Source of the DNA: Candidatus Magasanikiibacteriota bacterium
GTDB taxonomy: Bacteria; Patescibacteriota; Patescibacteriia; Magasanikbacterales; UBA922
Direction of reading: 5' to 3'
Length of the DNA stretch: 64,000 nt
Assembly (NCBI GenBank): GCA_052034405.1
Contig: JBPOIO010000004.1
Coordinates: forward strand, 751-64,750
The notes beneath the pieces were generated by a model that saw only the letters and a list, made by a program, of their open reading frames with translations, did not search any database and was not told the DNA's origin. Both the position numbers and the translations under genes were made by a program. Numbering within the stretch: position 1 is the first letter of the stretch; the number at the start of each line of letters is the position of its first letter. Below are positions 1-64,000 of the stretch, one piece after another.

Positions 1-1761
1 GCCATTGTTGAAGGCCTTGCCAAAAGAATCAATCAAGGCGATGTACCAGATATTCTCAAACGCAAACGCATCCTTTCGCTCGATCTGACACTCCTTATCT
101 CTGGAACCATTTATCGTGGAGAATTTGAATCCCGCCTTCGCCAAATTATAGAAGACATGAGCAAAAATCCAGATTGTATTTTATTTATTGACGAAATCCA
201 TAATATTATTGGCGCAGGATCAAACCAAGGAACCATGGATGCAGCCAATATCCTCAAACCAGCCCTTGCTCGCGGAAAACTTCGCTGTATTGGAGCCACA
301 ACCCTTGATGAATACAAAAAACATATCAGCAATGACCCAGCACTCGAACGCCGCTTTCAGTCGGTCCAGGTCGAAGAACCAAGTCGTGACGACACGGTCA
401 AAATTTTGACAGGCATTGCCCCACTCTACGAAAAATATCACGAAGTACAGTTTTCTCCAGAACTCTTGGCCCAAATAGTAGATCTTTCTATCAAATATAT
501 CCATGATAATTTTTTGCCAGACAAAGCCATAGATATTCTCGACGAAGCCGCTGCATCTGTACGAGTGAGTACTCCTTCCCACCCACTCAAACAAGCACAC
601 CACGCACTCGCAAAAGAAATTGGAGAAATACGAGAAAAAAAACAAGACTGTATTTTGGAAGAAAAATTTGAAGAAGCAAAAAAACTCAAAAACCGAGAAG
701 AAAAATTGATGAAAGAAATAAAAGCCCTTGAGAAAAAAATAGAAAAAATTCGTCCTGCAAAACACAAAAATGTTACGAGTGAAGATATTGCAAAAGTTTT
801 GGCACGAAAACTTCATACCAATAAAAATATTTTTCTTCAAGATGAATATACAAAGCTCCAAAATCTTGCAGAACAACTCAAAAAAGAAATTATTGGACAA
901 GACAGAGTCATTGAAAATGTTGTCGAGACACTCCAACGTTCATCTTTGGGACTCAAAGGAAAAAACCACCCACTCGCTTCATTTTTATTTGTTGGCCCAA
1001 CTGGTGTCGGCAAAACAGAACTCGCCAAAACACTAGCACGAGAACTCTATCACGACGAAAAAGCCCTCATCAAAATGGACATGAGTGAATTTTCCGAGCA
1101 ACATGGTATTAGCAAACTTCTTGGCTCACCAGCTGGATATATTGGCTATAAAGAACGCAATCATTTTACCGAAAGCCTGCGCAAACGCCCCTATTCTGTC
1201 GTACTTTTTGACGAAATCGACAAAGCCCACCCAGATGTACTCAAACTTTTACTCCAAATTTTGGACGAAGGAGAACTCAGTGAAAGCAATGGAAAAAAAG
1301 TTACTTTTCGTCACGCCGTAGTAATCCTTACAAGTAATGTTGGAGCTGAAATATTTAAACAAAAAAGTATAGGATTTGGAACAGTTGAGACAGAACAGCT
1401 CAGTAAACAAAAAGAAATCAGTGTCATGAGCAGCCTCAAAGAAAATTTTGGAGCCCCACTTCTTGGACGTATTGATGCCACTTGTCTTTTTATGCCCCTA
1501 CAAAAAAATGACCTTGAAACTATTATTCAAAAACGCATGGCCAAGATAAGTTCCCTCCTCGAACAAAAAATTCAAATCACCACAGACATACTCGCACTTG
1601 AACAAATCCTAAAAAATCTTGAACAGGACCTTGGGGCACGACCTATCGAATCCACGCTCGAGCGCATCCTCTACCCTATTTTATTTGCAGCACAAAAAGA
1701 AATACAAGGAAAGAAAAAAGTAAAACTCAGCTATGAAAAAAATAAATTTTTGCTGATATAA
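1..1761 (+). CDS. Clp-family AAA+ ATPase (ClpC-like), 5' end truncated by the window start
   Basis: The frame is open from nt 1. It has two AAA+ modules (Walker B FIDEIH, sensor GATT, second P-loop [19 protein letters not shown]) separated by a short charged linker rather than the long ClpB middle domain. Confidence 0.85.
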   Translation, partial: AIVEGLAKRINQGDVPDILKRKRILSLDLTLLISGTIYRGEFESRLRQIIEDMSKNPDCILFIDEIHNIIGAGSNQGTMDAANILKPALARGKLRCIGATTLDEYKKHISNDPALERRFQSVQVEEPSRDDTVKILTGIAPLYEKYHEVQFSPELLAQIVDLSIKYIHDNFLPDKAIDILDEAAASVRVSTPSHPLKQAHHALAKEIGEIREKKQDCILEEKFEEAKKLKNREEKLMKEIKALEKKIEKIRPAKHKNVTSEDIAKVLARKLHTNKNIFLQDEYTKLQNLAEQLKKEIIGQDRVIENVVETLQRSSLGLKGKNHPLASFLFVGPTGVGKTELAKTLARELYHDEKALIKMDMSEFSEQHGISKLLGSPAGYIGYKERNHFTESLRKRPYSVVLFDEIDKAHPDVLKLLLQILDEGELSESNGKKVTFRHAVVILTSNVGAEIFKQKSIGFGTVETEQLSKQKEISVMSSLKENFGAPLLGRIDATCLFMPLQKNDLETIIQKRMAKISSLLEQKIQITTDILALEQILKNLEQDLGARPIESTLERILYPILFAAQKEIQGKKKVKLSYEKNKFLLI

Positions 1762-1762
1762 T

Positions 1763-2110
1763 ATGTCTGATCAATACCAATGGGCCGAAGCCCTTCGAAA
1801 GGCAAGACAAAATGAACAACAAAAACAGCCACGGCTCAATTTTTCTGCACCCTCAAAAATATCTACCGAACAACTCGAAGAACAAATGGAGTACTACAAA
1901 AAAAAACTTCTTGAAGCCGTACAAAATAAAAAGACAGAAGAAATACAAAACCTTGTTGAGCGTCTTATCAACTGCCATTCACGCCTTACTGCGCTTCTTA
2001 TCAAAAACGAAAAAGACCTTGGTGCATCAGACAATTCCCCTCTTATTGCAGAATATTTGCAAAAATATTTTTCTGACTCTGCCAAACTTCTCGAAACTTT
2101 CCCCACATAA
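1763..2110 (+). CDS. hypothetical small protein
   Basis: 115-aa ORF starting 2 nt after the Clp gene. Composition is host-like. No recognisable motif. Confidence 0.4.
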   Translation: MSDQYQWAEALRKARQNEQQKQPRLNFSAPSKISTEQLEEQMEYYKKKLLEAVQNKKTEEIQNLVERLINCHSRLTALLIKNEKDLGASDNSPLIAEYLQKYFSDSAKLLETFPT

Positions 2111-2119
2111 TATACTTCC

Positions 2120-3154
2120 ATGCCCCTTACTGACAAAATTCGAGGAAAACTCATGAGCCCACTCAAAAATGCACTTCTTGGATTTGCTGTTTCGGTTTCC
2201 CCAGGGGTTCTCACCCGAGAAAGTGAAAAAACACTGGGTGCTGCTGTAGAAAAAATTGCAGAAGATATTGCTGAAAATACAGCACAGAACTTTGAAGAAC
2301 AACTCAAAAATTTTGGACCAAATAAAGGCCCTACTACGAATGCCGCAAATCCAAGTGAAGATGTACCCGCAGCAGATAATTTTCCGGATACTCCAAAAAA
2401 TGATATAATGCCAGACAAGAATATAGCAAAAGCTCTTGAAGCAGAAGCTGCAACACAACCAAATTCTCCAACAGAAGAAGCAAATCCAAAACCCAAAAGC
2501 TCCGAAGAAAATTCTACAGAACAAGGAAATCTTGCTGCGCAGGGTGAACAGCAAGGGACAGGAGAAAAAAAAGAAAAAAATCCAAATGAAACTCCAGAAG
2601 AAAAAGCTGAACGAGAACAAGAAGAAGCAGAAGAAAAAGCATACCAAGAAGAATTGGAAACAGCACGCAAAAAACTTCCCTCAGGAAAAGGCGCTATAAC
2701 CCAAACGCTCAACTCGCTTATTAATAGACGAAAAATTAAAAAATTAGAAAAACAACTTGCAAAACTTGGAGCAAACCTCAAACAATGGCAAAGAGAACTT
2801 GATAAAAAGAAAAAAATTCTTAGTCGCACAGAAAAACAAAAAAAACGTCTTGAAAACAAAAAAAAACGAATCGACACAATACGAAAATTTTTACGTGTTT
2901 TCAACTGGACAGCAGGATTCCTTATCTTTTTCTGGTTACTCGAGATTACTATCCCTTGGAAAAAAGTATTGGATGGAGCAGCACTTCGACTAGAACAAAT
3001 GATTGCCCCACTTGAAGAAAAAATCAAAAGCATAAAAAAAGTTATCACCGTTATAGAAAAACAAATAAAAACAGTACAAAAACAAATGACAGCAATAACC
3101 ATGCAAATATATGCGCTCTATAACCAAGGATTATTTGAACAGAGAAAAACATAA
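2120..3154 (+). CDS. hypothetical lysine/glutamate-rich coiled-coil protein with C-terminal transmembrane segment
   Basis: 344-aa ORF. It has long K/E-rich heptad-like stretches and a hydrophobic segment (FLIFFWLLEITIPW). The antisense 402-aa ORF is a poly-F/S artefact of the K-rich codons. Confidence 0.45.
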   Translation: MPLTDKIRGKLMSPLKNALLGFAVSVSPGVLTRESEKTLGAAVEKIAEDIAENTAQNFEEQLKNFGPNKGPTTNAANPSEDVPAADNFPDTPKNDIMPDKNIAKALEAEAATQPNSPTEEANPKPKSSEENSTEQGNLAAQGEQQGTGEKKEKNPNETPEEKAEREQEEAEEKAYQEELETARKKLPSGKGAITQTLNSLINRRKIKKLEKQLAKLGANLKQWQRELDKKKKILSRTEKQKKRLENKKKRIDTIRKFLRVFNWTAGFLIFFWLLEITIPWKKVLDGAALRLEQMIAPLEEKIKSIKKVITVIEKQIKTVQKQMTAITMQIYALYNQGLFEQRKT

Positions 3155-3183
3155 AATATTCCCTATTTTTAAATCCCAATAGT

Positions 3184-4398
3184 ATGGACAAAAAACGTAT
3201 TCTTATAGCTCTTGGATTTCTCCTCCTCTGTATAGGACTTGGATATTTGATTTATCGTTTCTTCTTTGCAAGCGCACCGACAGAGACACTCCCAAGCAGT
3301 GAAGGAACAACAAGCCCTACAATAAATAGCTTCCCAGAGGCTGGACTTGGTGGAAAAAAAGGCAGTACAAGTACCACAAATACCACACTCCCAAGCTCTG
3401 CGACAAATCCAAATGCAGGTCAATTGGGAGAAAACAAAAAACCTATTGTACAACTTTTGAGTGACTCTATTCTTGGAGTACAATCTGGCAAAGGTGGCAT
3501 GCGCTACTACAACCAACAAGATGGAAAATTTTATCGTATTGATGCCAATGGCAAACAAATTCCACTCGACGACAAAACATTTTTTGATGTTCAAAAAGTT
3601 ACTTGGGCACCAGGAAAAGACGAAAGTATCCTCGAATACCCAGATGGATCAAACACCTACTATAATTTTGAAACAAAAAAACAAGTTACCCTTCCAAAAC
3701 ACTGGGAACAATTTTCTTTTGCCCCAGACAGTGACAAAATTGCAGCCAAAAGTATTGGTATTTCAGCAGACAACAACTGGCTAATTAGTGCCTCACCAGA
3801 TGGACAAAACGTAAAACTCGTTGAACCCCTTGGAGAAAATGCCGATAAGGTTGATATCAACTGGTCACCAAACCAACAAGTCATTGCTACCTCTCGAACC
3901 GGTGAACCTCTTGGCGCCGACCAACAACAAGTACTTTTAATTGGACAAAATCACGAAAATTTTAAATCTATCACCGTTGAAGGCCGAGGTCTCGTAAGTG
4001 AATGGTCACCCCAAGGTGGAAAACTCCTTTACAGTGTTTACAGTGAACGCAGTGACTTCAAACCAGAACTCTGGATTACCAATGCTGCACCAGGAACAGC
4101 CGGAACCGAACGTAAACTGCTCAACGTCAATACCTGGGCAAACAAATGCACATTTTCCGACGACCGCTATGTATACTGTGGTATTCCAACATCCCTTGAT
4201 ACCGGGGCGGGTCTTGTCCCAGCTATTGCCGATCAAACTCCAGATAAAATTTTTAAGATTGACACACAAACTGGAGTAAAAACAGAACTCGCAACAGATG
4301 GAACCCACGTTATTGGAAGTATGTTTATAGGAGACGACGGAAAGACTCTTTATTTCACCGATAAAAACCAAAATGGATTATTTCAAGTAAATCAATAA
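3184..4398 (+). CDS. N-terminally anchored TolB-like beta-propeller repeat protein
   Basis: N-terminal TM helix, then a low-complexity Thr/Ser linker. Repeated SPDG/WSP(N/Q)G segments recall PD40/TolB-like blades. Confidence 0.5.
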   Translation: MDKKRILIALGFLLLCIGLGYLIYRFFFASAPTETLPSSEGTTSPTINSFPEAGLGGKKGSTSTTNTTLPSSATNPNAGQLGENKKPIVQLLSDSILGVQSGKGGMRYYNQQDGKFYRIDANGKQIPLDDKTFFDVQKVTWAPGKDESILEYPDGSNTYYNFETKKQVTLPKHWEQFSFAPDSDKIAAKSIGISADNNWLISASPDGQNVKLVEPLGENADKVDINWSPNQQVIATSRTGEPLGADQQQVLLIGQNHENFKSITVEGRGLVSEWSPQGGKLLYSVYSERSDFKPELWITNAAPGTAGTERKLLNVNTWANKCTFSDDRYVYCGIPTSLDTGAGLVPAIADQTPDKIFKIDTQTGVKTELATDGTHVIGSMFIGDDGKTLYFTDKNQNGLFQVNQ

Positions 4399-4399
4399 T

Positions 4400-5035
4400 A
4401 TGAGCACAAAAAAACTTCTCCTTGTTTTTGTCCCACTTCTTGTACTCGCAGGCCTAGCACTTTTTATTCGTATCATCCAATACGAACCACTTTTCCCAAA
4501 ACAAACAGACAAGACAGATAAAACAGTACTCCAAGTTCCTATCTATGGAGAAGATCCTATCACTGGAGACAAAAAATCAGCAGTCACACTCATTGCCTTT
4601 GAAGACTTTGCCTGTGAAAATTGTAAACTTGAATCAGAGCTCCTCACCCAAGTTTTAAAAGAAGCCCCAAATGCACTCAAAATCGTTTGGAAAATTTTTC
4701 CTATCACTCGCTATCCAATAGATTCAACACTATCAGCAGAATATAGTTACTGCGCGAATCAACAAGGAAAATTTGAGGAGTTCAAATCCTATGCCTTTGA
4801 AAATGCCGAAAACTTATCTGAAAGCACACTCCAAACCATTGCTACACAAATAAAACTTGATAGCAAAAAACTAAAAGCCTGTCTTGATTCAAAGGCTCCA
4901 ACTCCTTCTCTTGAAGCCAACAAAAATCTTGCAGATGCTCTTCAAATTCAAGTCCTTCCAACTATGTTTTTGAACAATAAACAAATTGACGCACCAAAAA
5001 CTATTGAAGGATGGAGAACCTTACTTGGAATTTAA
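4400..5035 (+). CDS. DsbA-like thioredoxin-fold protein (CxxC = CENC), membrane-anchored
   Basis: N-terminal TM segment, a CENC redox motif, and overall DsbA-like length and layout. Confidence 0.6.
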   Translation: MSTKKLLLVFVPLLVLAGLALFIRIIQYEPLFPKQTDKTDKTVLQVPIYGEDPITGDKKSAVTLIAFEDFACENCKLESELLTQVLKEAPNALKIVWKIFPITRYPIDSTLSAEYSYCANQQGKFEEFKSYAFENAENLSESTLQTIATQIKLDSKKLKACLDSKAPTPSLEANKNLADALQIQVLPTMFLNNKQIDAPKTIEGWRTLLGI

Positions 5036-5040
5036 TTTCT

Positions 5041-6324
5041 ATGAAATTTACAAAAAAACTTTTTTTTCTCAGTTTTCTTACACTTGCTGCTACTGTATTT
5101 TTTGAACCATCTATTTCACTCGCAGGACCTATCACAGACACATACAATGCCGGCACTTCTGTCAACGAACTCCAACAACAAGCAGGAAAACCAACAAATC
5201 GAATTAAAATTCCAGGAATTACTTATAGTAATATAAAAGAAGTAAAAGAAGACGGTGACACCTATCTCTACGTTCCCTATATTGGTGAATACTTATCTGT
5301 CGTATATCGCTACCTCGTAGTAATTGCAGGACTCGTTGCTGTCATAGTCATTATTATTGCAGGTATCCAGTGGACTGCATCTGGTGGAAATAGTAGTAGT
5401 ATTGAATCTGCAAAAAACAGAATTGTAGGAGCCCTCACCGGTCTTGGACTTGCTGTTGGATCTTATATTATTCTCTATACCATAAACCCAGAACTGGTAA
5501 ATTTTCGAAGCTTGAAAATAAAATATATTCCTGGAGTACCTGTTGAAGTAACCTATGACGAAGGTGAAGATCCTACAGCAAAACCTTCTACTGGTGGATA
5601 TCTTGGTGGAAATCCAAAACCTTCGGGAAAGGCAAAATGTATTTATGAGAAATTTACCCCAAATATAAAAGTTGGAGAAAAACCACCTATTCGACAAATA
5701 AATCTTCTTGGTATGGGGCGTTCTATTCCCGTCAATAGTAACAGTTACGATGCGTGGAAAAAAGCATCTGATGAAATACTTGCAAGTCAAGATCCTGAAG
5801 TACTTGGATACCTTCAATACATGCGAGATTTCCGAGATAAAAAAGTACCTGACTTACTTGGAGAAAAAGATGGAGCGGGGGTCGTATCACAAAGTCTTGG
5901 AAAAGGTATCGGTATAAGTCGAGCTACAGGAGCAGAACTTGGATCACTCATCCAAGATATGCATGTCATGGGACTCGCCGTTGATTTTATGACACGAAGT
6001 AATTGGGATATCAATTGGGGTGGAACAAAAAAAGGAAAAGCAGCCAGTGGTTACTGTGAAAATTATAAAAAGACACTCACAAAAATGAAAAATGGAGACT
6101 ACGGAGAACAGCTCAAATCCGATCCCTATAAAATGTATGAACGACTTGATAAAAAGATTGAACACTGCATGAACAAATTTGATAATGGAAATGATCCATT
6201 TACATCTATTCCCCAAGGAATGATTGATATCTTTGTCCGTAATGGGTTTTACTGGGGTGGATATGGTTGGGGCAATAAAATGAGAAGCGATGCTATGCAC
6301 TTTGAGTACTGGGGAGGTTGCTAA
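5041..6324 (+). CDS. secreted/anchored protein: TrbC/VirB2-like two-helix pilin-like hairpin fused to a LAS/peptidase M15 (VanY-like) domain
   Basis: Signal peptide MKFTKKLFFLSF. Hairpin motif [50 protein letters not shown] is shared with the ORF at 57592. C-terminal motifs MHVMGLAVDF and AMHFEYWGG match the His/Asp and HxxY zinc-binding motifs of VanY/M15 peptidases. Confidence 0.6.
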   Translation: MKFTKKLFFLSFLTLAATVFFEPSISLAGPITDTYNAGTSVNELQQQAGKPTNRIKIPGITYSNIKEVKEDGDTYLYVPYIGEYLSVVYRYLVVIAGLVAVIVIIIAGIQWTASGGNSSSIESAKNRIVGALTGLGLAVGSYIILYTINPELVNFRSLKIKYIPGVPVEVTYDEGEDPTAKPSTGGYLGGNPKPSGKAKCIYEKFTPNIKVGEKPPIRQINLLGMGRSIPVNSNSYDAWKKASDEILASQDPEVLGYLQYMRDFRDKKVPDLLGEKDGAGVVSQSLGKGIGISRATGAELGSLIQDMHVMGLAVDFMTRSNWDINWGGTKKGKAASGYCENYKKTLTKMKNGDYGEQLKSDPYKMYERLDKKIEHCMNKFDNGNDPFTSIPQGMIDIFVRNGFYWGGYGWGNKMRSDAMHFEYWGGC

Positions 6325-7496
6325 AATTCTATATTCTTGTTGTTATGTTTTTGTTTTACCGAAAGGTTCTTCTCATTCTTTTATTTTTTAGTATTTTATT
6401 TCCATTTCAATCCTTGAAAGCACAAGTTGATTCTGATGTATTTATACCTCCAGAAAATGAATACTTCAAAGCAAAAGTAACTGAAATTATTTCAAGAACA
6501 GGAGATGAAAGTCTACCTACTTTCCAACAGTTTAAAGCAACAGCTCTTGAAGGGACTTTTCAAGGAAAAGAAATTACTATCACACAAGAAGCAATTCATG
6601 GTATATACCAAATAAAAAAAGTACAAAAAGGAGAAACACTGGTTATCTTTAGAAATATACTGAGTGAACCAGAATTTACAGTTGAAGATAAATATAGAAT
6701 TCCCGCCCTCTGGTGGCTCCTCGCATTATTTTTGGGATGTGTTTTTCTATTTACTGGCAAAAAAGGATTTCGAGCAACATTGAGTCTCCTTGGAAGTCTC
6801 ATAGTCATTGTTTTTTTCATGGTTCCTCAAATAGCCCGAGGAGCGAATCCACTTCTTATTAGTTTGCTAAGTGCTCTTTTTTTACTTCTTTTATCTATTT
6901 ACCTTGGACATGGTGTAAATAAAAGAAGTACCATTGCACTTATTAGTAGTCTTAGCGTCATTGGGCTTTCTGTCTTTCTCGGAGAATTTTTTATCTACTT
7001 TGGAAAACTCTTTGGACTTGGAAGTGATGAAGCAGTACTTCTCCAATTTGGAAATCTTGGGAATATTAACCTTCGAGGACTTTTACTCGCTGGGATTATT
7101 ATTGGAACAATCGGAGTTCTTGATGATGTCACAGTTGTACAGGCAGCAACCGTAGAAGAAATTCATAGTCTTGACCCAAACATAAAAAGAGATGTACTCT
7201 ATAAAAAAGGTATGTCTGTAGGAAAAGAACATATCCTTTCAATGGTCAATACACTCATCCTTGCCTATACAGGAGCAGCACTTCCACTCGTACTTTTTTT
7301 CACTTTTCAAGAACACATACACCAACCATTTTGGGTAAAAATGAATAGTGAAAGTATTTCTGAAGAAGTTGTTCGTTCGCTCATTGGAAGTATTGTACTC
7401 ATCTTTGCGGTACCACTTACCACATGGATTGCTGCTTATTCTTATAACAAAAGCAATACAAATAAAATGTATGACGAAAGAAACAAAAACATTTGA
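6318..7496 (+). CDS. YibE/F-like multi-pass membrane protein
   Basis: About 8 predicted TM helices with GVLDDVTVVQAATVEEI and LAYTGAALP motifs reminiscent of the YibE/F family. Confidence 0.5.
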   Translation: MLKFYILVVMFLFYRKVLLILLFFSILFPFQSLKAQVDSDVFIPPENEYFKAKVTEIISRTGDESLPTFQQFKATALEGTFQGKEITITQEAIHGIYQIKKVQKGETLVIFRNILSEPEFTVEDKYRIPALWWLLALFLGCVFLFTGKKGFRATLSLLGSLIVIVFFMVPQIARGANPLLISLLSALFLLLLSIYLGHGVNKRSTIALISSLSVIGLSVFLGEFFIYFGKLFGLGSDEAVLLQFGNLGNINLRGLLLAGIIIGTIGVLDDVTVVQAATVEEIHSLDPNIKRDVLYKKGMSVGKEHILSMVNTLILAYTGAALPLVLFFTFQEHIHQPFWVKMNSESISEEVVRSLIGSIVLIFAVPLTTWIAAYSYNKSNTNKMYDERNKNI

Positions 7497-8820
7497 TTGT
7501 GCTCACTGCGGCGCTCAATACCAAAAATGGGTTGGGCGCTGCTCCGAATGTGGAAAATGGGGCAGTATTGCAGAGCAAGCAGTAAGTGAAAAACCAGATA
7601 CACGTTCGAGTAAAAGCGGAAAAACTTTTGCCGCAGGCAAACCAGTCAAACTGAGTGATATACAATCTACAAATGTACAAAGAATGCAAAGCAAAAGTAG
7701 CGAGCTCAACCGCGTGCTCGGTGGGGGCCTTGTCCCAGGCAGTTTTATTTTACTCGGAGGTGAACCTGGTATTGGAAAATCTACCCTCTCCATTCAAATT
7801 GCTTCCATGATTCCACAGTGCCTCTATATTTCTGGGGAAGAATCAGTCGAGCAAATAAAACTGCGGGCGGATAGACTCAAACTCGAAACCTCGACAATGC
7901 ATCTGCTCAACGAAACACATCTTGAAACAATACTTGCAACCATTGATGCGGTCAAATCCCCTCTGGTTATCATTGATTCAATACAAACCATGTTTACGAG
8001 TGAAGTCGACGGTGAACCTGGCAATGTTTCACAGCTGCGTGCCTGCGCCGTCAAACTTCTTGAAGCCGCAAAATCTACAAACACCGCAATTGTGCTGATT
8101 GGCCACGTCACCAAAGACGGTAGTGTAGCAGGACCTCGCACACTCGAACACCTGGTTGACACGGTCCTCTACCTCGAAGGTGACCGCTACCATGATATCC
8201 GAATACTCCGTGCAGTAAAAAACCGTTTTGGTTCCACCGATGAGGTTGGTATGTTTGAAATGAATGAAATGGGTTTGAACGATATTGAGAACCCATCGGC
8301 AATGCTGCTCGCTGAACGCGGCGACACAATGCCTGGAAGTGTGGTTACTTGTCTTAGTGAAGGAACGCGATCACTCCTTGTCGAAGTACAAGCGCTCATC
8401 ACCAAAACATCTTTTGGTTATCCTGTACGAAAGGCAAGTGGATTTGATCTCAACCGCCTGCATGTACTCATCGCCGTACTCCAGCGCCGTGCAGCCTTGA
8501 ATTTGGCCCAATACGATGTGCATATAAACGTAGTGGGTGGAGTTCTTGCCGACGAACCTGGAGCAGATCTCGCAGTATGCCTCGCTATCGCAAGTGCCTA
8601 CAAAGACAAGGCCCTCGGCAACGACCTCGCCGTCTTTGGAGAAGTTGGCCTTGGCGGAGAGATTCGCTCCGTACGATTTTTGGAGAAAAAAATCAAAGAA
8701 TGTGAAAACCTGGGAATGAAACGAGTACTCACAACACTCGGACCAAAGGGAAAAGCGACAAGTACGAAAGTAAAAATAATGAATGTCAAAAATATTGATG
8801 AACTGATCAAACACACCTAA
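7471..8820 (+). CDS. radA: DNA repair protein RadA (Sms)
   Basis: ATG at 7471 gives MTKETKTFDC. It has a C4 zinc finger (CAHCGAQY..CSECGKWGS), a RecA-like P-loop (GGEPGIGKST), KNRFG and a Lon-like C-terminal domain. It overlaps the upstream gene by 26 nt. Confidence 0.9.
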   Translation: MTKETKTFDCAHCGAQYQKWVGRCSECGKWGSIAEQAVSEKPDTRSSKSGKTFAAGKPVKLSDIQSTNVQRMQSKSSELNRVLGGGLVPGSFILLGGEPGIGKSTLSIQIASMIPQCLYISGEESVEQIKLRADRLKLETSTMHLLNETHLETILATIDAVKSPLVIIDSIQTMFTSEVDGEPGNVSQLRACAVKLLEAAKSTNTAIVLIGHVTKDGSVAGPRTLEHLVDTVLYLEGDRYHDIRILRAVKNRFGSTDEVGMFEMNEMGLNDIENPSAMLLAERGDTMPGSVVTCLSEGTRSLLVEVQALITKTSFGYPVRKASGFDLNRLHVLIAVLQRRAALNLAQYDVHINVVGGVLADEPGADLAVCLAIASAYKDKALGNDLAVFGEVGLGGEIRSVRFLEKKIKECENLGMKRVLTTLGPKGKATSTKVKIMNVKNIDELIKHT

Positions 8821-8845
8821 ATAAAATATTTGAAAATAAAAAATC

Positions 8846-8872
8846 CACCCAAAAAGGGTGGTTTTATTTTGA
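8846..8872 (+). terminator. rho-independent terminator downstream of radA
   Basis: Hairpin ccaccc-aaaaa-gggtgg followed by a T-run. Confidence 0.5.
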
Positions 8873-8992
8873 TTTTTCTCGCGCTCGCCTCCTCGAAGGT
8901 CGATCGTTGCATTCGCTCGGTGAAGAGCGCGAGAGGTGCCCGTCTGAGGGGCTGGGTGGGCCGTCGCACGAGGCGACGTCGGTGGGCGCGGG

Positions 8993-9295
8993 TCAGGCCG
9001 CGGGCTGGGACTCCGTGGAAGGAGCAGCGTTCTTCGTCGACGCCTGCTGGAGAGTGTAGCCTACGATCTCCATGTAGGCGCCCTTCTGAAGAAGCCGGAG
9101 CTCCTCCGGATCGAGCAGCGCCCGCCAGGCCAGGATGAACTGGTGGAGCGCCCCGAATCGCCGAAGCGTACCGACCATGTTCATGACCTCGGACCCAAAG
9201 GTCCGCTGTTCTCCCTCGCGGAAGCGCACCTTGATGGTGCGGACCTTCCCAGAAGAAAAATCAGCGAGCTTCAGACCCTTGCGCTGATGCTCCAT
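8993..9295 (-). CDS. small GC-rich ORF of unknown function (ATG at 9295; an upstream GTG at 9370 is possible)
   Basis: Minus-strand ORF with high third-position GC in a region of sharply elevated GC. The plus-strand alternatives are Arg/Pro-rich low-complexity. No motif recognised. Confidence 0.35.
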   Translation of the reverse strand: MEHQRKGLKLADFSSGKVRTIKVRFREGEQRTFGSEVMNMVGTLRRFGALHQFILAWRALLDPEELRLLQKGAYMEIVGYTLQQASTKNAAPSTESQPAA

Positions 9296-9440
9296 GATCG
9301 CCCCGATGATGGAATACAATTCCAATTCGCTCACGAGAACAAACTTTCTTTGAAATGTGGCAGCGCCCACTCTTACGAAGCCCTTCGCAAAAGCTTTTCT
9401 GCCAAATCCGCCGCCAGTATAGCATAAACAATAAAAAAAT

Positions 9441-9465
9441 CAAGGTCTTTTGAACCTTGATATTC
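9441..9465 (-). terminator. hairpin terminator downstream of guaB (minus strand)
   Basis: Inverted repeat atcaaggtc-ttttga-accttgat with an A/T run. It also overlaps a candidate -35 for the small ORF at 8993. Confidence 0.4.
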
Positions 9466-9478
9466 TTGAGTTATTAAC

Positions 9479-10906
9479 CTATTCGGATACCTTATTCCCC
9501 CGCCCCAAACTTTCATTCCAGCCACTACTCGTGATTTGAACAAATTCTGCGTTCTCCTGCATCTCTCGGATATTACTGGCACCGCAGTAGCTAATGGCGC
9601 TTTGCAAGCCTTTTTTGAGCCCCTTGACTACATCCTCTACAGCCCCTTTATAATCCACGAGTGTCGCAATCCCCTCTACAAAAATATCCATTTTTTCTTT
9701 TATGTGTTTTCCAACTTCATGTTCTTTGCGAATATGATTGCTATCATAAGAAGCACTGCCTGCATATTTTTTGTATCTTTTCCCATCTTTCATAATAATC
9801 ATGCCTGGTGCTTCGTCTGTTCCTGCAAAAAAACTTCCCGAATAGATACTACTGGCTCCTGCGGCAATTGCTTTGGCCACATCGCCTGGATATTTCATTC
9901 CACCGTCGGCTGTTACTGGTATGCTATAATTTTTTGCAACTTCACAGACATTCATCACAGCAGTAAATTGCGGAACCCCGGCCCCACTCATCACTCGCGT
10001 TGTACAAACTGGCGAAGGACCAATACCGACTTTGAGCCCATCTGCTCCAGCTTCGATCAAATCCTGCGCTGCTTCGGCAGTCGCAATATTTCCCACCATT
10101 ACGTCAACCGAAAAATTTGCTTTGAGTTCACGAAGTTTTTGAATAACAAAATCCGAATGCGCATGCGCAACGTCGAGGACCAAGACATCAACGCCTACTG
10201 CAATGAGTGCCTCTGCGCGTTCCACAGCGTCTTTGACCCCAACTGCCCCTGCAACCATGAGACGCCCTTTTCGATCCCTCGAGGCATTTGGCCAATATTC
10301 AAGTTTACTAATATCTTGTGTTGTAATAAGGCCCCGCACACGACCATTTTCAATCAGTGGCAATTTTTGAAATTTATAATGCTGCAGTACTTTTTTGGCA
10401 TCTGACAAACTAATTCCATATTTGGCAGTGACCAATTTTTCTGCCGGAGTCATGAGCTCTCGAATAGGCCTATCCAAACTTTCCTCAAACATATAGTCGC
10501 GGTGCGTGAGCATACCCACAAGCTCTTCGCCATTCATAATAAGCAGACTACTCACGTTGGAACGCTTCATCACTTCTTTTGCTTCACGAAGTGTCAGTCG
10601 AGGACTCACAGAAACAGGATCTTCCACGATTGAACTCGTACTTTTTTTTACCAATTTTACTTCTGCTGCCTGCTCTTCAATCGTTCCAAACTGATGAATC
10701 ACACCCAGTCCCCCTTCACGCGCCATGGCAATCGCCATTTTGTGCTCGGTTACTGTTGCCATATTGGCACTGACAAATGGCGTATTGAGAATAATATTTT
10801 TGGTAAATAAACTTCGCACATCTGCTTCGGATCGAGATTTGAGTGGACTTCGCTTTGGAACGAGCAAAACATCCTCATAGGTAAATCCAGTCGGTATTAT
10901 TTTCAT
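9479..10906 (-). CDS. guaB: inosine-5'-monophosphate dehydrogenase
   Basis: [20 protein letters not shown] start at 10906. It has CBS domains and a catalytic [11 protein letters not shown] loop. The upstream in-frame extension is probably not translated. Confidence 0.9.
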
Positions 10907-10931
10907 ACAATGCAGTGATAAAAAATAAATA

Positions 10932-13055
10932 CTATTCAAGGTGAACTTTTTTCTCCCAATCTCGCAGCTTTTCTTTGAGTGTTGGGTAATTTTTGAAATC
11001 AATGCCCCGAGCCAAGTCCCGGGCCAAACGAATTATATCACTATCCTGGAGACTCGCAAGTCGCAAATTCATCATACCACTTTGAGATGTCCCATATACT
11101 TCACCTGGGCCCCGAGTTTGCAAATCGTATTCGGAAAGTTCAAATCCGTCGAGTGTTTTTTCAAAAAATCGCAAACGGTCCATGGCAGATTGCGAACTCG
11201 AATCTGTAAGCAAAAAACAATAGGACTGATGCGTACTTCGCCCTACTCGTCCACGAAATTGATGCAGCTGAGCCAGACCAAAAAGCTCTGCATCTTCGAT
11301 CATCATCACGCTTGCGTTTGGAATATTCACACCTACTTCCACAACTGATGTAGAAACCAAAATATCTGTTTCACCCGCAGCAAACTTTTTCATTTTTTCA
11401 TCTTTTTCATTTCCTTTCAATTTGCCATGCAAAAAATCCACGCGAAATTTTGGAAATATTTCTTGCGATAATTTTTCGTATTCTTTGAGCACGGTTTTCT
11501 TTTCATCAAGTGATTCTATTTGTTTTTCATCTTTTGTAGATTCTGTAATGAGTGGACAAATTACAAAAACTTGTCTTCCCTGCGCCACCTGCGCACGAAT
11601 AAAATCATAGGCCTTCTGGCGATTTTTTGGCTCCACAAGGCGCGTCAAAATTGGCTTTCGTCCAGATGGCTTTGTTTTGATAATCGACAAATCAAGATCT
11701 CCATAAAGCGTGAGGGCAAAGGATCGTGGAATCGGAGTTGCTGTCATACTCAGAAAATGCGGCGTAATATTTTTTTGACCAGATTTATCCCGAATAGTTT
11801 TGCGCTGCTCTACCCCAAATCGATGCTGTTCATCCACTACAACAAGTCCAAGTTTTTTGAATTTTACGTTTTCACTGAGGAGTGCGTGTGTTCCAATAAT
11901 AATTTGCACTGTTCCGTCTTTTATTTTTTCAATCACTTCTTCTTTTTGAGATTTTTTTGCCTTCGTAGTAAATGCATAATTCAAAACTTGAAACTGCGTA
12001 CGCGAGAGCAAAGCAATTTTGACATCATATTTTTCAAATATTTTTTGCAGCGTTTCATAATGCTGACTTGCGAGTATTTCTGTCGGCGCCATAATCACTG
12101 CCTGATGACCATTCAAAATAGCATTGTACATGGCCATTGCCGCTACAACAGTTTTACCACTTCCGACATCTCCCTCGAGCAAGCGATTCATGGGTTCGAC
12201 ACGCTCCAAGTCCTGCAAAATTTCCCAGGCTGCAATTTTTTGGTCTTTCGTCAATTCAAAAGGCAAAGCCGCAACAAATTCTTTTATAGAGGCCTCTTGA
12301 AAAACAAGTTTTGGTGCTTTGAATATTTTGAGTTCTTGACGAATCATTTCACTGCGAAGTTGCAAAATAAATAGCTCATCAAATTTGAGACGGTATTCTG
12401 CTTTTTTCAGATCTTCTGTGGAACTCGGAAAATGAATCGCCAGCAGTGATTGTTCCAAAGCTTCCAAATTTGCTTTTTGCAAAATATCCTCGGGTATCCA
12501 ATCCTGAATATCTTTGGCAAAAGGCAAAACCTGCGTGAGCAAAAATCGCATTTGCTTTTGGGTAATGCCATTTGTCACAGAATATATTGGTACAATGCGC
12601 GCAGTATTACTGGTATTTTCCGAAACTTTTTCATAACTCGGTGACTGCATTGTAACTCCGAGCATGTCATGCTTGACGATTCCAGAAAGATAAATAGTCT
12701 CCCCTGCTTTGAGAATTTTTCCAATAAAAGGTTGGTTGAACCATACCACATGCATGCGACTGCTCTCGTCGCTGACCACTGCCTCGGTGAGGAGCATATG
12801 TTTGCGTGGACTACGTTTGGTAGCAATTTGTTCTATTTTTACCCGAACCGTCACATGTGTCCCTTCCTCGAGTTCTTCAATGGGGACCACCTGACTATAA
12901 TCCTCGTAGCGAAAGGGATAATAAAAAAGCAAATCTTCAAGAGTGTAAATACCCAAAAGAGCGAGGCGTGTTTCAAGGGCCTTGCCAACGCGGTGGAGTT
13001 TGCTAATAGGGGTTTTGAGACCATTTGTGAGATCCATAGAAAGATATTGTACCAC
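10932..13055 (-). CDS. recG: ATP-dependent DNA helicase RecG
   Basis: Wedge/OB N-terminal domain. Helicase motifs GDVGSGKT, DEQHRFG, SMTATPIPRS and QLHQFRGRVGR. The true start may be the internal Met at 13037. Confidence 0.9.
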   Translation of the reverse strand: MVQYLSMDLTNGLKTPISKLHRVGKALETRLALLGIYTLEDLLFYYPFRYEDYSQVVPIEELEEGTHVTVRVKIEQIATKRSPRKHMLLTEAVVSDESSRMHVVWFNQPFIGKILKAGETIYLSGIVKHDMLGVTMQSPSYEKVSENTSNTARIVPIYSVTNGITQKQMRFLLTQVLPFAKDIQDWIPEDILQKANLEALEQSLLAIHFPSSTEDLKKAEYRLKFDELFILQLRSEMIRQELKIFKAPKLVFQEASIKEFVAALPFELTKDQKIAAWEILQDLERVEPMNRLLEGDVGSGKTVVAAMAMYNAILNGHQAVIMAPTEILASQHYETLQKIFEKYDVKIALLSRTQFQVLNYAFTTKAKKSQKEEVIEKIKDGTVQIIIGTHALLSENVKFKKLGLVVVDEQHRFGVEQRKTIRDKSGQKNITPHFLSMTATPIPRSFALTLYGDLDLSIIKTKPSGRKPILTRLVEPKNRQKAYDFIRAQVAQGRQVFVICPLITESTKDEKQIESLDEKKTVLKEYEKLSQEIFPKFRVDFLHGKLKGNEKDEKMKKFAAGETDILVSTSVVEVGVNIPNASVMMIEDAELFGLAQLHQFRGRVGRSTHQSYCFLLTDSSSQSAMDRLRFFEKTLDGFELSEYDLQTRGPGEVYGTSQSGMMNLRLASLQDSDIIRLARDLARGIDFKNYPTLKEKLRDWEKKVHLE

Positions 13056-13069
13056 ATTTTTTCAAAGTA

Positions 13070-13098
13070 TTGACGAATCTCTTGTTTTCCGCTATACT
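13070..13098 (+). promoter_or_regulatory. sigma70-like promoter for tRNA-Arg (TTGACG-17nt-TATACT)
   Basis: Near-consensus -35/-10 with 17-nt spacing ending 14 nt before the tRNA. Confidence 0.4.
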
Positions 13099-13112
13099 AT
13101 CTCCAATTCCAT

Positions 13113-13184
13113 GCACTCGTCGTTCAATGGATAGGACGCTAGTTTGCGGAACTAGCAATCTAAGTTCGATTCTTAGCGAGTGCA
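13113..13184 (+). tRNA. tRNA-Arg, anticodon GCG (read from loop TTGCGGA)
   Basis: 72-nt cloverleaf folded by hand. The acceptor stem GCACTCG/CGAGTGC is perfect. The D-stem is GTTC/GGAC with GG in the loop. The anticodon stem CTAGT/ACTAG is perfect. The T-stem is CTAAG/CTTAG with a TTCGATT loop, and the discriminator is A. No CCA is encoded. Confidence 0.8.
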
Positions 13185-14669
13185 CACGTCGGGAAGTTGC
13201 GCCAAAGCGCGACTTACCTGGAACGGATACTTTGCTTCAACTAGCAGAGTTTTTTGTTTCAGCGCGAGGTTCGAGAAGAGGGTCTGGCAGACCTCGCGTT
13301 TCTTCTCGGGCTCGCCAGCTTCGAACTTTTTCTTCGCTAGAACTGCGAACGAAATCCCCTCCATCAAGGGTTCGATGAGTCCCGCGACTGGACTGGCTCG
13401 TTCCAGTTGCGCACGGAGCGCAATCTGCTCGCTTGTGAGGGCTCTGCGGTCCTCATCAAGCTCCTCGCCGGTAATGCGACCCTCAGCAGCTAGATGACGA
13501 AGGTTTCGGAGCTTCTCGTCGTTCTTCACCAGTTTCGCTTCGACCGTTTGGACGACCCTCGACTCCGAATCGCAGACCTCAGCGCGAACGCTCCTCAGCT
13601 CGTCCAGCACGGCCTCCGCTACGTCAGGCGGGAGAGTGAGATCGTTGATGCTCAACGCGAGTTGCTCTTCAAGTGACACTTGCTCGACGGACGGCTCGTC
13701 GCAGTAGAGATATGCACGACTCTTTCGGCAGCAATGGTAGTACGTGTAGCGGGTTCCGAATCGGTTGACCTTGTTCTCCGCAGTGACGACGGACGCACAA
13801 GAACCGCATCTCAATATGCCACGGTATGGAAACCGGTTCGTTTGTGGGCGCGGTTCAGATGCACCCAGGCGCTTGAACTGCTCCTGTACTTCCTCGAACT
13901 CGGCCCAGGAGACGGCGGCGGGATGCGTGCCGGGGAACGATCCCTCCTTCCGAACCATCAGCCCGGCATAGAACGGGTCGCGCAGTGTCCGGTACAACAA
14001 CGACTGGGAAATCAACTTCCCACCGTGGCTCCGCATCACCGGAGTCGTCAGGTGCCACTCCTTGCGGGCTCGGTTGAGGATATCGGACATTGGCACCCCC
14101 ATTCGCCGCAATCGAAACGCCTCTCGAATTAGAGGAAGTCGCACCGGATCAGCCAGGAGCTTCATTGTCGAACGGTCGCGGGTGTAGCCAATTTTCGGAG
14201 CACCAGGCCAAAGGCCCTGTAGCAGTGCCTGCTTGTTGCCACGACATATGTTCTTGCGGAGGTCATCAATGTCTTTCGTGGCCATCCCGAAGATGATGGA
14301 CATCATGAGCTTGTCGTCACCTGACCCAGTGAACGCCCGCTCGGGCGTGAGGATCTCCTTGATCGCTCCGGTGCCGAGCAGCCACATGATGGAGCCACCA
14401 TCGATGGGGTTCCTCGCCAGACGGTTGAGATGCCAGCACAAGACTGCGTCGGCTTTCTTCGCGTTGAGCATGGCCATGACTCTTGCGAACTCTGGCCGGC
14501 CTGGTTCCTTCGCAGACCGCGTTTCGCGGATCGGCTCCCCCACGATGAGAAGATTGCGGGCCTGAGCAAATGAGAGAAGCTCCCGCTCCTGGGCTGGTAT
14601 TGAGAGCTGCTGCTTCCCGTCGTCGAGCGTGGATTTCCGCACGTAGACTACGTATTTCAATGGGTTCAT
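13173..14669 (-). CDS. large serine recombinase (integrase) of the GC-rich island
   Basis: N-terminal resolvase catalytic motif YVRKST..QQLSIPAQ with the serine nucleophile. It also has a recombinase domain, a zinc ribbon (CGSCASV...YYHCC) and a coiled-coil. Its stop codon lies inside the tRNA T-stem. Confidence 0.9.
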   Translation of the reverse strand: MNPLKYVVYVRKSTLDDGKQQLSIPAQERELLSFAQARNLLIVGEPIRETRSAKEPGRPEFARVMAMLNAKKADAVLCWHLNRLARNPIDGGSIMWLLGTGAIKEILTPERAFTGSGDDKLMMSIIFGMATKDIDDLRKNICRGNKQALLQGLWPGAPKIGYTRDRSTMKLLADPVRLPLIREAFRLRRMGVPMSDILNRARKEWHLTTPVMRSHGGKLISQSLLYRTLRDPFYAGLMVRKEGSFPGTHPAAVSWAEFEEVQEQFKRLGASEPRPQTNRFPYRGILRCGSCASVVTAENKVNRFGTRYTYYHCCRKSRAYLYCDEPSVEQVSLEEQLALSINDLTLPPDVAEAVLDELRSVRAEVCDSESRVVQTVEAKLVKNDEKLRNLRHLAAEGRITGEELDEDRRALTSEQIALRAQLERASPVAGLIEPLMEGISFAVLAKKKFEAGEPEKKREVCQTLFSNLALKQKTLLVEAKYPFQVSRALAQLPDVCTR

Positions 14670-14685
14670 ATTGTTGTCAAGTTAG

Positions 14686-14892
14686 TTAGTCAAAGAGGAC
14701 CACGTAGAAAGCTGCCACGAGGTCCTTCGCTACGATTCTGAGCTCGGCCGGTGACAAATCCCGTGGATGGTGTGGGTCACTGCGAAGGGCTTCACCAAGC
14801 CGAATGAGGAAGGCGGCGCTGGGCTCGTAGTTGCCGAGACATGCTAACCTCATACGCTGTGATTTGTGGTCATTAGATGAGTGCATATGCAT
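14686..14892 (-). CDS. hypothetical small protein next to the integrase (possible excisionase/RDF-like accessory)
   Basis: 68-aa ORF immediately upstream of and co-oriented with the recombinase. No motif. The functional guess is by position only. Confidence 0.3.
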   Translation of the reverse strand: MHMHSSNDHKSQRMRLACLGNYEPSAAFLIRLGEALRSDPHHPRDLSPAELRIVAKDLVAAFYVVLFD

Positions 14893-14950
14893 TCATCGTA
14901 ACAACTCATTGCTTGGTCGTCCCGTCGCACCGTGATGCGAAAATGAACAA

Positions 14951-14980
14951 AAGAAGAACTCCACGACCGGAGTTCTTCTT
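14951..14980 (-). terminator. perfect 12-bp-stem hairpin (aagaagaactcc/ggagttcttctt), terminator-like on the minus strand
   Basis: Perfect inverted repeat with a 6-nt loop. On the minus strand it is followed by ttgttcatttt. It sits between the transfer-gene block and the integrase pair. Confidence 0.35.
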
Positions 14981-15242
14981 CATGCTTGTCATCTCTCTTC
15001 TTCTGCCCTGTGGATAGCGTGGTCAGAATCCGACCATCGTGCTACGGGACTACATCTTGCGGCTATGAGAAGATATACTATGTAAGCCGCGAAATCGGGC
15101 AAGACGAGAGTTTGAAAATGTCGTCACCCCAGTCTCGCGGAAATATGTGCCCTAGGCAGGCCATTCATCCCAACAAGAGAGGAGGTGACATTAGGTAGAC
15201 TACAACTTGTGCATATTCTGTCAAGTGTAGGTACCAATAGCT

Positions 15243-15944
15243 ATGACAAACAATGAATCAGAACAACGCGTGCTGAGCGAGAAATCGCTCGTGTTCAACG
15301 TGGAAGTTCTTCGCAAGAACTTCAGCAAGCACGTGGTCACGCAAGAAGACCTCGCCACCATGACCGGCGTGCCGAGGAGCGCGGCTGCGATGGAGTCCTC
15401 CCAACTGCCCGGCCGTGGTGTTCGCCGGAGTTCGTTCGTCATAGCGTGTCTGGTCAAGGTCAACGTGGGGTCGCCCTTGGGCCAGTCCGCCGGCTTCGCG
15501 TCGAAGCACCTCCTTCTCGTCCGTGGTTTCCCCGAGTCGGTTCGGGGCGGCCTTCGCCGCCTCAGATTCGGTTCGCGCGACCGGACACGACTCCGCGCTC
15601 AGCACCTGCGAGGCGTCGGGGGTCATCGTGGTGGTCGGTCGCGTCTTCACGAGCCCGACGCTACGCGCGGCGGATCGAGTGGTCGAGCGCGCGAAGGGTG
15701 CCGTGGTGTCTGCCCCTGGTGTGGCCCCCTGGTGCGAGCCCCCGGTCAGTCCGACACACCACCCCTCGGCTTCTCATCTTCTTGGAATCACTCGGTTTTC
15801 AAGGAACGCAAAACAAGGAATCAGCCCCTTCTTGGGGCATCTCGTTCATCCGGCGCACGGACGCGGACGACCGCGCCACTCTGCGCTTCCACCTCGCGTT
15901 CGCCAAGGTCCGCGAGCCGGTACCAGCCGCTCGTCAGCGCGTAG
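15243..15944 (+). CDS. XRE-family HTH regulator (N-terminal about 65 aa); the long Arg/Gly-rich C-terminal continuation is doubtful
   Basis: LRKNFSKHVVTQEDLATMTGVPRSAAAMES resembles an XRE HTH. The rest of the 233-aa frame is low-complexity, typical of open frames in GC-rich DNA, and overlaps the Replic_Relax gene on the opposite strand. Confidence 0.4.
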   Translation: MTNNESEQRVLSEKSLVFNVEVLRKNFSKHVVTQEDLATMTGVPRSAAAMESSQLPGRGVRRSSFVIACLVKVNVGSPLGQSAGFASKHLLLVRGFPESVRGGLRRLRFGSRDRTRLRAQHLRGVGGHRGGRSRLHEPDATRGGSSGRAREGCRGVCPWCGPLVRAPGQSDTPPLGFSSSWNHSVFKERKTRNQPLLGASRSSGARTRTTAPLCASTSRSPRSASRYQPLVSA

Positions 15945-16693
15945 TTCACCGGCTCGGCCTTCAGGTCGAGGACCCGGCCGAAGACCGGACCACCGATGTC
16001 CACCGCCTGGCGGCCCAGGGCGGCGAGCCGCTTCACCGATTTCGCCACGATGAGCATGCCGTCGGGGACCAGGCCCGCGATCTCCATGCGCGCGGCGTGC
16101 ATCCGGGCGAAGAAGGCGATCTTGTTCTCGGCCACGTACTGCGGCCCCTCGGTGCCCGTGTCGATCTCCACGACGAAGCTGCGCCGGCGCTCGGCGTCCT
16201 CGACCGTGAGGACCGCGTCGGGCCTGTACTTGAGGATGGTCGGGAGGTGGGCCTGGTCAAGCTCCCACTCGAACTGGTAGCGAACCAGGCGCACCCCTCG
16301 GGACAACTCGCACTCGGCCACGACCCGGCTCCAGAAGCGGACGTTCATCAGGTGGTGCTCGCCCGGACCCGAATACTCGGCCGGCGCGCTGCGGGGCCTC
16401 TCGTCGAGGCCGAGGTCCTCGAAGAGCGCGATCTGACCCTTGCGGTCGAGCACGTACCGCGTCTCTTCGTGCAGCGCGTTGCAGTACCCGGCCAGGTACC
16501 CGGTATCCATGAGCTTCTTGAGTCGCCGGCGGGCCATCGCCACGGACGGGAAGTAGAGCGGCACGACGTCGGACACGGTGAGCACCTTGGCCTTTCGGAG
16601 GGCCTCGAAGAGCGCGAGGTCGCGCTCCTGGAGATCAGCCGCGCGTCCGGCGCGGCCGTTCCCCGATTGCCTGCCGAGTCCACGTCCCGCCAT
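15821..16693 (-). CDS. replication-relaxation family protein (Replic_Relax-like)
   Basis: N-terminal wHTH-like LQERDLALFEALRKAKVLTVSDVVPLYF...ARRRLKKLMDTGYL, then a conserved core (EWELD, YRPDAVL, FVVEIDTGTE) as in plasmid/ICE replication-relaxation proteins. Confidence 0.55.
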   Translation of the reverse strand: MAGRGLGRQSGNGRAGRAADLQERDLALFEALRKAKVLTVSDVVPLYFPSVAMARRRLKKLMDTGYLAGYCNALHEETRYVLDRKGQIALFEDLGLDERPRSAPAEYSGPGEHHLMNVRFWSRVVAECELSRGVRLVRYQFEWELDQAHLPTILKYRPDAVLTVEDAERRRSFVVEIDTGTEGPQYVAENKIAFFARMHAARMEIAGLVPDGMLIVAKSVKRLAALGRQAVDIGGPVFGRVLDLKAEPVNYALTSGWYRLADLGEREVEAQSGAVVRVRAPDERDAPRRG

Positions 16694-16705
16694 GAGTGTG
16701 AGCCG

Positions 16706-17026
16706 CTACACCTTCGGGTTGACGATGGACACCCCGCAGGTGTGGCAGTTGACGTAGGCGGGCGCGGTCTTGCAGGCCGGGCAGGCCGACCACACCCAGC
16801 CGTCGCGCGTGGCGCCGCAGGTCGAGCACTCCCAGAGCCCGTCCGCCGGTTGGGGCGGGCAGCCCCGCTTGCACTTCAACTCGCGCTTGACCACGGCCAT
16901 GCCGACCTTCCCGGTCTTGTAGGTCCACTTGCCAAAGGAGATCAGCTTGAAGAGCGCGGCCAGCGAGAAGACCACGGCCGCGTACATGAGCTGAAACGGC
17001 GCCAGAATCCAGCGAAGTTCATCCAT
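16706..17026 (-). CDS. small membrane protein with C-terminal Cys-rich zinc-ribbon-like domain
   Basis: It has one TM helix followed by CxxC...CxxC...CxxC spacing (CSTCG, CPAC, CHTCG). Confidence 0.4.
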   Translation of the reverse strand: MDELRWILAPFQLMYAAVVFSLAALFKLISFGKWTYKTGKVGMAVVKRELKCKRGCPPQPADGLWECSTCGATRDGWVWSACPACKTAPAYVNCHTCGVSIVNPKV

Positions 17027-17050
17027 GCCTTGCCCTCTTTCGAGTTGTTT

Positions 17051-19075
17051 CTATCCGATGAACGGCCCTCTTCGCGTCCGGTTGCCCTTGGGGCTCTGGC
17101 CTTCGTGGCCCTTCTCCTCCTTTCCCGTAGCCCGTTGCCCATCGCCCAGGGGGACTGGCGGCGGAGCCGTTTGGCCGCCAGGTTCGCGTTTGGGTTGCTG
17201 CTCGTCTGGCCGAGGCGCAGCCTCGACCTCCTCTTGTCGCCCCTCAGATTCCTTCGCTGGCCGCGGCCTCACCTTGCCCGGAGGTGGCCGCTGCGGATTG
17301 CGCCGATCAGGCTTCGAGCCTGGCTCCCTGACCTCGTGGGGCACCCGGTCGCGCAGATCGCGCCTCGGGTCGCGAGCGAAGCCGCCCGCCACTTCCTTGA
17401 TGTGGTGCTTGCGCTTCTCGATGGCCTCGTTGAGGACGTGCGCTGGCGTGCCGCAGCCGTACCCACGGCACAGGGCGCGCAGCTCGTCGGAGGCCCGGTC
17501 AGCGGCCCGGCGCAGATCGTCGAACGGGACCTCGGGCGCAATGAGCCGTGCTGCCGGCCGCCCCAGCGCCCGCGGGTAGAACCAAAAGTGGCGCTTCGGC
17601 AGACGAATCAGCTCTTCGACGTGGCGCGCTCGCTGCTCGCTGGGGCGCTCGACGCGGGTCTCGTAGCGTGGGCCGTCGAGATCTCGCCGAACGCGGCAGT
17701 GCTCCGAGACCGGGAACATGTGGGAGAAGCGCCGGGCATCGCTCGGCGACTGCTGGAACACGGTCTGGTAGCCGCAGGAGTTCTCGATGGTCGCGAGCAG
17801 CGCCGAGCTGCGGCTCGCCACCTGCGCCGGCAACTGGTTGATGAGCCAGAGCGCCACGTTCTTGTGCCGGGCTAGGGTGAGCAGGCTCTCGAAGTCGCCG
17901 GCCAGGTCCGCGTCGAGACCCAGCCACCACTCGTCGATGGCCGCGATCACGGGCCGGCGGGTATCACGTCGGGAGTAGATGGCCCGGGCAAGCCCACGCA
18001 CGAAGACCGAGATCCAGAACCGGGTCAGGAACTCGGCGCCGCGCGGAGCCCCGCCCAGGTTGACCACGGTGAGCGGCCCTTCAAGTAGGGAGGCATAGGA
18101 CACGCACCCTGGGGCGCAGAGCACGCGCGCCGTATCCTCGAAGAGCAGCAGGTCGAGCCGGGCCACCACGGCCTGCACCGACTCGGTCGGCTCCTGCGGG
18201 AACCGGTGGGTGAAGTACTCGCGGATCTCATAGTCCTCGACTTCCCTGAGGAGGCCGTTCAGGTACCGGTCGTTGATGAGCGCCGAGCGCAACTCGAGGA
18301 TGGACAACCCGCCGACCGAAAGCATGAGGCGCAGGGCGTTGAGGAGAATCCCCATCATCCGGACGCCCCAGTCACCCCCGGCCCCGCCGAGGGCCTCCCC
18401 GATGAGGTTGGCGATCTCCTTGGCGTGAAGCGAGCGCGAGATGCCGCCGACGGGAGCAAGCAGGTTCATTTCCGGGAGGTTGCTTTCGTCGAAGGGCGCG
18501 ACGACGTTCAGGCCACGAATGACCTCGATGATGTCGTCTTCTTCAGCGTCTCGGAGCATGGCCGGGAGGAGCAGATCGGTGATCCACTCGGCGCTCTCGC
18601 CCTTGGCGTCCACGTGCAAGAGGGACCACGGCATGCCCGGCCCGATGAGCTGCATCTCCTCGGCGAAGGTCTGCGCGCTCTTGCCCCGGCCCGTGGCCCC
18701 GACGATCCAGCGGTGGACGCCGTACAACTCCGAGACCGGTACGGCGACCGGGATGTCCTCGGCCTCGGCCAGGGTGCCCACGAGGACGCGAACACCATCC
18801 TCACCGGCCCGCTCGTCGAGATCGTTCAGAAGGTGGACTTCAGGCGGCGGGTCGAGGCTCTCAAAGTGGTGCTCGATGGCCGCCTCGACCAGCTTGCGCT
18901 TGGAGCCCACGAAGAGCCGCCGAAGGCCGGCTTCGAGCAGGCTCACGAGAGGATCCGCGTTTGCTGGAGAAAGAGGCGCATGACGACGCTTGCTCCTGGT
19001 TGCCGAGCCCCTGCCCGGGCCACGAAGCAAAGCGTAGGACGATTTCCGGGATCCGCAACTTTTTTTCTGAAGCAC
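17051..19075 (-). CDS. FtsK/TraD/VirD4-like P-loop ATPase (type IV coupling-protein-like) with Arg/Pro-rich C-terminal tail
   Basis: Walker A is GATGRGKS and Walker B is VIAAIDEWW. A WLINQLPAQ motif resembles the T4CP Q-motif. The TraM-recognition-like C-region is low-complexity. Confidence 0.5.
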   Translation of the reverse strand: MLQKKSCGSRKSSYALLRGPGRGSATRSKRRHAPLSPANADPLVSLLEAGLRRLFVGSKRKLVEAAIEHHFESLDPPPEVHLLNDLDERAGEDGVRVLVGTLAEAEDIPVAVPVSELYGVHRWIVGATGRGKSAQTFAEEMQLIGPGMPWSLLHVDAKGESAEWITDLLLPAMLRDAEEDDIIEVIRGLNVVAPFDESNLPEMNLLAPVGGISRSLHAKEIANLIGEALGGAGGDWGVRMMGILLNALRLMLSVGGLSILELRSALINDRYLNGLLREVEDYEIREYFTHRFPQEPTESVQAVVARLDLLLFEDTARVLCAPGCVSYASLLEGPLTVVNLGGAPRGAEFLTRFWISVFVRGLARAIYSRRDTRRPVIAAIDEWWLGLDADLAGDFESLLTLARHKNVALWLINQLPAQVASRSSALLATIENSCGYQTVFQQSPSDARRFSHMFPVSEHCRVRRDLDGPRYETRVERPSEQRARHVEELIRLPKRHFWFYPRALGRPAARLIAPEVPFDDLRRAADRASDELRALCRGYGCGTPAHVLNEAIEKRKHHIKEVAGGFARDPRRDLRDRVPHEVREPGSKPDRRNPQRPPPGKVRPRPAKESEGRQEEVEAAPRPDEQQPKREPGGQTAPPPVPLGDGQRATGKEEKGHEGQSPKGNRTRRGPFIG

Positions 19076-19116
19076 GCGCCAGGAGGAATGTGAGGCTGCG
19101 GGGACGGACGCCGGAA

Positions 19117-20121
19117 CTACGAGAGAAGAGCAAGAACGCCTTCGAGTTCGCTCCGGAGTGCCTTCTTCTCGGCGTCCGACAGCTCCTTGGCGTTGAACTT
19201 GACGGGGCGCAAGCGCACGTCACCGATCTTCAGGTTGGTGCCGTCCGAGCGGAAGATGCTCGGGAGCGACTTCTTCTCCGATGCGCCCCGGAACGCCTCA
19301 TTGACGTGCCGAACGATCTGCGGGATGGAGAGTTCCTCGTTGTTGATGCGCGTGACCCACTCGATGTAGTGGAGCTTCGGGTACCTAGCCTTGAGCTTCT
19401 TCAGGGTCAGGGCATGGGTCGCCTTGAAGGTGGTCCCTTCCTCCCCGATGGCCGTCTGCACCTCAGCCGGCAGGTCGAGGAGCGCCAAGAGGTTGTTCTT
19501 CTGGCGCTTGGTGAGGTTCATGAGCTCAGCGACCTCGAAGCTCTTGTACCCCGAGTCCTGGTACCGCTTGATCACGTAGGCCCGGTCGATGTCCGAGTAG
19601 GTCTTGCGGGCCATGTTCTCGAGGACCGAGGCCCGGAACGCCTCCTGGTCGTCCACCAGGTCCCGGCGAACGTAGGCGGAGATGAAATCCGCCTTCAGCT
19701 CAGTGAGTGCCGTAGCCCGACGGAAGCCCGAGACGAGCTGCCACTTGAACCCGTCCTCGGGGCGCGGGTGAGGACGAACGACGGCCGGGATCTGCTGACC
19801 ACTCTCGCGGATGCTCTTGACGAGGTCGGCCACCCGCACGACCGCTCGGAAGCGGTACGTCACGTCGCCGAGGTCGATTTCGCTGAGCGGGACCTGACGA
19901 ACCACCAAGTCGTTGTCGAGGACCGTGGGGACGTCCACTGGGACCCGGCTCGCACCAGGCGGACGACCGCGGCGCTTCGCCGCAGATGGAGCGGCCTCGG
20001 TTGTGGGAGCGGGGGGCGTCGGCTCGGGTGTGGAGGTTTCCATGACCCTACTAGACGGAGCCTTCGCGGCGACTTTGCGATCTTTTTTCAACTGGCTCGG
20101 TTTTGGTGCGGGTCGGGGCAT
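19117..20121 (-). CDS. ParB/Sulfiredoxin-domain protein (ParB-like partition/nuclease)
   Basis: N-terminal ParB motif (LSEIDLGDVTYRFR ... VSGFRRATAL) followed by HTH-like and C-terminal helical regions. The N-terminus is Pro/Ala-rich. Confidence 0.65.
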   Translation of the reverse strand: MPRPAPKPSQLKKDRKVAAKAPSSRVMETSTPEPTPPAPTTEAAPSAAKRRGRPPGASRVPVDVPTVLDNDLVVRQVPLSEIDLGDVTYRFRAVVRVADLVKSIRESGQQIPAVVRPHPRPEDGFKWQLVSGFRRATALTELKADFISAYVRRDLVDDQEAFRASVLENMARKTYSDIDRAYVIKRYQDSGYKSFEVAELMNLTKRQKNNLLALLDLPAEVQTAIGEEGTTFKATHALTLKKLKARYPKLHYIEWVTRINNEELSIPQIVRHVNEAFRGASEKKSLPSIFRSDGTNLKIGDVRLRPVKFNAKELSDAEKKALRSELEGVLALLS

Positions 20122-20182
20122 GATTATCTCCGCAGGTGATTGTGGAGAAGGTCATACGCCGACGAACAAGTGGCCGCAAGGT

Positions 20183-20198
20183 GGGAAATCGATTTCCC
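20183..20198. promoter_or_regulatory. perfect 16-bp palindrome GGGAAATCGATTTCCC in the divergent promoter region (candidate operator)
   Basis: Perfect palindrome between the divergent parB-like gene and the plus-strand operon. A near-identical copy is at 25386–25401. Confidence 0.4.
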
Positions 20199-20297
20199 GG
20201 GGCTTACCGGTTCCGCGACGCTTGACGGTTGGTCATCAGGCTGCTAACCATCCCGACAAGCTATGAAATCCAGCACAATAACTTGTAACAACACGGT

Positions 20298-20999
20298 GTG
20301 GAGCGCCTGTTGAGTGATCGTGAGTACGACTCGACAACGGAGGTCACAAGCGAGATCATTCAGCTAGCTGAAGCCGAATCGTTGGAAGAAGCCGTCGCAA
20401 AGTTGAACATGCTTCCGCTTACCGGCACCTCGAAAATTGCACTCAAGATGCTGTCCCCGTGGACCCGCGGCGGTGCCGAGACGTACGTGACAACATTTGA
20501 TATCACGGCGGGGGCGGAGTGTGCTCCTTGCATTCTAAAGGCCTGTGTGGCGTTCGCCATCACGCCTGGCGGAGTAGAAGCAATTCTGGAGTCGTGGATC
20601 GCCCGTAGACGGTTACTTGCGGCCCATGGAGCAGCGGTCCCGCGGCTCTATGCATACGGCCGCGGGGTCGTTCTCGAGGAACGACTTCCTTACAGAGCGC
20701 AGGACTTGATCGCTGCCAAATCTGCGACACGCCCCGCTGTATTAGCAAGCCTTTTCAAGTTGACCCGCGCCTTGGAGCAGGTACGATTCCAGCCCGTATC
20801 AATACTCCCTGATGTCATGTCGGACGGAGAACGGGCCGTTCTGGTGGATTTCGGCCAGGATCTTGGAGACCCGATGCCTGCCGAAACCGACGTAGACACC
20901 TACGCCCGCACGGTCGCCTCGCTCACACAACTCGGAATAAATCTCAGCCCCGAAGAGCAGGAACTTACACTTGCCGTGCATAACGGCCACGTACACTAG
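20298..20999 (+). CDS. hypothetical protein, first gene of the island operon (weak protein-kinase-like features)
   Basis: 233-aa ORF. Weak resemblance to kinase motifs (CILKAC as a possible beta3 Lys, VLVDFGQD as a possible DFG). Speculative. Its stop overlaps the next gene. Confidence 0.35.
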   Translation: MERLLSDREYDSTTEVTSEIIQLAEAESLEEAVAKLNMLPLTGTSKIALKMLSPWTRGGAETYVTTFDITAGAECAPCILKACVAFAITPGGVEAILESWIARRRLLAAHGAAVPRLYAYGRGVVLEERLPYRAQDLIAAKSATRPAVLASLFKLTRALEQVRFQPVSILPDVMSDGERAVLVDFGQDLGDPMPAETDVDTYARTVASLTQLGINLSPEEQELTLAVHNGHVH

Positions 21000-22005
21000 G
21001 ACCAGAATGAAAATTCGTGACGCAGTCGAAGCAGCGCATTCCGTGAACGACGGGGCAACCGTAGTTGCCCCCCTAGATCTCGGCGGGAACGAGCAGAACC
21101 AGCTTCTGATGTTCCTGAAACCGGAGACCTTCCTGAGCAACGATAGGGAAACGCCAGCAACGGTGGCCGATCTTGCTGACCGCCTCATCAACTCGTTCCG
21201 ACTGCGGATGTCTGGGATCATCGGAGTGTCCGGGCCGACGCTCGGGTCACTCCGTGCAATGGACAAGCACTACGGCTTCATCAACAAGATGTCACGGGCT
21301 GCATCCGTCTCGCTGGATGCCAAAACGCTTGAAGGTCTTCGGTCCCGGTATGCCACTGGACCGGATGGCGCGGTTCTGGGTGGCCACGAGTTCCTTGAGC
21401 GTCATCAGGACTGGGATGCCCAGAAGCTGGACACGCTGTGGGCGACGAAGAAGAGCGACCGAATTCGAAGTGGCCTGTATGCTCAGCTCTACGACATTCC
21501 CGGCACTGGACCGACCATCCTGCTCAACGGCTTTCATCCTGCACAACTTGAACACTTCACTGCGCCAGGTCGAAAGGTCATCCTGATCGTGCTGAACAGC
21601 GACCTGCCCTGGTCTGTTCTGCGACGACGGATGCTCGGTGACACCTTCCCGGAGAAGGCGGTTGCGGGCTCGTTCAGGCGCGCACTCTACGACACCCGAG
21701 AGAAGTTGGGCTTGCCGGACGTCTCAATCGCCAACAATTTCGCGCATCTCTCGGCTGGACCATTCGAAGCTGCGTTTGAACTGAACAACTTCCTCGGATC
21801 TGTCTGCCCAGACCAGTTCACAATTGCGAACAGCCGATTGTGGAAGCACGGCCTGCGAATCGGGTTGACCAACGACCAGTTGGCTGGGTCACTCAACAAT
21901 CCGCCCGTGGAGGTCGCTGGAACGCGGCTTCCGCTCTTCGACGCTACCGAAGATTGTGACTCGCTGACCTCTCTTCAGCTGCTGGCATCGCACGGCGCGG
22001 GCTGA
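20971..22005 (+). CDS. nucleoside-diphosphate-kinase-like protein with an approximately 70-aa insertion (start probably at Met 21007)
   Basis: By-eye alignment to Ndk. LMFLKPETF matches IIKPNAV. FHPAQLEHFTAPGRKVILIVL matches FF.GLVEFMTSGPIVV.VL. RRRMLGDTFPEKAVAGSFRRALYD matches LLGATNPA.ALAGTLRADYA. NNFAHLSAGPFEAAFEL matches NGTHGSDSVESAAREI, with the catalytic His retained. Confidence 0.5.
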   Translation: MPCITATYTRTRMKIRDAVEAAHSVNDGATVVAPLDLGGNEQNQLLMFLKPETFLSNDRETPATVADLADRLINSFRLRMSGIIGVSGPTLGSLRAMDKHYGFINKMSRAASVSLDAKTLEGLRSRYATGPDGAVLGGHEFLERHQDWDAQKLDTLWATKKSDRIRSGLYAQLYDIPGTGPTILLNGFHPAQLEHFTAPGRKVILIVLNSDLPWSVLRRRMLGDTFPEKAVAGSFRRALYDTREKLGLPDVSIANNFAHLSAGPFEAAFELNNFLGSVCPDQFTIANSRLWKHGLRIGLTNDQLAGSLNNPPVEVAGTRLPLFDATEDCDSLTSLQLLASHGAG

Positions 22006-22018
22006 ATCGAGGCGACCT

Positions 22019-22873
22019 ATGGCGTCAAGTGCACCACGCGGCTGGCTCGGAAAAACGGCTGGCGTATTTAGCCTACACGAGTCTGACCGTACGTGCGGAT
22101 CGTATATTTCTATCCGAGACGCTGCCACGATTCTAAAGGTCGACCCTGCCGAACTCGACCACTACCGGCTCGCACAGCACGGCGAGCAAGATTTCACGAC
22201 AGACAAGACGCTTGGTCGCGCATGGGCTTCTGGCCAGATCACGAGTCCTCGCACATCCATGCGGCGCGGAAATTCCATGGTAAGTTTCGACGAACTCATC
22301 GTGCTCACTCTCATTGAGTTGACCTTGCCTGGTGCAGCCGTTCATCCGCAAAAAGAGGTTGATAGGTTCCTGATAGACTTTCTCGTGGAACACAATGGCG
22401 TAACAATTGCGCTTGAGTTTTGCGGACCGCACCACTTCATTCGACGACACCCAGGAGAGCGCACGCCCCTGGACCCGCGTGTTCGCGCTGAGCGCATTTC
22501 GCGGCTGCTGAACGTCGAGTGCGTTATCTGGCCGTATTGGGTCCAACGATGTGAGTCAAACGTCCGAGCCCTTTTTGATTCCTCAGTGCGCGGAATCGCC
22601 AGCGTTTGGTCAACAAGCGCCCAGTTCGGCAACTTTTCATTTCCTGACTCTCACAAAGTGATTCAGGACATCAACGCGCGCTTTCGAGTGGAACGGGAAA
22701 CTGGCATCGGGTACATGTACACTGACGAAATCGTGAGCAAGCCAGTGCACCCCGTGGTCTCCCAGATTAGACGGGGACGGGAGTCCGTTTCAAAACTCGT
22801 CCCGCCCGGTTCCACATCGTCGAAGCGATACTGGGTTCCACGGGTGCTTTGGTCCGTAATCGACGGTGGCTAG
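22019..22873 (+). CDS. DUF559/Vsr-like restriction-endonuclease-fold protein
   Basis: DRFLIDFLVEHNGVTIALEFCGPHHF followed by DPRVRAERISRLLNVECVIWPYW matches the DUF559 pattern (DF..x..L.iE.DG..H ... D..R...L...G..V.R). The usual Asp is replaced by Cys (EFCG). Confidence 0.45.
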   Translation: MASSAPRGWLGKTAGVFSLHESDRTCGSYISIRDAATILKVDPAELDHYRLAQHGEQDFTTDKTLGRAWASGQITSPRTSMRRGNSMVSFDELIVLTLIELTLPGAAVHPQKEVDRFLIDFLVEHNGVTIALEFCGPHHFIRRHPGERTPLDPRVRAERISRLLNVECVIWPYWVQRCESNVRALFDSSVRGIASVWSTSAQFGNFSFPDSHKVIQDINARFRVERETGIGYMYTDEIVSKPVHPVVSQIRRGRESVSKLVPPGSTSSKRYWVPRVLWSVIDGG

Positions 22874-24641
22874 CATGACTGACGACTTTCACGTCGACGC
22901 CGGCCTAATTCAAGCAGCGCAGGCGCTGGCGCGCATCATGCGAGAGCAGGAGTTCTGCCTCTACCTAACCGGGCTCGCCGCGTCAGGGAAGACCGCCGCA
23001 GCAGAAATCATTTCGCGGATGACGGGTGTGCCCGTTGTTGACTCCGGCCTGGTATTCCGACTCGCTGCCTATCTTTGCGTACATGTTCCTGTCGCAGCAG
23101 AGAATCCGGGCGTGCTCGCCCGCCTCTTGGGTGAGCACACAATCAAGGTCGTGAACGGGCAATATCGAATTCTGTCTGGTGACTCGGACATTACGGAGAG
23201 ACTTCAGGCGCCAGATGTCGGCTCTCAGGCGACTGCAACGGCCGCGGAACCTAGACTTCGAGAAGTGATTCTTACCTTTCTAAGATCTAGGACGAAGGCG
23301 CCAGCCATCGTGGCTGCACGCGGCGTTACTGAACCACTCACAACAGGAAACTTCGTTCAGATAGAATTGCGAGCAGACCTAGAGGTTCGCGCGGCTCGGC
23401 GCGCTAAGCAAAGTGGTTCGCCAGTTGCTACGATTCGAAAGAGCATACGAGCTCGAGACGACCGCGACCAACGCGGCCCGTCACGGTATCCAAGCGCTGA
23501 CTTTGTTGACAGTTCGAAACTGACCCTTCATGAGACCGTAGCCCGAGTTGTTGAAAGAACGACCGCGCGGATTTCTCGCCTTCTGAGCATCTCTGAATTT
23601 AGGAAAGTTGAGTTCAACAACGCTGAACAGCTGAGCAACCCCTTGCTTGTACGTCTCTGGGCCGAAGCACAGGCAGGACTTGAGGAGGAAGAAAGCACAC
23701 AGGGCATCCCGAAGGGGCACGCGAAAGCACGTTTTCTCCTCAATCTCTCGCGTTACTCGTCGCTGGATCTACTGGGACTGTCGCATTCATGGATGCCTGG
23801 GGCTCTGCCGGGACTTGTGGACACAGCCGCTGCTGTCCCCGCAAACGACTTGCTGATGCGCGAGTGTGCTAGAACGGTGGAAGAGCGGGCCAAGTCGATT
23901 CGGCGATTCATGGAAGCGACACGCTTTCCGAGTGCTATTTTTGATGAAAGATCCCTTCGGCTTGAGCTTGTTCGAGGGCGACCAGTGGGGACCTCGGAAG
24001 GTGGAGAGGTGGTAGAACACTATCACCTCCGTGACACGTCCCCAGAAGTCGGCATGTGGCTCGAAAACAATCTTCACTACTTAGGTGCAGCACGCCTCGA
24101 CACCACTCATAGAGTCGCGCTTGTAGAAGCGTCGAGTGAATTTCCTGTCCTGTACTTGTCATTCGCTCCAAACACTCGCAAGTACATGGAGCCGCTCCTG
24201 TGGCGAGTCGGACTCAGGTTAGAGGAGGTTGCTGTCGCAGTACGTGGCTACGGAACGCCCCGTTGTCCTCGGAATGCGATGGCATGGTTCCTTCGTGAGG
24301 CATGTGCTCGGGTCAAGCAAGACTTTCCACATCTCCGTGCCGTTGTCACAGACATCAACCCCAACTGGGGCTTCAGCGGATCGTCCTTTCAGGAGGCCGG
24401 ATTTGTCACGTTGGGAATGAAGTACGCTCCCACAAGCTTTGTCGCGGGCGATTATTCCCCGCGACGGAGCCTCGAGCGCCAACCCGGAAGCCGCGCGGCA
24501 GTTGGGAACAGACTGCCGCTGGTTCCAACGTTGGTCATGATTAGGCCATTTCCCAAGGAATCCATTCTTCGAACACGTATTGCAGAGTCGGTGGTTGATG
24601 GTGTATACTTGATACCTCGGGACTTGTATGAAGAAAAATAG
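22866..24641 (+). CDS. cytidylate-kinase-like P-loop kinase fused to a C-terminal GNAT-like acetyltransferase domain
   Basis: N-terminal about 235 aa align by eye to Cmk: LYLTGLAASGKTAAAEIISRMTGVPVVDSGLVFRLAA versus ITIDGPSGAGKGT...LLDSGAIYRVLA; LSGDSDITERLQAPDVGSQATATAAEPRLRE; IRARDDRDQRGPSRYP versus IKERDDRDRNRAVAPL. The C-terminus has a GNAT-like motif A (VRGYGTP) and NPNWGFSGSSFQEAGF. Confidence 0.55.
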   Translation: MASMTDDFHVDAGLIQAAQALARIMREQEFCLYLTGLAASGKTAAAEIISRMTGVPVVDSGLVFRLAAYLCVHVPVAAENPGVLARLLGEHTIKVVNGQYRILSGDSDITERLQAPDVGSQATATAAEPRLREVILTFLRSRTKAPAIVAARGVTEPLTTGNFVQIELRADLEVRAARRAKQSGSPVATIRKSIRARDDRDQRGPSRYPSADFVDSSKLTLHETVARVVERTTARISRLLSISEFRKVEFNNAEQLSNPLLVRLWAEAQAGLEEEESTQGIPKGHAKARFLLNLSRYSSLDLLGLSHSWMPGALPGLVDTAAAVPANDLLMRECARTVEERAKSIRRFMEATRFPSAIFDERSLRLELVRGRPVGTSEGGEVVEHYHLRDTSPEVGMWLENNLHYLGAARLDTTHRVALVEASSEFPVLYLSFAPNTRKYMEPLLWRVGLRLEEVAVAVRGYGTPRCPRNAMAWFLREACARVKQDFPHLRAVVTDINPNWGFSGSSFQEAGFVTLGMKYAPTSFVAGDYSPRRSLERQPGSRAAVGNRLPLVPTLVMIRPFPKESILRTRIAESVVDGVYLIPRDLYEEK

Positions 24642-24644
24642 CCT

Positions 24645-25217
24645 ATGAGAATCCTTGTAGCCACCCGCAACAGGGACAAATTCAATATCGTCAAGCGCCT
24701 GGTAGAAGCAACTGTGCCGGACGCACATCTTGTTTTTCTCGGCGACACTCCGATCAGCGGAGACGTTGTTGAAGCAGGGTCAATCCACGAACGCGCCCGG
24801 CAAAAGGCAGTGTACTTTTGGGGGCGCTTGGAGTGGTCTACAATAGCCGACGACTTCGATTCAGTGCTGGCGGTGGACGACGGGCTGAGCGTCGGCGGCG
24901 CGGAAGCCACGCCTCACTCCAAAGAGATGACAGAACGAATACTCAGTGAGGCGTGGCCAACGGGAACTAAGGTGGATGTCGTTCGCGCGTTTTGCCTGAT
25001 AAGGCGTGGGGAAGTGCCGCGTGTGGAACTCACGGCGATCCCGTTTGTATTTGTAGGCAATCCACATGGCGTCCAACGTGAAGACGGTACGTATCCGTTG
25101 AGCCAGGTCCTTAGCCCCGAGGGAATGGCTCAACCAGTGTCTCAACTCACAAACGATGAAGAAGATGCATTCTACCTTCGCCACTCTCGGGAGCCGCTCG
25201 TTGCGCTGTTCTCATAG
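24645..25217 (+). CDS. Ham1/ITPase-like (RdgB-family) non-canonical NTP pyrophosphatase-like protein
   Basis: MRILVATRNRDKFNIVKRLV versus MKIVFATGNKGK; TIADDFDSVLAVDDGLSVGGAEAT versus AIADDSGLAVDVLGGAPG. It starts 4 nt after the upstream stop. Confidence 0.5.
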   Translation: MRILVATRNRDKFNIVKRLVEATVPDAHLVFLGDTPISGDVVEAGSIHERARQKAVYFWGRLEWSTIADDFDSVLAVDDGLSVGGAEATPHSKEMTERILSEAWPTGTKVDVVRAFCLIRRGEVPRVELTAIPFVFVGNPHGVQREDGTYPLSQVLSPEGMAQPVSQLTNDEEDAFYLRHSREPLVALFS

Positions 25218-25260
25218 TGATCGGCACCCCAAATCATGGACATTGGCAATCAAGTAATTG

Positions 25261-25297
25261 CTCGACCAGGGTCCTGACTTCTATCCTCGCTGTGCAC
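25261..25297 (+). repeat. 37-bp direct repeat copy 1 (CTCGACCAGGGTCCTGACTTCTATCCTCGCTGTGCAC), candidate att/junction site
   Basis: 33 of 37 positions are identical to 27494–27530. Weaker similarity extends about 14 nt upstream. It contains a GTGCAC core. Confidence 0.6.
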
Positions 25298-25385
25298 TAA
25301 CCGTGAGCATGTCGAACTGAGCATGCTCTAACGAAACATCGCGTAATTGCGATGTTTTCATTTTCTAAGCAGTCGTTCGAGCACG

Positions 25386-25401
25386 CGGGAAATCGACTTC
25401 C
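25386..25401. promoter_or_regulatory. second copy of the GGGAAATCGAyTTCCC palindrome (one mismatch) upstream of the PD-(D/E)xK gene
   Basis: GGGAAATCGACTTCCC, about 57 nt upstream of the ATG at 25458. It is adjacent to the palindrome GAGCATGCTC at 25311–25340. Confidence 0.35.
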
Positions 25402-25457
25402 CAGCAATTCGAACAGGGCTTGTTGGCCTTTCTCTGATATGGTAACATTTAACTAAT

Positions 25458-26291
25458 ATGTTGAAATCACACATGGCTGCCCGCGAGGGCGTACTGCTTG
25501 CCAGCAGTAAGGTCGCAGCAAATACAGGGCATTCGCTTCATAAGGGAACGCCTCGCGAGATCTTTATCCGCGAGTTCCTGGAAAGCCATCTCGCCGAGAC
25601 CGTCGCGATCGGCACTGGCGAAGTGATCGACTCAGAATCGATGCCGAATCCGCCACCGACAAGACAGCGCAATCAGTACGACATCATCATTTACAAGAAG
25701 AATTATCCAAAACTCGCCATCGGCGGTGGGATCTCGGCGTTTCTTTGCGAGTCGGTTGTAGCGACAATCGAAGTGAAATCCACTCTCACTAAGGATGAGC
25801 TACAATCGAGTGCAAGAGCCGCGCGAGCTGCGAAGCTACTCAAACCCAGTAGAGTCGAGGCTTTCAGGACAGGCTACCACCCGCCGTCGATCTTGAACTA
25901 CGTCGTGGCATATGACGGACCTGCATCAATGAAGACTGTGGCCGGTTGGCTACAGGATGCTGACGCGTACGCTGGAGTGCCAGGGCATCCGGATCTAAGT
26001 GGTGCCGACAGAACTCAGAAGGCGAGCCCGAGCCTCGATGGCGTGTTCGTGATGGGCAAAGGGTTCATGTTGTACGGCAATTCACCACTTTCTATTCTTT
26101 CGGTGGACGACCGCAAACGTGCGTCGAACCTCAAATGGGAATTCGCTGACTGCGAAGTTGGAAGTCTGTTCTTGCTATTCGTAACGTTGAGCCAAGTCGT
26201 GAGTGGGCACTCTGCGACCTGGCTCGACGCTGGGCCATACCTCAGCGGATTCTCTGTCCAAAATGATTCAATTGGCATGGTCGGCTGGTAG
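25458..26291 (+). CDS. PD-(D/E)xK nuclease-fold hypothetical protein
   Basis: DIIIYKK ... ESVVATIEVKST gives the D...(E)xK arrangement typical of restriction-endonuclease-like folds. No closer family recognised. Confidence 0.4.
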   Translation: MLKSHMAAREGVLLASSKVAANTGHSLHKGTPREIFIREFLESHLAETVAIGTGEVIDSESMPNPPPTRQRNQYDIIIYKKNYPKLAIGGGISAFLCESVVATIEVKSTLTKDELQSSARAARAAKLLKPSRVEAFRTGYHPPSILNYVVAYDGPASMKTVAGWLQDADAYAGVPGHPDLSGADRTQKASPSLDGVFVMGKGFMLYGNSPLSILSVDDRKRASNLKWEFADCEVGSLFLLFVTLSQVVSGHSATWLDAGPYLSGFSVQNDSIGMVGW

Positions 26292-27380
26292 TACCAAGCT
26301 CGGTTGCAGGTTATTACTGAGCTGTATGCGGAGCACTAGTTCGTCAAGTCGCATCTTCTCTTCAAGCGCGTCCATCTGTTCTGATGGCACCCCAGTTGCG
26401 CTTCTAAGCTGTGATCGAACCATCGTCTCTAGTTTCTCCGCGTCAGTGCTGAATCGACAGCCCGTTCGATGGCACCGATAATAGCGATAGACTCGTCCAT
26501 TTCTCTTCATGTGTTGTTCGCCGACAAGGAATCCCAAACAATTTGGACAAGTGACCTTTCGAGCGAGTAGGAAGTGCAAGTGCTTCCGAGGCTGCCCGCC
26601 GCTGTGCTTCTGCCGAAAGACTTCCTGGCTTCGGTCGAATATCTCCTTGGTGATCAATGATGGATGAGTACCGGTGTACTCAACACCCACGACGACCATC
26701 TTCCCCATGTAGAATGAGTTGTGGAGGATCGCACAGACCTTTGCTGCACTGACTTTCTTGCCGTGCCGGCTGACGAGGCCAGCACGGTGCAGTTCGTCAG
26801 CAAGCTGAGCGCTTCCGACTTGACCAGTGGCCCAGCGCTCGAAAGCCATCTTTATGAATCTTGCTCGGGCAGGGTCAACGACGACTTTGCCGTGCTCCTT
26901 GAGATACCCAAGAGGAGGAAGTCCACACCATCCTCCACGAAGGAGCTTCTCTTCGATCCCCCTCTTGACTTGTTGCGCCAGGTTGGCGCTGTAGAATTCT
27001 GCTTGTGCTGACATAATACGTTCAATGAATTGACCAACTGGAGTTTCTTCGCAGTTCTCCACGGCCGAAACGATTCGAACACCGTGGCGACGGAGCCGCT
27101 CCTTGATGGTCAGATAAGTAAACATGTCGCGTGCCAGTCGGTCGAGACGGTGAACGAAGAAGATGTTCACGTCGCGACTGCGACACGCAACGTCGAGTCC
27201 AGAGAGAAGGCCTGTTCGTCCACGGAATGATGTGCCACTCGCCACGTCCGTGAACGTCCCCGCAGCAACCCAACCTCGCTCAGAACAAAGTCGTCGAAGC
27301 GTGCGCAGTTGTGCTGGAATTGAAAGATCCTTCTCCCCTTGCTTGCTCGTTGAAACGCGAGCGTAGAGTATGACTGACAT
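26268..27380 (-). CDS. serine recombinase (resolvase/integrase family, 370 aa) of the sub-element
   Basis: It has the YARVSTSKQ catalytic motif, a recombinase domain and a zinc ribbon (CPNC...YRCHRTGC). Confidence 0.85.
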   Translation of the reverse strand: MSVILYARVSTSKQGEKDLSIPAQLRTLRRLCSERGWVAAGTFTDVASGTSFRGRTGLLSGLDVACRSRDVNIFFVHRLDRLARDMFTYLTIKERLRRHGVRIVSAVENCEETPVGQFIERIMSAQAEFYSANLAQQVKRGIEEKLLRGGWCGLPPLGYLKEHGKVVVDPARARFIKMAFERWATGQVGSAQLADELHRAGLVSRHGKKVSAAKVCAILHNSFYMGKMVVVGVEYTGTHPSLITKEIFDRSQEVFRQKHSGGQPRKHLHFLLARKVTCPNCLGFLVGEQHMKRNGRVYRYYRCHRTGCRFSTDAEKLETMVRSQLRSATGVPSEQMDALEEKMRLDELVLRIQLSNNLQPSLVLPADHAN

Positions 27381-27493
27381 ATGATGTTGAGTTAATGACT
27401 ACACTCTTCATCATACACCTTTGATGGTACAGCGTGATGTTCATACTGTCCCGTAGCACCGTGATTCGTTTCTGAACATCCAGTCAACATCTT

Positions 27494-27530
27494 CTCGACC
27501 AGGGTTCTGACTTCTCTTCTCGCGGTGCAC
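27494..27530 (+). repeat. 37-bp direct repeat copy 2 (CTCGACCAGGGTTCTGACTTCTCTTCTCGCGGTGCAC) at the island/host junction
   Basis: It is followed immediately by AT-rich host sequence. GTGCACAC is shared with the tRNA 3' end. Confidence 0.6.
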
Positions 27531-27540
27531 ACATAAAAAA

Positions 27541-27570
27541 AGCTTCCTTTTGGAAAGCTTTTTTTGTTTT
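27541..27570. terminator. symmetric hairpin terminator (aaagcttcc-tttt-ggaaagcttttttt), probably bidirectional
   Basis: Perfect stem flanked by A-run and T-run. It lies immediately downstream of the minus-strand gene ending at 27575. Confidence 0.5.
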
Positions 27571-27574
27571 TCTT

Positions 27575-28075
27575 TTATTGAATCTTCCAGTTCCGTGCGG
27601 CAATATCGGCTGTTGGTTCACTATCTCTTTCCAAATCTTCTGGTAAAAATTCAAGCAGTGCAAAACGCAAATCTACAGGATTTTGATCACTCAAAGGAAC
27701 ACGCATGAGTGGTCGAATAATATTTTTTGTTTCAAAAAAAAGTGTCTTGACTGGAGGTTCATAAATAATATAAAAACCTTCAAGTTCAGAATATGGATAA
27801 AAACGATTTCCAATAATCACGCCAAGGTCTGTAATGGCAAAAGGAATAGTATGTGGTTCTTGGTGTTGTTGTACAAAAAGAATAATGGCAAAGAGCGCAA
27901 TAATCAAAGAAAACAAAAAGTTTCCAGTAAACATTCCGTACGCAATAAACACCAAACCCAGTCCTCCCATAACAAAATACCACAGTCGCCCACGAACCAT
28001 TTTTTCGTATTCTGGAAAAGTCCATTCAAAAAGTGGATTTCCAATCGATGTTTCTTCGGTAATTTGTTGTGGCAT
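27575..28075 (-). CDS. hypothetical membrane protein
   Basis: ATG at 28075 (MPQQITEETS). It has two or three TM helices. No motif. Confidence 0.45.
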   Translation of the reverse strand: MPQQITEETSIGNPLFEWTFPEYEKMVRGRLWYFVMGGLGLVFIAYGMFTGNFLFSLIIALFAIILFVQQHQEPHTIPFAITDLGVIIGNRFYPYSELEGFYIIYEPPVKTLFFETKNIIRPLMRVPLSDQNPVDLRFALLEFLPEDLERDSEPTADIAARNWKIQ

Positions 28076-28160
28076 AAAAAAACAAAGTATTTTTATATAT
28101 GTATAGTATAACAAAGCCCATTGTAAAACACAAGAAAAATCGTTATACTATACAAGCACT

Positions 28161-29630
28161 ATGGAACATCACTATCCAAATTTTTTGGCACCAGAACAAA
28201 ACCAAAAAAATGAAACTCCAAAAAAATCATACAGAACCTTATACTTTTTAGGCTTTCTTCTTTTTTTGGCTCTTGGGGCAATAGCCACACATGCATTTAT
28301 AAGTCCAAAAACTCCTCATTCACAAACAGAACTCCAAACACTCCAAGCAAAAAAACCTACAGGAATACTTGGAAAACTCAAAGAATTTATTTTTCATAAA
28401 GATGCCAAACTCCTCGGCATAAATGAAGACCGCATCAATATTCTCATTTTGGGAGAAGGTGGACCAGGTCACGACGGCCCCTACCTCACAGACACTATTA
28501 TTTTGGGAAGTATAAAACCATCGACCAACCAAGTAGCTATGGTTTCTATTCCACGCGACCTTGTGGTAAATATTCCAGGATACGGTCCACGAAAAATCAA
28601 CAACGCCAATGCCTTTGCCGAAGCAAAAAATCCAGGTACAGGACCAGAAGCAGCCAAACAAGTCATTGAAAATACCTTTGGCATTCAAATACATTATTAC
28701 ACACGCATCGATTTTGCTGCATTTGAAAAACTTATTGATAAAGTAGGTGGCATTACTCTGAGTGTTGACCAAAGTTTCACAGATTACGAATACCCAATCG
28801 AAGGTCGTGAAGATGCACTGCCTATTTCAAGTCGTTACAAAATATTAAAATTTCACTCTGGTCTTCAATACATGGACGGAAAAACAGCTCTCGAATATGC
28901 TCGCTCACGTCACGGTGATAATGGTGAAGGATCCGACTATGCACGTTCAAAGAGGCAACAAAAAGTTTTGCTTGCCCTCAAAGAAAAACTTCTCTCTTTT
29001 GAAACACTCGCAAACCCTGCCACAATCAGCGATATACTTACTATGGTTGATTCACATATTCTCACCAATATGAGTATATCCGACATGATTGCCTTTGGTG
29101 GAATGGCTGGTAGTCTCAATACCAAAGAAATCACCAATCTAACACTCGACGATAGTCCTACAGGGCATCTTCATTCTGGATACGATGCTATTGGAGCTTT
29201 TGTCCTCACACCAAAAACAGGCAACTTTCGTGAAATAAGCAGCGCTATACAAAATATTTTTAATACTTCAACAAGTTCGGGAATCACAAAAACTCTTGAA
29301 ACAGTTAGTCCAACACAAAACACAAGCCAAAACGAAAACACAAATAAAACGGTTGAAATCCACAATGGTACCTGGGCAGCAGGACTTGCAGCACAAGCCA
29401 AAACTCGTCTCATTCAAAAACAATTTAACGTTGGAACTATTGGCAACAGTATCAATCGTCCACAGGCAAAAAGCGCCATCTATATAGTCGGAAACAAAGC
29501 CAACCTTGACGAGGTAAAAAGACTCCATGAAGAGTTCGATATTCCTGTAGAAAAAACCCTTCCAAATGGTGAATTCTATGCGAACACTACAGATATTTTG
29601 CTCATTTTAGGAGAAGATTTTGCCCTCTAA
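28161..29630 (+). CDS. LytR-CpsA-Psr (LCP) family cell-envelope phosphotransferase with LytR_C-like C-terminal domain
   Basis: N-terminal TM segment. LCP core (INILILGEGG...LTDTIILGSIKP...VSIPRDLVVNIPGYG...KINNANAF) and C-terminal VEIHNGTWAAGLAAQ. Confidence 0.8.
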   Translation: MEHHYPNFLAPEQNQKNETPKKSYRTLYFLGFLLFLALGAIATHAFISPKTPHSQTELQTLQAKKPTGILGKLKEFIFHKDAKLLGINEDRINILILGEGGPGHDGPYLTDTIILGSIKPSTNQVAMVSIPRDLVVNIPGYGPRKINNANAFAEAKNPGTGPEAAKQVIENTFGIQIHYYTRIDFAAFEKLIDKVGGITLSVDQSFTDYEYPIEGREDALPISSRYKILKFHSGLQYMDGKTALEYARSRHGDNGEGSDYARSKRQQKVLLALKEKLLSFETLANPATISDILTMVDSHILTNMSISDMIAFGGMAGSLNTKEITNLTLDDSPTGHLHSGYDAIGAFVLTPKTGNFREISSAIQNIFNTSTSSGITKTLETVSPTQNTSQNENTNKTVEIHNGTWAAGLAAQAKTRLIQKQFNVGTIGNSINRPQAKSAIYIVGNKANLDEVKRLHEEFDIPVEKTLPNGEFYANTTDILLILGEDFAL

Positions 29631-29690
29631 CTTGAATTTTTTCAAGTTCTATGCTAGATTTAAAGAAAAATAATCACTTTTTCTCTTTTT

Positions 29691-31091
29691 ATGGCTACTC
29701 CAGCAAGTATTGATATTGACAAATTGCCTACCCTCGCCATTGTTGGACGAGTCAATGTTGGTAAATCCACACTCTTCAACCGTCTTGTCGAAAAAAACCA
29801 AGCAATCGTAAGTGACATCGCAGGAACCACCCGCACGAATAATGAAGGTGTTGTTTTATGGCGTGGAAAATTTTTCCACATTATTGACACAGGAGGACTC
29901 ACTTTTGAAAACGAAGTAGAATTTGAAAAAGATATCATGACCCAAGTAGAACGTGCGGTCCAGCATGCGGATATGATTGTTTTTGTGACAGATGCACAAA
30001 TAGGCATTTTACCCCAAGAAAAAGAATTGGCACGAAAACTTCGACGTATCACCCAAAAACCAGTTATGCTGGTTGCCAACAAAGTTGATACCACCAGAAT
30101 TGAATCTCAAATTCATAGTCCAGAATGGAGTAAACTCGGTCTTGGCGAACCCTATCCAGTATCGGCTGTCAATGGTCGCAATGTTGGAGACTTTCTTGAT
30201 CTTGTTTTCAAAACACTCAAAAAACTTTCAAAGAATCCAAAAGTAGTAAAAGATCCAAAAGACGAACCTATACGCGTAAGTATTTTTGGAAAACCAAATG
30301 TTGGAAAATCTTCACTTTTCAATAAACTTATTGGAGATGAAAAAGTAATAGTTAGTCCTATTGCACACACCACGCGCGAACCACACGATACACTCATGAC
30401 CTATGAATACGAAGAAAATGGTAAACTCCGAAAACAAAAAATAAATTTTATTGATACAGCCGGAATCCGCCGTAAAGCACAAGTAAATGGAGAACTTGAA
30501 CGCGCTGGTATTAGCAAAAGTCTCGACACTTTTACCACTTCGGATATCATTCTTTTTGTACTCGACGGATCAGAGCCAATTAGTCACCAAGATATGCAAC
30601 TTGGAGGACTTATGGAACGCCATTCAAAAAGTGTCATTGTTATTTTGAACAAATGGGATCTTGCAGAAGACAACAGTGATGAAAAACGCAATCAAGTAAA
30701 AAAAATGATAGCGTCTCATTTTCCACATATTGATTTTGCGCCAATTATCCTTACAAGTGGTCTTACTGGATACCGTGTACACCAAATTTTTCCAACCATT
30801 ATCGAAACATGGAAAGCACGTCACACTCGTATTGAAGCCGATGTCCTTGGAAACTTCATCCAAAAAATCAAACGTGAACACCGACCATCTCGTGGAAAAG
30901 GGACACGCCATCCAGATATTATGGGATTTCGTCAACTTGATACCAACCCACCAATATTTGAAATGCTTATCAAATATGGTACATCAATTCATATTTCATA
31001 CGTAAAATATATAGAAAATCGTTTGCGTGAAGAATTTAACTTTTTTGGTACACCTATTGTTATCAAACTCACAAAAATGAAACGTAAATAA
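29691..31091 (+). CDS. der: ribosome-associated GTPase Der (EngA)
   Basis: Tandem GTPase domains (GRVNVGKSTLFNRL, DTGG; GKPNVGKSSLFNKL, DTAG) and a KH-like C-terminal domain. Confidence 0.9.
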   Translation: MATPASIDIDKLPTLAIVGRVNVGKSTLFNRLVEKNQAIVSDIAGTTRTNNEGVVLWRGKFFHIIDTGGLTFENEVEFEKDIMTQVERAVQHADMIVFVTDAQIGILPQEKELARKLRRITQKPVMLVANKVDTTRIESQIHSPEWSKLGLGEPYPVSAVNGRNVGDFLDLVFKTLKKLSKNPKVVKDPKDEPIRVSIFGKPNVGKSSLFNKLIGDEKVIVSPIAHTTREPHDTLMTYEYEENGKLRKQKINFIDTAGIRRKAQVNGELERAGISKSLDTFTTSDIILFVLDGSEPISHQDMQLGGLMERHSKSVIVILNKWDLAEDNSDEKRNQVKKMIASHFPHIDFAPIILTSGLTGYRVHQIFPTIIETWKARHTRIEADVLGNFIQKIKREHRPSRGKGTRHPDIMGFRQLDTNPPIFEMLIKYGTSIHISYVKYIENRLREEFNFFGTPIVIKLTKMKRK

Positions 31092-31132
31092 TGTTTTATA
31101 TCCTAACGGCTATATAATCTTCGCTCGCTCCT

Positions 31133-31675
31133 ATGAAACTCATAATTGGTCTCGGAAATCCTGGGAAAAAATATGAGAAAACCCGACACAATGTTGGGTT
31201 TTTGGTACTTGATGCACTTCATGAAAAACTTGCAAAAGAACAAATGTCCCCATGGGAACACAGCCGAAAATTTCGATCCGAAATAGCTGGAGCAACTCTC
31301 AATAACGAAAAAATTATTTTGGTAAAACCCCAGACATTCATGAATGAATCTGGAGTTGCGGTCCAACAAATTGCCAGTTTTTATAAACTCACCTCAAAAG
31401 ATATTATCGTAGTACACGACGATAAAGATATTCCCCTTGGAGAAATAAAAGTTCAACAAGATCGAGGGAGTGCTGGACATAATGGTATTAAATCAATTAT
31501 AGAACATATCGGAACTCAAAATTTTTTTCGTATTCGTGTTGGAGTTGCCAGTGACAATGCAAAACAAATGGAAAATATTGCTGATTTTGTCCTCTCCAAA
31601 TTTGGACTATTTGAAAAAGGAAAACTCAAACTCAAAATACAACACGCAGTTGATGAAATTCTCAAACTTCTATGA
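31133..31675 (+). CDS. pth: peptidyl-tRNA hydrolase
   Basis: MKLIIGLGNPGKKYEKTRHNVGF, VVHDD and GHNG motifs. Confidence 0.9.
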   Translation: MKLIIGLGNPGKKYEKTRHNVGFLVLDALHEKLAKEQMSPWEHSRKFRSEIAGATLNNEKIILVKPQTFMNESGVAVQQIASFYKLTSKDIIVVHDDKDIPLGEIKVQQDRGSAGHNGIKSIIEHIGTQNFFRIRVGVASDNAKQMENIADFVLSKFGLFEKGKLKLKIQHAVDEILKLL

Positions 31676-32748
31676 GAAAAGAAATCCTCATCTCCTATTT
31701 TCCAAAAATTACTTTTACACGCTATCAATCACTGATACGAAAATTTCATAATCTTGACTCTGCATGGAAGGCAGAGTTTTCTGATTTTGGAGAATCTACT
31801 TGGGAAGAAAATATTATTCATGAATTTTTGTTATGGAAAGAAAAAGTAGACGAAGAAGCGCTTGAAAAAACTTTGGAAAAAGAAAACATACAGCCCGTAT
31901 TTTTTACAGACAAAAACTATCCCCCACTCCTACGCGAAATTCATGATCCACCACTGTGTTTGTTTATTCGTGGAAATATAGAAAATATTTCATATCCAAT
32001 TGCCATTGTTGGTACAAGAAAGTCTACATCCTATGGACGCCAAGTAAGTGAAGAAATTATCAAAGATCTTGTTTCCTGCAATATGACCATTGTGAGTGGT
32101 CTTGCTCTTGGTATTGACGGTATTTGCCATGAAGCAACACTCAAAGAGCATGGCAGAACTATTGCGGTACTTGGCTCTGGCGTAGATAAAAATACTATTT
32201 ATCCATCACTACACAAGCATCTTGCAGAAAAGATTATTGCGTCAGGTGGAGCCGTCATTTCTGAATACCCGCCCTACAGCAAAGCAAGCATCTATTCATT
32301 CCCCCGTCGTAATCGCATCATCGCAGCCATGACAATGGGAACACTTGTTATTGAAGCCCAAGAATCTTCGGGGTCACTTATCACCGCACAATGTGCTCTT
32401 GAATATAATCGTGAAGTTTTTGCGATTCCACAAAATATTCATTCACCTACTGCAGCAGGTCCAAACAATATTATAAAAATGGGAGCACGCCCAGTCACAG
32501 AATCACAAGATATTTTAAATATTTTCAACTTACAAAAACCAACCCTCCTTGAAAGCGAAAAACAAATAGGAAATACCCCCGAAGAAACACTTATTTTACA
32601 AACACTTTCAAGAGAACCGACGCACATTGATGCTATAATAAAAAACACACATATGAGTAGCTCCTCTGTACTTGGAACCTTGACAATTTTGGAAATCAAA
32701 GGTAAGGTGCGAAATCTTGGCAGCCAAAATTATATCCTCAATATATGA
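31672..32748 (+). CDS. dprA: DNA-processing protein DprA (Smf)
   Basis: Rossmann-like core IAIVGTRKSTSYG, GLALGIDGICH and GTLVIEA. Its start overlaps the pth stop by 4 nt. Confidence 0.85.
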   Translation: MRKEILISYFPKITFTRYQSLIRKFHNLDSAWKAEFSDFGESTWEENIIHEFLLWKEKVDEEALEKTLEKENIQPVFFTDKNYPPLLREIHDPPLCLFIRGNIENISYPIAIVGTRKSTSYGRQVSEEIIKDLVSCNMTIVSGLALGIDGICHEATLKEHGRTIAVLGSGVDKNTIYPSLHKHLAEKIIASGGAVISEYPPYSKASIYSFPRRNRIIAAMTMGTLVIEAQESSGSLITAQCALEYNREVFAIPQNIHSPTAAGPNNIIKMGARPVTESQDILNIFNLQKPTLLESEKQIGNTPEETLILQTLSREPTHIDAIIKNTHMSSSSVLGTLTILEIKGKVRNLGSQNYILNI

Positions 32749-34025
32749 CATACTCTGAGGCAGAACAATATATTCTCTCTTTTTCCAACCTTCCACGGAC
32801 AGAATACATGCAAAATCCAAAAGATTGTGTACAATATCTCAAACGTGTACAATTTTTTCTTGACCGTATCAAAAATCCAGAACGTAAAATTCCACACTTT
32901 ATCCATGTAACTGGTACCAGTGGAAAAGGTTCTGTCTGTGCATTTTTACAATCCATACTTGTGACACATCACAAAAAAACAGGACTTTTTGTATCTCCTC
33001 ATCCAACGGATCTCTGTGAACGATGGCAGATCAATAATCGTCAAATGACAAAAAGAGAATTTATAAAAATAATAGAAAAACTCAAACCTATTTTTGACCT
33101 TTACGCAAAGACGAGCACCTACGACATGCTTTCTTTTTTTGATATTACAACAATTATAGGGCTTGTGTATTTTGCAGAACATAAAGTTGAATGGGCTGTT
33201 ATCGAAGTAGGCTGTGGTGGACGATATGACTCAACAAATATTTTACCCTGGAAAGACATCGCTATCATTACAAATATTGGACTTGATCACACACAGATTC
33301 TTGGAGAAACAAAAGAAAAAATTGCATACGAAAAATCTGGCATCATACAAAAAGATTGTACTGTGTTTACCATGGAAGCCGAAAAGAAAGTTTTAAAAAT
33401 TATACAAACAGAGTGTACACAAAAAAATGTTGTTTTACATGTTGTAAAAAATAAACAAAACAATACACAAAAATTACAAGAAAAATGGAATATTGTGGGA
33501 GCCCACCAAGTACAAAATGCACTTTTTTGTAAAGAAGTTGCAGGCTTTCTCCAAATTCCTGAATCTATAATCGAACAAGGTATAAAAAATACCAAACAAC
33601 CACTTCGCATGCAAATAGTTTCCAAAAAACCATATATCATTCTTGATGGCGCACATAATAAAGATAAAATTCAAACAAGCGTGGCAAGTACAAAAGAACT
33701 CCAAAAAAATAAAAAACGAAAAAATATTCATATCATTGTGGGATTTTCTGCAGATAAAAATTTTGAACAAATGATCAAACAACTTTCTACCCTCCAAGCT
33801 TCGAGCATTGCATGTACTCGTAATACTATTAATCCTTTTAAAAAAGTTGCAAATCCTGTAGATATTGCAGCTCTCTTCAAAAAACAAAACCCAAAAGCAA
33901 AGATACAAATATTTCTTGATCCACAACAAGCCTTTGCCTGGAGCAAAAAACAGTGCCAAAGCAAAGATATAATTCTCTCAACTGGCTCCATATTTTTAAG
34001 TGGTGAACTCCGCAAAACTTTTTGA
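32745..34025 (+). CDS. Mur-ligase-family folylpolyglutamate synthase-like protein
   Basis: P-loop HVTGTSGKGS and central Mur ligase motifs (ITNIGLDH). The length and architecture are those of FolC. Confidence 0.7.
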   Translation: MTYSEAEQYILSFSNLPRTEYMQNPKDCVQYLKRVQFFLDRIKNPERKIPHFIHVTGTSGKGSVCAFLQSILVTHHKKTGLFVSPHPTDLCERWQINNRQMTKREFIKIIEKLKPIFDLYAKTSTYDMLSFFDITTIIGLVYFAEHKVEWAVIEVGCGGRYDSTNILPWKDIAIITNIGLDHTQILGETKEKIAYEKSGIIQKDCTVFTMEAEKKVLKIIQTECTQKNVVLHVVKNKQNNTQKLQEKWNIVGAHQVQNALFCKEVAGFLQIPESIIEQGIKNTKQPLRMQIVSKKPYIILDGAHNKDKIQTSVASTKELQKNKKRKNIHIIVGFSADKNFEQMIKQLSTLQASSIACTRNTINPFKKVANPVDIAALFKKQNPKAKIQIFLDPQQAFAWSKKQCQSKDIILSTGSIFLSGELRKTF

Positions 34026-34093
34026 GCCGATTGACAGAATGGCAAAACTCGACTACTATGAGTAGTACCTTATAGCAAAAACTCCCTTATTTT

Positions 34094-36508
34094 ATGCCAA
34101 AAACACTCGTTATTGTAGAGTCTCCTACAAAAGCAAAAACCATTTCAAGATTCCTTGGATCACAATATATTGTTGAATCTTCTTTTGGTCATGTACGCGA
34201 TTTACCAAAAAGCAAAATGGGAATTGACCTCGAACACGGAACTTTTGAACCTCAATATACGGTCTCACGCGACAAAGCAGCTCATGTCAAAAAGCTCAAA
34301 GAACTTGCAGCAAAAGCAGATGATATTATATTCGCAACCGATGAAGACCGCGAAGGAGAAGCTATCTCCTGGCATTTGGCACATATATTTGATGTAGATC
34401 CTGCAAAAGCAAAACGCATCGTATTTCACGAAATTACAGAACATGCTATTACAGAAGCGATAAAAAATCCAAGACATATTGACCAAAGACTTGTCGATGC
34501 ACAACAAGCACGCCGTATTCTTGATCGTATCGTTGGATATGAACTCTCACCATTTCTCTGGAAAAAAGTAGCACGAGGGCTTTCGGCAGGACGAGTACAG
34601 TCCGTAGCAGTACGTCTCATTGTAGAACGCGAACGAGAAATTCAAGCTTTCAAACCCGAAGAATATTGGACTCTCGGCGGAATTTTTACAGAACCAAAAC
34701 AACAAGGTGAAATTCGTGCAGAACTCAATGCTATTGATGATAAAAAACTCGATAAATTTGATTTGAATACAAAAGACAAAATTGATCAAGTATTAAAACA
34801 TCTCGAAAATACAAAATATACAATCACAAATATTGAAAAAAAATCTGCCAAGCGCACACCTCCTGCACCATTTACCACCTCTACACTTCAGCAGGTTTCA
34901 AACCAAAAACTCAAATATTCGAGTAAACAAACCATGCGTTTGGCACAGCAACTTTATGAAGGTATTGCACTTGGAACTGGTGGCCAAGTTGGTCTCATTA
35001 CCTACATGCGTACTGACTCAAATTTTCTCTCTGAGAAATTTTTGGACGAAACAAAAAGTTTTGTAAAATCTCAGTATGGTGCGAAGTTTTCTCTTGAATC
35101 TTCACGCGTTTTCAAAACAAAATCAAAAGGCGCACAAGAAGCCCACGAAGCAATTCGTCCAACGGATCCGACACGAACCCCCGAATCTATTGCTGCATAC
35201 CTTACACCACAACAACTCAAACTCTATGCACTCATTTGGAAGCGTGCAGTAGCAACACAAATGGCCGATGCAATGCTTGATCGCACAGCAATTGATATCA
35301 CATCAAATTCATCTCCAAGCTACAACTTTCGCGCCAATGGACAAACTGTTGTATTTCCAGGATGGCTTACACTCTATCCAGAATTTCAAAAAGAAGAAGT
35401 CCTCCCAAATGTTCAAGAAAAAGATCTGGTCAACTGCAACTCACTCACTCCAGAGCAACACTTCACAGAGCCACCTGCTCGCTACAGTGATGCGACACTC
35501 GTCAAAGTGATGGAAGAATACGGCATTGGTCGTCCTTCAACTTATGCACCAACCATTGGTACTATTGAAGCACGCCAATATGTAGAGCGTGATGACAACA
35601 AACGCCTCAAACCAACAGATGTTGCATTTTTGGTCAATGCACTTTTGGTTGATCATTTTCAAAATATTGTAGACTATGGTTTCACAGCACAAATGGAAGA
35701 AAACCTCGATGAAATTGCAGAAGGAACCAAAGATTGGAAACCAATTATCGCAACATTCTACGAACCATTTCACGAAAATATTTTGAACAAAACAGAAGAA
35801 CTCGAAAAAGCAACCCTCACAGGTGCACGAGACCTTGGAATTGATCCTACAAATGGCAAGCCAATTTCTGTTCGTCTTGGCCGTTTTGGACCCTTTGTAC
35901 AAAAAGGAACAAAAGAAGACGAAGAAAAACCTCTATTTGCATCTCTCAAAAAAACACAATCCATGGAAACGATCACACTCGAAGACGCGCTTGAACTCTT
36001 CAAACTTCCTCGCGATTTGGGTGAAACAACAGATGGTGAAAAAATGATTGTACAAATTGGACGCTTTGGACCCTATATCAAAGTTGGTCCAAAATATTAT
36101 AGTCTCAAAGTAGATGATCCATATACAGTAACCCATGTTCGTGGACTTGAAATAATTCAAGAAGCTGCCGACAAAGAAGCCGCTGCGCTCATCAAATCAT
36201 TTCCAGAGAGTGACATTGTAGTGAAAATTGGTCGCTATGGACCCTACATCACTGACGGAAAGAAAAATGCCAAAATACCAAAAGGAGTAGAAGCAAAAGA
36301 TCTTGATTTTGAAACAGTCAAAAAACTCATTGATGAAGCCCCAGAAAAACGAGGCGGCTGGGGACGAAAGAAAAAAACTGATTCAAAAGATGACGAAGGT
36401 TCTGAAAAAGAAACTCCAAAAAAACCAAAGAAAAAAACAACTCGCAAAAAATCTACAAAAAAGAAAAGCACAAATTCAGGCAAAGCAACAAAAATCCAAG
36501 TTGTCTAA
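34094..36508 (+). CDS. topA: DNA topoisomerase I
   Basis: Toprim domain (LVIVESPTKAKTI). The Tyr domain contains ITYMRTDS. C-terminal repeats carry GRFGPF/GRYGPY motifs, followed by a lysine-rich tail. Confidence 0.92.
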   Translation: MPKTLVIVESPTKAKTISRFLGSQYIVESSFGHVRDLPKSKMGIDLEHGTFEPQYTVSRDKAAHVKKLKELAAKADDIIFATDEDREGEAISWHLAHIFDVDPAKAKRIVFHEITEHAITEAIKNPRHIDQRLVDAQQARRILDRIVGYELSPFLWKKVARGLSAGRVQSVAVRLIVEREREIQAFKPEEYWTLGGIFTEPKQQGEIRAELNAIDDKKLDKFDLNTKDKIDQVLKHLENTKYTITNIEKKSAKRTPPAPFTTSTLQQVSNQKLKYSSKQTMRLAQQLYEGIALGTGGQVGLITYMRTDSNFLSEKFLDETKSFVKSQYGAKFSLESSRVFKTKSKGAQEAHEAIRPTDPTRTPESIAAYLTPQQLKLYALIWKRAVATQMADAMLDRTAIDITSNSSPSYNFRANGQTVVFPGWLTLYPEFQKEEVLPNVQEKDLVNCNSLTPEQHFTEPPARYSDATLVKVMEEYGIGRPSTYAPTIGTIEARQYVERDDNKRLKPTDVAFLVNALLVDHFQNIVDYGFTAQMEENLDEIAEGTKDWKPIIATFYEPFHENILNKTEELEKATLTGARDLGIDPTNGKPISVRLGRFGPFVQKGTKEDEEKPLFASLKKTQSMETITLEDALELFKLPRDLGETTDGEKMIVQIGRFGPYIKVGPKYYSLKVDDPYTVTHVRGLEIIQEAADKEAAALIKSFPESDIVVKIGRYGPYITDGKKNAKIPKGVEAKDLDFETVKKLIDEAPEKRGGWGRKKKTDSKDDEGSEKETPKKPKKKTTRKKSTKKKSTNSGKATKIQVV

Positions 36509-36547
36509 AACAAAAAAAGAACCCCGACTCAATCGGGATTCTTTTTT

Positions 36548-37795
36548 TTATTCCAAATATGATGCTGGGTTTACCGGTATACCATTTTTACGTACTTCAA
36601 AGTGCAAATGCGCACCCGTCACAAAGGGACCAGCTCCAGCAGTTCCTGGAGTTCCACCAGAATATCCAATCACGTCCCCACGAGTCACAAATTGGTCTTC
36701 TGTAACAATAATCTTACTCAAGTGACCATATAAGGTAGATACATTCCCGTCATGAACTATAAGAATATAGGCATAACAACTTGCGAGTGTACATTTTTTA
36801 GCACGAGCCACATAGCCCGAAGCAGCAGCACGAATTGGCGTACCCTGAGAAGCACGAATATCAATACCACTATGCTCAAATACATTTCGAAATGGATAGC
36901 TTGGATCATGAAAAGTTGCCGTCACATAGCGACTTGGAGCTGGCCAAGCAAAAGCTCCCGCACTATCCGAAACCTTTTCTGTAATTTTTTTATTTTTTTC
37001 CAATTTTTTTCGAACCTGTCGTTCAATACTCGTTACTTCATTTTCAACCTGTTGGTATTGCTGTTTTAAACTGGATAATAATGTATTGTATTTTGCTTGT
37101 GAAATAGATGTTTGTACGAGCAATGTTTGTTTTCCATTTGTCTGTTCTATCAAATCTTGTTTTTTATTTTTTAGGTCAGTCTGCACTGCAATAAAATTTG
37201 TTTTCTGACCTTCCAAATCTTTTTTTTGTGTTTCCAGTTCTTCTTTTGCAAGACGAAGTCCTCGCATAGTACGACTCAAATCCTCTTCTACTGTTTTGGT
37301 ATAATGAAGTTGATTGTAAAAATCAGAAAAATTATCATGACTCGCGGCAATTTCGATATAGTTCTTTTCATCCTGCTGGTGAAGCGAACGAACCAGTTCA
37401 CTCACAATACTTTTTTGACGAGCAATCTGCTGTTCTTTTTGACTCATGGCGAGCTGTGTTCGAGAAATTTCTAACTGTAAAACATCAAGCTTTTCTTGTG
37501 TCGCATTAATATCTGTTGTTATTTCAGAAACTCGTGCATCCAAAATACCAATTTGATTTGATAAAGATATTGCTTCAAGATGTTTTTCCTGAATTTTTTT
37601 CTTGAAATCTGCGATAGATTTTTCAAGCTGTGCAATTCTTTGTTTTTTTTCATTAATTTGTTTTTGAAGCGAGTCTATTTCTTCTACATTTCCACCTGTT
37701 TCTTGAACAGAAAAAACGGGAATCGAATTGGAAATACAAAAAACCACAGCAAAAAGAAAAGCTGTGATAAAAAATGATATCTTTTTATTTTTCAT
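36548..37795 (-). CDS. coiled-coil M23 (LytM-family) peptidase, EnvC-like
   Basis: Signal peptide, long coiled-coil, and a C-terminal M23 core (GIDIRASQGTPIRAAASGYV ... HLHFEVRKNG). Confidence 0.8.
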   Translation of the reverse strand: MKNKKISFFITAFLFAVVFCISNSIPVFSVQETGGNVEEIDSLQKQINEKKQRIAQLEKSIADFKKKIQEKHLEAISLSNQIGILDARVSEITTDINATQEKLDVLQLEISRTQLAMSQKEQQIARQKSIVSELVRSLHQQDEKNYIEIAASHDNFSDFYNQLHYTKTVEEDLSRTMRGLRLAKEELETQKKDLEGQKTNFIAVQTDLKNKKQDLIEQTNGKQTLLVQTSISQAKYNTLLSSLKQQYQQVENEVTSIERQVRKKLEKNKKITEKVSDSAGAFAWPAPSRYVTATFHDPSYPFRNVFEHSGIDIRASQGTPIRAAASGYVARAKKCTLASCYAYILIVHDGNVSTLYGHLSKIIVTEDQFVTRGDVIGYSGGTPGTAGAGPFVTGAHLHFEVRKNGIPVNPASYLE

Positions 37796-37827
37796 AGAGC
37801 GACAAGCATTTATTCCCTATGTTTTTT

Positions 37828-39303
37828 TTATAATTGTGAAATCGCCTGTTCAATACGATGAAGCGTTTTTTCTTTTCCCAAACAATCTGCGATTTCAAAT
37901 GGTCCTGGAGAATTTTGCCGACCCGAAAGCGATACTCGCATTGGCCAAAGGACATCCCCTACTCCAAAACTTTTTTCTGTAATCCAATTTTTTATTTTTT
38001 CTGACAAAATTTCCAAAGTCCAATCACTATCATCAACACCCTTCAAAAATTCACAGAGTAAACTCAACTTTTCTTTTGATCCCTCACGCGTATCTTTTTT
38101 CCAAATCAAAATCGTTGGATCATATTCAAGTGTTTCTGCAAAAATAAATCCCACAGATTCAGAAAGTTCTGATAAAACTGTCATGCGTTCTTTTTCAAGA
38201 GCAACTACTTTCTGTAACCATGGAGTATTCTTGTGCTCTGACACAAGTCCAGCATTGATAAGAAATGGCAAAGCACGTTCCGTAAGCTCCATACTATCCA
38301 TTTTCTTTATATATTCCTTATTATACCAGTTTAGCTTCTCTCTGTTAAATACAGCAGCAGCTTTGGATACTTTTTCGATTGAAAATTCTTTTTCAAGATC
38401 AGATACTTCAAACATTTCTCTTTCATCTCCAGGATTCCAGCCCAAAAAGGAAACAAAATTCACCATGGCTTCTGGCAAATAGCCTTTTTGTTTGAAATCT
38501 TCTACAGAAACATCCCCATGACGTTTACTCAGTTTTTGTTTTTGTTCGTTTATAAGAAGTGAAAGATGCGCAAAAGTAGGTGCCTCCCAGCCAAACATTT
38601 TGTAGAGCACAATATGCTTTGGAGTCGAAGGAAGCCATTCTTCCGCACGGAGCACATGTGTAATACCCATAAAGTGATCATCTACAACCACAGCCAAATG
38701 ATAGGTTGGAAAACCATCAGACTTGATAAGCACTTGATCATCAATAAGTTTATTTTGAAAACTCACTTCTCCACGAATTAAATCCGTAAATTTTGTATCT
38801 CCATCATGTGGCATATTCATTCGCACCACATGCGACTGACCCGATTGTAATTTTTCTTCAATTTCAGATGATGCCAAATTTTTGCAATACCCATCATACA
38901 TAGTTGGCTGTTTCATCACCTCTTGATTTGTACGCAATTCATCAAGTCGTTCTTTTGTACAAAAACAATAATAGGCATGTCCATTGGCAATCAATTCTTC
39001 GGCATATTTTTTATAAATATCCAATCTTTGAGATTGAATATAAGGGCCATTTTCTCCTTTTTGAATAATATGACCATGCTCATCCATATCCACCCCTTCA
39101 TCAATCGTAACTCCAGCCCATTTGAGAGATTGAATCATATTTTCCATTCCACCCTCAACAAAACGTCCCTGATCCGTATCTTCCATACGCATCATAAACG
39201 TGCCCCCATGATGACGGGCAAAAAGATAAGAATAGAGGGCAGTTCGAAGACCTCCAACATGAAGCATTCCGGTAGGACTAGGGGCAAAACGAGTCTTTAT
39301 CAT
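37828..39303 (-). CDS. gltX: glutamate--tRNA ligase
   Basis: Class I HIGH (PSPTGMLHVGG) and KLSKRHG motifs. GluRS architecture. Confidence 0.9.
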   Translation of the reverse strand: MIKTRFAPSPTGMLHVGGLRTALYSYLFARHHGGTFMMRMEDTDQGRFVEGGMENMIQSLKWAGVTIDEGVDMDEHGHIIQKGENGPYIQSQRLDIYKKYAEELIANGHAYYCFCTKERLDELRTNQEVMKQPTMYDGYCKNLASSEIEEKLQSGQSHVVRMNMPHDGDTKFTDLIRGEVSFQNKLIDDQVLIKSDGFPTYHLAVVVDDHFMGITHVLRAEEWLPSTPKHIVLYKMFGWEAPTFAHLSLLINEQKQKLSKRHGDVSVEDFKQKGYLPEAMVNFVSFLGWNPGDEREMFEVSDLEKEFSIEKVSKAAAVFNREKLNWYNKEYIKKMDSMELTERALPFLINAGLVSEHKNTPWLQKVVALEKERMTVLSELSESVGFIFAETLEYDPTILIWKKDTREGSKEKLSLLCEFLKGVDDSDWTLEILSEKIKNWITEKSFGVGDVLWPMRVSLSGRQNSPGPFEIADCLGKEKTLHRIEQAISQL

Positions 39304-39423
39304 ATATCTATCAGACTAAGGCTAAGAGAGATTCTAGCATAGCAAAAAAAAGGGCACTTGACAACTCTTTTAATAAGCATTAGGGTCTAAGTAGAATCCT
39401 CACACCATACAGGGAGAAAGACG

Positions 39424-39768
39424 ATGTATCATCGAGATAACACCCTCTTTCAAACCCTCGTTAATGGCGATGGGTTTGTTGGTGGGCTCATTACAGGGCC
39501 AAAAGGGCGCCGAGGAAGAATCCTGGGCATCGAGATCAACCCCCACAGAATCGTGGTGCGCTGGGTTTCAGAAGATGGAAAAACAGTACTTCCAATCGTT
39601 TTCCAACTTCGGGACCTGATTCGATATCATGGTTCCACAGAAGACGGTGACGAAGAAGAATACTTCGTCATCAGCCTCAGCCCCGAAATCCAACACCGAT
39701 GGGTGATTTATCGCCCCAGCCCAGGCGACGAAAAACCCAACTCTGACTCCCCCGAAGTGGGTGAGTAA
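39424..39768 (+). CDS. small GC-richer ORF of unknown function in an intergenic cassette
   Basis: 114-aa ORF preceded by a TTGACA-like -35, an AGGGAG RBS 7 nt before the ATG, and followed by a GC-rich hairpin. No motif recognised. Confidence 0.35.
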   Translation: MYHRDNTLFQTLVNGDGFVGGLITGPKGRRGRILGIEINPHRIVVRWVSEDGKTVLPIVFQLRDLIRYHGSTEDGDEEEYFVISLSPEIQHRWVIYRPSPGDEKPNSDSPEVGE

Positions 39769-39814
39769 AGCCGATCGAGCAGCGCTCTCGGCACCCCGCC
39801 CGACAGACGTCGCG

Positions 39815-39860
39815 GCGACACCCCGGCCGACTTTTGTCGCGACCGGGGTTGAATTTTTTT
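39815..39860 (+). terminator. GC-rich imperfect hairpin plus T-run (ccccggccgac...gtcgcgaccgggg tttttttt)
   Basis: Stem-loop followed by T8. It abuts the stop of the minus-strand TrmH-family gene, so it may act bidirectionally. Confidence 0.35.
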
Positions 39861-40612
39861 TACAAAGAAACTTTGCTGAGCACTATCCCCGCAGCAATCG
39901 CAACATTGAGTGATTCTGCCTCACCAATTCTAGGGATAGTACAACTTTGATTCAAGACCGTTTGCACTTGAATACTGATTCCATGAGATTCAGATCCAAA
40001 GACACAAACTGTTTTTTTATCAAATTTTACATCTTTGATCGAGTCCCCCGTCATCTGCATTCCAACAACCGTATATCCTTTTGCTTGAAGCATTTTCAAA
40101 TCTGGCACCAAATTTTTACTTTCAAAAATCTTTGAACGAAAAATTGATCCCATGGTTGAACGCACTACTTTTTCATTGTAGGTATCCACACAATCTTCTG
40201 AAAGTAAAATATTTTTTATCCCAAACCAATCGGCGCTGCGAATAATAGTTCCAAGATTCCCTGGATCTTTTACTCCATCAAGACAAATGATTGGGGAATC
40301 AAGATCAAAGTCATCCATCGAGACTTCTGGCATTTTCACAATCGCCATAATCCCTGGAAAAGTCTCTGTTGTTTTTATTTCTTTGACCTCTGCCCTCGTC
40401 GCATACATCACTGTTGGTCCAGCATCAACAAACAATGGCAACTCCACTGGCACAGTTTTTTCTTCTTCCAAAATAATGGTGGTGATGAAAAGTCCCGAAG
40501 CCAATGCCTCTTCTACACCTTTCACTCCTTCTATCAAAAATTCACCAAATTCTTCACGATATTTTTTTTGTGTGAGTTTCTTAATGTGTTTTCGAATATT
40601 TTCTGTCAGCAT
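39860..40612 (-). CDS. TrmH/SpoU-family RNA 2'-O-methyltransferase (RlmB-like)
   Basis: SpoU substrate-binding N-domain and SPOUT motifs (DGVKDPGNLGTIIRSA, VFGSESHGIS, ESLNVAIAAGI). Confidence 0.8.
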   Translation of the reverse strand: MLTENIRKHIKKLTQKKYREEFGEFLIEGVKGVEEALASGLFITTIILEEEKTVPVELPLFVDAGPTVMYATRAEVKEIKTTETFPGIMAIVKMPEVSMDDFDLDSPIICLDGVKDPGNLGTIIRSADWFGIKNILLSEDCVDTYNEKVVRSTMGSIFRSKIFESKNLVPDLKMLQAKGYTVVGMQMTGDSIKDVKFDKKTVCVFGSESHGISIQVQTVLNQSCTIPRIGEAESLNVAIAAGIVLSKVSL

Positions 40613-40617
40613 ATTTA

Positions 40618-41196
40618 TTAGGATTTATATTCATTAAATCTTTTTTCAAGATATCTTACGTTCTCCCAAGCTTGAGATTTTATACCCCGAGATTGTTGTG
40701 ACTTAAATAAGCGGTTCAAATTAGGCATAATCTCCTCTAAACTAATAGAAAACCAATCATATAGTAACTCTATATCTACATAGTCTCTTTTCAATAGCAT
40801 TCCTATCTCCTCCAAAACCCTAAGAATGTGATGAATTTTTTTATTTATTTGATCTATAGATAATTTATTTGGATTATCTAATAATGTTGTTGGTAATTCA
40901 TATGCAATAAAATATAAGTTTTCTGAAGTTTTTTCACTAGAGAGTTTTTTAATATAGTATAAAGTTCTATCAATTTTATCTTTTCTATCTGTAAACCAAA
41001 AACTTTTTTTTGCCCAATAGGCTGTTAAAACAATTGCTATTGTAGAAATACACGTAAAGGAAGCAATTAAAATATCGGATTGACTCCCCCATGTATTTGA
41101 TAAAATATTTAAAATAAATAAAACAAAAAGAAAAAAAATCATTACACTAAGTCCAGCAATAAAACTTATAAAAAGTATTTTATTTCTTTCTATCAT
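40618..41196 (-). CDS. hypothetical membrane protein
   Basis: The internal ATG at 41196 avoids overlap with the upstream transferase gene. Two TM helices. Confidence 0.4.
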   Translation of the reverse strand: MIERNKILFISFIAGLSVMIFFLFVLFILNILSNTWGSQSDILIASFTCISTIAIVLTAYWAKKSFWFTDRKDKIDRTLYYIKKLSSEKTSENLYFIAYELPTTLLDNPNKLSIDQINKKIHHILRVLEEIGMLLKRDYVDIELLYDWFSISLEEIMPNLNRLFKSQQSRGIKSQAWENVRYLEKRFNEYKS

Positions 41197-41917
41197 ACCG
41201 TAAAAAATAAAATAAAAATACAACAGTCGCCTTCCAAATACGTTTGATACGTCGAGGTTCACGAACGAGGCGATAAAGCCACTCCAATCCAAGACGTCGA
41301 AAAATTGCGGGAGCACGTTTTACTTTCCCTGAGATAAAATCAAAAGATCCTCCAATTCCCATCGCGATTCTGACACTTGGAAGTTCTGGCAAAAATCCAT
41401 AAATCCATTTTTCTTGTTTTTTGTGGCCAAAAGCAACAAACAAAATATCTGGAGCCGCAAAAATAATATCATCAATCACAGCATCGTTTGCAGAGCTATC
41501 AAACGTAAAGTCATGTGCAATTTGGATTCCAGGATGCATGCCAACTATCTTCAAATTCGGAAATTTTGCAAGTAATTTATTTTTACATCCTTTCAAAACT
41601 TCACTTGAGCCACTCCCGAGCAAATACACAGACTTGTTTTCGCCTGCAGCAAATTCACAAATATCTATCATAAAATCCACGCCAGGTATTCGTTCAATCG
41701 ACTCTTTTGCTACCAAGGCAAGCCCACGTCCATCACACAAATTCAAATCCCCTGCATTCAAGACCTCTTTGAAATAGAGATCTTTTTGGGCATCTACCAG
41801 CATCTCGGGATTTGGGGTAAAAATCATGTGACCCTCGTGAGATGCCAAAAAATCAGCTACATTAGAAAGGGCCAATGATTTATCTACTTTATCCACTCGA
41901 ACGCCTAAAATGTACAT
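41180..41917 (-). CDS. WecB/TagA/CpsF-family glycosyltransferase
   Basis: The sequence MYILGVRVDKVDKSLALSNVADFLASHEGHMIFTPNPEMLV and the C-terminal WLYRLVREPRRIKR are characteristic of the family. Confidence 0.8.
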   Translation of the reverse strand: MYILGVRVDKVDKSLALSNVADFLASHEGHMIFTPNPEMLVDAQKDLYFKEVLNAGDLNLCDGRGLALVAKESIERIPGVDFMIDICEFAAGENKSVYLLGSGSSEVLKGCKNKLLAKFPNLKIVGMHPGIQIAHDFTFDSSANDAVIDDIIFAAPDILFVAFGHKKQEKWIYGFLPELPSVRIAMGIGGSFDFISGKVKRAPAIFRRLGLEWLYRLVREPRRIKRIWKATVVFLFYFLRYDRKK

Positions 41918-42045
41918 AAATAAGCCTTATTTGTGCTATAATAATGAGGTAAGCATACAGGATTTGACAGTTTTTTTCAATTGCGGTATTATCACTCTAT
42001 ACTATCGAGTGATAATATAACTCTTCAATCTTCACCAAAGCCTTT

Positions 42046-44691
42046 ATGAACCCACAAAATTTTACCAACAAATCCCAAGAAGCCCTCCAACGAGCTGCCA
42101 CTATCTCCCACGAAAATGGCCAGCCGCATATGGAACCGCCTCATCTTTTTCTTGCCCTTCTCGAACAAAACGAAGGTGTTGTTGTATCTGTTATAAAAAA
42201 ACTCAATATTGAAGTAAACAGCCTCAAAATAGAAATTCAAAATCTTATCAACATGCTTCCAAAACAATTTGGTGCCATGTCCCCTGGTGGCTTTGGACAG
42301 ATACTCATGGGCCAGGCTATGATGTATATTTTGCAAGGGGCCCAAGAAGAAAGCAAAAAAATGGGAGACGAATATATTAGCGTTGAACATCTTTTGCTTG
42401 CTTTTTTGAAAAATAAAAACCCAATCAGTGAATACCTTTCCAAATATAAAGCAGACTATGACGCTGTGCTGCGTACACTCGTACAAGTTCGTGGAAATCA
42501 AAAAGTAGATTCTGTAGAACCAGAAAGCAAATACCAAGCCCTTGAAAAATACGGCAAAAATTTTACCGAACTTGCACGCAAAGAAAAACTTGATCCTGTA
42601 ATTGGTCGAGATGATGAAATCCGCCGTGTTATGCAAGTACTCTCTCGTCGTACCAAAAACAATCCTGTTCTTATTGGTGAACCGGGTGTTGGTAAAACTG
42701 CCATTGTCGAAGGCCTGGCGCAGCGTATTGTGAATGGAGATATTCCAGAAAGTATCAAAGACAAAGAAGTCATTGGACTTGATGTTGGAGCACTCGTTGC
42801 CGGAACCAAATTTCGTGGTGAATTTGAAGAACGCTTCAAAGCCGTCCTCAAAGAAGTCACCGAATCAAATGGAAAAATTATTTTGTTTATAGATGAGCTT
42901 CATACCATTGTCGGAGCTGGTAGTAGTGAAGGTGCTATCGATGCCAGCAACATGCTCAAACCTGCTCTTGCACGAGGAGAACTTCATACCATTGGAGCTA
43001 CGACCATCAAAGAATACCAAAAACACATTGAACGCGATGCGGCTTTTGAACGTCGTTTTCAACCAGTCACAGTAAATGAACCAAGCAAAGACGATACCAT
43101 CGCAATCCTGCGCGGTATCAAAGAAAAATACGAAGTGCACCATGGTGTCCGTATTACTGACCCTGCTATTGTTGCTTCTGTTGAGCTTTCGAGTCGCTAT
43201 ATCACGGATCGTTTTTTACCAGACAAAGCCATTGACCTCATTGACGAAGCCACATCGGCCTTGCGCATGGAAATTGACTCTATGCCAATGGAACTCGACA
43301 AAATGAAACGTCGAAGTATTCAACTTGAAATCGAACTTCAGGCCCTCAAAAAAGAAACTGACGACGAGTCAAAAGAAAGAAGTAAAAAACTCAAAAAAGA
43401 ACTTGAAAATTTAAAAGAACAAAGCAACGAACTTGAAATTCATTGGAAAACAGAAAAAGAAATTATTACCAATATTCGTGCTTGCAAAAAAGAAATTGAA
43501 CAATTGAAACAAGTAGCAGACATTGCAGAACGACGAGGTGACCTCCAAAAAGTTGCCGAAATTCGCTATGCAAAAATTCCAAGTAAAGAAGATGAAATAA
43601 AACAAAATCAACAAAAACTTCTTGAGATTCAACAAGGCCATGCTATCCTCAAAGAAGAAGTTACCGAACAAGATATTGCAGAGGTAGTCTCACGTTGGAC
43701 CGGAGTACCTGTTACCAAAATGCTTGAAGATGATCTCAAAAAATTGGAACGTATGGAACAGGAACTTGGTTCTCGTGTTATTGGCCAAGAAGAAGCTATC
43801 AGCGCCATTTCCAATGCTATTCGCCGCTCACGCGCAGGTATGAGTGAAGAAAAAAAACCAATTGGATCATTTATTTTTATGGGACCAACAGGGGTAGGAA
43901 AAACAGAACTTGCCAAGGCACTTGCAGAATTTTTGTTCAACGATGAAGATGCTATTGTCCGAGTTGATATGAGTGAATTTATGGAAAAACATTCTGTCAG
44001 CAAACTTATTGGTTCCCCTCCTGGATATGTTGGCTACGATGAAGGTGGACAACTCACAGAAAAAATTCGTCGTCGCCCATACTCGGTGATTCTCTTTGAT
44101 GAAATTGAAAAAGCAAATGGAGATGTGTTCAATATTATGCTTCAAATTTTGGAAGATGGACACCTTAGCGATGCAAAGGGACGCAAAGTAAATTTCAAAA
44201 ATACAGTCATTATCATGACGAGTAACGTTGGATCCGAAATGATCATGAGCATGAGCAAACGCGGTGAATTTGGTTTTGCTGCAGGCCACCAAGGAAACGC
44301 AGGAAGCAATGAAAAAGAAATCAAAGAAAAAGTCATGGAAGCACTCAAAGAACATTTTAAACCAGAATTTTTGAATCGTATCGACGATATCATCATGTTC
44401 CATCCCCTCAGCGAAAAACAAATTCGTTCTATTGTGGATTTACAACTTGCACATGTCATGGAACGTCTTGAAAATAAACGTATCAAACTCGATGTGAGTG
44501 CCAAAGCCAAAGATTGGCTCGGCAAACGCGGCTATGATCCAAATCTTGGAGCACGTCCTCTCAAACGTGTCATTCAAAGTGAAGTTCTTGATAAACTCGC
44601 ACTCATGATCATTCAAGGTCTTATTCAAGATGGAGATAAAATAAAAATTGATATCAATGGTGAAGCACTTAGCATTGAAAAAAAATCTTAA
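42046..44691 (+). CDS. clpB: chaperone ClpB
   Basis: Clp N-domain, AAA1 (GEPGVGKT), a long middle coiled-coil, and AAA2 (GPTGVGKT, sensor 2 GARPLKR). Confidence 0.92.
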
Positions 44692-44693
44692 AT

Positions 44694-45419
44694 TTATTCG
44701 AATACCCAATCAGGATATTCCTTTTCAAGAGCATACATACTATAGAGATACACAATTTTGTGTATCTCTTTTGATAATTCTGGAGTAACAAAAGCCATAC
44801 TTTCTCGCCAGCTTCTATTCAAAACATATCGCAAGGCCAAAAGTGTTGCCAGATTCAAAGGCACAGTAATTTGTTCACGATTTTGAAGTTTGTCATTGTG
44901 ACAGATAAGTCCCCCACTCGAAAATGAAAAAAACATTTTTTCTTCTTTCAATTCTCGTCCACAAAAAGTGCATTCAGATAAATTTGGTTCAAATCCAAAA
45001 AAAGAAAGCATCTTCAAAATAACCGCATCCAAAAGTACTGTTTTTGTTTCGGGAACAGTATTTAAAAACACAAGCCAAGATAACAGCATATCATATACTT
45101 GGCTATTTTGTTCAAAAGGTTTTAAAATCCCATCAAGCCACTTTACAAAAAATCCCGCCTGCCAAGATTTTTGCAAATTTTTTCGAATAGCCGAAAAATA
45201 CTCCAGTGACTGAGTTGTAGTAATATACTCAATATCTTTTCCCGGAACCAAAGCAAGTTCAATACAAGAAAATGGTTCCAAAAAAGGACTATTTTTACTC
45301 AGAAACTTTTTTGTACTACGAGCTGTCAATTCAATTTTTCCTTTTTCTTTCGTATAGAGTGAAATTATTTCATCACACTCTTTGAAACTCTGCCGTCTCA
45401 GCACTATCGCTTCTAACAT
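44694..45419 (-). CDS. recO: DNA repair protein RecO
   Basis: ATG at 45419 (MLEAIVLRRQ...). OB-fold N-terminus and a Cys cluster (CTFCGRE...CHN). Confidence 0.8.
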   Translation of the reverse strand: MLEAIVLRRQSFKECDEIISLYTKEKGKIELTARSTKKFLSKNSPFLEPFSCIELALVPGKDIEYITTTQSLEYFSAIRKNLQKSWQAGFFVKWLDGILKPFEQNSQVYDMLLSWLVFLNTVPETKTVLLDAVILKMLSFFGFEPNLSECTFCGRELKEEKMFFSFSSGGLICHNDKLQNREQITVPLNLATLLALRYVLNRSWRESMAFVTPELSKEIHKIVYLYSMYALEKEYPDWVFE

Positions 45420-45426
45420 AATTTTT

Positions 45427-46701
<1,275 letters not shown>

Positions 46702-46742
46702 TTACCTGTCTATTGTATCAGAATTGAGAGTTTTTATGCAAA

Positions 46743-47612
46743 CTATTGAATTTGGTAAGTTACACTCACATTCAAGAGTACATCCGTACTTCCAGGTTCA
46801 ATACTTGGCGCTGGAGCAGCGGCCCCAACACTGTCAGCCATCACATTTGCTTTATAGAGTGGATAGTCATTTTGACCACCTTCGTATTCATTATAATTTA
46901 CAATACCTACAATATGCACACCAAGAGAACTTGATAATGCAGCAGCTTTTGCCTGAACTTTTTGAATAGCGATTTCACGAGCCTGCGCTTTGTATACTTC
47001 TCTATCATCAATAGTAAAGGTAATACCACTTACATTGTTGATTCCAAGTTCACCCGCAAGGGCCAAAACTTTTTGAGAATTTTGCAAATTACGAATTTTT
47101 ACAGTTACATTTTGTGAAACTTGATAACCTTTGAGGGTTTGAACACCTTTGTCACTGTATTCATACTGTGGATAGACATTGTAATTGGCAGTTTGAATGT
47201 CTTTTGCTTCAATAGCAAGTCCTTTCAAACGATCAATGAGCTTGTTCATGGTTTCTGTGTTTTTTTGCTGTGCTTCGGCAACGGTAGCAGCATCCGAAAT
47301 CATACCCATAGTTGTCATAGCGATATCAGGAACAACAGTCACTTTCCCCTGACTTTCAACACTAATAGTATGTTCTGGAGCATCGGCTTTTCCAATAAAA
47401 TAAAAACTTCGCAAATTATTTCGAATCAAAGTACCTACAAGTACTGTGGAATAAACCAAAAAGATTCCAAGCAAAGTCGCTAAAAGTTTGCGACCAAAGT
47501 CCATGTTTTTGAGGTGGCGCATATAGGCACGACTGCAGTCTTTATTGAAACAACAGTCATGGGCTTCGTACATACCTTCTTTGGTATGCGCGACAGAAGA
47601 TTTGACAGGCAT
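46743..47612 (-). CDS. SIMPL/DUF541-domain periplasmic protein with N-terminal membrane anchor
   Basis: The domain organisation and motifs are of the 26-kDa periplasmic immunogenic protein type. The true start may be internal. Confidence 0.55.
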   Translation of the reverse strand: MPVKSSVAHTKEGMYEAHDCCFNKDCSRAYMRHLKNMDFGRKLLATLLGIFLVYSTVLVGTLIRNNLRSFYFIGKADAPEHTISVESQGKVTVVPDIAMTTMGMISDAATVAEAQQKNTETMNKLIDRLKGLAIEAKDIQTANYNVYPQYEYSDKGVQTLKGYQVSQNVTVKIRNLQNSQKVLALAGELGINNVSGITFTIDDREVYKAQAREIAIQKVQAKAAALSSSLGVHIVGIVNYNEYEGGQNDYPLYKANVMADSVGAAAPAPSIEPGSTDVLLNVSVTYQIQ

Positions 47613-47651
47613 AAAATATATATTAAAAGTACTTCTAGTATAACACGATTC

Positions 47652-48029
47652 TTACTCTATGGGAATAATATACTGTTTACAAATACAATCTGAATCCAAA
47701 TTTCCATAAACACTCACCTGTTCAAATTGCATTGGAACCCCAGTCAAAGAAATATTTTTTGAAAGACAATATTCTTTTGCTCCACGAAAAAGAAAAGCAA
47801 GCTTTTCATGACCCGTAGCACGTTCGGCACTTCCATCATCAAAAGCACGTGTTTTCACTTCTACAAAACAAAGGGTTTTTTCACCTTTTATCTCACGCCA
47901 AGCAATAATATCAAGCTCTGATTTTTTGAGTTTATAGTTTCGTTCCAAAATTTCATATCCCTTTTGAACAAGAAATTCCACCGCTTTTTCCTCTCCCCAA
48001 GCACCAATTTCTTGTTTTACTGTCTTCAT
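47652..48029 (-). CDS. YraN-family (UPF0102) endonuclease-like protein
   Basis: GEEKAVEFLVQKGYEILERNYK...ELDIIA...FVEVKTR. Confidence 0.7.
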   Translation of the reverse strand: MKTVKQEIGAWGEEKAVEFLVQKGYEILERNYKLKKSELDIIAWREIKGEKTLCFVEVKTRAFDDGSAERATGHEKLAFLFRGAKEYCLSKNISLTGVPMQFEQVSVYGNLDSDCICKQYIIPIE

Positions 48030-48577
48030 AATCTTTCTTCATGTCGAAACAACACAATACCATGATGATACTTTCCAACAGGAAATTCTTCTTGTACGAG
48101 GAATCCTTCATGCTTCGCCCATGTTTTTATTTGAGAAAAATCTACAAATTTATCATCTTTTGGCCCCATCGCAGAATTTACTTTTGTTGCCCAGTCCACA
48201 ATCAATAAACGTGATTTTGGAGAAAGCAAACGCTTTGCCTCGAATAAAACAAGATCTGGACTATCACAAAAAGAAAGCGTATTTACAAGAAATACCACAT
48301 CAAGTGATTTTTCTGGAATCGCAGTTTTTCCTTTTTCAAGATCAGACCAAATTGGATGTATATTTACAAAAGATTCGAGTTCTGCACGTTTTTTGATATT
48401 TTCCAAAATAGACTTCAAAATATCTACGGCATACACAATCCCTTTTTCGCCAATCAAAAGAGCTGCAGGAAACACAATATGGCCACTACGATCACTTCCA
48501 AAATCAGCAATATGCATGCCTTTTTGCAACTGTACCTTTTGAAAAAGAAGTCCAGGATCAATCATGAGATTATTCAT
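48026..48577 (-). CDS. class I SAM-dependent methyltransferase
   Basis: Motif I HIADFGSDRSGH and an acidic loop VYAVDI. Its stop overlaps the YraN start. Confidence 0.7.
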   Translation of the reverse strand: MNNLMIDPGLLFQKVQLQKGMHIADFGSDRSGHIVFPAALLIGEKGIVYAVDILKSILENIKKRAELESFVNIHPIWSDLEKGKTAIPEKSLDVVFLVNTLSFCDSPDLVLFEAKRLLSPKSRLLIVDWATKVNSAMGPKDDKFVDFSQIKTWAKHEGFLVQEEFPVGKYHHGIVLFRHEERL

Positions 48578-48578
48578 A

Positions 48579-48827
48579 CTATTGTTTTAATGCTCCAAAC
48601 ATACCTCCAAAAATACTGAGAATTATACTTCCAAGAGTCCCTGTCATTGCCATAATAGCCCCGAAAAACAAAATAATACCCAAAAGCTTATACATCGTGC
48701 GACTACCATCTCCTCCGAGGTGTTCCTCTGCCCAACTACTTTTTCCAAAACTTTGTAAAAACCAATCGGCTTTAATAGTCATAAATACACCAAGAACCAT
48801 CACTAAAAGCCCAAAAACATATGTCAT
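48579..48827 (-). CDS. small membrane protein
   Basis: ATG at 48827. Two TM helices. It is transcriptionally coupled to the methyltransferase. Confidence 0.4.
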   Translation of the reverse strand: MTYVFGLLVMVLGVFMTIKADWFLQSFGKSSWAEEHLGGDGSRTMYKLLGIILFFGAIMAMTGTLGSIILSIFGGMFGALKQ

Positions 48828-48927
48828 AAAAATGCAAGTCAAAATTTTCTCTAGTATACACTTTTTTAGGAAAAAAAGAAAACCAGTAGCCTGCTGCCAC
48901 TGGTTTTTTCTTTGAAAGAATACAGAC

Positions 48928-50391
48928 TTACAAAGCGTTTTGTATTTCTTTTTCGAGACTGTCAAAATCAAGGGCCCCAGAAATTGGAGTGACTTCACCT
49001 TTTGTGTTAAAAAGCAATGTATAGGGAGTTCCCTGTGCCCCAGCATTCATGGCATCGGCAATATCTTCATCTACTTTTTGTGAATATTTTTCAGTTTTGT
49101 AACAAGTATTGAAGGTTGGAACATCCACTCCTGCTTGTACAGCATAACTTGGTAATTTACTCAGATCAAGACTATCATTGGAATTGGTATTGGCAAACAA
49201 AATATCTGCAAACTGCCAAAATTTTCCTTGTTCCCCTGCACATTCACTCGCAAGTGCTTCGGCCCGAGCCTGTGAATGAAGTGACTCGAGTGGATATTGA
49301 CGAAATACCCAGCGTATACGATCTCCATATTGGGCCATAGCTTGTTTCATTGTTGCATGAAACTGTTTGCAATATGGGCATTCAAAATCTGCATATTCAA
49401 TCAAAGTCACTTTTGCTTTCATATTACCCGTAATATGATCAAAATTATCATCAACTTTCAAATATTTGATATCATTTTGAGGTTCATCAATTGGCAATGG
49501 ATTTGAAATATCTTCGATTCCATGAGTAAACAAATCAAGCGGATTCATGTTATCAAAATTCAAATCTGGATTTGTCCATGGATCTTGATCAAGACTATTA
49601 TCAAGTGGCAAATTATTCATGAGATCCTCTGAAAAAGAGTCTCCAAATCCACTAAACATTTGTGCAAAGGCATCTGTAAAATACTGACTAAAAAATTCAC
49701 CGATATTGTCAATTGGCGCTCCAATTTGGAATTGATAAATAGGTGAAAGTACAGGCACACGATCACGACGATATCCAATATAATCAAGCAAAGTCTCATT
49801 TTTTACATGGTGACGCATCATACGACCTGTTTTTGCATCAGGCAAAGTCACATATATTTTTGACAAATTATCACTATATCGAAACAAATAAGCTCCTTGT
49901 AAAAATACTTCATCCGTACTTTTGATTTCACTTCCTTCTACAAATTTATCCAAAGTAGCCTGAGGAACTGTCTCTACCCATGAAGCATCAAAACCCATTG
50001 TTGCAAGAAGTTCCGCACTCGCAATTTTATTTTTGAAAACAGACAAAACCAAATAAACACTGTCACTACTTGGTGATTTTATAAGTGACCCTGTACGTGG
50101 AAAATATTTTGGTCCCATGGTCGCAGGCAAAAGGTCAGTTTTTACAGCAGACAATTTTGCTCCACTTGTTACTTGAACCGCATTCCAAGAATCAAAATAA
50201 GAAAAATACTCATCTTGATTGAGCAGTTGCTTGCTGCAATGATCCGTAATATAGTAAACCGCAGGACTTTGGGCTGTTTTATAAGCTCCACCACTACTCA
50301 GTGGACAGCTCGCAGCAGAAACAGAAGCTGGAACAAAACCCAAAATTCCAGCACAAAGCACAAAAGCTGAAACAATATACTTCATAATCAA
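48928..50391 (-). CDS. secreted protein with C-terminal DsbA-like thioredoxin domain (CPYC) and about 330-aa N-terminal domain of unknown function
   Basis: Signal peptide. C-terminal ADFECPYCKQFH ... FRQYPL ... GKFWQF has a DsbA-like pattern. Confidence 0.65.
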   Translation of the reverse strand: MIMKYIVSAFVLCAGILGFVPASVSAASCPLSSGGAYKTAQSPAVYYITDHCSKQLLNQDEYFSYFDSWNAVQVTSGAKLSAVKTDLLPATMGPKYFPRTGSLIKSPSSDSVYLVLSVFKNKIASAELLATMGFDASWVETVPQATLDKFVEGSEIKSTDEVFLQGAYLFRYSDNLSKIYVTLPDAKTGRMMRHHVKNETLLDYIGYRRDRVPVLSPIYQFQIGAPIDNIGEFFSQYFTDAFAQMFSGFGDSFSEDLMNNLPLDNSLDQDPWTNPDLNFDNMNPLDLFTHGIEDISNPLPIDEPQNDIKYLKVDDNFDHITGNMKAKVTLIEYADFECPYCKQFHATMKQAMAQYGDRIRWVFRQYPLESLHSQARAEALASECAGEQGKFWQFADILFANTNSNDSLDLSKLPSYAVQAGVDVPTFNTCYKTEKYSQKVDEDIADAMNAGAQGTPYTLLFNTKGEVTPISGALDFDSLEKEIQNAL

Positions 50392-50462
50392 GTATAAAAA
50401 TTAAAAGTAATTTTTTTATCTTCTCAAGAATAACAGTTTTGAAAATATTTTGCAAAGAAACC

Positions 50463-51716
50463 CTAAAATTTAGAAATATCACGAGCAGAAAAAAGATTCA
50501 AGGTCCAATTTGCCGCCACTTTAAACTTTTTTTGCCAAGAAATAAGTTTACTCAGATATATCGTACGCCAAATCCACCAGGCAAGATGACCACTGAATGA
50601 AAAATTGGAAATTTCCCCCATAGCCATCCAGTGACCAAGGGAAACCAACGAACCCTTGTGATGATACTCAAAGGCTTGAAGTGTTGTACCCGAAATTGAC
50701 GCCGCAATATTCTTGGCAGCAGCCTCAGCTTCTTTCACCGCCACTTGAGCCAGAGCTGGCAAAGGTTTTTGTGTTTTTGGATCAATATAACCAGACATAT
50801 CACCAAGCACAAACACTTCAGGATAGTCTTTCATATTGAGTGTGCTTTCTACAGGAATCGTTCCATTTTTATTTTTTATAATTTCTTCATCAAATTTTAG
50901 AGAGACAGGAGCAATTCCCGCAGTCCAAATAGGATTTGAACTTTCAATAAGTTCAGCATTTTTACACATTACTCCCCGTTCATCAATACTTACTACTTCT
51001 GTATTCAACAATATTTTTACAGCTTTTTTTGTGAGTACTTCAAAGCTTTTTTTACGCAATTTTTCGGAAAACATGGACAAAAGTTCTCTGTCTCGATGAA
51101 TCAAAACAATTTCTGCATCACGCAAAATATTTGCATTACAAAAATATTTATCAAGTGTCCCTTGAAAAAATTCTATCATTTCTGCGGCAAGCTCTACCCC
51201 AGTTGGACCGCCTCCAATAATTACCATACGAAGCAATTTTCGTCGTTCGCGTTCATCTGTAACATGTAAGGCCTGTTCACAAACATCAATACAGCGATTT
51301 TTAATACGCTTGGCATCATCCAAATTTTTAAGCGTCAAACAATTTTCCTCAGCACCAGGAATAGCAAAAAAATTGGAAGTACTTCCAAGTCCAAGTACCA
51401 AATAATCGTAGCGAATCTCCCCATCAGCTGTTTTGATAGATTTTTCTTTGAGTGAAATTGATTGCACTTCACTGATGTGAAATTTTGCAAGACAACAACC
51501 CAAAACTTTTCGGATTGGTTCAACTATATTTTGGGGATCAATACTACCCGTCGCTACTTCGTGTAACAGTGGTGTAAACAAAAAATAATTTGTTCGACTT
51601 ACCATCACGAGTTCAACATTTTTATCATGATGATATATTTTATGAAGTTGTTTATAGGCATAAACACCAGCAAAACCCGCACCGAGAATAACGATGCGTT
51701 TTTTTTCTTTTTGCAT
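50463..51716 (-). CDS. ndh: type II NADH dehydrogenase (NDH-2)-like FAD/NAD(P)-binding oxidoreductase
   Basis: GAGFAGV and a second GGGPTGVE dinucleotide-binding motif. Confidence 0.8.
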   Translation of the reverse strand: MQKEKKRIVILGAGFAGVYAYKQLHKIYHHDKNVELVMVSRTNYFLFTPLLHEVATGSIDPQNIVEPIRKVLGCCLAKFHISEVQSISLKEKSIKTADGEIRYDYLVLGLGSTSNFFAIPGAEENCLTLKNLDDAKRIKNRCIDVCEQALHVTDERERRKLLRMVIIGGGPTGVELAAEMIEFFQGTLDKYFCNANILRDAEIVLIHRDRELLSMFSEKLRKKSFEVLTKKAVKILLNTEVVSIDERGVMCKNAELIESSNPIWTAGIAPVSLKFDEEIIKNKNGTIPVESTLNMKDYPEVFVLGDMSGYIDPKTQKPLPALAQVAVKEAEAAAKNIAASISGTTLQAFEYHHKGSLVSLGHWMAMGEISNFSFSGHLAWWIWRTIYLSKLISWQKKFKVAANWTLNLFSARDISKF

Positions 51717-51727
51717 AATTCAAGATA

Positions 51728-52711
51728 TTAACGAATTCCAACTTTTCGACGAACTTCTTCCATTGTTTTTTGTGCGATACTACGAGCTTTTTCTGCACCA
51801 CGATTCAAAACATCGGCGATTTCATCGTGATTGGAGAGAAGCTGATTTCGACGAATACGAAACTCTTCAAAATAGGCTGAAATAGCATTTGCCAAATCAG
51901 TTTTGAGGTCCCCATAGCGAATCGAGCCATCTTTTTCCGCCTCACTATATTGTTTATACAACTGAGGAGTAGCAAAATATTTCAAAAGCTCAATAAGATT
52001 ATTGGCCCCTGGAGATCCAGCACCACCTTCGGTTGCTGTCACAACTTTTTTGAGTTTTTTCAAAAGAAGCTCTGGTTCATCACACAGTTGAATCACTGTA
52101 TCAAGTCCATGACTTTTACTCATCTTTTTTTCAGGCTCAAGCAAACTCATAATCTTTGGAGTTTCAGTAAGAAATGGTTTTGTTTCTGGAAAATAATTTC
52201 CATAACGATTGTTAAACCAACGCGCACAATCACGAGTGAGTTCCACATGCTGTACTTGATCCTGACCAACAGGAACAAGTGTTGCGTGATAGAGCAAAAT
52301 ATCTGCAGCCTGTAAAATTGGATAGGTCAAAAGTCCAGTATTAATATTTTTTGCTTGACGCGCAGATTTATCTTTGAACTGTGTCATGCGTTCAACCTCT
52401 GCAACAGGAGTAAGTGTATTAAAAATCCATCCAAGCTCTGTGTGTTCTGGCACATGAGATTGAACAAAAAGTGTTGTCTTGTGAGGATCAATACCCGCAG
52501 CCAAAAGTTCTGCCGCAACGAGAGTAATTTGCTCACGGCGAGTTTTGGCATCCATATCCCCTGTCAATGAATGCAAATCTGCAATAAAAATATACATGTC
52601 ATACTTGCCACTTTCCTGCATTTCTACCCAATTTTTTACAGCACCAAGATAATTTCCGATATGAAGGTTTCCGGTCGGCTGAATACCTGAGACAACAATA
52701 GGTTTTGACAT
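51728..52711 (-). CDS. trpS: tryptophan--tRNA ligase
   Basis: The sequence VSGIQPTGNLHIGNYLG contains the HIGH motif, and a KMSKS motif is also present. Confidence 0.9.
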   Translation of the reverse strand: MSKPIVVSGIQPTGNLHIGNYLGAVKNWVEMQESGKYDMYIFIADLHSLTGDMDAKTRREQITLVAAELLAAGIDPHKTTLFVQSHVPEHTELGWIFNTLTPVAEVERMTQFKDKSARQAKNINTGLLTYPILQAADILLYHATLVPVGQDQVQHVELTRDCARWFNNRYGNYFPETKPFLTETPKIMSLLEPEKKMSKSHGLDTVIQLCDEPELLLKKLKKVVTATEGGAGSPGANNLIELLKYFATPQLYKQYSEAEKDGSIRYGDLKTDLANAISAYFEEFRIRRNQLLSNHDEIADVLNRGAEKARSIAQKTMEEVRRKVGIR

Positions 52712-52777
52712 AATTCTACGGGGCTAAATATATAGCTTATAGTGTATGGCATTTAGCAGAAAAAGACAAGTTTGATA

Positions 52778-52806
52778 TTGACAAAAAGCATTATTTTAAG
52801 TATAGT
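52778..52806 (+). promoter_or_regulatory. consensus-like sigma70 promoter TTGACA-17nt-TATAGT upstream of the small lipoprotein ORF
   Basis: Perfect -35 with a 17-nt spacer. An AAGAGGA RBS lies 9 nt before the ATG at 52890. Confidence 0.35.
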
Positions 52807-52889
52807 TCCGAAACTTTCAAAATTTGGAAATTGAAGTGGTTGCTGTCTGACGGGTATATAAGAACACTCCTTCAAGAGGAAATACAATC

Positions 52890-53204
52890 ATGAAAATGAC
52901 GACGGCTCTACTGATCGCTACGATAATGCTGGGCTGCGCCACGAAGCCCCTGTTCACAAAACCCCACAAAACGATGCCCCCAGCGGCACGCGAACAGGAA
53001 AGCCCCTTGGAGCAAGTCGGGGCCAAGGACTTTGGCCTCCAGCACGACGGAAGTTTTGTGGCCTGTGGCCCGAGTGAGGCCATCGCAAGCGCAGAGGCCA
53101 AAAACTACTTCCAGGGACGAAAAACCCGAAACGGAGTTCAAGTCTCCGACCGCCCCGAAGAAAACTCGGATAGGCTGACCTGCGCAAGGGTCTGGCCGGA
53201 GTGA
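52890..53204 (+). CDS. small GC-richer lipoprotein-like ORF of unknown function
   Basis: Signal peptide with lipobox-like IMLGC. It is 104 aa. It sits in the trpS-pnp intergenic region and has distinctly higher GC than the flanks. Confidence 0.45.
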   Translation: MKMTTALLIATIMLGCATKPLFTKPHKTMPPAAREQESPLEQVGAKDFGLQHDGSFVACGPSEAIASAEAKNYFQGRKTRNGVQVSDRPEENSDRLTCARVWPE

Positions 53205-53253
53205 GTTTTCGCTTCACCCTCGACGCCACCACCCACTCCAATTTCCAAATACA

Positions 53254-53283
53254 AAAAGACCAGCTTTCGCTGGTCTTTTTTAT
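53254..53283. terminator. hairpin terminator aaagaccagc-tttc-gctggtcttttttatt, probably bidirectional (small ORF and pnp)
   Basis: Perfect 9-bp stem flanked by A-run and T-run. The pnp stop is at 53293 on the minus strand. Confidence 0.5.
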
Positions 53284-53292
53284 TCTTCTTTT

Positions 53293-55506
53293 TTAGTTCT
53301 CACGACGAGGTGGAAATGGTTTACGAAATCCTCCACCGTTTCCTGTTCGAGGAGGTCCCATTGGGCGACGTTCTTGTTCCACATAGCCTTCTGGTTTTGG
53401 CAAAAGTGCTTTCATAGAGAGGTTCACACGTCCCATAGAGTCAATTTCTTTCACTTTTACTTTTACCACATCACCAAGTTTCAAAACATCACTTGGTTTA
53501 TTGACACGTTCATAGCTAATTTCAGAAACATGTACGAGTCCATCTTTATTTGGTGTAAGAGATACAAATGCACCAAAATCCTCAATACGAACTACTTTTC
53601 CTTCATAGATCTCCCCTGCTGTAATATCTTTTGTAATTTCGTTTACGCGATCAATCGCCATTTGCATTTTTGTCGCATCAACTGATGTGATAAGCACACG
53701 TCCATCTTGTTCAATATCAATATCAACTCCAGTTTCTTCCACAATTTTCTTAATAGTTTTTCCACCAGGTCCAATAAGATCACCAATTTTTTCTGGATTG
53801 ATTTGAATTGTTACTATGCGAGGTGCATATTTTGAAAGTTCAGCTCGAGGCTCTGCAATAACAGTTGCCATTTTTGCCAAAATTTCTTTGCGAGCTTCAA
53901 GGGCCTGCTTCAAAGTTTGCTCTACAATATTCCAAGTCAAACCTTGAGTTTTTGTATCCATTTGAATGGCAGTAATACCATCAAGCGTACCAGCAATTTT
54001 GAAGTCCATTCCACCATGTCCATCTTCTACATCTTGAAGATCTGTCAATACTTTGTAATTACCTTTGTCATCACTTGCAAGTCCCATAGCAATACCTGCA
54101 ACAGGTTTACGAAGTGGAACTCCAGCTGCCATGAGTGACAAACTTGATCCACAAGTAGAAGCCATTGAACTTGATCCGTTTGAACCAAGAACTTCTGACA
54201 CTACGCGAATTGCATATGGAAAATCTGCCTCAAGAGGAAGTACTGGTTCGATGGCACGTTCTGCAAGTGCACCATGACCAATCGCACGGCGTCCTGGTCC
54301 ACGAAGTGGTCCAGCTTCTCCATAACTATATGGAGCATCATTGTAGTGGTGCATGTAACGTTTTTTACCATCTTCTTCCATACTATCAAGTGTCTGTACG
54401 TCTCCTGGAGCACCAAGAGTAACAATAGACAAAACCTGTGTATCTCCGCGCATAAACATACCAGAACCGTGTACGCGTGGAAGAAGGTCAACTTCAACTT
54501 GAAGTTCACGAATTTCAGTAATACTTCGTCCATCAAGACGTTGATTTTTACTCAGGATTCTTTCTGAAATAACGTCCCCAATACTATATTTGAGCTGAGA
54601 CAAAGCACCTGCAAGAACTTTTTCATCAATTTCTTTATCAGCAAAAAATTCCTTTGCTTTTGTTTTCATAGCATCAATCATTGCTACGCGATCAGATTTT
54701 GTAATTTTATTTGAATTGAAAATCATTGACTCAGCGTTGTCCGCAATAAATTGTTTTACCTGTGCAGCAACTTCACTTTCAGGAGTAACTTTCACTTCTG
54801 GAGTAATTTTTGCAAGTCCTGCTTCTACTTGAATTTTTTTGATAAAATCAACGACAGGTTGCATTTGCTCACTTCCCCATTTCATAGCTTCAAACATTTT
54901 TCCTTCAGGAACTTCACTTGCTCCTGCTTCTACCATGATGAGTTTTTCTGCAGTTCCAGCAACCACAAGATCAAGTGTTTTATTGGCTTCAAGTTCACTC
55001 GCAGTAACATTGAGGATATATCCACCTTCTGCATTCATACCAACACGCGCTGCAGCAATAGGACCATTCCAAGGAATAGATGAAAGTGAAAGTGCGGCAG
55101 AAGCAGCCACAAGTCCAGTAATAGCAGCATCGTTTTCTCCGTCAACAGCAAGAGCTGTAATAATCACTTGCACATCTTCACGAATACTTTCGTCAAAAAG
55201 TGGACGAATAGAACGATCAATAAGACGTCCTGCCAAAATTGCTTCGTCACTTGGACGTCCTTCACGTTTCATAAAACGTGAGCCTTTGATTTTTCCAGCC
55301 GCGTAAAGTTTTTCTTCAAAATCTACAGAAAGAGGAAAGTAGTCGAGCCCAGGTCGAATATTACTACTTTTTACTACTGTCGCCATAATAACTGTTTCAC
55401 CATATTGAACAGTACATGAGGCATTTGTTTGAAGAGCCAAACGTCCTGTTTCTACAGTAAGCGTTCGTCCTCCCCAGGACATTTCCCATTTTTTTGTTTG
55501 CAACAT
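53293..55506 (-). CDS. pnp: polyribonucleotide nucleotidyltransferase (PNPase)
   Basis: Two RNase PH domains, then KH ([10 protein letters not shown]) and S1 domains, and a Gly/Arg-rich tail. Confidence 0.92.
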
Positions 55507-55525
55507 ATATATGTATGCTTAGTGC

Positions 55526-55582
55526 TGGTCATAAGGCGAAAGATCCTTTTATAAATTTAGGGATCTCGATGTCTTATGACCA
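55526..55582 (-). promoter_or_regulatory. long stem-loop in the pnp 5' leader (candidate RNase III-type autoregulatory hairpin)
   Basis: A perfect 10-bp outer stem (tggtcataag/cttatgacca) with an inner agatcc/ggatct helix, 20–75 nt upstream of the pnp start. Confidence 0.4.
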
Positions 55583-55712
55583 ACTTTGATAAATAAATTA
55601 ACTCGGAGTTATGTATTTGACCTTTTCGCTTTCCTCGCCCTGGGCTCAGGGATGACCTCTGCGGAGTTCATAACCCACTCAAAGGTCAAATACCTAACTC
55701 CTCACAATTTAT

Positions 55713-56282
55713 TTACTTTCTTTTTTGTGTACGAAATCGCGCAGCAAGTCTCTCACCAATCAAAAACATTTCTTTTCCATCACTCAAATTCACAAAGTCA
55801 TCACAAACTTCTACAAGCTTACTCGATGTTGTTTCTGCAAAAGCAACAACCTCAACTTGTTTTCCTGTACTTTTTTGCAAATATTCTACAAGTGGAACAT
55901 AATCACCATCTCCTGAGATTAAGATTATAGCATCAAGTGTTGATGAAAGTCGAATTGCATCCACTGTCAGTCCTACATCCCAATCTGCTTTTTTTGTTCC
56001 ACTACTAAAAATTTGCAAATCTTTTTCACGAGTTTCAATACCTTGATTGTACAGAGCTTCAAAAAACGGTTGTTCATCTTGAGATTCTGTTCGAACTACA
56101 TAGGCAATAGCACGAATCAATTTTCGTCCAGCCACAGCCTCTCGAACAATATTTCCAAAATGAACTTTTTTGCCATGAAGATGTCTCGCGCTATAATAAA
56201 GGTTCTGAACATCAATAAAAACCCCAACGCGCTGGTCGGGGTGTTTTAATGGATTTTTTTTATTCGGCAATGTCTGATTCAT
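55713..56282 (-). CDS. NYN-domain (LabA-like) protein
   Basis: VGVFIDVQNLYY ... ILISGDGDYVPL match NYN/LabA. The start is ambiguous between 56282 and 56306, and both overlap the rpsO 3' end. Confidence 0.65.
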   Translation of the reverse strand: MNQTLPNKKNPLKHPDQRVGVFIDVQNLYYSARHLHGKKVHFGNIVREAVAGRKLIRAIAYVVRTESQDEQPFFEALYNQGIETREKDLQIFSSGTKKADWDVGLTVDAIRLSSTLDAIILISGDGDYVPLVEYLQKSTGKQVEVVAFAETTSSKLVEVCDDFVNLSDGKEMFLIGERLAARFRTQKRK

Positions 56283-56595
56283 TTGGTTCTTCTTCGTCGT
56301 TTTCAATAGTTTGTTTGATAAGTGTTTTTGCTTGTTTAAGTTTCAATTTTTTCACCAAATCTTCGTAGGATACAGCATTTTCTTTTTTCAAATAACGAAG
56401 AAGTCTTCGACGAGCACCAACTTTACGAAGGAGACCGCGGCGACTTGAATGGTCTTTTGGATGAAGCTTCAAGTGCTCTACAAGTTCATCAATTTCTGTT
56501 GAAAGAAGGGCAATTTGAACTTCACTTGATCCAGTATCCCCAGCGTGGGTTTGGAATTTCTTAATAACTTTTCCTTTTTTGTCTTTTTCTAACAT
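56260..56595 (-). CDS. rpsO: 30S ribosomal protein S15 with an approximately 25-aa acidic C-terminal extension
   Basis: GDTGSSEVQIALLS...HLKLHPKDHSSRRGLLRKVGARRRLLRYL matches S15. The frame continues past the usual end. Confidence 0.8.
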   Translation of the reverse strand: MLEKDKKGKVIKKFQTHAGDTGSSEVQIALLSTEIDELVEHLKLHPKDHSSRRGLLRKVGARRRLLRYLKKENAVSYEDLVKKLKLKQAKTLIKQTIENDEEEPNESDIAE

Positions 56596-56790
56596 ACATG
56601 CCAAAAGTTTACCGGGCCTATGGTTCGCATGTACACCGACTGAGCCGGGGGCATCCAAGGTCCGTTTCCCTATTAATAGGGATTAAATGATAGCGGAAGT
56701 ATAGCAGAAACAGGGCCTTTTTGTCAAGGGTACCTGTTGACAATGACGATTTTATGCTATACTATAAACACCTTATATTTTCCCCTCTCT

Positions 56791-57552
56791 ATGCCAGGAA
56801 GTTTGAACCCAAAAAAACCATTTTTTAAGACTTTTTTTGGCATTGTTACGCTTATTCTTCTCTCAATTTTGGCCCTTGCTTTCATTGTTTTTGGCTGTTT
56901 TTTTGCTTACTATCTCTGGGCGCAAAAATATGCCTCTCCAGAAGTCCAAAAAGAACTTTCCGAACGCTATAACCCCTCATTTACCAAAGCTCCTGGTCTT
57001 GGTGGACAAGCAAGCCAAACAAACAAAAACGTCGCTTCCTATATCCGAAAACACAATGCCACTTTTGGCCCCGAAAAAGCCCCTATTACAATAGTTGCAT
57101 TTATTGATTTTGAATGCCCTTATTCTCATAAATCTTACCCTATTTTCGAAGAAGTCCTCAAAAAATATGGCCCAACAGTCCGTGTGATCTTCAAAAATTT
57201 TCCTATTCAATCTATTCACGAACATGCACTTCTTGCCTCACTTGCTGGTGCCTGTGCCCAAGAACAAAACAAATTTTGGCCTTATTACAGAGATATTTTT
57301 GCATTACCCGAAATTAACGAAGATCTTGTAAAAGCAGAAGCTACAAAACTCAAACTGGATAGTACAAAATTTTCAGCTTGTATCGATAAACAAGATTATA
57401 ACAAAAATGTTATGGAAGATTTGCAAGATGGAATTGCACTTGGCGTAGAAGGAACCCCAACGTATTTTGTAAATCAACAAAAAATTGAAGGAGTACTTGA
57501 CAGTGCTGGCTGGGATCAAGTCCTCCTCAAAGAAATTCAAAAGAAAAAATAA
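56791..57552 (+). CDS. membrane-anchored DsbA-like thioredoxin protein (CPYS variant of CxxC)
   Basis: ATG at 56791. TM helix. FIDFECPYSHKSYP ... FKNFPI ... NKFWPY has a DsbA-like pattern. The CxxC is degenerate as CPYS, with only the first Cys retained. Confidence 0.6.
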   Translation: MPGSLNPKKPFFKTFFGIVTLILLSILALAFIVFGCFFAYYLWAQKYASPEVQKELSERYNPSFTKAPGLGGQASQTNKNVASYIRKHNATFGPEKAPITIVAFIDFECPYSHKSYPIFEEVLKKYGPTVRVIFKNFPIQSIHEHALLASLAGACAQEQNKFWPYYRDIFALPEINEDLVKAEATKLKLDSTKFSACIDKQDYNKNVMEDLQDGIALGVEGTPTYFVNQQKIEGVLDSAGWDQVLLKEIQKKK

Positions 57553-57591
57553 AATTTTTCTTCGATCACATTACTCGATAATAAGCTTTGT

Positions 57592-59136
57592 ATGTCAAAA
57601 TCTCTATTCACGCTTCTTTTTTTCACATTTTTTCTTGGAGCAATACCAAGCGTAGTACAAGCTCAAACAGCCCAACCTCTTGATGCACGTTGTTTTACGC
57701 AGACAGAATGTAAGGCAGCTCGTGCAAAAATGAACATGCCAATCGAAGAGCAAGTCAAAGGGTTTTATAACAATACCTCAGAAACACGCGAGGCCTGTAA
57801 AAACAAAAAAGATTCTGCAGGTATAGAACTTGGCTTTTGTCTTCCTGCAGGACAGGCAGTTACAACAGTAAAATTTGGAGGTACAACAAAATTTGCCAAT
57901 ATTGGAATTTTTATACAATATATTTATCGCTACGGTATTATCTTTGCAGGAATTCTTGCAGTGCTCATTATTATCGTAGCAGGACTGCAATGGACATCTT
58001 CTGGTGGCAACAGCAGCACTATTGAATCTGCCAAAAATAGAATCACAGGAGCTGTCACAGGACTTATACTCGTTGCATGTTCGTATATTATCCTCAATAC
58101 CATAAACCCTGCTACGGTCAACCTGCGTCTGCCCCAAATATGGCTACTCCGCCAAGATCGCATCCAAAATCAACATGAATTTTGTGTATCTGTTCCCGCA
58201 GTACCTACAGGAGAACGAGGAAAATTCACCATACCAAAAATTGCACCATATAGCGAAAACTACCAATCTATTCCAGAAGATCAATTCAAAGAAATTTATA
58301 CTCTTCATGCAGGAGATGATAGATACCAAGAAGTATTTCCTCAAAAAACAGAAAATAACCCAGGAGCAACTTGTGGACAAAAAATGGTTATACAAGATAC
58401 ACAAGGAACTTCTTGTACCACTACCTACTGTCCAGATGGACAACTCTGTTTTGCAAAAGAAGGAAAATGTAAACCTGGTCCAGAAAGAGGTGGTATTGCG
58501 GGAACTATTACCGCTCGTGATGGAAAATATTTAGATGATATTTGGCTCAAAGTTGTCTGTAATGATGAAAATGGAAATAGCACGATACGAGATATTGATA
58601 GCGCCAATCTCGGAGATGGGGTTGACTCCTACCAATTTTCTGATGTTACCGCACAAGGAGCAAGTGAATGTGGAGAAGCAAAAAATATAGCAGGATACTT
58701 TTTTACCATAGAAGTAAACGACTCTGATCTTCTCAACACTACCGATGATCAATGGATTGGAGGAAGATCTTTCTGCCAAATCAATGGACCAAGTTGTGGA
58801 TTTTATGGCTACAATGGATCACTCAATGATTCTGATGCCGAGCCTTTTATTGGAGCCATGATACAAACACAAGAACTTTTTCTCCCCGCAGAAATTGATC
58901 GTGGATTCAAATGTGATTTTACCAATACAGTAGAGGCAATGCCAAATATGGGAAATGCCTATAGTGCCTACGTATTTTATGCCGGAGTCAACTATCTGCT
59001 CGATACAAATTCAAGACCAGATAATGAAAGTGCTGAATTTGGAACCCTCAATGGAAAGTGTAGAGAACTGAGTGAAAAACAAGACCAGTGGGATGCCTAT
59101 ATCAAAAAAGTAAAAGATGCAAAAAATAAAAAATAA
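57592..59136 (+). CDS. secreted pilin-like hairpin protein (paralog of 5041–6324) with large Cys-rich C-terminal domain
   Basis: Signal peptide. The [54 protein letters not shown] hairpin is shared with 5041–6324. The remaining 330 aa contain more than 15 Cys. Confidence 0.5.
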
Positions 59137-59163
59137 TAACTCATTATACAGCCTGATCCACCT

Positions 59164-61989
59164 ATGAAGTCAATCAAAATTACGAATGCACGGGTACATA
59201 ATCTCAAAAACATTTCACTTGAAATTCCAAAAAACACACTCAGCGTGATTACCGGTTTATCGGGATCAGGAAAATCTTCACTTGCCTTTGATACCATTTA
59301 TGCCGAAGGCCAACGCCGTTATGCAGAAAGTCTTAGTGCCTATGCACGCCAATTTATGGATGTGCAAGACAAACCTGATGTTGATGAAATAAAAGGTCTT
59401 TCCCCAACTATTGCCATTGATCAAAAAAATATTTCCCAAAATCCTCGTTCTACGGTAGGAACCACAACAGAAATTTATGATTATCTGCGTCTTTTGTTTT
59501 CTCGCATAGGTATACAGTATGATCCAGATAGCAATACTCCTATACTCAAATATACCAAGGGTGAAATTATCGAAATTTTGCGCAAAGTAACACGAAATAA
59601 AACGCTATCGCTCCTCTGTCCACTCGGAGAACAAACAGGTGCCAATGCAAAAAACATGATCCTCGGGCTTGATGCAACACACTGTGAATTTATCCGTATC
59701 AACGGAAACAAAATAAAACTTGCAGAAGCAAAAAAATTTGTCTTCAATGCCGTGAGTAGCTATGAAATTGATGTTCTTTTGGGCAGACTTGAAGGAGATA
59801 ACAAGAAAAAAATTCCAATGCTCGTAGAAAAAGGACTGGACCTCAGTAATGGTACAGTACTCACTATCGATGAAGACAGTGGTGAGGAAGAATTTTATCG
59901 CACCTTCCCCTACTCTTCTGAAAGTAAAAAACATTTCGATCCAGTTGAACCCAGAACCTTTAGTTTCAATAGTCCATATGGTGCATGTCATCGTTGTACT
60001 GGACTTGGATTCACCCTTGATGTTGATCCAGAACTTGTGATTCCAAATCCACGCCTTACACTTGCAGAAGGTGCTATTCAACCATGGACTCGTATTGTTG
60101 GCAACCAATCATTTTACCAAAAACTTCTTGGTGAAGTTGCTACTGCACATGGATTTTCCGAACACACTCCAGTCCAAGAGCTTCCCGACAGTGCACTTCA
60201 AATTTTGCTCTATGGTACAGGACGAAAAAGCTATGCTATTGATAATAAAACAGTAACATTTGACGGAGTTATTCCAAATTTGCTAGGTCGATACATGGAA
60301 ACAGACTCAGAATATATCAAAAAAGAAATCCAAGAGTACATGCGAGAAAAACTCTGTCCAGTATGTCTTGGAAAACGTTTGAAACCCGAATCACTCGCTG
60401 TAAAAATTGGAAACTACTCTATTGGAGATTTGGTAGAAAAAAGTATTGAAGACGCACTCATATTTTTTGAAGGAGAACGAAAATCTGGGAGTCCACTTCT
60501 TGAAGTTATCAAAAAAGAACAACTTGTTATTGCAGAACCGATCATCCGTGAAATTGTAGGACGCCTCAAAAATTTGATTGAAGTAGGACTTCCCTACCTC
60601 ACACTCGACCGATCTGTCACTACAATTTCTGGAGGAGAAGCACAACGTATCCGTCTTTCAACACAACTCTCTACTGGCCTTACGGATGTCATTTATGTGC
60701 TTGACGAACCTTCTATTGGACTGCATCCAAAAGATAATACAAAACTCATCCATACCTTGAAAACCTTGCGTGATCTTGGCAACACAGTGATTGTAGTAGA
60801 GCACGACGAAGCAATGATTGAAGCAGCGGACTTTGTTGTCGATATTGGGCCAGGCGCTGGAACCTATGGAGGTGAAATTATGGCTATGGGAACACCAGAT
60901 GCTATCAAAAAAAGCAAACATTCTTTGACTGGGGCGTATATTTCTGGAAAAGAACGTATCGAAGTACCAAAAAAATTCCGAACAGGTACTGGCAAAAAAA
61001 TTCAAATTATTGGAGCAAATGCCAATAACCTCAAAAATGTTTCTATTTCTATTCCACTTGGAACTTTTGTTTCTATTACGGGTGTATCTGGTTCTGGAAA
61101 ATCCAGTCTTATTATTGATATCTTGAGTAAATCACTCAGCAAACATTTTTATCGCGCCAAAGAAGAACCAGGAGACCACAAAGAAATCAAAGGTATTGAA
61201 CATATTGATAAAGTTATTAGTATTGATCAAACTCCAATCGGACGTACTCCTCGTAGTAACCCTGCAACTTATACCAATGTATTCACTGCTATTCGTGATT
61301 TGTTTACCGCACAACCCGAAGCAAAAATGCGTGGATTCAATGCTGGTATGTTTAGTTTCAACGTCAAAGGCGGCGGACGATGTGAATCATGCAGTGGTGA
61401 AGGATACCGACGTATTCCAATGCAATTTTTGGCAGATGTATTTGTAGAATGCAATGACTGTCATGGCGCACGCTACAACAAAGAAGCCCTTGAAATTCAC
61501 TATCGTGGAAAAAATATTGCCGATGTTTTGTCTCTCACGGTTGAAGATGCCTATGTATTTTTTCGTGACGTTTCTGCAATCAGTGAAAAACTCAATGTTT
61601 TGCGCGATGTGGGTCTTGGATATTTACACCTTGGACAACCAGCAACACAACTCTCTGGAGGTGAAGCACAGCGCATCAAACTTGCAACCGAACTCTCTCG
61701 AAGATCCACAGGAAAAACCCTCTATATTCTGGATGAACCTACGACAGGACTTCATTTTGAAGATATCAAACGCTTGCTGCATGTTTTGTCACAGCTCGTA
61801 GACAAAGGCAATACAGTTATTACCATTGAACACAACCTTGATGTTATCAAATGTTCAGACTGGGTGATTGATCTTGGACCAGAAGGTGGAAGCAAAGGTG
61901 GAGAACTTGTAGCCGAAGGAAATCCTCGTGAAATTATAAAATCAACAAGAAGCTTTACCGGAAAATACCTCAAAGAACTTCTCAAATAA
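59164..61989 (+). CDS. uvrA: excinuclease ABC subunit A
   Basis: Two ABC ATPase modules ([12 protein letters not shown]; [10 protein letters not shown]), zinc fingers (CHRCTGLG; CESCSGEG...CNDCHG) and LSGGEAQR signatures. Confidence 0.92.
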
Positions 61990-62007
61990 AAAGATTTTTA
62001 AAGAATA

Positions 62008-62038
62008 AAAAAACCGATCGCTTTATGCGGTCGGTTTT
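62008..62038. terminator. bidirectional hairpin terminator between uvrA and rplS
   Basis: aaaaaaccgatcgc-ttta-tgcggtcggtttt (8-bp stem with one G·U), flanked by A and T runs. Confidence 0.5.
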
Positions 62039-62051
62039 AACTATACAATAT

Positions 62052-62402
62052 TTAGGCAGCAACTTTTGCTTTTCGTTCTTTCTTTACTTCTTTCAATTTC
62101 TTTTTACTGGTACGAAGATTATAAGCTTTTGCTTTGTTTACTTTCAAAGTACGTACCAATTCAACATCTGCAACAACAGGAGAATGCATTGGGTAGATTC
62201 TTTCTACTCCAACTCCGTCACTAACTTTACGAACTGTAAATGTAGCACCTGCTTGACTGCCATGCTTTACCGCAATAACAGTTCCTTCAAGGAGCTGAAT
62301 ACGCTCTTTTTCTTGGCCTTTGGTATCAGTTTCTTTGATTTTCTGGTGAACTTTTACGATCATTCCAGGCTTCAAGTTGAAACGAATATGGTTGGTATCC
62401 AT
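62052..62402 (-). CDS. rplS: 50S ribosomal protein L19
   Basis: ATG at 62402 (MDTNHIRFNLKPG...). The C-terminus is lysine-rich. Confidence 0.85.
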   Translation of the reverse strand: MDTNHIRFNLKPGMIVKVHQKIKETDTKGQEKERIQLLEGTVIAVKHGSQAGATFTVRKVSDGVGVERIYPMHSPVVADVELVRTLKVNKAKAYNLRTSKKKLKEVKKERKAKVAA

Positions 62403-62471
62403 ACAAAATAGATAAAAGTGAGAGGTTGGAATAAGGACTACCAACGTCAAAGTCATTAAAAGACTGGGCCT

Positions 62472-62500
62472 ACTATACTATAAATTATCACTCCTGTCAA
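62472..62500 (-). promoter_or_regulatory. sigma70-like promoter for rplS (TTGACA-17nt-TATAGT on the minus strand)
   Basis: The reverse complement of 62495–62500 is TTGACA. The reverse complement of 62472–62477 is TATAGT. The spacer is 17 nt. Confidence 0.35.
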
Positions 62501-62503
62501 GCC

Positions 62504-64000
62504 TTATAATTCGTCAATACTTTTGAGAAAACTGGTCATTTTTGGCCTTGTTTTACTTGAAAAAGGCTCGTCTTCATCCGCCACATAGGTAATCCCCTCA
62601 TCTTCATCATTGAGATCTTGAAAATAGCTATTGCCAGCAGCCCCACTCATTTCGACCAAATTTTTGTCTATTTCTTCAAGAAACATACTCGGACCCCCCA
62701 AGGCTCCAAAGTTCATATTGGATACAAGTGGATAAGACATATGCAAATGGGTTTTTGCCCGAGTAATTGCCACATAAAAAAGCCGACGTTCTTCTTCGAG
62801 CCCCTTTTCCTCATTGAGGGCCCGATCACTTGGAAACTGCCCAGCACTCACATTGAGAATAAAGACTGTTTCCCACTCAAGACCTTTGGCCTGATGGATC
62901 GTTGAAAGTACAATTTTTTCTTCGTTTGAATTCTGGCTTTCAGATTCTTGGGGCCGCGCAAAATTTTCTTGAAGACCCGCTTCGGCAAGAAATTTGCCAA
63001 GATCACTTTCTTTTTCGGCAAAAATTGCTAGTTGTTCAATATCATTTGTTCGTTCACGATAATCAGTATATTCACTTTCCAAATAACTTTTATAATTTGA
63101 ATCCATTACTGCACGAATAAGTCCGCTTGGACTTCCATCACTTCCTTCAAGGTTTCTCCAAATATTCAAAAAATCTTTAAAACCAACTTTTGCCCGCGCA
63201 GCAAGAATTTCACTTATGCCCGATAAATCTTTTGACCCAGCACTGCGTATTTCTGCTATAATTTTTTCTGCTGCTCCAGGACCAACACCATTTTGCATTG
63301 TGAGAATACGACCCCAGGCAACAGTATCTTCAAGATTATTGTAAGCACGCAAAAATCCCAAAACATCTTTGATGTGGGCTCTTTCAAAAAATCGAGTACC
63401 TCCACGATAGTCATAGGCAATATGACGTTTGGTCAGTTCGACTTCAAGTGCTTGTGAATGATGCGAGGCACGAAACAGCACCGCAATTTCTCGAGGAGAA
63501 ATGCCCTTGTGTATATAACCCAAAATATTTTGGGCAACGCTTTCGGCTTCTTCACGTTGGTCTGCATAAACCTGAACTTCTGGACGTGCCTCGGAATTTC
63601 GGATACTCTGCAGTTCTTTTTTATACTGATTGATATTATTTCCAATCACCTCGTTAGCCAGATCCAAAATTTCTGGTGTTGAACGATAATTTGTTTCAAG
63701 ACGAAATACTTGTGAGTCAATAAATCTTTTTTCAAAGTCCAAAATATTTGCGATATTGGCAGCACGAAAACTATAAATACTTTGTGCATCATCCCCCACT
63801 ACCAATAAATTTTTGTGAATACTCGCAAAAAGATCAATAATACTCGCTTGAATTTTATTGGTATCCTGGTATTCATCCACCAGTACATATTGAAACTGCG
63901 TTGCAAATTTTTTTCGTACAGCTTCACTGTTTTGCAAAAGATTTCGAAGATTCAAAAGCAAATCATCAAAATCCATGGCATTGGCATTTTTCTTTTTTTT
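62504..64000 (-). CDS. UvrD/PcrA-family DNA helicase, C-terminal two-thirds (N-terminus beyond the window end)
   Basis: Helicase motifs QYVLVDEYQDTN, a UvrD 2B/2A region and VAITRAK are present. The frame is open to nt 64000. Confidence 0.85.
   Translation of the reverse strand, partial: KKKKNANAMDFDDLLLNLRNLLQNSEAVRKKFATQFQYVLVDEYQDTNKIQASIIDLFASIHKNLLVVGDDAQSIYSFRAANIANILDFEKRFIDSQVFRLETNYRSTPEILDLANEVIGNNINQYKKELQSIRNSEARPEVQVYADQREEAESVAQNILGYIHKGISPREIAVLFRASHHSQALEVELTKRHIAYDYRGGTRFFERAHIKDVLGFLRAYNNLEDTVAWGRILTMQNGVGPGAAEKIIAEIRSAGSKDLSGISEILAARAKVGFKDFLNIWRNLEGSDGSPSGLIRAVMDSNYKSYLESEYTDYRERTNDIEQLAIFAEKESDLGKFLAEAGLQENFARPQESESQNSNEEKIVLSTIHQAKGLEWETVFILNVSAGQFPSDRALNEEKGLEEERRLFYVAITRAKTHLHMSYPLVSNMNFGALGGPSMFLEEIDKNLVEMSGAAGNSYFQDLNDEDEGITYVADEDEPFSSKTRPKMTSFLKSIDEL

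Follow-up and report, generated by a model that had tools for sequence, protein, structure and literature searches.

The window (the whole 64,000-nucleotide stretch of DNA analysed here) contains an integrative mobile element, within which five tightly packed genes, designated A through E in their order along the forward strand, form an operon with gaps of only 1 to 13 nt. The fourth of these genes, D, encodes a cytidylate-kinase-like domain joined to a transferase domain of the lineage of the phage Mu protein Mom. The features considered below are as follows:

13176..27532, no strand assigned: the carrier, an integrative mobile element of ~14.35 kb (14.3 kb) in tRNA-Arg(GCG), recognized by its GC content, gene content, circular junction and att core
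20298..20999, + strand: gene A, 233 aa, a small protein-kinase-like protein, first in the operon
21007..22005, + strand: gene B, 332 aa, a divergent, enlarged nucleoside-diphosphate-kinase (NDK)-like protein
22019..22873, + strand: gene C, 284 aa, a candidate restriction-endonuclease-like effector
22875..24641, + strand: gene D, the Cmk–Mom-like fusion protein, 588 aa (591 aa from GTG 22866)
22971..23558, + strand: D aa 36–231, cytidylate-kinase-family domain (from PF02224 and PDB Cmk structures)
23571..24011, + strand: D aa 236–382, mainly helical linker or N-terminal extension of the transferase domain (from the AlphaFold2 model)
24012..24638, + strand: D aa 383–591, Mom-like GNAT-fold transferase core
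24645..25217, + strand: gene E, 190 aa, a predicted NTP pyrophosphatase of the HAM1/ITPase fold with its catalytic residues kept
25333..25358, + strand: terminator-like hairpin closing the A–E operon (11-bp stem, then a T-rich tail)

The element stands out from its surroundings by base composition (GC 51–70%, versus 38% in the flanks) and encodes two large serine recombinases, a Replic_Relax protein and a ParB-like protein. The att core GTGCACAC occurs at 13180–13187 and again at 27525–27532, and an independent contig (L001) links 27532 straight to 13176, which constitutes a circular junction; the integrative element is active. The genes flanking the element are ordinary bacterial housekeeping genes. 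The hairpin begins 116 nt past the stop codon of E, and its assignment as the operon terminator is a positional argument only, because such sites are no more common in the region than in shuffles of it.

Gene D is a single continuous reading frame: the interval 22866..24641 (+) is open without an internal stop and gives 591 aa counted from GTG 22866. The true start is likely ATG 22875, giving 588 aa; we prefer it because it coincides with the start in the homologs and in other gene calls, 1 nt past the stop of the upstream gene, a spacing that suggests translational coupling of C and D. A first-pass annotation, made from the letters of the DNA, had read this frame as one fused two-domain protein and had raised the prospect that an unrecognized frameshift separates two genes. 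Such a frameshift or two-gene artefact is ruled out by 12 full-length homologs (42–53% identity, 588–599 aa), every one of which has both halves, and each half contains residues invariant across the 12; the gene was also found to be identical in six independent sequencing runs. The motifs quoted in that annotation are located in D at aa 36–43 (GLAASGKT), 60–68 (SGLVFRLAA), 150–154 (AARGV), 194–209 (IRARDDRDQRGPSRYP), 459–465 (VRGYGTP) and 498–513 (NPNWGFSGSSFQEAGF). The same kinase plus Mom-like architecture is present in at least 15 further, distant clusters at 50% identity, and Cytidylate_kin is the sole recognizable recurrent fusion partner of the Mom-like domain (16 of 54 long relatives). 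Just as the fusion had been unfamiliar as a characterized enzyme on first reading, our search of the literature, outside the analysis of Mom-containing systems reported by Iyer et al. 2009 (PMC2995806), found no description of one.

The N-terminal half of D is a member of the cytidylate kinase family, in agreement with the first reading of it as Cmk-like: Pfam model PF02224 (Cytidylate_kin) matches aa 36–231 over profile positions 5–208 of 211 (E 4.4e-22; score 79.3 bits, gathering cutoff 26), and solved Cmk structures match the same half, the best being 3akc at E 3.6e-17. The NCBIfam equivalog for true (d)CMP kinases, TIGR00017, scores 61.1 bits, below its cutoff of 135.55. The Walker A motif is intact (G36-x4-G41-K42-T43) and invariant across the close family. 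Also retained are the equivalents of Ser36, Tyr40 and Arg41 of E. coli Cmk (S60, F64 and R65) and of Arg110 and Arg131 (R132 and R152), with R65, R132 and R152 invariant across the close family, as well as the stacking aromatic residue and the lid (R197-D198-x-x-D201); for the roles of Arg41 and Arg131 (which bind the NMP phosphate), Arg110 and the cytosine-contacting Asp132 in Cmk, we follow PMC3603445. Asp132, which lies in the DGRD motif of Cmk, is replaced in D by Gly153 ("AARG"), and this Gly is nearly invariant in the close family; distant fused relatives have "TGHN" at the same place. The change from ADGRD to AARG that the first-pass annotation had pointed out thus holds family-wide, with the cytosine-hydrogen-bonding Asp gone. 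The equivalent of Cmk Arg188 is not conserved. Judged by these residues, the domain fits a role in binding an NMP with an altered base face. It resembles Cmk in its full-length domain match, P-loop, phosphate-contacting equivalents and RDxxD lid, but its fusion to a transferase and its location on a mobile element set it apart, and for these two reasons we do not regard it as a housekeeping Cmk.

The kinase domain is followed by long helices (aa 236–382; pLDDT mostly above 90 in the AlphaFold2 model), a region that is partly common to standalone relatives of ~320 aa, whose profile matches begin at positions 89–125. The C-terminal domain itself has a GNAT fold and belongs to the Mom lineage rather than to the generic acetyltransferases. 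The original description of this half as GNAT-like therefore stands at the level of fold and Mom family, but the label "acetyltransferase" that came with it does not: no acetyltransferase profile matches the C-terminal half in any of four collections (Pfam and NCBIfam at E <= 0.1–1, PHROGs, and PADLOC), and we prefer "Mom-like GNAT." The relationship to Mom was reached solely via structure and a broader profile. The nearest solved structure is Mom, and a profile of the wider family (157 sequences) scores Mu Mom at 33 bits. The Pfam Mom model (PF25680, gathering threshold 27.1 bits) does not match D itself at E <= 0.1, and among the relatives found by profile search it matches 30 of 54 long ones at E <= 0.001 (best E 1e-15). 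A sequence search of the PDB with the C-terminal half and with a narrow 12-sequence profile yielded nothing meaningful (E > 0.1 for OMP decarboxylase and for DUSP5). D and Mom also share a C-terminal extension past the GNAT core, with 179 of 202 residues aligned, whereas the match of D to TmcA is much weaker.

Mu Mom (PF25680; PDB 8bv8; 231 aa) is a tRNA-dependent DNA adenine N6 aminoacyltransferase, which transfers glycine from a charged tRNA to adenine N6 in double-stranded DNA (PMC13219725); its S124A variant is catalytically dead. Residues were placed in the Mom register by hmmalign mapping, which agrees with the HMMER pairwise alignment; addition of Mu Mom to the core alignment with mafft --add was rejected, as it shifted key residues by 1–2 columns. 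In this register, H58, Y59 and R111, on which the activity of Mom depends, correspond to H404, Y405 and R460 of D and are conserved in 153–157 of the 157 wider-family members. The H/Y/R/N active-site positions are invariant, and the Mom-like half is conserved as strongly as the kinase half. Other positions differ: in D, Ala473 stands for S124, Asn498 and Asn500 ("NPN") for D149 and the essential R151, and Phe for Y159. The S124 position is Gly or Ala in 10 of 12 close-family members, as opposed to Ser in 142 of the 157 in the wider family, and the D149 position is Asn in 151 of 157. With these residues lost, the Mom-like domain of D may use a different co-substrate, or may bind rather than catalyse. 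Its core is also far less basic than Mom (net charge +1 to +9, versus +17 for Mu Mom; some distant fused forms are acidic). At ~590 aa, D further differs from Mom in its added N-terminal kinase and helical extension of ~150 aa, and in its setting: Mom stands alone with its regulator Com, whereas D sits in a five-gene nucleotide-metabolism operon.

The operon is a constant companion of the fusion. Genes A–E are all found in every long locus of the D family, and the cassettes lie on integrative or conjugative elements near genes for ParB, ArdC-N, relaxases and integrases, and in one case close to TIR and AAA/LD-cluster genes. Gene A is conserved in all long loci, with an invariant Lys in "IKAC," Asp172 and "VDFGxDLG"; its weak profile matches (the WbdD kinase domain at E 0.024, and Rio2 kinase) fall over the DFG region, and nothing in Pfam, NCBIfam or PADLOC matches it. 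The match of gene B to the NCBIfam NDK model is weak (E 0.2), but its positional orthologs in loci L007 and L009 encode canonical NDKs of 179 aa (PF00334), with which B aligns, keeping KPE, HY and GDTxPxxAxxGSxR; the catalytic-His motif reads NNFAHLSAG (aa 243–251). Gene C is 58–59% identical to its counterparts in other cassettes and belongs to a family of 62 members, all without annotation. Its sole family match is faint (REase_MTES_1575, E 0.03), and a search against PDB profiles found nothing. Relatives of C outside the cassette lie immediately after a Type III R-M methylase/helicase pair and beside an EVE-NmeDI nuclease. The putative roles of both A and C thus go back to weak similarity. 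Gene E has an ITPase fold and retains the catalytic Asp pair D78/D79 and the phosphate and Mg ligands; members of its family also occur alone among housekeeping genes in other genomes. No PADLOC model matches any of the five genes.

On its short contig, the distant fused homolog P0096 lacks an E-like neighbor, and another distant fused homolog adjoins a ribosomal-protein operon. Two candidates for E-like sequences were rejected on comparison, namely the extra N-terminal ~200 aa of 850-aa relatives and a 198-aa neighbor of a standalone relative; the latter has a faint match to Nuc_deoxyrib_tr (E 0.21). Among 185,579 species-representative genomes, two exact-peptide pattern scans found no relatives, an absence that is only suggestive, as is that from 2.9 million viral contigs of IMG/VR searched with exact-peptide patterns of the close family and the distant fused group. 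A tblastn search of GenBank phages with the C-terminal half of D found no match.

Beside the observed domain identities, fold relationships, residue conservation, operon conservation and mobile-element context, we infer a substrate, a donor, an order of steps and a fate for the product, which together give the following pathway. E, as a HAM1-type pyrophosphatase, would convert a (d)NTP, most likely of cytidine type, to the monophosphate. The Mom-like domain of D would then acylate or aminoacylate this monophosphate at its exocyclic amine; the analogy with Mom suggests an aminoacyl-tRNA (Gly-tRNA, for instance) as a possible donor, and acyl-CoA is the alternative. The Cmk-like domain of D would phosphorylate the modified monophosphate to the diphosphate, a step that we assign to it because its phosphate-binding residues are intact while the Asp facing cytosine N4 has become Gly. 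The cassette's own NDK, B, would make the triphosphate. In what we hold to be the most likely use, the product would be incorporated into DNA as a mark shielding both element and host from restriction, and C would be a partner nuclease acting on unmarked DNA. To this chain as a whole, in which a five-gene mobile pathway with a bifunctional D makes a base-modified NTP, likeliest for marking DNA against restriction, we assign a probability of roughly 40%. Its core, namely modification plus phosphorylation of a free nucleotide by the cassette irrespective of what the product is for, we consider slightly more probable than its contrary.

Several lines of evidence point in this direction. Modification of a nucleobase amine is proposed because the C-terminal domain is nearest to Mom, which acylates an exocyclic amine, and keeps the H58/Y59/R111 equivalents. 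Fused enzymes usually catalyse consecutive steps, and the recurrent fusion of Cytidylate_kin with a Mom-like domain therefore argues for an NMP kinase and a modifier acting one after the other. A nucleotide is favored over DNA as the substrate because the Mom-like core is so much less basic than DNA-binding Mu Mom, and the strict co-conservation of an NDK and a catalytically intact HAM1/ITPase with the fusion lends indirect support to the idea, raised already in the first reading, that a free cytidine-type nucleotide undergoes both acylation and phosphorylation. The integrative or conjugative element context, together with the presence of C-like genes in restriction and defence islands, favors a role in marking and anti-restriction. 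On the other side of the balance, to our knowledge a cellular host that incorporates a modified base throughout its genome would be without precedent, and the cassette genes include no DNA polymerase. The solitary occurrence of E's family among housekeeping genes makes a generic house-cleaning role conceivable for E. The empty viral-contig scans, the missing E-like neighbor of P0096 and the weak similarities behind the putative roles of A and C also count against the chain. Moreover, S124 is lost in D and most of the close family, with Asn in place of D149 and R151, and the sole characterized Mom acts post-replicatively on adenine of double-stranded DNA, rather than on a free nucleotide (PMC13219725). 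In its most specific form, the proposal would make this the first pathway to load a free (d)CMP-type nucleotide with an amino acid from a charged tRNA, with the Mom-like domain aminoacylating the exocyclic amine, the fused kinase and NDK carrying the product to the triphosphate, and the outcome being either a new base that a mobile element writes into the DNA of a cellular host (N4-glycyl or N4-carbamoylmethyl cytosine, for example), or an immune messenger of a new type; we regard this version as speculative and rather improbable.

A close parallel to the proposed pathway is the synthesis of hydroxymethylcytosine by phage T4, which employs the dCTPase gp56, the dCMP hydroxymethylase gp42, the dNMP kinase gp1 and the host NDK. 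The cassette likewise has an NTP pyrophosphatase, a putative monophosphate modifier (an inferred step), an NMP kinase and an NDK. Unlike in T4, however, the modifier is fused to the kinase, the enzymes all come from other families (HAM1 fold, GNAT/Mom, Cmk, and an NDK of the cassette's own), and the carrier is an integrative/conjugative element without a polymerase rather than a phage, with no viral relatives in our scans.

The same upstream chemistry could instead serve a defence system of the Kongming or viperin kind, in which the modified nucleotide is not destined for DNA but is either an immune messenger that switches on C, the effector nuclease in this scheme, or a toxic analogue, while active E holds the background low and averts self-harm. 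All of the nucleotide-level evidence counts equally for this alternative. Kongming (KomABC) follows the same enzyme logic in making dITP, with base modification of a dNMP followed by an NMP kinase and an NDK, and it too includes a HAM1-like protein and is borne by mobile elements or defence islands (bioRxiv 10.1101/2024.12.20.629578). The location of the cassette on mobile elements, in one locus near TIR and AAA/LD-cluster genes, and the C-like genes in defence islands are consistent with such a role. The correspondence ends there: Kongming draws its NMP kinase from the phage and its NDK from the host, whereas the A–E cassette encodes both. In addition, defensive HAM1s always have His for the catalytic Asp and are paired with a SIR2 effector (bioRxiv 10.1101/2024.12.20.629578), as in KomB, a sensor to which KomC, the SIR2 protein, is bound, whereas E keeps D78/D79, and scans of all cassette genes against Pfam, NCBIfam and PADLOC contain neither a SIR2 (KomC) nor an adenosine deaminase (KomA). 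We therefore reject membership in Kongming itself. As C is only a putative nuclease, no sensor or trigger component is evident and PADLOC is silent on all five genes, we consider the broader defence reading unlikely, with perhaps half the weight of the marking pathway.

We give a similarly low weight to post-replicative modification of the Mom type, in which the C-terminal domain of D would act on bases in double-stranded DNA, as Mu Mom does, and the kinase would provide ATP-dependent activation, grip the CCA end of a charged-tRNA donor, or phosphorylate a DNA-borne group. Mom is the closest relative by both structure and sequence, and DNA is the only established substrate of its lineage (PMC13219725). 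The invariance of the substrate-facing Arg (the R111 equivalent) and of the H/Y pair, the shared C-terminal extension, and the mobile-element, anti-restriction setting all agree with this view. What it leaves unaccounted for is the strict co-conservation of an NDK and an active-site-intact NTP pyrophosphatase, as well as the full set of NMP-phosphate-binding residues in the kinase; the low basicity of the core and the lack of conservation at S124, D149 and R151 also speak against it.

Far less probable is that D is an RNA cytidine acyltransferase akin to TmcA/NAT10, acylating cytidine N4 in tRNA or rRNA with its Cmk-like domain holding the target. TmcA and NAT10, which act on the exocyclic amine of cytidine in RNA, do combine a P-loop NTPase and a GNAT domain in a single chain, an N4 no longer contacted by the lost Asp would be open to acylation, and one distant fused homolog adjoins a ribosomal-protein operon. 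However, their P-loop module is helicase-like and accompanied by tRNA-binding domains, whereas that of D is of the NMP-kinase type and Pfam detects no tRNA-binding domain in D; D matches Mom far better than it matches TmcA, and the NDK, the HAM1 protein and the mobile-element context would go unexplained. Least likely by a small step is a nucleotide-supply or anti-depletion module, in which three kinases and a house-cleaning pyrophosphatase would boost or sanitize nucleotide pools for the mobile element and the Mom-like domain would be a non-catalytic regulatory or binding part. In its favor, most of the close family lack Mom's essential Ser, E-like genes of housekeeping type stand alone in other genomes, and a phosphorylation ladder could be formed by A, B and the N-terminal domain of D. 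It would not account for gene C, for the conservation of the Mom-like half, which equals that of the kinase half and includes invariant H/Y/R/N positions, or for a Cmk domain at 61 versus 135.55 bits that has lost its base-recognition residue.

The product of the conserved five-gene operon is probably a chemically modified nucleotide, and the searchable literature yielded no description of such a pathway. Mom itself went unexplained for decades. Its transfer of glycine from tRNA to DNA was shown in 2026, defining a new category of GNAT enzyme, and the study of "Mom-like GNAT enzymes" was urged at that time (PMC13219725). The proteins described here form a separate clade related to Mom, where the transferase has been joined time and again to a nucleotide kinase and, in the D family, is also tied to an NDK and a HAM1 pyrophosphatase, a gene content that points to nucleobase acylation in the nucleotide pool, hitherto undescribed. 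With only five small genes involved, the hypothesis is directly testable. If it is true, the cassette would represent a new, non-phage route to modified DNA, or would supply a new base-modified signaling nucleotide to set beside the dITP of Kongming; if the Mom-like domain instead acts on DNA, the system would still show Mom chemistry coupled to nucleotide metabolism.

Judged by its sequence, gene D encodes a predicted transferase of the lineage of Mom (the DNA-modifying protein of phage Mu) fused to a predicted kinase of the Cmk (bacterial cytidylate kinase) family. The gene belongs to a five-gene nucleotide cassette that is carried by mobile elements and has not been described before. The unit (genes A to E, 20298-25217) is compact, with D in fourth place; features of the region are as follows:

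13176-27532: GC-rich integrative element of ~14.35 kb, inserted in tRNA-Arg(GCG)
13180-13187 and 27525-27532: att core GTGCACAC
22866-24641, + strand: gene D, an uninterrupted open reading frame of 591 aa from a GTG start
25333-25358: terminator-like hairpin after the five-gene unit

The first-pass annotation had read this frame as a two-domain fusion, and the motifs that it quoted all lie where it placed them. Since other gene calls and all homologs of D begin at an ATG at 22875 (1 nt past the stop of the upstream gene), the protein is most likely of 588 aa. Twelve homologs in the protein database (the close family; 42-53% identity) contain both halves at lengths of 588-599 aa, apart from one truncated 401-aa entry, and a gene identical to D is present in six independent sequencing runs; the fusion is therefore real, and two genes run together by a frameshift artefact can be set aside. 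The architecture also recurs in the wider family of relatives recovered by a profile search with the C-terminal half of D, where an N-terminal Cmk-like domain is found in at least 15 more clusters, built at 50% identity and holding proteins of 560-870 aa. In a Pfam scan of the 54 long relatives, the sole recurrent partner was Cytidylate_kin, matched by 16 proteins, along with generic P-loop kinase models. No description of the Cmk-Mom-like architecture was found in the searchable literature, a coverage that one relevant older study falls outside, and genome and viral scans for D relatives, tied to exact peptide patterns, were negative.

The cytidylate-kinase-like character claimed for the N-terminal domain holds up well: residues 36-231 match Pfam Cytidylate_kin (E 4.4e-22), and solved Cmk structures are matched at up to E 3.6e-17. 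The score against the NCBIfam model for orthologous Cmk, at 61 bits, lies far under its cutoff of 135.55 bits. In Cmk itself, Arg41 and Arg131 are ligands of the NMP phosphate, Ser36, Arg110 and Asp132 contact the cytosine through hydrogen bonds, Tyr40 is stacked against the base, and Arg188 is essential (PMC3603445). The D family keeps the P-loop (G36..K42-T43), S60, F64, R65, R132, R152 and an RDxxD lid. A near-invariant glycine (Gly153 in D) occupies the Asp132 position, the Arg188 position is not conserved in a part of the alignment that is less certain, and 'TGHN' replaces 'DGRD' in the distant fused relatives. We conclude that this domain is a predicted phosphotransferase which would still bind an NMP and would read the base differently.

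The C-terminal half, which had been called GNAT-like, gave no match to acetyltransferase profiles in any library, and as a sequence alone it found nothing in the PDB. When 1.84 billion cluster representatives were searched with a profile, 372 relatives were recovered, many of which match Pfam PF25680 'Mom', and residues 24-222 of Mu Mom match the profile of the core shared by 157 sequences at 33 bits. The earlier label is thus right at the level of the fold, and the precise identity is predicted to be a Mom-related lineage. Mom uses Gly-tRNA(Gly) as its donor and places the glycine on adenine N6 in double-stranded DNA, in an active site lined by H58, Y59, R111, S124, D149, R151 and Y159; the substitutions S124A, R111A and R151A each inactivate it (PMC13219725; residue numbering checked against PMC7261163). 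An HMM-based alignment places these residues in D as follows.

Mom active-site residues and their counterparts in D (wider-family counts are out of 157 sequences)
Mom H58/Y59: H404/Y405 in D; conserved in 153/157
Mom R111: R460 in D; conserved in 157/157
Mom S124: A473 in D; Ser in 142/157 of the wider family, Gly or Ala in 10/12 of the close family
Mom D149/R151: N498/N500 ('NPN') in D; Asn at the D149 position in 151/157
Mom Y159: F508 in D; Phe in 100/157

The D domain therefore keeps most of the catalytic cleft of Mom, strongly conserved, but fails three of the residues that define Mom. D lacks the serine that Mom requires; all distant fused forms with a Cmk-like domain retain it. The domain in the D family is much less basic (net charge +1 to +9, versus +17 for Mom). 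On this comparison we file the domain as putatively Mom-related, and not as a Mom ortholog.

All five genes occur in every sufficiently long close-family locus, including one where A and B have moved elsewhere and are inverted. The residue pattern of gene A (233 aa) resembles that of protein kinases, with an invariant Lys, Asp172 and 'VDFGxDLG', and its matches to the WbdD and Rio2 kinases are weak. Gene B is a canonical 179-aa NDK at the same operon position in two loci (L007 and L009); in the window (21007-22005, +) it is an enlarged, divergent 332-aa NDK that keeps the catalytic-His motif. We note in passing that the window, L012 (12377-13372, -) and L019 share this 332-aa form, which has an insertion of ~50 aa and is extended at the C-terminus by ~70 aa, and that in one ENA contig (L011 8123-9990) B and C are each broken into two reading frames, with D and E intact, through either sequencing-error frameshifts or gene decay. 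Gene C (284 aa) shows no family beyond a faint restriction-endonuclease-like match. Its relatives also occur without the cassette, at 39-41% identity (L026 7001-7972; L027 and L028 7001-7813), one directly after an N6_N4 methylase and a ResIII helicase (Type III restriction-modification) and another with an EVE-NmeDI_C modification-dependent nuclease and a DUF4268 protein in its vicinity. Functions are assigned to A and C only tentatively. Downstream of a distant fused homolog lies an E-like gene (hhalign probability 98.8%), and E-like HAM1-fold proteins are also encoded singly amid housekeeping genes (SecA, peptide deformylase, SMC, TsaE; L022-L025, 6001-6621), some on contigs of up to ~850 kb. 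Because these proteins (~195 aa, 27-34% identical) lack Pfam annotation, they represent a divergent, largely unannotated ITPase family. Defensive HAM1 proteins have the catalytic Asp changed to His and are paired with SIR2 (bioRxiv 10.1101/2024.12.20.629578); membership of the Kongming defence system was rejected for the cassette, in which E keeps the catalytic Asp and has no SIR2 pairing.

Two distant loci show other neighbourhoods. In L014 (3157-6407), a 632-aa Cmk-Mom-like fusion is accompanied by an E-like gene and a gene for an HhH-GPD endonuclease-III-like glycosylase; the locus adjoins the S10 ribosomal-protein operon of an AT-rich genome, a chromosomal and not obviously mobile context. 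In L016 (7408-8969), the gene for a standalone Mom-like relative of 322 aa shares 4 nt with an upstream gene for a 198-aa protein, which is not E-like, has a faint Nuc_deoxyrib_tr match (E 0.21) and is possibly a different partner for that clade.

The carrier has a GC content of 51-70%, against 38% in the host, and encodes two large serine recombinases, a Replic_Relax protein and a ParB-like protein. An independent metagenome contig (L001 1-9392) joins 27532 straight to 13176, at 99.9% identity and with an 11-nt overlap; this is the junction of the excised circle, and the element is active. Other cassettes adjoin integrases, relaxases, a T4SS coupling protein, ParB and ArdC-N.

Several further features of the element and its flank were observed. 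A 37-nt direct repeat, 89% identical (25261-25297 and 27494-27530, the right copy abutting attR), flanks a DUF6602 nuclease and a 370-aa serine recombinase, which points to a mini-element, either nested or accreted, or to a second attachment site. The DUF6602/PD-DExK protein (25458-26291, +; Pfam E 3.5e-22) has PADLOC matches to CRISPR-associated PD_DExK and NucC-type effector nucleases; its gene lies just downstream of the cassette, past the terminator, and is absent from other cassette loci. In the 64-70% GC core, a 674-aa frame without a family match (17051-19075, -) is possibly a transfer or replication protein, and several long frames that overlap it on the opposite strand (15446-17875, +) are probably high-GC artefacts. 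The host flank encodes a full-length ClpB (42046-44691, +; 881 aa) and a separate 534-aa Clp-type ATPase (157-1761, +) whose match to the ClpB and ClpK profiles is confined to their second half.

The most economical reading of the cassette is a pathway of modification at the nucleotide level, because NDK and HAM1 enzymes accept only free nucleotides, the Cmk-like domain keeps the ligands of the NMP phosphate, and fused enzymes usually catalyse neighbouring steps. Gene product E would convert a triphosphate to the monophosphate, the Mom-like domain of D would acylate or aminoacylate its exocyclic amine, the fused kinase would yield the diphosphate, and B would restore the triphosphate. The synthesis of hydroxymethylcytosine in phage T4 follows the same enzyme logic, and the pathway logic of dITP synthesis in Kongming is likewise the same (bioRxiv 10.1101/2024.12.20.629578). 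The one characterised relative, Mom, differs in acting on DNA and not on nucleotides, whereas a free nucleotide is proposed here. The first-pass annotation had suggested coupled phosphorylation and acylation of a cytidine-type nucleotide, or acylation of another amine; its observation is confirmed, and its overall reading is partly supported and sharpened.

As to the fate of the product, the main alternative is that it serves as a messenger or toxin; we know of no precedent for a cell that builds a modified base into its whole genome. Of the other rivals (direct Mom-style modification of DNA, TmcA-like acylation of RNA cytidine and a plain nucleotide-supply module), none accounts for all of the conserved genes. 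We favour incorporation of the nucleotide-level product into DNA, because restriction evasion is, to our knowledge, the only known function of the Mom lineage, and because of the mobile-element and restriction context: once in DNA, the modified base would protect it or mark it as self, and C would be a putative partner nuclease.

Follow-up and report, generated by a model that had tools for sequence, protein, structure and literature searches.

How did a 2.2-kb segment come to lie between two nearly identical 37-bp repeats inside a mobile island? The question is raised by a window of 64,000 nucleotides (the whole stretch of DNA analyzed here) from a Candidatus Magasanikiibacteriota bacterium. 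An earlier note, made from the letters alone, had read the segment as one of two elements integrated in tandem at the same att site, or as a small satellite that exploits the att site of the larger element. We find that the island is quite probably a composite of two integrative elements driven by large serine recombinases (LSRs), a larger element, X, and a mini-element, Y, brought together by site-specific accretion.

The island and its attachment sites

The whole island (13188-27532) lies at the 3' end of a tRNA-Arg gene and has an 8-bp core, GTGCACAC. Its target and outer boundaries are the following.

13113-13185 (end at 13184/5), plus strand: tRNA-Arg(GCG), the chromosomal target and B' arm of attB (ARAGORN, Rfam)
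13180-13187: attL core GTGCACAC, common to attB, attP, attL, and attR; 8-nt overlap at the attP junction
27533-27570, plus strand: host terminator hairpin, directly after tRNA-Arg in the empty site; left arm of attB

The core, which the note had placed at both ends of the island, spans the end of tRNA-Arg at 13180-13187 and recurs at 27525-27532. Two contigs from sister Magasanikbacteria have an empty attB, the terminator coming directly after tRNA-Arg; the overlap is 8 nt in L185 and 7 nt in L186. The attP junction, in which position 27532 is joined to position 13180 through an 8-nt overlap, occurs in Logan contigs from two metagenome samples (L001-L004; 99.99 to 100% identical to the window), and these contain the 2.2-kb segment. 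With attL and attR in the window itself, all four sites are documented and share one common core.

The att sites are thereby resolved to a few base pairs; the exact crossover dinucleotide is a prediction, CA at 13183-13184 (the last base of the acceptor stem plus the discriminator). The dyad of attP is centered between GTGT and GCAC, with symmetry at 13 of 24 positions. The GAAC motif of the P' arm is 5 nt more distant from the center than that of the tRNA arm, and for this reason we rejected the idea that the two arms are functionally equal and that integration regenerates attB.

Element X

X is a 12-kb mobile element (13188-25299) with an LSR, a backbone, and a cargo operon.

13173-14669, minus strand: large serine recombinase of X, LSR-540/498 (Pfam Resolvase, Recombinase, and Zn_ribbon_recom; reconstruction)
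15821-20121, minus strand: X backbone, with Replic_Relax (15821-16693), a 106-aa ORF (16706-17026), a HerA/FtsK-like ATPase (17051-19075), and a ParB-like protein (19117-20121) (Pfam, PADLOC)
20298-25217, plus strand: X cargo operon of five genes (233, 344, 284, 591, and 190 aa)

All three domains of the recombinase score above their cutoffs (PF00239, 1.8e-17; PF07508, 3.9e-06; PF13408, 1.3e-05). Protein length depends on the state of the island: the circular form encodes 540 aa (Logan gene call), and the integrated form, which takes its last codons from the tRNA, encodes 498 aa. Members of the family are typically 511 to 517 aa long, and relatives at 80 to 86% identity end in DVCTARREVRTLVE.... 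The closest relatives of X, L022 and L023, do not have the 2.2-kb segment, and antisense cargo directly follows the recombinase tail; the gene order of the backbone is the same in L023. The 591-aa cargo protein has a CMP-kinase-like domain. Among PLSDB plasmids, there was no match to the HerA-like protein, and hits to the LSR were at 25% identity or less.

Element Y

Y is a 2.2-kb mini-element (25300-27532) with genes for a short LSR and a PD-(D/E)xK nuclease. Searches with Pfam and PADLOC agree with the earlier note that only a PD-(D/E)xK ORF and a 370-aa serine recombinase lie between the repeats.

25300-25360, minus strand: att left arm of Y; motif AGTTCGACATG at 25305-25317, 12 nt from the crossover
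25458-26291, plus strand: DUF6602/PD-(D/E)xK nuclease-like protein (277 aa), the cargo of Y (Pfam, PADLOC)
26268-27380, minus strand: LSR-370 (370 aa), the recombinase of Y (Resolvase, 4.7e-30; Recombinase, 9.9e-11)
27392-27532, minus strand: Y-borne replacement tail, the last 46 codons plus stop of the 540-aa recombinase in the circular form

The left arm includes a hairpin (25333-25358), which a terminator scan reports as a plus-strand terminator. The DUF6602 protein matches Pfam at 3.5e-22 and PADLOC PD_DExK at 6.9e-25 (PADLOC NucC also matched), and its gene converges on that of LSR-370 with a 24-nt overlap. A supposed variant with a 272-aa DUF6602 protein (L020, L021) was discarded as identical DNA with a different start call.

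The catalytic domain of LSR-370 (PF00239, residues 3 to 151) contains the motif YARVS and Ser10 and is accompanied by the PF07508 recombinase domain. The zinc-ribbon model scores 17.3 bits, below the cutoff of 25.3; Cys278, Cys281, Cys303, and Cys308 are conserved, and the AlphaFold model (pLDDT, 91.5) has a beta-ribbon at 284-313. The protein is without the long coiled-coil arm of large serine recombinases, which is reduced to two short helices (314-329 and 338-348), and about 140 C-terminal residues of full-length relatives are absent. This arm is needed for synapsis in canonical LSRs, and because most of it is missing, the activity of LSR-370 is uncertain. The stop codon of the replacement tail is 11 nt upstream of the LSR-370 start, and in the circular form, LSR-540 is followed by LSR-370 in the same orientation. 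The site of a hypothetical Y circle has dyad symmetry at 11 of 24 positions, which is not significant.

The repeats and the recombinase tail

25261-25299: DR_left, ancestral P' half-site of X plus recombinase tail, now internal
27494-27530: DR_right, functional P' half-site of the composite attP; attR core at 27525-27532

The repeats reported earlier at 25261 and 27494 were recovered by both a repeat search and blastn (E of ~2e-9). DR_left (25261-25297) and DR_right (27494-27530) are in direct orientation, 2,233 nt apart, and identical at 33 of 37 positions. The weaker similarity said to extend upstream is real, with 44 matches in 83 aligned columns of DNA, and is clearer in the minus-strand protein (CTARREVRTLVEKML versus CTARIEVRTLVEQLL). 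On that strand, DR_right encodes CTARREVRTLVEKML and DR_left encodes CTARIEVRTLVEQLLDCQCP followed by a stop codon.

Arms were aligned by manual register from the crossover, MAFFT having misaligned the sites when given the tRNA end and both repeats. A single nucleotide separates the start of the repeat homology from the predicted crossover dinucleotide. From the core GTGTGCAC to GGTC (36 nt), DR_right matches the P' arms of L022 and L023 at every position (100%), beyond which identity collapses. DR_left departs from the consensus arm at four positions, one of the changes being GAAC to GGAC, and the sequence outside it (25200-25260) shares homology with that following the recombinase tail in L023. 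The earlier reading of two elements at one att site is supported, with a refinement: both repeats are not copies of the tRNA end but element-side P' half-sites of attP that encode the tail of the large recombinase. DR_left is the ancestral, diverged arm of X, and DR_right the arm now in use by the composite.

Because the 3' end of the LSR gene contains attP in X-type elements, the P' arm (~37 bp) doubles as the start of the C-terminal tail of the enzyme; the LSR body joined to the DR_left tail is predicted to be 516 aa long. The earlier note had regarded membership in a longer duplicated gene fragment as fatal to its proposal. Literally, the repeats do belong to such a fragment, but this is no refutation, because the duplicated fragment is itself an att half-site.

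Relatives of Y and recurrence of the nested layout

Left arms of the Y type, with the hairpin and the same 12-nt spacing, adjoin tRNA-Glu (L013), tRNA-Val (L187/L188), and tRNA-Arg (L105). The first of these, L013, is a complete 2.7-kb element integrated alone, whose ends are a 9-bp core, GTGTAGCCC, and the host terminator. A 13-nt repeat in L013, CAGTGCTTC(A/G)CTG, was initially considered as the element boundary and dropped, the true ends being given by this core, the terminator, and the conserved arm. L105 and L188 were examined at the tRNA-side junction only, and their fetched flanks have no LSR-540-family gene.

Alignment of the LSR-370 family against genome contigs, a collection that excludes the window's own genome, yielded distant relatives only (32 to 51% identity). 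tRNA targeting is general among these matches, and none of them co-occurs with an LSR-540-family gene. Because its left arm borders LSR-370 relatives at tRNA genes, the 2.2-kb segment is likely a real mini-element accreted onto a larger one.

At least five other divergent elements have the same nested layout. Inserted modules flanked by tail copies that begin at the homologous Cys codon occur in L024 and L017, which carry LSR-370-family genes, and in L037 (an AbiE pair), L041, and L098, which have no LSR. Since three recurrent cassettes are without a recombinase, a cassette-borne LSR is unnecessary for the layout. The cassettes found so far encode a PD-(D/E)xK nuclease, the AbiE pair, nucleotidyltransferase-domain and HIT-domain proteins, and a HerA-like ATPase. 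An integron-type cassette system was rejected, there being no tyrosine IntI and no attC.

A composite of probable tandem origin

The proposal of tandem elements or a satellite gains support from the homology at the crossover, from the relatives that do not have Y, and from the att left arm that belongs to Y. The internal chimeric att site is present, consisting of a Y left arm (as in L013, L105, and L187/L188) and an X P' arm (with a flank as in L023), and the components occur apart, X-type without Y in L022 and L023 and Y-type without X in L013. The 23 Logan contigs examined with the adjacent 190-aa gene represent 10 distinct places. All of these are collinear with the window, and every one extending as far as the DUF6602 gene has the nested arrangement. 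No contig among those fetched contains X without Y at this identity level.

Both LSR families target the 3' ends of tRNA genes, with a predicted cut at the discriminator/acceptor boundary inside GTGCACAC. DR_left would be the original arm of X, and DR_right would have come with Y and now serve as both the P' arm of the composite and the tail of the X LSR. The internal junction would then be the Y left arm fused at the crossover to the old P' arm of X, the kind of chimeric site that accretion should produce. X may have entered between tRNA-Arg and a Y already in place, or Y may have entered the distal att site of X or the X attP; the sequence fits either order, and any assignment of an LSR to a particular site is putative. 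Canonical serine integrases are not known to accept hybrid sites as partners of attP, and either route would therefore need a putative relaxed site selectivity. The composite now excises and integrates as one unit through its outermost sites. Integration shortens the X LSR from 540 to 498 aa and parts LSR-370 from an LSR-540/LSR-370 operon that exists in the circular form only. The predicted junctions are AGTTCGACATGCTCACGGTTAGT joined to GCACCGCGAGAAGAGAAGTCAGAACC for a Y circle, CAACTTCCCGACGTGT joined to GCACAGCGAGGATAGAAGTCAGGACC for X without Y, and ...CACGGTTAGT joined to GCACTCGCTAAGAATCGAAC for Y alone at tRNA-Arg.

Alternative explanations

LSR-370 might instead be an accessory second subunit, as in CcrA/CcrB of SCCmec or DsiA/DsiB of the Dehalococcoides ssrA islands, with DR_left as a scar of module acquisition, but this seems improbable. 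The co-orientation of the two LSR genes, 11 nt apart in the circular form, would suit a subunit pair, yet genes of the two families are 3.4 kb apart in L024. Such genes occur together in three independent elements (the window, L024, and L017), but a constant, co-transcribed second recombinase of the Ccr/Dsi type is absent from L022 and L023, the closest relatives of X (LSR 80 to 86% identical), which have no second recombinase. The absence of a coiled-coil arm in the AlphaFold model of LSR-370 and the pairing, in Dehalococcoides islands, of a 540-aa CcrB-like LSR with a smaller serine recombinase (PMC3146451) fit an accessory role; relatives of LSR-370, however, adjoin tRNA genes, carry a conserved att arm of their own, and lack an LSR-540-family gene in the flanks that were fetched, and scores against the CcrA and CcrB equivalogs are 86 to 89 bits versus cutoffs of 700 to 900.

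We also consider it unlikely that Y is an active satellite, excising and reinserting through the 37-bp repeats and so switching the tail of the X LSR between 540 and 516 aa. Although the repeats are in direct orientation and TG, the predicted central dinucleotide, is retained in each, DR_left has four substitutions, one of them in the conserved GAAC motif, and the usual tRNA arm of Y (B-type spacing) is replaced here by a P-type arm. The catalytic domain, recombinase domain, and zinc ribbon of LSR-370 are intact, and deletion of Y would leave an in-frame LSR of 516 aa, a typical length for the family. The junctions expected of an active satellite are AGTTCGACATGCTCACGGTTAGT joined to GCACCGCGAGAAGAG and CTTCCCGACGTGT joined to GCACAGCGAGGATAG; however, the fetched contigs contain neither a deletion nor a Y-circle junction nor Y excised alone, and viral contigs scanned for the 37-mer, the consensus P' arm, and the Y left arm gave no match. 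Movement of the composite as one unit is seen at the attP junction; the small element moving alone was not found in these contigs.

That the repeats are a chance match, an assembly artifact, or an ordinary duplication without site-specific recombination is effectively refuted: the repeat does belong to a duplicated gene 3' end, but chance would give only ~9e-8 such pairs in an island of 14,345 bp, independent assemblies from at least 10 sequencing runs have the same arrangement, and the edge of the homology falls at the crossover core in this island and in five further elements.

DISCUSSION

Tandem accretion is already known, and the nesting of serine-LSR elements through a coding half-site is a new variant of it. 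To our knowledge, accretion composites are well described for tyrosine-integrase ICEs and IMEs and poorly documented for serine integrases, and we found no description of them from CPR/Patescibacteria in the literature searched. The described ICE/IME/CIME composites (e.g., those related to ICESt1/ICESt3 in Streptococcus) mostly involve tyrosine integrases, with repeats that copy the 3' end of the target gene (PMC5704250). As in those composites, the window has three direct att-type sites, a chimeric internal site, and movement as one unit, and its integrases share a target though distantly related (26% identity); as in CIMEs, some related cassettes have lost their recombinase. Unlike described accretion, both enzymes are large serine recombinases and the repeat is an element-side half-site that codes for part of one of them, such that the nested element would supply the enzyme's new C-terminus.

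The Dehalococcoides ssrA islands form tandem arrays at a tRNA-like gene whose T-loop/acceptor region is the place of crossover, and the arrays include islands without an integration module (PMC3146451). A ~540-aa CcrB-like LSR is encoded on the reverse strand beside attL, a ParB-domain gene is present, and the second, smaller serine recombinase (~200 aa, with no DNA-binding domain) occurs in every integration module (PMC3146451). The likeness is one of layout: unlike that protein, the second LSR of the window is 370 aa long, has a recombinase domain and zinc ribbon, and lies on a separable element with its own att arm.

In SCCmec and other SCC composites (CcrAB, CcrC), LSR-driven elements insert at the 3' end of a conserved gene, that end is restored, and composite islands have several direct-repeat att sites. 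The best NCBIfam matches are CcrB and CcrA, with scores far below the equivalog cutoffs, but the target is a tRNA gene rather than rlmH, and the 3' end replaced belongs to the element's own recombinase.

The domain order of resolvase, recombinase, and zinc ribbon and the dyad symmetry of attP are shared with phage serine integrases (A118, Bxb1, phiC31). Rutherford et al. in 2013 reportedly placed the outer motif of phage attP 5 nt further from the center than that of attB, and the outer motif in the window has this same geometry. Unlike phage integrases, the window enzymes have a tRNA gene as their target (described as rare for serine recombinases [PMC3218068]), an attP within the integrase reading frame, and, in LSR-370, no long coiled-coil arm, and the tandem implies recombination with hybrid sites.

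It is conceivable, though doubtful, that LSR-370-type mini-elements and their recombinase-less derivatives specifically colonize the attP/3' tail of larger tRNA-targeting LSR elements, with each newcomer supplying a new P' arm that restores attP and the C-terminus, and with an integron-like cassette array building up behind the recombinase gene over time. If so, an array of small cargo cassettes would travel with the host element. The recurring tail-flanked cassettes suggest a general way in which these elements may gather small cargo genes, including defense-like ones.

The locus provides attB, attP, attL, attR, and a chimeric internal site for two tRNA-targeting families of serine integrases, and its att sites are possible new orthogonal integrase/att pairs. 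With attP inside the integrase reading frame, integration, and also the nesting of a second element, rewrites the C-terminus of the enzyme. Any regulatory effect of this tail swap is putative, and since integration alters the C-terminus, a possible link between integration state and recombinase activity becomes testable.

Integration of the island

The G+C content of the window rises from about 38-40% to 55-69% over 13.2-27.5 kb, in a host that RecG similarity places as a Candidatus Magasanikbacteria relative. An empty attB occurs in two sister contigs (L185 and L186), in which a terminator hairpin directly follows tRNA-Arg; the L185 flanks are 98% identical to those of the window, and the window flanks overlap at the empty site (8 nt in L185, 7 nt in L186). 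The joined attP form, with 27532 fused to 13180 through an 8-nt overlap, is present in Logan contigs from two samples at 99.99-100% identity. The empty attB and the attP junction identify 13188-27532 (14,345 bp) as a site-specific integrative element whose core is GTGCACAC and whose joined (circular or attP) form contains the 2.2-kb segment.

The island backbone (Replic_Relax, a HerA/FtsK-like ATPase and a ParB-like protein) resembles that of actinomycete integrative conjugative elements, and no close match was found among 72,556 known plasmids. Together with the G+C difference from the host, these findings suggest that the island was acquired recently, from a donor of high G+C content. A cargo operon of five same-strand genes (20298-25217; 233, 344, 284, 591 and 190 aa) had no PADLOC matches, and its sole domain match, CMP-kinase-like, is to the 591-aa protein; the operon may encode a defence or nucleotide-modifying system not yet described.

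A second element, on a 15,353-nt contig from SRR10609169 (L001/L003), is 100% identical to 24073-27532 plus 13180-15374, a portion comprising the end of the cargo operon, the mini-element, attP and the large serine recombinase (LSR). Its backbone is otherwise wholly different from 15375-24072, encoding a TrwB-like ATPase, a DnaG-like primase, a sigma factor and an 868-aa protein. Evidently, the two backbones have exchanged this recombination module.

A mini-element between direct repeats

The 37-nt direct repeats described in the earlier note were recovered at 25261-25297 (DR_left) and 27494-27530 (DR_right), 33/37 identical and 2233 nt apart, where about 9e-8 such pairs would be expected by chance within the island. 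As it had also claimed, only two genes lie between them, and the core is shared with the tRNA-Arg end. The island comprises the larger element X (13188-25299) and the mini-element Y (25300-27532). Features are as follows.

13173-14669, minus strand: large serine recombinase of X (LSR-540), adjoining the tRNA; 498 aa when integrated
13180-13187: octamer GTGCACAC, spanning the end of tRNA-Arg(GCG)
25458-26291, plus strand: DUF6602 / PD-(D/E)xK protein
26268-27380, minus strand: LSR-370, a 370-aa serine recombinase
27525-27532: octamer GTGCACAC, second copy

The earlier reading of tandem elements, or a satellite, at one att site is supported, with the refinement that the repeat is an element-side half-site doubling as recombinase coding sequence. 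The final codons of the integrated 498-aa LSR come from tRNA sequence. Across the attP junction, its frame extends 46 codons through 27532-27395 to give 540 aa, terminating 11 nt ahead of the LSR-370 start, so that DR_right is coding sequence (CTARREVRTLVEKML...). Read on the LSR strand, the DR_left sequence gives a short tail homologous to it, CTARIEVRTLVEQLLDCQCP and a stop. In LSR relatives with 80-86% identity, the C-terminus reads ...DVCTARREVRTLVE followed by 9-10 unrelated residues, and the predicted length of the LSR body with the DR_left tail, 516 aa, agrees with the usual 511-517 aa of the LSR-540 family.

DR_right and the arms of the related loci L022 and L023 are 100% identical in DNA over 36 nt from the core, after which identity collapses. 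This pattern indicates constraint at the DNA level: the repeat is the P' arm, the half-site that attP has on the element side. Within the core, the best attP dyad centre lies between GTGT and GCAC (LSR-gene orientation), from which crossover is predicted at the tRNA discriminator/acceptor boundary. Measured from the centre, the outer GAAC motif ends at 25 nt in P' arms and at 20 nt in the tRNA arm, a 5-bp offset like that described for serine-integrase attP versus attB.

In L022 and L023, antisense cargo directly follows the recombinase tail, and L023 and the window have a common backbone order (ParB, large ATPase, 106-aa ORF, Replic_Relax). DR_left has 4 differences from the consensus arm, including GAAC to GGAC, and its outer flank is homologous to that downstream of the tail in L023. 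From this homology and the absence of the 2.2-kb segment from L022 and L023, the segment is an insertion and DR_left is the ancestral arm in its native context, DR_right having arrived with the insert.

Relatives of the mini-element

A hairpin lies just inside DR_left together with the motif AGTTCGACATG, which is 12 nt away from the crossover. Such a hairpin and motif, at equal crossover distance, border LSR-370 relatives that abut tRNA-Glu (L013, recombinase 59% identical to LSR-370), tRNA-Val (L187/L188, 65%) and tRNA-Arg (L105, 51%, motif GGTTCAACAGG). L013 is a complete 2.7-kb element bounded by a 9-bp core (GTGTAGCCC), a host terminator and a P' arm carrying GTTCGAAC at P-type spacing; for L105 and L188 the comparison covered the tRNA-side junction. 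Because this arm family borders tRNA genes elsewhere, the insert belongs to a family of mini-elements, and the internal junction in the window is the left arm of Y fused at the crossover to the P' arm of X, the chimeric site expected from accretion. The view of LSR-370 as an obligatory partner of the CcrA type is disfavoured: it is missing from the closest relatives of X, and its own relatives adjoin tRNA genes with no LSR-540-family gene nearby (none in the fetched flanks of L013, L105 and L188).

LSR-370 retains catalytic, recombinase and zinc-ribbon domains but lacks about 140 C-terminal residues, its coiled-coil arm being cut to two short helices. Contigs with the 190-aa neighbour gene come from 10 distinct places, are all collinear with the window and provide no evidence that Y still moves alone; the nested layout is present in every one reaching the DUF6602 gene or beyond. 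The contigs of the SRR131918xx sample series (L005-L012, L020 and L021) all terminate within the LSR-370 gene, at the equivalent of 26602-27020, the longer ones (L005-L007) beginning near 20290. These ends could reflect low coverage, a repeat or strain variation.

Recurrence of tail copies and tRNA targeting

Second tail copies were sought in 80 LSR-540-family metagenome loci and the earlier loci. Modules flanked by tail copies contain LSR-370-family genes in L024 and L017 and no LSR in L037 (AbiEii/AbiEi), L041 (2'-5' RNA ligase and HIT-domain proteins, among others) and L098 (IS200-like transposase). In L017, L024, L041 and L098, the second copy begins at the homologous Cys codon, which marks the crossover, and has a hairpin in front of it instead of the recombinase body; the L037 repeat, further downstream within a tail that is longer, could not be brought into register with these. 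The clearest array-like case is L017 554-4942, where three direct tail copies delimit two successive modules, the first of 1.1 kb with no called gene and the second with a nucleotidyltransferase-domain protein and LSR-396.

The LSR frame enters a tRNA 3' end in antisense at more than 50 loci (L027-L104, L105-L184), with overlaps of 7-60 nt. The tRNAs include Ser, Asn, Gln, His, Arg, Val and Leu, and the hosts include Actinomycetota, Clostridia and CPR. As these dozens of cases show, both LSR families are general tRNA targeters.

More than 20 distant LSR-540-family loci from JGI metagenomes (L081 7298-9252; L090 5526-7430; L094, L097, L099, L072, L086 and others) have, just upstream of the LSR gene, an inverted copy of its last 60-155 nt that is 80-100% identical (mostly >93%). 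The right copy terminates exactly at the tRNA crossover, and a P'-like arm at P-type spacing comes after the inverted left copy, so that the gene lies between attL and an attP-like site that is intact but inverted. Such an arrangement may be an inversion switch, which would swap the recombinase tail. Some of the cases at contig ends could be assembly fold-backs; several are internal.

Discussion

The observed layout would arise if a second element integrated at one of a resident element's att sites: X may have come in between tRNA-Arg and a Y that was already there, or Y may have entered the distal att site or the attP of X. Either route would require recombination with a hybrid site, a step that canonical serine integrases avoid. 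The outermost sites are those that the composite now uses.

Tandem accretion and composite co-transfer are established for ICEs, IMEs and CIMEs (PMC5704250), and tandem arrays are also formed by the ssrA islands of Dehalococcoides, which have a 540-aa CcrB-like LSR together with a second, small serine recombinase (PMC3146451). It has been termed rare for serine recombinases to integrate into tRNA genes (PMC3218068). The window composite differs from these known systems in that both enzymes are LSRs, the repeated unit is an element-side half-site that is also recombinase coding sequence, and a high-GC element resides in a CPR bacterium. The evidence supports a variant of known accretion, with refinements to the earlier reading.

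On integration, the X recombinase goes from 540 to 498 aa and LSR-370 is parted from the upstream LSR gene, being preceded instead by a host terminator and a host gene of the same orientation (27575-28114, minus strand). The integration state could therefore influence recombinase expression or activity. With integration both shortening the X recombinase and splitting an LSR-540/LSR-370 operon, a regulatory consequence is plausible.
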